Positions 1-23,398 are shown, numbered from the stretch's first letter. The stretch is 23,398 nucleotides of DNA from an uncultured bacterium (GCA_964534375.1 CAZHPN010000084.1:1-23398), one strand, 5' to 3'. Notes: generated from the sequence alone by a model not told the origin. Made by a program: numbers and translations.

Positions 1-337
1 AGATCTCGGCGATCAGCAGCAGCGGCCCCATGATCGTCGACCAGGACCAGTCGCCGCCGAGGGTCGTGGTCAGCCGCCAGTGCATGTAGCGGCTGGAGAC
101 GATCGCCGCCACCAGCATCAGCATGATGGTGACCGCCCGGCCGCGGAACCGGTTGAGGATCAGGGCGATGGCGAAGCCGAAGGCGCCGAAGACCGCCTGG
201 TCCTCGAGCTTGAGCGGGGTGACCACGATCAACGCGATCAGCACCATGCCGATGACGAAGCCGACCACCGCGAGCGCCGATCTCGCGAATCCGGCTTTTT
301 TCACGCGGTGCGATGCTTTGGGCAGTGTTTCTTCCAT
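1..337 (-). CDS. bcsA: Cellulose synthase catalytic subunit BcsA, 5' fragment (runs off the window edge)
   Basis: Not in the ORF track; translated by hand from the ATG at 337: MEETLPKASHRVKKAGFARSALAVVGFVIGMVLIALIVVTPLKLEDQAVFG...VSSRYMHWRLTTTLGGDWSWSTIMGPLLLIAEI. The 'SRY.xWR.T.TL...LLL.AE' segment is typical of the BcsA N-terminal TM region. It starts 4 nt after the bcsQ stop. Confidence 0.85.
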   Translation of the reverse strand, partial: MEETLPKASHRVKKAGFARSALAVVGFVIGMVLIALIVVTPLKLEDQAVFGAFGFAIALILNRFRGRAVTIMLMLVAAIVSSRYMHWRLTTTLGGDWSWSTIMGPLLLIAEI

Positions 338-341
338 GGCG

Positions 342-1130
342 TTATTTCCGCGCGAAAGGCGGATCGTCGCCGCCGCGCACGAGCGCGGCGAGCGGCGCCG
401 CCAGTTCTTTTACCGTGGCCCACGTCTGCGAATCGGGGTATCGCTGGTACACCAGGTTGCGCCGGGCGTGCGCTTCGCGCATCGACTCATCCCACGGCAC
501 GGCCGCCGGCAGCGCCGCGTCCGAAATCACGTTGGCCAGCGCGGCTTTCACGTCGCGGCTGAGTTCGCTGCGCCCATCCATCTGATTGACAAGGTAGTAG
601 GCGCCCCGGAAATCCGCGCGCGAGCGCGCGTAGCGGTCCAAAAACCACTCCTGCGCCGGCAGCGTTGCGTAGGAAGAGGAATCGGGCAGCAGCACAACAA
701 CCGCGACGTCGGACGCCGCCAGCGCCTGCCGCGAAAAGACGTTGTTGCCCGACGGCGTATCGAGCACCACGATGTCGTACTCGCTGGCCGCGACTTCCGT
801 CAGGCGACGCCTGAGCCAGTCGGCGTCGCGTTCCAGCACCGCTTCAAGTTGCGCCAATTCCTTTTCGGTTGTCGCCCCGAAGGGCAGATAGGGCGCTTCG
901 GCGCGCGATTTGCGCTGAAAATGAAGCAACTCGACGGCGTTCAGGCCCGTCCGGCAGATGCCGAGGCGTTCGCCGAGTTCCATGCCGAACCAGCAGCCCA
1001 AGGCGTTCTGCGGGTCGAAATCGACGATCAGGCAGCGCAGGTTTTCCTGCGTCAGAGCGACGCCCAGATGAGCCGCCAGCGCGGTCTTGCCTGTCCCCCC
1101 TTTCAGGGAAGATAAAGAAAGAATTCGCAT
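342..1130 (-). CDS. bcsQ: Cellulose biosynthesis ParA/MinD-like ATPase BcsQ (YhjQ)
   Basis: Deviant Walker A (SLKGGTGKT), 'VDFDPQNAL', 'YLPFG', 'VVLDTPS' and 'YLVNQMD' motifs. It sits between a bcsR-like gene and bcsA. Confidence 0.85.
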   Translation of the reverse strand: MRILSLSSLKGGTGKTALAAHLGVALTQENLRCLIVDFDPQNALGCWFGMELGERLGICRTGLNAVELLHFQRKSRAEAPYLPFGATTEKELAQLEAVLERDADWLRRRLTEVAASEYDIVVLDTPSGNNVFSRQALAASDVAVVVLLPDSSSYATLPAQEWFLDRYARSRADFRGAYYLVNQMDGRSELSRDVKAALANVISDAALPAAVPWDESMREAHARRNLVYQRYPDSQTWATVKELAAPLAALVRGGDDPPFARK

Positions 1131-1136
1131 TTCCGA

Positions 1137-1388
1137 TTACCTGTTCCTCACGCTGGAGTTGCCGTTCACGGGCGCATGGCGCGCGCCATTGGTCGGGCGC
1201 GCCGCCGCGCCGCTGTCCTCCCAGGCGGATATCGCCCGGTTCTTCCGGGGAAACACCTCCGCGGACATGTACCGGTCCACGGCGTCGAGCATCTCCCAGT
1301 GCGCGGCTGCCGATTCGCGGTTTTCTTGCCGGCGGATATCTTGATAGCCAAAATCGTCTCCAAAAACGGGCGGCACTTTTGTTTTCAT
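1137..1388 (-). CDS. bcsR: BcsR/BcsP-like small cellulose biosynthesis protein (83 aa)
   Basis: ATG at 1388 is preceded by GGAG. 'YQDIRRQENRESAAAHWEMLDAV' resembles the BcsR/YhjR core (Y.DI...E...A...W..L). It lies directly upstream of bcsQ. Confidence 0.65.
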   Translation of the reverse strand: MKTKVPPVFGDDFGYQDIRRQENRESAAAHWEMLDAVDRYMSAEVFPRKNRAISAWEDSGAAARPTNGARHAPVNGNSSVRNR

Positions 1389-1459
1389 GTTCGCTCCGAT
1401 GAAACTATTTCCTTTCGCTGCCCTGCGTTTTTTTGAATGAACGAGCGCTGATGTAAAAA

Positions 1460-1487
1460 ACGTTAATGGCGATTTCCGCCGAGTCAA
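1460..1487 (-). promoter_or_regulatory. Candidate sigma70-type promoter for the bcs operon
   Basis: Minus strand TTGACT-N16-TAACGT in an AT-rich patch about 70 nt upstream of the bcsR-like start. Confidence 0.35.
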
Positions 1488-2057
1488 TTTGTGCGGCGCG
1501 TCATTTTTTCCTGTCGGACCTTTAACCAAATGAAATTAGGTAATTAGTCGCCTCGGAAAAACCCTGGCTTTTTCGGAAGCGAGGCAAATTCGGTTGTCGA
1601 TGCCGAGGGCGAGGCGGCGTCGACGCGCCGGTCGGCCGTGCTCGGGCGGGTCCCGACGCCCGCCCCCCGGTTGATGCGCCGATCGGCTTCCCCGAGGGCC
1701 GTGCAGTCGTCGAAACAAAGCGCATCAAAGTGGCAACGACAAGCCTCGCCCGCCCACCCGCGCGGTCGATCGCCGCAGGATTAGTTCGGATGAAGGGCGA
1801 ATGCGGGGGGCCGCGCCGACGGACGACAGCGGCGCGAAGCACTCGACCGCGCGGCGGCAAACGCCCCAGGCCATCGGGTCGGTCGTCAAATATTCGCTTG
1901 ACTCGTCAATCTGTTTCGCGAAAAATGAATCCAGAAAAAACAATACCAGAGGCAACCCCGGATACGTCGACAGGCGCACGCGGAAGTCGCGGCCCGATCG
2001 CACCGGGACCCAGCGGACCAGAACAATCTTTCGCCGGAAACACGGGGAGGAGTGAAA

Positions 2058-2312
2058 ATGAGCATCTTGAGCTGGATCGTTCTGGGCCTGGTCGCCGGCT
2101 GGTTGGCTTCCTTTGCCACGGGCCACGAGGAAGGATGCCTGACGGACGTGCTTTTGGGAATCGTCGGCGCCATGATCGGCGGCGCAATCTTCACCTGGTT
2201 CGGCGGCGCGCCGGTCCGTCATTTTAATTTGCACGCCCTCGTCGTCGCCACCGTTGGCGCGGTGATTCTGCTGGTCATCCGCGGCATCGTGGCCGGCCGC
2301 CGGTTCAGATGA
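2058..2312 (+). CDS. GlsB/YeaQ/YmgE family (transglycosylase-associated) small membrane protein
   Basis: MSILSWIVLGLVAGWLA...LLGIVGAMIGG...VVATVGAVILL pattern with three hydrophobic segments. GGAGGAG RBS at 2046-2052 precedes the ATG at 2058. Confidence 0.9.
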   Translation: MSILSWIVLGLVAGWLASFATGHEEGCLTDVLLGIVGAMIGGAIFTWFGGAPVRHFNLHALVVATVGAVILLVIRGIVAGRRFR

Positions 2313-2327
2313 GCCGACAGGCCCGCG

Positions 2328-3746
2328 ATGCAGTTCAATACCCCTAAGTTTCTTGTCTTTGTCGTCGCCGCGCTGGCGCTGTACTGGACCGCGCGGCGCG
2401 ATCGGCACCTGCGCGCGGCCGTCCTGGTCGTGGCCAGCTACGCGTTTTACGCGGCGGGCAACCCGCGTTTCCTCGTCATCCTGCTGGCCGTGTCCGTCAG
2501 CGATTTTTACCTTGCCCTTTGGATGGCGCGGCAATCGCAGGCGGCGCGGCGCCGGGCCATTTTGGTTTTGAGCCTGGTCGTCGATCTGGGCCTGCTCGCG
2601 TTCTTCAAATATGCCAATTTTTTCCTGGGCTCCTATGCCGGTCTGGCGGATTGGTTGCGCCTGCCCGTGGGGCCGCGGCACATTTCGCTCGCGGCGCCGG
2701 TCGGCATTTCGTTTTATCTTTTTCGCACCATCGGCCACATGGTCGACGTCTATCGGCGGAAGACTCCGCCGTGCGGCTTCCTGCCCGATTACCTGATTTT
2801 CATCGCGTTTTTCCCGGCGATTCTTAGCGGCCCGATCATGCGCGGCGGCAATTTTCTCCCGCAGTTGCCGCCCGAGCCGCGAATGACCCGCGAGCGCCTG
2901 CAGCGGATCTTGTTCTTGCTCACTTCCGGCCTCATCAAGAAATTTCTCGTCGCCGATTTCATTGCGGTCCGCTTCACGGACATGGTGTTTCAAGTGCCGC
3001 TCATGTACTCGTCGGCCGAAATGCTATTGGCGATCCTCGGCTACTCGCTGCAACTTTATGCCGATTTCGCCGGCTACACTGACCTCGCGCTGGGGCTGGG
3101 TCTCGCGTTCGGCCTGGAACTGCCCGAAAACTTCAATTTCCCTTACAAATCGATCAATCTGCGCGAATTCTGGCAGCGCTGGCATATTAGCTTTTCTTCC
3201 TGGCTGCGCGATTACCTTTACGTTTCGGTCGGCGGCTCGCGCGTCGACCGGCCGTGGAAAATCTACCGCAACTTGATGATCACGATGACCCTCGGCGGCT
3301 GGTGGCACGGCGCCTCGTGGAATTTCGTGCTCTGGGGCGCGCTCCACGGCGCCGGCTTGTGCGTGACGCGCTGGGTTCAGCGTCTGCGGCCACAGACGTC
3401 GCCCCCAGGTCCGGTGCGTCGCGCCTTGTCGGCCCTGGGCGTTTTCCTGTTCGTCACGCTTTGTTGGACGCTTTTCCGGGTGAGCGACTTCGGGCTCGCC
3501 AAAGACATCGTCGCGAATCTGCGCCTGGGATCCTGGCGCCTGGCCAATTTCCCGCTTTCCACGGCGGCGATGATGGGCGCGGCCGTAGTCGGCATGTGGC
3601 TGCCGGCCGGCGTCGATCGCCGTTTGCGCCAGGCGTACGGCTCTCTGCCCTTGGTTCTGAAGCTCGCGATTCTCGCCGCCGTCGGCTATGTCGCCTTCAC
3701 CTGGCTCGCGGATCGGACGCCGCATTTTGTCTACGAACAGTTTTAA
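2328..3746 (+). CDS. MBOAT family O-acyltransferase (AlgI/PatA/WssH/DltB-like)
   Basis: Motifs PVGISFY, FFPAILSGPIMR, QLYADFAGYTD, ENFNFPY, EFWQRWHISFSSWLRDYLY and the catalytic-His motif WWHGASWNF. C-terminal FVYEQF. Confidence 0.92.
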   Translation: MQFNTPKFLVFVVAALALYWTARRDRHLRAAVLVVASYAFYAAGNPRFLVILLAVSVSDFYLALWMARQSQAARRRAILVLSLVVDLGLLAFFKYANFFLGSYAGLADWLRLPVGPRHISLAAPVGISFYLFRTIGHMVDVYRRKTPPCGFLPDYLIFIAFFPAILSGPIMRGGNFLPQLPPEPRMTRERLQRILFLLTSGLIKKFLVADFIAVRFTDMVFQVPLMYSSAEMLLAILGYSLQLYADFAGYTDLALGLGLAFGLELPENFNFPYKSINLREFWQRWHISFSSWLRDYLYVSVGGSRVDRPWKIYRNLMITMTLGGWWHGASWNFVLWGALHGAGLCVTRWVQRLRPQTSPPGPVRRALSALGVFLFVTLCWTLFRVSDFGLAKDIVANLRLGSWRLANFPLSTAAMMGAAVVGMWLPAGVDRRLRQAYGSLPLVLKLAILAAVGYVAFTWLADRTPHFVYEQF

Positions 3747-3860
3747 CTTACGGAAATCTCATCGGATTTCACTCGGCGTCAAGGACGCAAAAAAACCATT
3801 GCGTTTTCCGAAACATCCAGTGTAGCTTAGAAGCTCTACGGGATTGGGGGGCAATATTAC

Positions 3861-5429
3861 ATGCTTGACATGCGAAAATGCCGTGTTGTGTTGGCCGCGG
3901 CGTCTTGCATCTTTCTTGTTGCCGCGTCAGCCTGGGCCGCCGACAATTGGAAACCGTTCATGCTCGCCGCCCAAAAATTGCGGGGCGATGGCCAGTACGA
4001 CGCGGCGGCGATCATGGCCCGCAAAGCCCTCGCGGCGGCGCGACGGGATTATGGGCCCGCACATCCGTTCGTCAAAACCTCGCTGCTTTTCTTGATTGAC
4101 CTGGCGCACGTGCACGGTTGGAAGGCTTACGAGGCCTACTACGGAGAGCGGCTTTACGAGTACGAAATCCTGGCCGCCCGGGCGGCTCTGGAAAAAACTA
4201 GACAGGAATTCAATTCGTCGATGCGACCGTTGGTCGACGCGGTGATCCACGACGGCATTTATGAATTCGAGGCGGAGGTCGGTTCCGCGGAACTGCGCAA
4301 GATGCAAACGAATCACCTTCCGGAGTTGCGGCGATTGGCCGACGAAACGTTCGCTCTGGGCGATGCTTACACCACCCACGACCCGGGAAAAGCGGCCGCT
4401 TTGATGCGTGGCGCGCTGCATTTGTTGCGCGATACGGCGCCCGCGACCGATCCGACCGCCATTCAACTGCACTACCGGCTGGCAGAAGTGGCGCTGCAGC
4501 AGAACGACATCGAGGAGGCCGGGGCCGAATACCGCCTGGCGCTCGAAGGGCTTCGGGCCTCCCACGAGGCCGACCGTTATTTGGCGATCGCCGCCCGGCT
4601 GGCGCTCGCGCGGGTATACATCGAGGAACTTAAGACAGACGAGGTGGACCGGCTTGCCCACGAGGCGCAGGCCCGCTATGACAAAGCGCCGCCAACAGAA
4701 AACAAATTCCTACAGGCCGAGATTTATTTCATCCAAAGCGTGGTCGCGCTTCAGCGAGGCGACTTGGCGGGGGCCGAGGCGCTGAACCGCAAGCAACTGG
4801 CGTTCGCGGAAGACGTCGGGGGGCCGGCGACCCCGGAGGTCGCCAGCGCGTTGGTGGCGCAAGCGTCGGTGCTGCTGATGCTCCAACGGCCGCGCGACGC
4901 CAATCCGTTGCTGCGTCGCGCCTTGGCGATTCAAGAGGAGACGCTGGGACCGGAGTCGCTGGACGTCGCGGGAACCTTGGGCAACCTGGGGCAATCTTAT
5001 TTGTTCTCGGACGATCCGGCCCTAGCCGAACCCTGCTACGTGCGGGCGTTGTCGATCCGCGTAAAAATCCAGGGGCCGGAACATCAGAACACCGTCGCCG
5101 TGATGGCGGCGTTGTTTCTGACCTATGTCGCGCAAAAAAAGCAGGACAGGGCGGACGCCATGATCCCGGCGTTCTCGTCCCTGATGGATAAATATTCGGA
5201 AAAACCGTGGATGGCCAAGGTGATGGTCGAGGTTGCCGACGGTTTCGCCGAGCTTGGCAAGACCAGGGAGGCGATTGGCATACTGAGCAAGGCCGTGCCG
5301 GTTCTGGAGAAGGATCCGGGGCTGCCAAACGACCCGGAAGGACGGGGAAGGGTCGAGGAGGCGAAGAACGCGCTCAAAGAATTGACCGCGCCCGAGACCG
5401 ACGAGGGGGCCGCAGCGGACGCCAAGTAG
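3861..5429 (+). CDS. Exported tetratricopeptide-repeat protein
   Basis: Sec signal peptide ending ASAWA. Kinesin-light-chain-type TPRs (ALAIQEETLGPESLDVAGTLGNLGQSY; RALSIRVKIQGPEHQNT). Alternative start at ATG 3870. Confidence 0.8.
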   Translation: MLDMRKCRVVLAAASCIFLVAASAWAADNWKPFMLAAQKLRGDGQYDAAAIMARKALAAARRDYGPAHPFVKTSLLFLIDLAHVHGWKAYEAYYGERLYEYEILAARAALEKTRQEFNSSMRPLVDAVIHDGIYEFEAEVGSAELRKMQTNHLPELRRLADETFALGDAYTTHDPGKAAALMRGALHLLRDTAPATDPTAIQLHYRLAEVALQQNDIEEAGAEYRLALEGLRASHEADRYLAIAARLALARVYIEELKTDEVDRLAHEAQARYDKAPPTENKFLQAEIYFIQSVVALQRGDLAGAEALNRKQLAFAEDVGGPATPEVASALVAQASVLLMLQRPRDANPLLRRALAIQEETLGPESLDVAGTLGNLGQSYLFSDDPALAEPCYVRALSIRVKIQGPEHQNTVAVMAALFLTYVAQKKQDRADAMIPAFSSLMDKYSEKPWMAKVMVEVADGFAELGKTREAIGILSKAVPVLEKDPGLPNDPEGRGRVEEAKNALKELTAPETDEGAAADAK

Positions 5430-5567
5430 CGCGACGTCGAGCGGGGGCCCGTCAAACAGGAAAAAGGCTTGCCATGTTGGAACAATGCGCGGACGCGGGG
5501 TCTGCAACAAAAAAAATGACGGGCAGCCCCGATAACCGCCGCGGTCGTGGGAGGATGCAAGTTGCGC

Positions 5568-5596
5568 TTGACAGCCAAGAACCTGCATAGTAAACA
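5568..5596 (+). promoter_or_regulatory. Candidate sigma70-type promoter for the 5799-15434 operon
   Basis: Perfect TTGACA at 5568-5573, N17, then a weak -10 (TAAACA) in an AT-rich patch. An inverted repeat TGAC-AAAAA-GTCA follows at 5610-5622. Confidence 0.3.
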
Positions 5597-5798
5597 GTAA
5601 AGTTAAGCATGACAAAAAGTCACGAGCGCCGCCCGCAGCGAAGAAACGGGGCTGTAGCGGCCTCGCCAAAAGAAAATAAGGGCGGCGTGGCGTGCGTCGG
5701 AAAGGGAGGCGCGCACCGCGAAATCGGCGGTGGGCAACAGTGCGGTAGTTATTGGTCGGTAATGAGCGGTTGAGGTATGTCGCGACCCGGGGGGAGTT

Positions 5799-6575
5799 TT
5801 GCCGAGCGATAGGAAAAGTTACATTTATTTTCACCGATCGTATCGGGTCGCCGAAACGGTCGAGCCGCGCGTTGGCCGGTTGCTGTTCGTCTTCGTCTTC
5901 GTTTTGGAAGTGCTGCTGATCGTGTTCCACCCGTTTCTGGTGCAAGCGCTGGTCTACTCGACAAGGAACGTGCTGACGGCGCTGGGCTACCATCCGACCG
6001 TGGTTTTTTGGCGCATGCTGTACCGGTCGTTGCCGTTGATCGACCTGCCCACGGTGTACCCGACGCCCCTCTTTTCCGCCGGCCTGTTTCTCGTCTCAAT
6101 CTTGTTGCCGCTGGTGATGTTCCTCATCAAAAAGGTCCCGCGCATGTTTGCCGGGTATATGCTGTATCTGTCCGTCATCAACGCCTCTTCGGCGGCGTTT
6201 TTCATCCTCGCGCCGCATAAATTTCCGTATGACATTTCAATTTTCTCGATGCTTTACACGGGCACGGTCGTCGGACTGTGGATCCTCATCCCGGTGATTC
6301 TCGTGATGGCGCTGTACTCCTTGCCGACCAGCATCGTGCCCAAAATGTTGTTCATCTTGTTCAACGTGGTGTACGCGATGATTTTCGCGCTGATCCGCTA
6401 CATATTCTTCCTCATCTGCCTGGAGGACGGCTCCGTCATTTTTATGGCGTTGTTCTATTTCGCGCTCGGGCCGCTGTTTGACTTCGTGTACCTCGTCGGC
6501 TTTTACACCTACTACGTCAGCAATCTCTCGGAAGCCATCCGGTTTAGCCGGCGGAGGTGGCGATGGCTATATTGA
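5799..6575 (+). CDS. Polytopic inner-membrane protein of unknown function, first gene of the putative EPS operon
   Basis: 258 aa with about 6-7 hydrophobic helices and a basic C-terminus. TTG start after a G-rich RBS (start uncertain). Its stop overlaps the GT2 start. Confidence 0.75.
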   Translation: MPSDRKSYIYFHRSYRVAETVEPRVGRLLFVFVFVLEVLLIVFHPFLVQALVYSTRNVLTALGYHPTVVFWRMLYRSLPLIDLPTVYPTPLFSAGLFLVSILLPLVMFLIKKVPRMFAGYMLYLSVINASSAAFFILAPHKFPYDISIFSMLYTGTVVGLWILIPVILVMALYSLPTSIVPKMLFILFNVVYAMIFALIRYIFFLICLEDGSVIFMALFYFALGPLFDFVYLVGFYTYYVSNLSEAIRFSRRRWRWLY

Positions 6576-7830
6576 TTCTCAAAACGTACATGATCATCGT
6601 CATCTTGATCCTGCTCATCTACGGCATCCGGCATTTTCTTTTCACGCTCAATCGACTGACCGGCGAGCAGCGCCTGTTTTACCAGGACATCATCGACAGC
6701 GAGCTGCCGCCGCTGTCGGTCCTCCTGCCATGCACAACGAGGCCGCCGTCGCCATGGGCATCCTCCAGGCCCTGGCGGCCGCCGATTACCCGAAAGATCT
6801 GCTCGAAATTATCCCGATCAACGATCACTCGATCGACGGCACGAAAGAAATTCTCGACGGCTTCGCCGCGCGCCATCCGTATGTCCGGCCGCTGCACCGT
6901 GACGGAAAAACCCGCGGCAAACAGGCGGCGCTGAACGAAGCGCTGACGATCGCGAAACACGACATTATCATCGTGTTCGACGCCGATTACACGCCGCAGC
7001 AGAGCGCGCTGCGCGATCTGGCCGTCTCCTTCAAAGATCCGGAAGTCGGGGCCGTGATGGGGCGCGTGGTGCCGCAAAACGCGGGGCACAATCTGCTCAC
7101 GCGGCTGCTCGATCTGGAACGAAGCGGCGGCTATCAGGTGGACCAACAGGCCCGCCACAATTACGGCCTGGTGCCGCAGTACGGCGGCACGATCGGCGGC
7201 TTTCGCAAGAAAATCGTGCAGGACATGGGCGGCTTCGACCCCACGGTGCTGGCGGAGGATACGGATTTGACCTTCCTGCTGTACATCCACGGCTGGAAGG
7301 TCGCGTACGCCAACCGCGTCGAGTGCTACGAAGAAGCGCCCGAAAACTGGGCCACCCGCAGCACGCAGATTTATCGCTGGTCGCGTGGCCATAACCACGT
7401 CATGATTAAAAATTTCGGCGGCCTGCTTCGCTCGCGCTACCTGCGGCGGATCGAACGGCTCGACGGCGCGCTGCTGCTGGCCTTGTACCTCATTCCGTTC
7501 TTCATGCTGACCGGGTTCATCGACTCGTTGATTCTGTTTTTCCTGGGCGAAATGCAGATCATCGACAGCATTCTCGTGTTCTTTTTTGTCGCCGGCTACA
7601 ATGCCTTCGGCAACTTCGCGCCCTTCTTCCAGATCGGTTCGGCCGCGCTGCTGGACGGCACGACCCGACGGCTGCGGCTGCTGCCGTTCCTGCTGTTCTA
7701 TTTCATTTTGAACGTCTGGACGATCAACATGGGCCTCTTCGCCGCCGTGTGGGATCGCGCGACCAAGCGCCAGGTCATGTGGGCCAAGACCGAACGCTAC
7801 AAGAGGAGCCGGCTTGAAGCGGAATCGTGA
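6563..7830 (+). CDS. Processive GT2 polysaccharide synthase (PgaC/IcaA/CESA-like), interrupted by a 1-nt frameshift at about 6728-6730
   Basis: ATG at 6563 after GGAGG. The first frame gives MAILILKTYMII...ELPPLSVLL and the second continues MHNE...INDHSIDGT...GKQAALN...VFDADY...AEDTDL...QIYRW followed by TM helices. The D,D,D,QxxRW signature is complete. Restoring one base gives about 422 aa. Confidence 0.88.
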
Positions 7831-9082
7831 TCGTCGCCGCGGCGTCGCGCGGCTGGCGGTCGCCGCCGCCTGCCTCGCGCTGTTGCTTGCGCTGTCGTGC
7901 GGCTACCAGCGCCCCTACGTCCGCGAGGCCGACTCCATCGGCTACCGCATCGACGAGGCGGCGGCGCGCGCGCCCGAGCCCGGGCCGCTGGCGGCGTTGA
8001 ATGTCGCGCCCACGCACTTTTCCGCGAGCGCCGTGCTGGTGAAGATTTACATCGGCCTGTTGTTCGCGGCGATGCTGACCATTCCGTACGTGCCCTCGGT
8101 GGTGGAACTCTACCGGCCGCTGGACGACAAGCCGTTGTTCATCAATCTCGAATATCGGCGCAACCCGCGCTACTTCAGCAAATCGTTCCGCGACAAAATT
8201 CTAAAGATGCAATCGCGGCGCACGGACGGTCAGGACGGCCTCGCGGCGGGCAAATTGTCGAGAGAGGAGAGCGTCGAATACGCCGACTGCCTGGACGTGG
8301 GCGAGCGCGAAAAAGTCGCCGAGTTGGTCTGCCTGTCCGGCGACCTGACGATGGGCGAAGAGGCGGCGCTCGAGAATGACGCCTTTGTGCGCGGCTCGGC
8401 GCGCCTCGGCCCGCATTGCCGGTTGCGCGCCATGGCGGTCAACGGCATGGCCGAACTCGGCCCGGGCGTCGTCGTGGAGCGGTGGCTGGACGCGGAGAAA
8501 CGCCTGTTGATCGGCGACGGCTGCGACCTCGGCGTGATTTGTTCGAGCGGCGGCTTGATCGAACTGGGCAAAGACGTTTCCTTCCACCGGCTGTACGGCG
8601 CGCAAATTCGGACCGCCGGCGCGAACGGCCCGCGCCCGTCCTTCAAGCGGCCCGCGGCGTCGGCCCACGGAAACGGGGACCGGCTGTTGCGGACGATCGC
8701 GGACGAGTTAGATTACTATGGCAGCGACCACACGGTGCTCGCCGACGGCCGCGTGGAGCAATCGATCGTCGTGCGCGGCCATCTGCACGCGATGGAAAAT
8801 GCCATCTTACTCGGCTCGGTGCGTGTTCACGGCAACGCGCGATTCGGCCGCAATGTCACGGTCGTCGGCAATGTCTTCTGCGACGGCTCCGCACTGTTTG
8901 CCGAAAACTGCACCGTGCTCGGCAACGTCTTTTCCCAAAAAGAAATCCGGGCGGGCGCGGGTTGCACCTTCGGCAGCGCCGGAGGGGTCAAGTCGGTCAT
9001 CGCCAAAAAGAACGTGCTCCTGGGGCCGGCCGTGGTCATTTACGGTTACGTCGCGTGCGAAGGACGGGGGCGCGCGCAATGA
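7814..9082 (+). CDS. Membrane-anchored protein with two blocks of beta-helix (bactofilin/polymer-forming-like) repeats
   Basis: TTG start after AGAGGAG. N-terminal signal with possible lipobox LALSC, then a TM helix (KIYIGLLFAAMLTIPYV). Repeats of about 17 aa, such as GSVRVHGNARFGRNVTV / VGNVFCDGSALFAENCTV / LGNVFSQKEIRAGAGCTF. Confidence 0.7.
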   Translation: MKRNRDRRRGVARLAVAAACLALLLALSCGYQRPYVREADSIGYRIDEAAARAPEPGPLAALNVAPTHFSASAVLVKIYIGLLFAAMLTIPYVPSVVELYRPLDDKPLFINLEYRRNPRYFSKSFRDKILKMQSRRTDGQDGLAAGKLSREESVEYADCLDVGEREKVAELVCLSGDLTMGEEAALENDAFVRGSARLGPHCRLRAMAVNGMAELGPGVVVERWLDAEKRLLIGDGCDLGVICSSGGLIELGKDVSFHRLYGAQIRTAGANGPRPSFKRPAASAHGNGDRLLRTIADELDYYGSDHTVLADGRVEQSIVVRGHLHAMENAILLGSVRVHGNARFGRNVTVVGNVFCDGSALFAENCTVLGNVFSQKEIRAGAGCTFGSAGGVKSVIAKKNVLLGPAVVIYGYVACEGRGRAQ

Positions 9083-10938
9083 AATACGCGATCCCCGCTG
9101 TTTTGTTCGCGGCGCTTACGGCGTTCCTGGTCTTTCGCGCGGCCAGCGACGCCGCCGACGGCCGGCGCCTGGCCGACGACGCGGAATTCCGGGTGGCGCT
9201 CGCCTACAACCCAAGCCTGCTCAAGGACCACAGCGGCATCCTCGAGGCTTACAAAAGCGTATTGGAAGAAGAAGGCGTGCCGTATCAATTGCTGGACACG
9301 AACGATTTCTACAAGATCGACCCGACGCGATACGCACGTCACAAGCCGGTGATCATTTTCGCGGACGGAATCAACCAGGTGATTCCGATGGACATCCGGA
9401 CGTGGGTCTATCCGTACATCCAAAACGGCGGCAACGTGGCGGCAATTTACGACGCCGGCGTTAAGGATCGGCATGGCAATTATCGGCCGCGGGGCCAATT
9501 CGCCGAACTGCTCGGGTTGGATTACAGCACCTACGACCGCCTGCGCGACCGCGCGTACACGACGGGCAATGTGCAGTTTCACGACAACGACGCGCTGGAC
9601 TATTTCGAAATTCCGCCAGGCTGCACAGATGCGGAGCGCTATCTGACGTCGTATATGTACGGGCGGCTCGAATTCCCCATCGCGCGCACCGCCTGGATCG
9701 ACGAGGCGGCCGCGGCCAATTTGCGGGCCGACGTGGTGGCGTCGTCGGAGGACGAGCATTTTCCGGCGGTCGTGATTCATCGCTACGGGGCCAGCCGTGT
9801 GCTCTATGTGAATCTGCCCCTGGGCTATATCAAAGGCCAATCCTACGACATGCCCCTGCGCTCGGTTCTACGGTCCTTCCTTTTTCGCGAGCTGCGGCTG
9901 CCGCATCTGAGCAACACGCCGTTCGGCAAACCGATTTTTATCTTCAATTGGCATATCGACAGCGGCGTGGAGCGGGACGCCATTCCGCAAATGATCGCCA
10001 AGAGGTTTTTCCGCCCCCAACTCGCGTGCTCGTTTGACATCTGCGCCGGCGATTGGCTGGAGGACCCCGGCGACGCCGCCGGCTTCGACGCCTGCGGCGG
10101 CGGTCGCGAGACCGCCGCGAGCTTGGAGCGATTCGGCACGGTCGGCTCGCACGGGGGGTGGGCGCACAACTGGTTTGCCGACGGCGTCGACACCGGCACG
10201 CTGACCTCCGACGAGCTGTTTGCCGCGATCGAAAAGAATTCGGCGTGCCTGGCCGAGGTGGTCGGCCATCCGATCCTCGAATATGCCGCCCCCGGCGGCG
10301 CGTTCCCGCAGCCGGCCTCGGGCCGGTATCTGGAGGAGAAGGGATACGTCGCGTATTACAACACGGGCGATGCGGGTTGCGCGCCGAATCGCACTTTCTG
10401 GGAGGGGCGCATGGTCAGCCCGCATGCGATCGCTTTCCCAATCATGCCGATGTGGCAGGCGGCCTCATTTGTCGAGATCGCGACGCAATACGAATACGAT
10501 CCGGAAGACTTTCGCCAGTGGCTGACAGGGGTTTTGGATTACACCGTCCGTCACGGCGTGGCGCGCATGCTGTATTCGCATCCGTATGACGTGATCTACT
10601 ATTTCTCCGACCTATACCGCAACGCGTTTGAATCTTTCCTCGATCGATTGGAGGAAGCCCAAGCGCAGGAGCGGGTCGCGATCAAGACCATGACCGACTA
10701 CGCGACTTTCTATTTGCGGTTTCTGGAGACCAAGGCGAAATACAAACTCGACGGCCGCACCCTCGCCGTCGAACTGCATAATGACCAATCGCTCTTGGGC
10801 GTGACGCTGTCGCTGCCCAAGGAGCGGTACACCGTGACCGCCGAGCGCGACCTGATCGTTACGGAGACCCCAAACGACTACTTGGTGGCGATAGCCGATG
10901 ACGCCCGAGACCGCACGATTCGCGCAACTCTGCGCTAG
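9079..10938 (+). CDS. Exported polysaccharide deacetylase-like protein (CE4/NodB-like domain plus N-terminal alpha/beta domain), 619 aa
   Basis: ATGA overlap with the upstream stop at 9079-9082. N-terminal hydrophobic signal or anchor. CE4-like motifs WHIDS, GSHGGWAH, YAAPGG and YSHPYD. Confidence 0.78.
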   Translation: MKYAIPAVLFAALTAFLVFRAASDAADGRRLADDAEFRVALAYNPSLLKDHSGILEAYKSVLEEEGVPYQLLDTNDFYKIDPTRYARHKPVIIFADGINQVIPMDIRTWVYPYIQNGGNVAAIYDAGVKDRHGNYRPRGQFAELLGLDYSTYDRLRDRAYTTGNVQFHDNDALDYFEIPPGCTDAERYLTSYMYGRLEFPIARTAWIDEAAAANLRADVVASSEDEHFPAVVIHRYGASRVLYVNLPLGYIKGQSYDMPLRSVLRSFLFRELRLPHLSNTPFGKPIFIFNWHIDSGVERDAIPQMIAKRFFRPQLACSFDICAGDWLEDPGDAAGFDACGGGRETAASLERFGTVGSHGGWAHNWFADGVDTGTLTSDELFAAIEKNSACLAEVVGHPILEYAAPGGAFPQPASGRYLEEKGYVAYYNTGDAGCAPNRTFWEGRMVSPHAIAFPIMPMWQAASFVEIATQYEYDPEDFRQWLTGVLDYTVRHGVARMLYSHPYDVIYYFSDLYRNAFESFLDRLEEAQAQERVAIKTMTDYATFYLRFLETKAKYKLDGRTLAVELHNDQSLLGVTLSLPKERYTVTAERDLIVTETPNDYLVAIADDARDRTIRATLR

Positions 10939-12829
10939 GTTGGCGCTGCTGGCAATCGCCGCCGGCTGCGCGGCCGTCGGCCGCCCGCCGGCATCCGCGC
11001 CGCCCGCCGCGCTCGACCCGCCGCCCCTGGCGGCGCGGCCCGCCGCGGCGCCGCCGGCCGTCGCCGCCGTCCCACCGGCCAGCGCGGCGCATCCGGCCGC
11101 GCGCCTCGGAATGCACTATCTCGAAATGGCCCCGTGTTTTTTCCTTTCGCCGTACTTCTTCCACCATCTGGCGATCGACGCCCTGCGCACCGGCCGCTAC
11201 GCGTCCGAGGCGCGGGAATATCTGCTGTGGGCCATGAGCCGCCTCAACGAACCCGACCGGTTCGACGTCCACGGCTCGCTTTACGATTACGTCGTGTGCG
11301 CCGACGGCGCAGAAATCTCCACGCTCCAATATGACTCCGTCGACGGCTACGCGGCGCAATTGTTGATGTTGTGGGCCGAATATCTGCGGCAGACCAACGA
11401 TCGGGCGACCGTGGCGCTCTATGCCGCGAAGATTCGCCAGGTCGCTCTGCTGCTGGTCGACTTGCAGGATGTCGACGGCTCGATCTTCGCGACGACCTGG
11501 AGCCCGGCCAAATACCTGATGGACAACGCCGAGGCCTACGGCGGCTTGCGCGCCTTCCTCGAAATTGGACGGCGTTTGCGCTGGAGGGAACTCGGCGATT
11601 ATGCCGACGCGGCGGAGAACCTGCGCGCGGCGATTCTCGAACATTTCTATGAGCCGCAGACGGGGCTCTTTCACTGGGCGATCGCAAAGGACAAAAAAAG
11701 CCCGTCGCGCTGGGAAAACTATTACCCGGACGCCCTGGCCCAGATTTTCCCGGTGGTCTACGGCGTCGTCGAGCCGCGCAGCGATGTGGCGCGAAGCGTC
11801 ACCGAGCAGTTTCTCGCTCGCTACGCCGACGCGGGCAAAGATGTCGCGCAGCGGCTGGTGGTGCAGCGCCTGCGCGCGCTCATGCGCCCCGACGAACCCG
11901 TGGCCCAATTGGCGCCGCCGGCCGCGCCCGCCGCGCCGCCGGCCCTGGGCGAGCCGCCGCCGAGCGCGGCGCATCCCGCCGCCCGGTTGGGCCGTCACTA
12001 CATCGACATGGACGCGTGCTTCTTCCTGCTCGCCTATAATTTCGATTACATGGCGATCGACGCCCTGCGCACCAATCGTTATGTGGACGAGGCGAAGGCT
12101 TTCTTGCTCTGGTCGATGAGCCGGCTCAACGACAGCGACCGCTTCGGCCTAAGCGGCACCATCTACGATTACATCGTTTGCTGCGACGGCCGGGAGATTT
12201 CCACGTTGCAGTACGAGGCGGCCGACTCGACGGTCGCGCAGTTGCTGTTGTTGTGGGCGGAATACCTTCGGCGGACGGGCGACCGCGCAACCGTGGCGCA
12301 ATACGCGGGCAAGATTCGTCAGGCCGCGCGACTGTTGCTGGACCTGCAAGACGGCGACGGCCTGATTGTCGCCATGAACTGGCACGAGACCAAGTACCTG
12401 ATGGACGACGCCGAAGATTACGGCGGTTTGCAGGCCTTTCTCGAAATCGGCGCGCGGATGGGCTGGCGCGATCTCGATGATTTCCGCAAGGCGGCGGCGA
12501 CGCTGCGCCGCGCCATCATGCAGCATTTATTCGATTCCGACCGGGGCCTGTTTTATGCGGAACTCGACGGAACGCAGAAGGCGCCGTCGCATTGGGAAAC
12601 GTATTACCCCGACGCGCTCGCGCAGATTTTCCCGGTGATCTTTCAGGTCGTCGATTCGCGCAGCGAACTGGCGCGGCGCCTGACCGACGAGTTCCTCCGC
12701 CGGTACCCCAACGGATCGGCCGAGGAAATCGGGCATCAATTGCTGGTGCGGCGGCTGCGCGAGTTGATGCGGCCCGGCGAAACCGCCGCCGAGCCCGCGG
12801 CGGTCGCGCCGGGGTGGAGGAAACGATGA
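10898..12829 (+). CDS. Lipoprotein with two tandem copies of a helical, six-hairpin glycosidase-like domain
   Basis: Lipobox IAAGC and Pro/Ala linkers. Two domains of about 270 aa share GxxYDY, KYLMD(N/D)AE and YYPDALAQIFP. The fold assignment is an inference from the helical, acidic and aromatic pattern. Confidence 0.7.
   Translation: MTPETARFAQLCARLALLAIAAGCAAVGRPPASAPPAALDPPPLAARPAAAPPAVAAVPPASAAHPAARLGMHYLEMAPCFFLSPYFFHHLAIDALRTGRYASEAREYLLWAMSRLNEPDRFDVHGSLYDYVVCADGAEISTLQYDSVDGYAAQLLMLWAEYLRQTNDRATVALYAAKIRQVALLLVDLQDVDGSIFATTWSPAKYLMDNAEAYGGLRAFLEIGRRLRWRELGDYADAAENLRAAILEHFYEPQTGLFHWAIAKDKKSPSRWENYYPDALAQIFPVVYGVVEPRSDVARSVTEQFLARYADAGKDVAQRLVVQRLRALMRPDEPVAQLAPPAAPAAPPALGEPPPSAAHPAARLGRHYIDMDACFFLLAYNFDYMAIDALRTNRYVDEAKAFLLWSMSRLNDSDRFGLSGTIYDYIVCCDGREISTLQYEAADSTVAQLLLLWAEYLRRTGDRATVAQYAGKIRQAARLLLDLQDGDGLIVAMNWHETKYLMDDAEDYGGLQAFLEIGARMGWRDLDDFRKAAATLRRAIMQHLFDSDRGLFYAELDGTQKAPSHWETYYPDALAQIFPVIFQVVDSRSELARRLTDEFLRRYPNGSAEEIGHQLLVRRLRELMRPGETAAEPAAVAPGWRKR
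11081..12781 (+). repeat. Intragenic tandem duplication (units 11081-11896 and 11963-12781, offset 882 nt)
   Basis: Both units begin SAAHPAARLG.HY and end RLR.LMRP.E. They are collinear throughout at protein and DNA level. Confidence 0.95.
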
Positions 12830-13737
12830 GAAGTGGACGGCTGCGGCGGGCGGTTTTCTGGGCGGCGGCGGCGGCGTTGCTGGCGCCCTGCGCCGGCCGC
12901 GCGTTCGGCGCCGAACCGCCGGACGTCGGGGCGGCGCTGCGGTCGGTCGTGCGTTCCGACTACACCGACGATGAAATTACGCTTTTGCGCGAGCAGTTGC
13001 GCTACCGCGTGGACGCCGGTTTCAACTACGATTACCTGAACCCGCATCCTGGCTTCGGCGATTGGTGGGGCGGCGAGGCGGGGATTCGCGCCCAGGTCCA
13101 CCCGGCCGTGACCGTATTCGGCCGGCTCGGCGGCGCGCTCCGGCCGGGCGGCGCCGACCAGCCGAGGATCGATGACGTTCTCGGATCGGCCGGCGTGATC
13201 GCCGAATTGCACCGCGACATGTCCTCGACCACCACGCTGTTATGGGGCAGCAACTCGGTGTACCTGCCGACCTTCGAGGCGAACCAGGAATTCGAAATCG
13301 GCTTTCCGGTCTCCGACGACGTCGTGATCGCTTTCACGCCGGGTCTTTTCTACAGCAAGGATATTTATCGTCAGAGCGTGGTCGGGTTTCTGATCGGACC
13401 GCTTGTCCACTTTTATGCGTTTGCCGTCGGCTACTCGTTCCTTTACGGGCAGGTCGAGCCCGGCAACATGAAATCGATGACGCACACCTTTACGGGGAGT
13501 TACGACCGCGAGGGTTGGTTCGAGAGCAGCATCGCCGTCGAGTTCGGCAACGGCAACTATCTGACGACCTATGCGCCCGTAGTGGTGAAGGAGAACACGC
13601 AATTCGTCGGCGTGCAACTTTCGCACCGCCACTGGATCGGCGTTGACTGGGGCCTCTACGGCCAGCTTCGTTTCACGAAAATATACACCGAGTACGAAGC
13701 CTGGGGCGGCACGATCGGCGGGTTTTACGAGTTTTGA
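12826..13737 (+). CDS. Outer-membrane beta-barrel protein, YaiO-like (303 aa)
   Basis: ATGA overlap with the upstream gene and GGAGG RBS. Signal peptide, alternating amphipathic beta-strands rich in Gly and aromatics, and a C-terminal BAM-type signal GGFYEF. Confidence 0.75.
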   Translation: MRSGRLRRAVFWAAAAALLAPCAGRAFGAEPPDVGAALRSVVRSDYTDDEITLLREQLRYRVDAGFNYDYLNPHPGFGDWWGGEAGIRAQVHPAVTVFGRLGGALRPGGADQPRIDDVLGSAGVIAELHRDMSSTTTLLWGSNSVYLPTFEANQEFEIGFPVSDDVVIAFTPGLFYSKDIYRQSVVGFLIGPLVHFYAFAVGYSFLYGQVEPGNMKSMTHTFTGSYDREGWFESSIAVEFGNGNYLTTYAPVVVKENTQFVGVQLSHRHWIGVDWGLYGQLRFTKIYTEYEAWGGTIGGFYEF

Positions 13738-13756
13738 CCCGCGCAAGGAGCGTTCG

Positions 13757-14764
13757 ATGAATCAGGAACAGGATCCGTTTTTCGATGAACCCCCGCGAAA
13801 ACGCTTTCATCTGCGCCCGTGGATCGCGGCCGGCGTCGTCTTGGTCGTCGCCGCCGGCGTTTGGGACCAGATCGACAAGCGCGCGAATCGCGTCCAGCCG
13901 GCGGCGGCGGTGGCGGCGCACACCATTCGCGTCTGGGCCATGGGCGCCTCGGAGACCTTCGGCCAGGGCGCGGGCGTGCTGCAATCCTGGCCCATGCAGT
14001 TCGCCGCCGAACTGGGCCGCGCGCACCCGACCGTGAAGTGCGAGGCGCGCAACCTGGCCACCGCCGGCGTCAATACCTCGGAGGCGCTCCAGTTTCTCAA
14101 GGCGGCGCTGCGCAAGGTCGTCGACGGCGAGCCGAGCGCCGCGGCCGGCGACGACCAACTCGCCCGGCCGGATTACGCCATCCTGTGCTTCGGCGTCAAT
14201 AACATCTGGAACCTGCACGCGGCCACGGAGCTCGTGAACGCCGGGGACAGCGACTCGGCGGGTTTGCACAAAGCGATGCGCATGGTGCACGCCGCCAAGC
14301 CCCGCGATCTGGCGACGACGCCGCGTCAAACGTACTATTTGGCGTTCAGCGGCGAGGGCGGCTGGCGGATCTTTTTCCCGGATTTCAACGACCCGTTTCT
14401 CGTCTCGTGGGTGCGAAAAGACCTGCAAACGATCGCCCAGACCCTCAAGGAAAACCGGATCAAGCCCATTTTCCTGACCTACTACTTCGACTACTTCCCG
14501 GAGTTGAACACGCTCATCCGCAAATTGGGGCCCGAGATCGGCGTCCCGGTCATCGACGTCGAGCACGCGGTGAGTTTCCTCGTGGCGCACAATTGGGTCA
14601 TGGCGCAGACGGACACCGTGCATCTGAACAAGGACGGCTACAGTTTTGTCGCCAACGAAGTGGTTAAACAATTCGCCCCGTTGGCCGGGCTGGAAACGGT
14701 TGGCGCCGTGCACGCGCGGGCCGGCGGCGCGGGACCGATTGCCGCGGGCGAACCAACGAAGTGA
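13757..14764 (+). CDS. Membrane-anchored SGNH/GDSL hydrolase-fold protein (335 aa)
   Basis: AAGGAG RBS and ATG at 13757. N-terminal TM. Block I GASETFG, block II NLATAG, block III FGVNN, block V DTVH. Confidence 0.8.
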   Translation: MNQEQDPFFDEPPRKRFHLRPWIAAGVVLVVAAGVWDQIDKRANRVQPAAAVAAHTIRVWAMGASETFGQGAGVLQSWPMQFAAELGRAHPTVKCEARNLATAGVNTSEALQFLKAALRKVVDGEPSAAAGDDQLARPDYAILCFGVNNIWNLHAATELVNAGDSDSAGLHKAMRMVHAAKPRDLATTPRQTYYLAFSGEGGWRIFFPDFNDPFLVSWVRKDLQTIAQTLKENRIKPIFLTYYFDYFPELNTLIRKLGPEIGVPVIDVEHAVSFLVAHNWVMAQTDTVHLNKDGYSFVANEVVKQFAPLAGLETVGAVHARAGGAGPIAAGEPTK

Positions 14765-14837
14765 TCCGGGTCGCGGGCGCGCCGGCGCGAAGCGGTGATT
14801 GCCGCGGCGGCGCGCGAACGACGGAGGGCCATGATTC

Positions 14838-15434
14838 ATGTGGCGCGTATTGCTCATCCCCTGCGTAGTGGCCATGGCTGCCGTGTTGGCGGCGCCCGAG
14901 GTCTTCGCCGGCGACTACGGCGAAACCACTTGGGGCATGTCGCCGGCGAGCGTGAAAGCCGTCGTCAAGAACATGACCCTGTTGCAGGAGGGGCCGGAGT
15001 CGCTCTTGTACAGCGGCGACGTGGCGGTGGTGCCGGCCGAAATCGCTTTCCGCTTCCATAATTCGAGGCTGGAGGAAGTCGTCATCCTTTTTAAACGGAC
15101 CTATGGCAAGACGGATACCGAACTCGAAGCGGCCGCAAAAGCGGACGACTACGGCAAAGTCGTCGCGCTCATTTCGGGCCAGTATGGCAACCCGCTGAGA
15201 AGCGGCGCGAATTCACTTCGCCCCGGCTCGGAAGAATACTGTTCGCGCGGAAACGCCGAAAAAATGGCCTGCGTTTGCTTCAAGAAAATCAGTCTTTCGA
15301 GTTTGTGGGAGACCGGCGACACGCGCATCGTCGCGCAGTTGACGGGCGAAGACGAGAGGATCGTCCTTCGGATTCGTTACTCCGACAAGAACTCCGACAG
15401 CCGACACACCCCCACGGGGACCGGCGGACTCTGA
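14838..15434 (+). CDS. Exported hypothetical protein
   Basis: Signal peptide ending VFA, followed by a 'TWGMSPASVK' motif. Coding-like GC3 pattern and GGAGG upstream. Confidence 0.7.
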   Translation: MWRVLLIPCVVAMAAVLAAPEVFAGDYGETTWGMSPASVKAVVKNMTLLQEGPESLLYSGDVAVVPAEIAFRFHNSRLEEVVILFKRTYGKTDTELEAAAKADDYGKVVALISGQYGNPLRSGANSLRPGSEEYCSRGNAEKMACVCFKKISLSSLWETGDTRIVAQLTGEDERIVLRIRYSDKNSDSRHTPTGTGGL

Positions 15435-15450
15435 TTCGAGCCAGGTTTGA

Positions 15451-15469
15451 GCATTACGATATGTAATGC
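15451..15469. promoter_or_regulatory. Operator-like inverted repeat
   Basis: GCATTAC-GATAT-GTAATGC, a perfect 7-bp inverted repeat in an AT-rich intergenic patch. Confidence 0.3.
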
Positions 15470-15622
15470 CTGTTTACGTTATTTCCTGTATTCCTAGCCG
15501 AACGCCATAGTCATCCGCTTGGATAACCAGTTGATTCTTGGTGCTTTTTGCGAAATCAACGCGTTGGCGCCGCGCTTGCGATTACCCCGATTAATCGAAG
15601 AACCAGAAAGGGGGTGATCGCG

Positions 15623-15757
15623 GTGACGGACTTGGTCCTGAACCTCGGTCTTGTTTCGGCATTTCTCGCGACGGTTACGGCGACTCTGGTGGTGTTGGAG
15701 CGCCGCAGCAGAACCCGACGGAAAGACATTTTCGGCCAGACCCACGGACGCGACTGA
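15623..15757 (+). CDS. 44-aa single-TM peptide with a basic tail
   Basis: Near-perfect extended SD (AAGGGGGTGATC) before GTG 15623. Product MTDLVLNLGLVSAFLATVTATLVVLERRSRTRRKDIFGQTHGRD. Confidence 0.55.
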   Translation: MTDLVLNLGLVSAFLATVTATLVVLERRSRTRRKDIFGQTHGRD

Positions 15758-15903
15758 CAGACCGGCATCCGGCCCGCGGTTTCGTCGCGACGAATCTCGG
15801 CGGATGGTTCGCGGGCGATCCCGGGCCCCCCGTCCGTGAAGACGCCTACGGCCGGCCCGCCGTGCTCGGGCGATGCTAGTCATGGCCCTCGTCGCCGCCC
15901 GAA

Positions 15904-16333
15904 GGGCGAACGCAAGGTTCGCCCGTACGCGACAGGCACACCAGGGACGGCTCGCCGTGCCCGCCCGCTCGTTTGACGTGGGCTCGCCGGCCGTGCAGGA
16001 GCGGGGTCCCGTGCCCGCCCCGAATTGGCGCGCCGATGGCGCGGACCCCAATTGCCCCTCGCGAAAATCCGAATCATCTGGGCAATGCGTGTACTCTGTG
16101 TGACCTGTGGATGTCCGATATTTAATCTGTGGATGTCTGATATTGTTCCCCATGATTACGCGGCTTCGCCCCGCGATACGTCATTCCCGCGGCTGCGGGG
16201 ATCCAGGCAGAGCGGCAGCGGCGCGTCTCCGTGACCGCCCCCGGGATGACGCGCCGGCCGGCGCGGAGCGCCGGCCGCGCAGGGGCGGTTCGCGAACCGC
16301 CCCTGCATCCGCGCCGATGGCGCGGATGCAGGG
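15904..16333. repeat. Cluster of REP-like palindromes plus copy A of a composite repeat
   Basis: GGGCGAAC-GCAAG-GTTCGCCC (15904-15924); GTCATTCCCGCGGCTGCGGGGATCC (about 16180-16204); a perfect 28-bp palindrome at 16279-16306; a 15-bp inverted repeat at 16301-16333. Confidence 0.75.
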
Positions 16334-16503
16334 CTGTCGAAGACGGCTGTTCTTGTCATCCCAATCCCGCGCCGATCGAAGCGCTTTCTTGACGGCGAGG
16401 TACGGGGCGCGTATCTATGAACCCAACGGCCGCCGTTGCGAGACTTGCTAAGCTCGCGGCAGGCTCACGAATGAAACCGTTCACCTTCCGACCGGAGAAC
16501 CCG

Positions 16504-18867
16504 ATGAAGTATTGTCGTTCGCCATGGGTTTTCTTTCTTGCCGCCGTCGCGGCGATCGTGCTGTCGGCCTCCTGTTCATCCAGCGGCGGCAGCGCCGCCG
16601 GCGGCGCCGTCGCGGACGATGACGATGACGACGCCTCACCCACCGACGACGATTCCTCGCCGGCCGCGGACGTGCTCGACTACGTCGATCCGCTGATCGG
16701 CACGGGCAGCTTCGGCATCGGCTACGCCTCGTGCTATCCGGGGCCGAGCGCGCCGTTCGGCATGGTCGGCGTCAGCCCCGACACCACGCTCGACGGCTTC
16801 GAATATTACGTGGTGCATTGTTCCGGATACTACTATTACGATCCGCAGATCCGCGGTTTCTCGCACACCCACATGCAGGGCACGGGCGTGGCGGATTACG
16901 GCAATATCCTGGTCATGCCGATGAACCGGAAGCCGGCCGCGCCGATCGCGGAGCCGACCTTCCGCAGCTCGTTCTCCCACGCCAACGAGACGGCGGCGCC
17001 GGGCTACTACAGCGTGACGCTCGACGACCCGCAGGTCTTCGCCGAACTCACCGCGACCGGATGGACGGCCATGCACCGCTACACGTGGCAGGGCGGCGGC
17101 GAACCGTACGTCGTGGTTGACCCGTCCTATTCGATCGGCGGCTCCGTGGCGCTCGAGCAACTGATTTCGGGGAATTGGGTGAACAACGCCACAGTGGCGA
17201 TCGACGCGTCGACCCAGACGGTCTCCGGCATGACCAATTTCAGCGGCGGCTTGACCAGCGGACACCCGGGCGGCACGGACATTTACTACGTGGCGCAATT
17301 CTCGCAGCCGTTCACGGCCTACGGCACGTGGACCAACGGCGAGCCGGCGGACGGCAGCGTTGCGGCGGAAGGCCACGACGTCGGCGCGTATTTCGGCTTT
17401 GCCGCGGGCGGCACGCCGTTGCTGGTCCGCGTCGCCGTCAGTTTCCAGAGCGTCGCGCAGGCGCAGGCCAACCTGGCCGCGCAGGCGCCGGAATGGGATT
17501 TCGAGGGCATGATGGACGCCACGCGCGACGCCTGGCGGCAATATCTCGGCAAGATCGAGGTGACCGGCGGCTCGCTGTCCCAGCGTCGCGTCTTCTATAC
17601 CGCGCTCTACCACGCCGGCCTGATGCCGCACGATTGGACGGAAACCAACGGCCAATACCTCGGTTTCGACGAGAAAATCCACGACGCCGGCGGGCGCCGG
17701 TACTACACCGATTTTTCGCTCTGGGACACGTTCCGCACGTTCCACCCGCTGCTGACCATGCTCGACCCGGTGCGCACCGCGGATTTCATGCAGTCGCTGA
17801 CGCTCATGTACGAACAGGGCGGCTCGATGCCGAAATGGCCGGCGGGCATCGCCTACACGCACTGCATGGACGGCACCAGCGCGGACATCGTGCTGGCGGA
17901 GGCCTACCTGAAGGGCATTCGCAATTTCGATTACGACAAAGCCTACGAAGGTTGCTACGCGCATGCGACCCACGACGTGCCCTACGACGGCCGGACGGGT
18001 CTCAAAGACTACATCACGCTCGGCTACGTGCCCGCCGATCACGAACTGCAAGGCCTGACCTACACCCTGGAATATTGCTACGACGATTCGGCGCTGTCGT
18101 CGTGGGCGGCGGCGATGGACAAGGCGGACGACGCGGCGATGTTCCTCAAACGCAGCGGCAACTACCGCAACTACTGGGATGCATCGACCGGCTTCCTGCG
18201 GCCGCGCAACGCCGACGGCTCGTGGGTGACGGTGTTCAACCCGGCGTTTTTTTACGATGTGCATTACACCGAAGGCGACGCCTGGCATTACACGTTCATG
18301 GTTCCGCACGACATCCCGGGCCTGACGGACCTTTTCGGTTCGTCGTCGGCGCTGGTCGACAAGTTGAACTACGCCTTCGAGATGAACGTGCCGTTTCAGT
18401 ATTTCGATTGGCTGCCCGGGGCGTACCTGTGGCTCGGCAACGAGCCGAGCTTGTTCCATCCGTACGTATTCGCCGCCGCCGGCCGGCCCGACCTGACGCA
18501 GAAGTGGATCCGCTGGGCGATGGCCACGAAGTACCGCGACTTTCCCGGCGGCCTGCCGGGCAACGACGACGCCGGCACGATGTCCGCGTTCTACATCTTT
18601 TCGGCCCTCGGCTTTTTTCCGCAGGCCGGCTCGGTTCGCTACGTGCTCGGCAGCCCGATTTTCGACGCCGCGGTCGTGCATTTGCCGAACGGCGATCTGA
18701 AAATCACCGTCGCGAACAACAGCCCCGACAACGTCTACGTGCAGTCGGCGACGCTCAACGGCCAAGCCCTAACGACGCCGTTCTTCACGCACGACCAGAT
18801 CGCCAACGGCGGCACGCTGGAGTTCGTCATGGGGCCGACGCCCGCCGGCGGCGGCGGGTGGCGTTGA
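16504..18867 (+). CDS. GH92 family glycoside hydrolase (alpha-mannosidase-like) lipoprotein, 787 aa
   Basis: GGAG RBS and ATG at 16504. Lipobox LSASC and Asp-rich linker. Motifs YVDPLIGTG, PFGMV, GFSHTH..GTG, FSLWDTFR, TLEY.YDD, YTEG, GNEPS and GNDDAGTMSA. Confidence 0.93.
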   Translation: MKYCRSPWVFFLAAVAAIVLSASCSSSGGSAAGGAVADDDDDDASPTDDDSSPAADVLDYVDPLIGTGSFGIGYASCYPGPSAPFGMVGVSPDTTLDGFEYYVVHCSGYYYYDPQIRGFSHTHMQGTGVADYGNILVMPMNRKPAAPIAEPTFRSSFSHANETAAPGYYSVTLDDPQVFAELTATGWTAMHRYTWQGGGEPYVVVDPSYSIGGSVALEQLISGNWVNNATVAIDASTQTVSGMTNFSGGLTSGHPGGTDIYYVAQFSQPFTAYGTWTNGEPADGSVAAEGHDVGAYFGFAAGGTPLLVRVAVSFQSVAQAQANLAAQAPEWDFEGMMDATRDAWRQYLGKIEVTGGSLSQRRVFYTALYHAGLMPHDWTETNGQYLGFDEKIHDAGGRRYYTDFSLWDTFRTFHPLLTMLDPVRTADFMQSLTLMYEQGGSMPKWPAGIAYTHCMDGTSADIVLAEAYLKGIRNFDYDKAYEGCYAHATHDVPYDGRTGLKDYITLGYVPADHELQGLTYTLEYCYDDSALSSWAAAMDKADDAAMFLKRSGNYRNYWDASTGFLRPRNADGSWVTVFNPAFFYDVHYTEGDAWHYTFMVPHDIPGLTDLFGSSSALVDKLNYAFEMNVPFQYFDWLPGAYLWLGNEPSLFHPYVFAAAGRPDLTQKWIRWAMATKYRDFPGGLPGNDDAGTMSAFYIFSALGFFPQAGSVRYVLGSPIFDAAVVHLPNGDLKITVANNSPDNVYVQSATLNGQALTTPFFTHDQIANGGTLEFVMGPTPAGGGGWR

Positions 18868-18873
18868 TGACAG

Positions 18874-19232
18874 CCGCAGATTGCGCAGATTTACGCAAAT
18901 GCACGGGCCGCGGATGGCGTTCGACAGGGCGGTGCAAGTCATGGCCCGTGCCGTATCGGCGGCCGAAGGCCGCGCTGGGTGCTTTGAGGATATCACAAAT
19001 TGTTCGCCACGATTACGCGGCTGCGCCCCGCGATACGTCATTCCCGCGGCGGCGGGAATCCGGGCAGATCGGCAGGGGCGCGTCTCCGCAACCGCCCGTC
19101 GGAATGACGCGCCGGTCGGCGCGGATCCCCAACACGTGCGCCACAATTCGGAATCGCCTGAGCAATCTGCGCAATCTGTGCAATCTGTGGACGCCCGATA
19201 TATATGATCTGTGGATATCCGATATTGTTCCC
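18874..19232. repeat. Copy B of the composite repeat, largely bracketed by a 15-bp inverted repeat
   Basis: 19011-19125 closely matches 16154-16267, and 19151-19231 matches 16071-16150. CAGATTGCGCAGATT (18877-18891) is the exact reverse complement of 19164-19178. Confidence 0.85.
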
Positions 19233-19320
19233 TCACCCGCGCCGCCGTCATTGCGGCGGGCCGGCGCAATGCGGGATCGGGCCGCCGCCGCCGCGCGCGA
19301 ACCCGGCCATGATTTCGCGG

Positions 19321-20967
19321 TCACAATGGATCGAAAAGCCCCTGCAACTGCGGCAAGACATCCCGGCGGACCAGGAAAATCGTCGGGTCCGGGAAGTTCT
19401 TCAAGGTCATCTCCCGGTACTCGTTCGGCGGCGCCCGCTTGAGCGCATTGCGCGCGTCTTTGCCGGCGGACGACGCGAGCCAGGCCGCGGCGTTTTTGGC
19501 GAGACGCCGGGAATCCAGCGCCGGCAGCGGGCCGAAACTGACGAAGACGAGGCTGGGTCGAAGCGCCAAAACGCGGCCCGGATCGGTTTTTTCGTGACCC
19601 GCGTAGCCCCGGCCCATCCGCCGGAACTCGTGGGCCAAGACCGGATCCGTCAAGCCTAACGCGTCGTGCACGCAAAAGCGCGGACCGAGGCGATAGGGCA
19701 ACACCCCCGCCGTCAGCGTATAAAAACTCCACTTGCCGTCGGGAAGGCGGTCGCGCAGGGCGACGCCGAGACGGCTCCATTGAGACATCAGATTATCTTC
19801 GAAACGGCGCTTGGCCCAATCCATGATTTGGAAGTGCGTCCAGCCGGCCGCCAACAGGTAGAGAACCGCGGCCACGCGCCAGGGCCGGCGTTTCGGCCAG
19901 CGCCGGCGGATCCGGGCCAGCCAATCGTCCTGGAGAGTGCCGAGCATCCAGGCGGTGAGCGGCAACAGCGGCACGAAGAAGCGGCCGTACGAGATGTAAT
20001 CGCCGCCCACGTAGCAGTTGTAGGCGATATAAGCGGCAGTCCAGGCGAGGAAGAGCACGCTTCGCGTTCGCCAAGGCGCCGCGCGGCGTCCGACGGTCAG
20101 GCACAAAACGATCGCGGCCAGGCTCAACGGGTTGGAGAAAAGCCAGCCCGTGGAATAGAGGAAGCCGCGCAGAAACATCAGCAGGCTGCCGCCGTCCACT
20201 TTGACGTAGTAGGGATTGGGGAACGGATACCCGTAGTAAGACCACCGCCAGGCCAGCGCCGGCGCGAAGACCACGGCAAAGGCGCCCAGCAACGCGGCCG
20301 GTTCCCGCCGGCGCCGCCGGCCGACGCCGAAGCCATACGCCAGCGCCGCGGCGAGCACGGCGAACAGCGCCGCTTCCATGCGCACATCCGCCGCGAGGCC
20401 CAGCGCCGCGCCGGCCGGCGCCGCCGGCCAGCCGCGTTCGAGATGCTGCACCAACAGATAAAAACCAAGAAACATCAACATCGAGAAAAAAATGGTCTCC
20501 ATCCCCGAGTTCACATAGAGCAAGGTCGTCGGGTAAAGCCCCACGATCGCCGCCGCGACCCACGGGGAGCGGGACGGTTCGCCGGAACCTGGCGGCGGGA
20601 GGGACAAATGGGCGACCAGCAGCAGCATCACGAACAGCGCCAGGTAATTGAGCAGCGCCGCCAGCAAGGCCGGCTGGCAACAAACCTTGGCCAGCAAACC
20701 CAGCAGCAGGGCGAAGAGGAAATTCGAGAACGCCTCGACGCGCTCGCCCGGGTTGTAGACCAGGCCGTCGCCGTGGGCGAAGTTCTCGACGCAACGGTAG
20801 GTGATGTAGGCGTCTTCGATCGAGCGGAAGTGGAACATTCGCCCCAGCGCCATGGCGGCCAAGACAGCGCCCAACGCCAACGGCCAAAGACGACGATCGC
20901 TTGCGCCGTTGCGACACGCTGAACCGAAAGCCCGCCACGGGCTCATGTGCCGGTCCGAGTCTTCCAC
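19321..20967 (-). CDS. Polytopic membrane glycosyltransferase of GT-C type (ArnT/AftB-like)
   Basis: Characteristic first loop EDAYITYR...GDGLVYNPGERVEAFSNFL, plus SGMET, PFPNPYYVK, GGDY...RFFVP and DALGLTDP. GGAGA RBS 8 nt before GTG 20967. Confidence 0.78.
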   Translation of the reverse strand: MEDSDRHMSPWRAFGSACRNGASDRRLWPLALGAVLAAMALGRMFHFRSIEDAYITYRCVENFAHGDGLVYNPGERVEAFSNFLFALLLGLLAKVCCQPALLAALLNYLALFVMLLLVAHLSLPPPGSGEPSRSPWVAAAIVGLYPTTLLYVNSGMETIFFSMLMFLGFYLLVQHLERGWPAAPAGAALGLAADVRMEAALFAVLAAALAYGFGVGRRRRREPAALLGAFAVVFAPALAWRWSYYGYPFPNPYYVKVDGGSLLMFLRGFLYSTGWLFSNPLSLAAIVLCLTVGRRAAPWRTRSVLFLAWTAAYIAYNCYVGGDYISYGRFFVPLLPLTAWMLGTLQDDWLARIRRRWPKRRPWRVAAVLYLLAAGWTHFQIMDWAKRRFEDNLMSQWSRLGVALRDRLPDGKWSFYTLTAGVLPYRLGPRFCVHDALGLTDPVLAHEFRRMGRGYAGHEKTDPGRVLALRPSLVFVSFGPLPALDSRRLAKNAAAWLASSAGKDARNALKRAPPNEYREMTLKNFPDPTIFLVRRDVLPQLQGLFDPL

Positions 20968-21236
20968 TCGTCTTATCTCCGGGGACTAACCAATTCCCCA
21001 TCGCACGCGAAAGAGTCTCAGGGCGTTCCCGACGCCCGTGCCAGCGCTGCAACTGCAACTTGCAAAACTTCGTTCACAAAACTCGAAAAATAAGGCTGAA
21101 CGGACCCACCCGGTCGCTTCCGCCAATCGCGAAAGCCGTAAAAATCATGTTGCCGACTTTAGGCGCCGTCGCGACCGCGACCGTTTCCGTGCATATACCG
21201 CTATGCTGATCGTGGTCGCACTCCATTGCGAGACGA

Positions 21237-21266
21237 ACGTTATCTTGGTTTCCAATCTTCTGTCAA
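21237..21266 (-). promoter_or_regulatory. Candidate sigma70-type promoter upstream of the GT-C gene
   Basis: Minus strand TTGACA-N18-TAACGT with an A/T tract upstream. Confidence 0.35.
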
Positions 21267-21468
21267 GAAAAAAATGCGAGAATTTTTTCGGCGAGACGGA
21301 TGCTCGTTTTTTGCGGCGCGGGAAGATGAGAAGACCGTCCGGCCGCCGCTGGGAGTGCTCGTCGAAATGACGAGGTGGGCGGATTGAATCGTGGCGCATG
21401 ATCCGGGTCGCGAACACAGGGGACGCGGCCTGTCGCGGAAGAATGATTCCCGCGCGCCCGCGCCGCGG

Positions 21469-22695
21469 TTACTCTGGCGAGCCGTAGTGGAGGATCGTCC
21501 CGCCCACGCCGACGGCGAACACGTCGGTGGCGGAGCTTCCCCAAACGCCGTTCAACGGGGCAGTCGTCCCGCTGGCCATCGCCGACCACGAGGAACCGTC
21601 ATAGTGCACGATCAGCCCGCTGAAACCCACGGCAAACACGTCCGAGGCCGAGCTTCCCCAAACACTGTACAAATCGCACGTGGCAGAGGTCATCGCCGAC
21701 CACGACGAACCGTCGTAGTGGAGAATCGCGGCGGTGGCAGGAGAAGGAACCCCTCCCACGGCGAAAACGTCGGAGGCCGAGCTTCCCCAGACACCAGACA
21801 AATTCCACGTTGCCTCCACCGGGACAGTCATCGCCGACCACGAGGAACCGTCATATCGCAGGATCAGGCCGGAAGCTGCACCGGGCTTATCTTCATCTCC
21901 CACGGCAAACACATCGCTGGCGGCGCTTCCCCAAACGCTTGACATCCACGCGCGCATCGCGCCTCTTATTTGCGTCCACGAGGAACCGTTGTAATGCTCA
22001 ATAAAACCGTCTCCCACCGCGAACACGTCCTGGGAAGAGATTCCCCAAACTGCGTTCATGGCACAGTCGAGCGAAGTGTCCATGGCGGACCATGAGGCGC
22101 CGTCGTAATGGAAGATCTGGTCGCCGACGGCGAACACGTCGGCGGCCGAGGTCCCCCAGACGCCAAACAATCGCCCCGATAGCCCCGCCGGCGGCGTCAT
22201 CGCCGACCACGAGGACCCGTCGTAGTGCAGGAGCGCGTCTTCGACCGGGCCGTCATAGTAAAATACGCCATATCCTACTGCGAACACGTCCGAGGCTGAG
22301 CTTCCCCAAACGCCGCACATATTACCCGACGTTCCGCTCTTCATCCCCGACCAGGAGAGCGCGCTGTCGTCGTTGTCATCGTCATCGTCGTCGGCTGGCG
22401 AAATGTCGTCGTCTGGCGAGGCGTCATCATCCGGAGACGCATCGTCATCGTCGCTGCACCCGTTCGCCGCGCAGGACGTTCCGGCTCCCGCCCAGCCCGC
22501 TCCGAGATCGTGGTAAAGCTCGCATAGTTCCGCAGTGGTATCCGTGCAGGCGCCGTCCATGAAACAGCAAGCGCCGAGTGGGTCGGAATGATGGACGCCG
22601 CTGCTCGCAGTGGACCGACCGCCGCAGCCTGCGGCAAAGCCGACGACCGCCAAGGCCAGGCAAACGAGAAAAACGAAACAACTAATTGGGCGCAT
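21469..22695 (-). CDS. Lipoprotein with Cys-rich GACC module, Asp-rich linker and a seven-repeat beta-propeller (408 aa)
   Basis: GGGGAG RBS and ATG at 22695. Lipobox FAAGC; GACCFMDGAC...GTSC...GC; DDDDASP repeats; seven repeats of VWGSSASDVFAVG...HYDGSSW. Confidence 0.85.
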   Translation of the reverse strand: MRPISCFVFLVCLALAVVGFAAGCGGRSTASSGVHHSDPLGACCFMDGACTDTTAELCELYHDLGAGWAGAGTSCAANGCSDDDDASPDDDASPDDDISPADDDDDDNDDSALSWSGMKSGTSGNMCGVWGSSASDVFAVGYGVFYYDGPVEDALLHYDGSSWSAMTPPAGLSGRLFGVWGTSAADVFAVGDQIFHYDGASWSAMDTSLDCAMNAVWGISSQDVFAVGDGFIEHYNGSSWTQIRGAMRAWMSSVWGSAASDVFAVGDEDKPGAASGLILRYDGSSWSAMTVPVEATWNLSGVWGSSASDVFAVGGVPSPATAAILHYDGSSWSAMTSATCDLYSVWGSSASDVFAVGFSGLIVHYDGSSWSAMASGTTAPLNGVWGSSATDVFAVGVGGTILHYGSPE

Positions 22696-22741
22696 GTCCG
22701 CTCCCCTGACGCCTCCAGGCGATTTCTTTGGTTGCGAGGCG

Positions 22742-22770
22742 ATTACACGCCCGCGCGACCGGGAAGTCAA
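22742..22770 (-). promoter_or_regulatory. Candidate sigma70-type promoter for the propeller lipoprotein
   Basis: Minus strand TTGACT-N17-TGTAAT, 46 nt upstream of the ATG. Confidence 0.4.
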
Positions 22771-23398
22771 CGCTGACCGCGCGTCGAGCGTGCGCCGGGT
22801 CCACAACGCGAAGGCAAAAAGGGCGCCCGCACTTCGGCCCCAGCGGCGAGCCGGCGTCCGCGGAAGGAACAGCCGTACGACGTGCCGGCCATGAGGGCGC
22901 GGGAGCATGAGAGGACGATCCGGCTGCTGCCGGGGATGCTCGCCGAAATGAAGAAAAAGACAGTTCCGCGTCTTTGGTTGCGGCCAACGGCCGCGCAGCG
23001 AGACTGTCGACAAATTGCCCCCGTCTGCCGACCACCGATAGCTGTGAACTTGAAGTTTTTGGGTCGCGCAAACCGAAATGTGGAATGTTGAACGGCGAAT
23101 TTCGGGCGGCGTCGGCAATTCTGCATTCGCCATTCGCCATTGTGCGGGGGTTCGCAAGAAAATCGATCAATCCGAGATGATCGACAGTCTCCTATGGGAC
23201 CTAAAGTTCTCGGATAGTTCCGATAGGCGCCTCGATTATTTCCCGGAAACTCCGTTGGCGGCAGCCCCGCGCCGCATGGCTGTCGCGCGCCGCCCACCAA
23301 CGCCTCCCCGATTGGCATCATTTACGTTCGTGCAGCAGACGGCATCGCCGTGCAAAAGTTTAGTGATGTGAGCCTGGAGTTTCCGCGTTGATCGTCAC

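Follow-up and report, generated by a model that had tools for sequence, protein, structure and literature searches.

The window, a stretch of 23,398 nt from an uncultured bacterium, carries six overlapping genes (G1-G6) that probably represent, in this genome, a synthase-dependent exopolysaccharide system which is widespread but has no name; we regard this as the best explanation of the locus. The most likely function of the cassette is to assemble, trim and export a polymer of N-acetylated amino sugars. A sequence-only reading had proposed a system of this kind, and its outline is supported by gene co-occurrence, by the roles of the proteins and by the lack of any matching known operon. The ORF list bears out its eight co-oriented genes, all on the + strand: G1 and G2 overlap by 13 nt, G2 and G3 by 17 nt, G3 and G4 by 4 nt, G4 and G5 by 41 nt and G5 and G6 by 4 nt, followed by gaps of 19 nt (G6-G7) and 73 nt (G7-G8). 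The roles it gave to G1-G8 likewise hold in family scans, structural models and motif alignments. For G1, G3, G4 and G5, no Pfam or NCBIfam model scores above its cut-off, and no riboswitch was found in the window.

A scan anchored on G4 returned 138 relatives among 185,579 species genomes, from which 79 loci were kept; synteny was counted in those 52 that have 3.6 kb or more upstream and 4.5 kb or more downstream. Because the loci were chosen through G4, the counts are conditional on it, and they come from crude ORF calling and BLAST clustering: G1 is present in 50/52, G2 and G3 each in 51/52, G5 in 36/52 and G6 in 45/52, with all five together in 31/52. Co-occurrence of the six core genes had been set beforehand as a test of the proposal, and the 52 loci, 31 of them with the complete set, gave a positive answer. 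A reverse search, with a profile of G1, matches only 4 of 41 related genomes, each of which carries G4 and has its match at the cassette. G1-G6 is a true conserved cassette, scattered over bacteria of many phyla, the record titles naming Nitrospirota, delta-proteobacterial MAGs, Negativicutes, Aquificota, Sulfurovum, Elusimicrobiota, Fibrobacterota, Actinomycetota and others.

The synthase G2 (6563..7830, + strand, start ATG at 6563) is a PgaC-like, membrane-embedded GT2 of the processive type. GT2 families in Pfam match it at E 2e-24, and the D, DxD, (T)ED and QxxRW motifs are all present, with D89, D141/D143, E233-D234 and Q270/R273/W274 invariant across 34 aligned homologs. One hydrophobic helix lies at the N-terminus and three to four at the C-terminus, and homologs are ~420 aa long without an extra domain. 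The preceding gene encodes G1 (5799..6575, + strand), a polytopic inner-membrane protein with no Pfam or NCBIfam family. At E<=0.001 its profile matches 599 representatives out of 1.84 billion, none longer than 360 aa among the 150 matches listed. An alignment of 36 G1 sequences reveals an invariant D228 and nearly invariant R13, R16, F142-P143-Y144, R200-Y201 and W254.

Modelling of the two proteins together suggests that they form a complex, and we propose that G1 is a co-subunit of the synthase. The ipSAE was 0.79 (0.79, 0.75 and 0.81 in separate runs) against 0.00 for the best of three controls, a mark attained by 116/157 solved complexes and 2/215 mismatched pairs; this score is the model's own confidence and may reflect memory of PgaCD-like or BcsAB-like complexes, though G1 fits no known family. 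At least 73% of contacts were shared between runs, and partner pLDDT was at least 82. The modelled G1 interface comprises the conserved N-terminal motif, the FPY motif and the region round the invariant Asp. Pfam and NCBIfam scans of G1-G8 revealed no domain of a c-di-GMP receptor; a site shared between subunits is invisible to such scans.

The sequence-only reading was right about the GT2 role of G2, but the frameshift that interrupts the gene was absent from the features it listed as seen. The N-terminal TM part (6563-6729) and the catalytic and C-terminal TM part (6730-7830) lie in different frames, as the loss of 1 nt at about 6728-6730 shifts the frame between them. The base is missing from an invariant proline codon just ahead of the conserved MHNE motif, a site at which G2 relatives read in frame. 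The identical break sequence, with no gap or other letter, occurs in contigs of a DNA run from another sample and study (X2), and it recurs in contigs of an RNA library (X4), besides the probable source run (X1). Since the break is repeated in two further runs, the local G2 copy is probably inactive, and the loss of a base from so conserved a codon means that the local system probably makes no polymer. Could the break instead be an assembly or sequencing artefact, or be bypassed by recoding, leaving the local operon able to work? The contigs compared have low depth at the site (7.4, 2.7 and 3) and contigs drop rare variants, the remaining cassette genes are all intact, and the consensus reading ...LLPMHNE... 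would be regained by a -1 slip behind the CCA codon. The agreement of X2 and X4 with X1 nevertheless argues against an artefact, and the sequence there is not a homopolymer or a slippery heptamer, so we consider a functional local operon unlikely.

G3 (7814..9082, + strand) is anchored by a single TM pass, after which come two beta-helical domains (model pLDDT 90.0). The beta-helix fold given to it by the sequence-only reading stands, and the description is here corrected to a bactofilin-like protein that probably faces the cytoplasm. Its C-terminal helix superposes on BacA (2n3d; Z 8.2, rmsd 2.8, 102 aa) and on the Thermus bactofilin (6ria; Z 8.1, rmsd 1.6, 88 aa), covering nearly the whole domain, with Z values near 8 that lie in a range common for unmatched models. 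The bactofilin family PF04519 scores the window's G3 at 16.8 bits, below the gathering cut-off of 27.9, and is matched at E<=0.01 by 32/39 members of the G3 family (best 1.7e-7, sub-threshold). The K+R count, 0.77 ahead of the TM helix and 2.8 behind it, points to the cytoplasmic orientation. G3 departs from bactofilins in having a genuine TM helix at its N-terminus and an additional beta-helix that resembles ice-binding proteins, and its gene sits inside a polysaccharide operon.

G4 (9079..10938, + strand) is predicted from its model (pLDDT 93.1) to be a periplasmic polysaccharide deacetylase with a CE4 fold. It has three domains: an N-terminal GH42-domain-B-like domain, the central CE4 fold and a C-terminal beta-sandwich. 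The central domain (residues 282-551) superposes on HP0310 (3qbu; Z 22.1, rmsd 2.5, 236 aa) and on ArnD (Z 21.4), and H292, D294, H358, H363 and H501 are invariant in the alignment. Of these, D294, H358, H363 and H501 could supply the Asp-His-His metal site and the catalytic His expected in the deformed (beta/alpha) barrel of a CE4 enzyme. The NodB-homology family of CE4 enzymes, PF01522, gave no Pfam match to the window's G4, and a precomputed match exists for 5/120 of the G4 homologs listed. A G4 profile searched against the PDB gave a CE4 match no better than E 0.57.

The following gene encodes G5 (10898..12829, + strand), a probable lipoprotein with two tandem six-hairpin-glycosidase-like domains. 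The two halves share 58% identity across 267 residues (E 2e-117), and its relatives are single-copy proteins of 270-340 aa. Weak Pfam matches to Bac_rhamnosid6H and MGH1-like GH, an atlas cluster named 'Six-hairpin glycosidase-like' (score 0.95) and a profile match to the cellobiose 2-epimerase 5zig (E 0.0023) suggest that G5 is probably hydrolase-like, the family matches being sub-threshold. G6 (12826..13737, + strand) is an outer-membrane beta-barrel of the YaiO family and a proposed export pore: the window's protein scores 43.5 bits on TIGR04390 (cut-off 32), and its homolog in locus L010 matches PF19413 (YaiO) at 1.1e-28, with 100.8 bits against a cut-off of 23.9. G6 was not found in L057 and L061, the two loci from monoderm Actinomycetota with room downstream.

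The last two genes, which had been counted as parts of the system, are better seen as lineage-specific. G7 (13757..14764, + strand) is a membrane-anchored SGNH/GDSL protein (Lipase_GDSL_2 at 1.4e-11, 45.7 bits against a cut-off of 32.9), possibly an O-acetyl transferase or esterase; its one counterpart, 28% identical, is in the sister-genus locus L006, and none was found in the 59 other loci. G8 (14838..15434, + strand), an exported protein by a signal peptide seen in the sequence alone, has no Pfam or NCBIfam family and lies outside the conserved cassette, being found in 0/59 loci and absent from L006-L009 too. Directly upstream of G1 lies a gene for an exported TPR protein (3861..5429, + strand; TPR_12 at 6.6e-29), possibly a lineage-specific periplasmic scaffold. 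Loci L006 and L038 also have a similar TPR gene upstream of G1, in L006 immediately so.

What sugar might such a cassette polymerise? A non-hydrolysing UDP-GlcNAc 2-epimerase is encoded in or beside the cassette in 34/52 loci and scores 397 bits on the WecB equivalog model (cut-off 210). Its position varies (upstream of G1, between G5 and G6, replacing G5, or after G6) and always adjoins the cassette. In the other 18/52 loci, the window included, the epimerase was not found in the stretch examined; that of the window's genome lies elsewhere, on contig C156. The sequence-only reading had suggested a partly deacetylated N-acetylhexosamine glycan, an idea which the CE4-fold G4 supports and which the WecB-type epimerase sharpens towards ManNAc. 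Taken together, these genes point to a ManNAc-containing, partly de-N-acetylated polymer, the donor sugar being judged from gene neighbourhood alone.

In the mechanism we propose, with each step in its presumed direction, G2 would polymerise a UDP-N-acetylhexosamine, most likely UDP-ManNAc where the cassette encodes the WecB epimerase. As G2 is an inverting GT2, the chain would be beta-linked, and it would be threaded through a channel formed jointly with the polytopic G1. In the periplasm, G4 would strip part of the N-acetyl groups and the lipoprotein G5 would trim or clear the polymer, which the barrel G6 would then carry across the outer membrane. TM-anchored and probably cytoplasm-facing, G3 could scaffold or position the synthase. 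A bolder proposal, which we put forward tentatively as possible rather than probable, is that the cassette represents a further family of synthase-dependent machines, in which a partly de-N-acetylated, beta-linked ManNAc polymer is made by a new two-protein synthase, G1-G2, held or arrayed by a membrane-anchored filament of bactofilin-like G3. If so, the ManNAc polymer would be one so far undescribed from any cassette-bearing organism, and G3 would be the first cytoskeletal element encoded within a polysaccharide secretion operon.

The PgaABCD/IcaADBC systems, which make PNAG, share the common logic of the cassette, pairing a membrane GT2 with a small partner in the membrane and adding a CE4-fold de-N-acetylase in the periplasm, a glycoside hydrolase activity and a pore in the outer membrane. 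G1-G6 could accordingly be read as a divergent system of this type making beta-1,6-GlcNAc, with G1 standing in for PgaD, G4 and G5 for PgaB and G6 for PgaA. PgaC/IcaA is the curated family nearest to G2 and its best NCBIfam match (TIGR03937, 1e-32), E. coli PgaC is 28% identical to it (E 7e-30), the CE4 fold of G4 recurs in the N-domain of PgaB, and the window's own cassette is without an epimerase. The G2 score of 113.6 bits, however, falls far under the PgaC equivalog cut-off of 422, and no PgaD, PgaB or PgaA family matches G1, G4, G5 or G6 in NCBIfam or Pfam at E<=0.01. PgaD is 137 aa by its coordinates, whereas G1 is ~260 aa with several hydrophobic helices and belongs to an unnamed family. 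G4 differs in domain architecture from the Pga deacetylase, the hydrolase is a separate six-hairpin-like protein (G5), and the YaiO-family pore G6 has no TPR. The cassette also adds the bactofilin-like G3, which has no Pga counterpart, and in the 34 loci noted above a WecB epimerase that PNAG synthesis does not need. A PNAG system is thus an improbable reading of G1-G6.

Still less probable, to a degree that makes it a very doubtful reading, is that G2 transfers single sugars to a lipid carrier or protein and that the cassette decorates an envelope component and secretes no polysaccharide: its closest solved sequence relative is the small membrane GT2 6yv7 (E 1.1e-16), which we take to be an archaeal mannosyltransferase of N-glycan synthesis, but BcsA is matched as well (2.5e-9), the QxxRW residues, the ED motif and the C-terminal TM helices are invariant in the G2 family, and a translocated polymer would make sense of the co-conservation of a deacetylase in the periplasm, a hydrolase-like protein and a barrel in the outer membrane.

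The preferred reading, a synthase-dependent exopolysaccharide system of its own kind, is in keeping with the earlier claim that the gene set matches none of the known operons: it does not map gene for gene onto Pga, Nfr or the E. coli yaiSPXO cluster. In pairwise comparison G2 is distant from PgaC and YaiP and can barely be aligned with NfrB, and no description of the G1-G6 cassette was found in literature searches. The E. coli NfrB-NfrA-YbcH system (NGR, the phage N4 glycan receptor) is postulated to make a WecB-dependent ManNAc polymer (PMC8669472). It is synthase-dependent, and its donor is thought to derive from a non-hydrolysing UDP-GlcNAc 2-epimerase, the type built into the present cassette (PMC8669472). 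NfrB aligns with G2 over 124 N-terminal residues only (E 1e-4), and Pfam and NCBIfam scans detected no NfrB-type C-terminal c-di-GMP-binding domain, NfrA-type TPR barrel or YbcH. Unlike the cassette, Nfr is without a deacetylase.

Four kinds of protein encoded by the uncharacterised yaiS-yaiP-yaiX-yaiO cluster of E. coli K-12 recur in the cassette, namely a deacetylase, a GT2, a protein with a beta-helix and a barrel of the YaiO type. TIGR04390 places G6 in the YaiO family, although BLAST of G6 against YaiO itself is not significant, and YaiP is 25% identical to G2. YaiS (185 aa, annotated 'putative deacetylase YaiS') is presumably an LmbE/PIG-L-type enzyme and gives no meaningful alignment to G4. 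YaiX is annotated as an acyltransferase and is, we assume, a left-handed hexapeptide helix; G3 instead fits bactofilin. The cluster is without a counterpart of G1 or G5.

Foldseek ranks Agd3 (CE18; 8.6e-17) and PelA (3.6e-12), the galactosaminogalactan and Pel deacetylases, first and second among its matches to the full G4 model. Like G4 they are multi-domain and secreted or periplasmic, and both are exopolysaccharide de-N-acetylases, but their flanking domains differ and sequence similarity is undetectable. CE18 was considered as a class for G4 and rejected, the likeness to Agd3 being one of fold only: phmmer gave no match at E<=1 between G4 and any PDB chain. The bacterial Agd3-like clusters are reported to have, without exception, genes for a cytoplasmic glycosyltransferase and a membrane protein with multiple spans, along with GH114 genes that co-occur (PMC7229062), a gene set that differs from that of G1-G6.

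The window spans all of contig C84 (23.4 kb), which belongs to a metagenome-assembled genome of 6.3 Mb and 94% completeness. Its ORF list confirms eight plus-strand genes, G1 to G8, with overlaps of 13, 17, 4, 41 and 4 nt followed by gaps of 19 and 73 nt. The sequence-only reading had interpreted these genes as an exopolysaccharide system, an interpretation that is supported and sharpened here. A search with G4, the putative deacetylase, returned 509 proteins, and nearly all among the 120 matches listed are unnamed or hypothetical. With each species represented by a single genome, a scan by the G4 alignment gave 138 relatives, from which 79 loci were kept; gene content at each was established by ORF calling, BLAST clustering and tblastn of the window proteins. 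At 52 of these loci at least 3.6 kb is available upstream and at least 4.5 kb downstream of G4. The six core genes, proposed from the window to belong together, do co-occur in other genomes: counted conditionally on G4, G1 is present at 50 of the 52 loci, G2 and G3 at 51 each, G5 at 36 and G6 at 45, and 31 loci hold all of G1-G6. In a partial reverse test, the G1 profile matched 4 of 41 related genomes, once each and always at the cassette. Five of these genomes carry G4, the four matched ones included; the remaining one has a contig that breaks off within G2.

The distribution of the cassette is wide but sparse. Judged by record titles, loci occur in Nitrospirota, Thermodesulfovibrionia, delta-proteobacterial and Syntrophaceae MAGs, Negativicutes (Sporomusa, Phascolarctobacterium faecium), Sulfurovum, Aquificota (Hydrogenobacter, Thermocrinis, Persephonella), Elusimicrobia, Fibrobacteraceae, Acidobacteria/Aminicenantes, Omnitrophota, Firestonebacteria, Cloacimonadota, Actinomycetota and others. 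The nearest sampled relative, a sister-genus genome of the same family (G001), also carries a G4 homolog. A Fimbriimonadaceae MAG (L082, 10001-11713) has an orphan G4 without G1, G2, G3, G5 or G6, and is the sole locus of the 52 lacking G1, G2 and G3 together. L046 (~5700-14800) seems to contain additional ORFs resembling G5 and G4, arranged as G1 G2 G3 G5 G4 G4 G5 epimerase G6, which reflects either a local duplication or split genes.

The membrane protein G1 has no family in Pfam or NCBIfam and falls in unnamed Atlas clusters. A search of 1.84 billion proteins with its profile gives 599 representatives, none of them longer than 360 aa among the 150 matches listed. Within the alignment D228 is invariant, and R13, R16, F142-P143-Y144, R200-Y201 and W254 are nearly so. 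Kinship with exosortases, an Atlas lead (score 0.78, TM 0.47), was rejected, both values lying below the bars of the tool and the G1 alignment containing no conserved Cys. A G1-G2 gene fusion suggested by ~600 aa ORFs of Fibrobacteraceae was likewise dismissed, as the matches to G1 and G2 lie in different frames. Modeling supports binding between the two separate proteins: the predicted complex scores 0.79 (runs of 0.79, 0.75 and 0.81), whereas the highest-scoring of three controls stays at 0.00, with at least 73% of contacts common to the runs and a partner pLDDT of at least 82. For comparison, 116 of 157 solved complexes attained this mark, as did 2 of 215 mismatched pairs; these counts apply only roughly here, because the alignments were our own. 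The modeled interface places the G2 transmembrane helices and parts of its cytosolic domain against three parts of G1: its conserved N-terminal motif, the FPY motif and the surroundings of the invariant Asp.

G2 matches GT2 families (E 2e-24). PgaC/IcaA, the synthases of PNAG, are the nearest curated family, at 113.6 bits, far under the 422-bit equivalog cut-off. The D, DxD, ED and QxxRW motif residues are invariant in 34 homologs, and the family is very conserved (mean column identity 61%). One hydrophobic helix lies at the N-terminus and three to four more lie at the C-terminus. In the window G2 is split over two frames (6563-6729 and 6730-7830). In three relatives both parts are read in one frame without interruption, a single codon separating the stretches matched by the two query pieces, and the consensus at the break is SVLIPMHNEE, whose proline is invariant in the homolog alignment; hence one base of the proline codon is missing in the window. 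Is this an artefact of assembly? Contigs of four public runs were compared over 6300-7300, and those of three cover the break site with no gap and no other letter: the probable source run (X1), an independent DNA run (X2, piece 6664-6956, depth 2.7) and an RNA-library run (X4, piece 6495-6875, depth 3). As all three carry the same sequence, the frameshift is most likely real in the source population, at depths that are low and in contigs that hide minor alleles. The window copy of the cassette is therefore probably disabled by the frameshift in its synthase gene. The sister-genus copy (L006, 9378-10884) may also be damaged or rearranged: its G3 is just 139 aa, the C-terminal beta-helix alone, and the match to G2 ends at residue 294 of 366.

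Clustering also revealed a seventh gene, with products of ~400 aa, at 45 of the 82 loci examined and at 34 of the 52 with room. It encodes a non-hydrolysing UDP-GlcNAc 2-epimerase (PF02350 3e-99; TIGR00236 wecB, 397 bits against a cut-off of 210). Its position varies (before G1, between G5 and G6, replacing G5, or after G6; in Aquificota an epimerase-G6 pair stands ahead of G1), and where present it always adjoins the cassette. This proximity is the main reason to propose UDP-ManNAc as the donor. The epimerase is absent from the cassette in the window and the sister genus; the window's genome has an epimerase gene elsewhere, on contig C156. At the two Actinomycetota loci with enough sequence downstream (L057, L061), the epimerase is present and both G5 and G6 are missing; the lack of G6 fits a role as an outer-membrane part.

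The predicted structure of G4 (pLDDT 93.1, pTM 0.92) finds the exopolysaccharide deacetylases Agd3 (8.6e-17) and PelA (3.6e-12) as its best whole-chain Foldseek matches. Its central domain (282-551) superposes on the CE4-type HP0310 (Z 22.1, rmsd 2.5, 236 aa) and on ArnD (Z 21.4), and the N- and C-terminal domains are modeled as similar to domains of GH42 and GH164 enzymes. H292, D294, H358, H363 and H501 are invariant among homologs; at sequence level the CE4 kinship is not significant.

G3 is modeled (pLDDT 90.0) as an N-terminal transmembrane helix followed by two beta-helical domains. Foldseek found no match to this model in the PDB at E<=0.001, and usable structural matches came only from the wide, exhaustive VIA search, in which the C-terminal helix aligned with BacA (Z 8.2, rmsd 2.8) and a Thermus bactofilin (Z 8.1, rmsd 1.6). 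Sub-threshold bactofilin matches recur in 32 of 39 family members. A left-handed hexapeptide acyltransferase, considered on account of weak matches to Hexapep, LpxD and LpxA, was dropped: such structures superpose at rmsd ~11, against 1.6-2.8 for bactofilins, and the family lacks a conserved His. Most homologs start directly with the transmembrane helix, and K+R stands at 2.8 after the helix against 0.77 before it, from which we infer that the beta-helix would face the cytoplasm.

G5 is a tandem duplication with halves 58% identical, and a single domain in relatives. Sub-threshold matches, an Atlas cluster name and a weak profile match to cellobiose 2-epimerase suggest a six-hairpin glycosidase, while phmmer against the PDB gave chance-level matches only. 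G6 passes the YaiO-family cut-off. Three Acidaminococcales loci (L072, L074 and L087, including Phascolarctobacterium faecium) have no YaiO barrel; a ~600 aa protein with no Pfam or NCBIfam family follows G5 in L074 and L087, and in L072 a member of this protein's cluster stands two genes past G4 with no G5 between. This protein is possibly another outer-membrane part. G7 (13757-14764, +) is an SGNH/GDSL protein and G8 has no family match. Both had been counted as parts of the system, which the comparison does not uphold: each is found at none of the 59 loci with room downstream, and G7 only in the sister genus.

Other genes flank the cassette. A BcsQ-type ATPase at the very start of the contig (342-1130, -; TIGR03371 178.8 bits against a cut-off of 157.85; PF06564 1.7e-31) hints that a cellulose-type system may lie beyond the contig end. 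Upstream stands a DltB-like MBOAT protein (2328-3746, +; 172.8 bits, under the cut-off of 375), with the SGNH protein G7 downstream; MBOAT and SGNH pairs O-acetylate polysaccharides in other systems. A GH92 glycoside hydrolase (16417-18867, +; PF07971 1.2e-164) also lies downstream. The BcsQ, MBOAT and GH92 neighbors were rejected as cassette parts, having no linkage to it at other loci. Over 1100-16500, neither promoters (4 against 3.4 in shuffled sequence) nor terminators (27 against 19.4, sd 4.4) exceed expectation. The window has no Rfam match, riboswitch or tRNA gene, and Pfam and NCBIfam scans of G1-G8 showed no c-di-GMP receptor domain.

Taken together, these data support a new synthase-dependent exopolysaccharide system with several components of unnamed families. 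G1 and G2 would form the synthase and translocon; judging from fold, family and neighborhood, the chain would be de-N-acetylated in the periplasm by G4, trimmed by G5 and exported by G6, with G3 scaffolding the synthase from the cytoplasmic side. To our knowledge, the understood synthase-dependent systems are a handful: cellulose, PNAG, alginate, Pel and the postulated Nfr glycan. The cassette extends this list by a system in which three or four components belong to unnamed families. Its carriers include the cultured, tractable Sporomusa, the human-gut commensal Phascolarctobacterium faecium, Hydrogenobacter and Sulfurovum, besides many uncultured phyla. It gives direct access to a matrix polymer that may be based on ManNAc, to the way in which a minimal GT2 acquires its channel partner, and to the question whether polysaccharide secretion is organised by a bactofilin-like scaffold. 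As far as we know, this last idea has been raised only for cellulose producers and their cortical belt, which is unexplained (PMC8892547).

No description of the cassette was found in open-access papers and bioRxiv full text, subscription journals being outside this scope. PgaABCD shares its logic, although no cassette component is an ortholog. Bacterial Agd3-like clusters, as described in PMC7229062, differ in gene content. The E. coli Nfr glycan, postulated to be a WecB-dependent ManNAc polymer (PMC8669472), is alike in donor logic; G2 and NfrB can hardly be aligned. Four kinds of part recur in the uncharacterised E. coli yaiS-yaiP-yaiX-yaiO cluster, which is connected to the cassette only by YaiO family membership and 25% GT2 identity.
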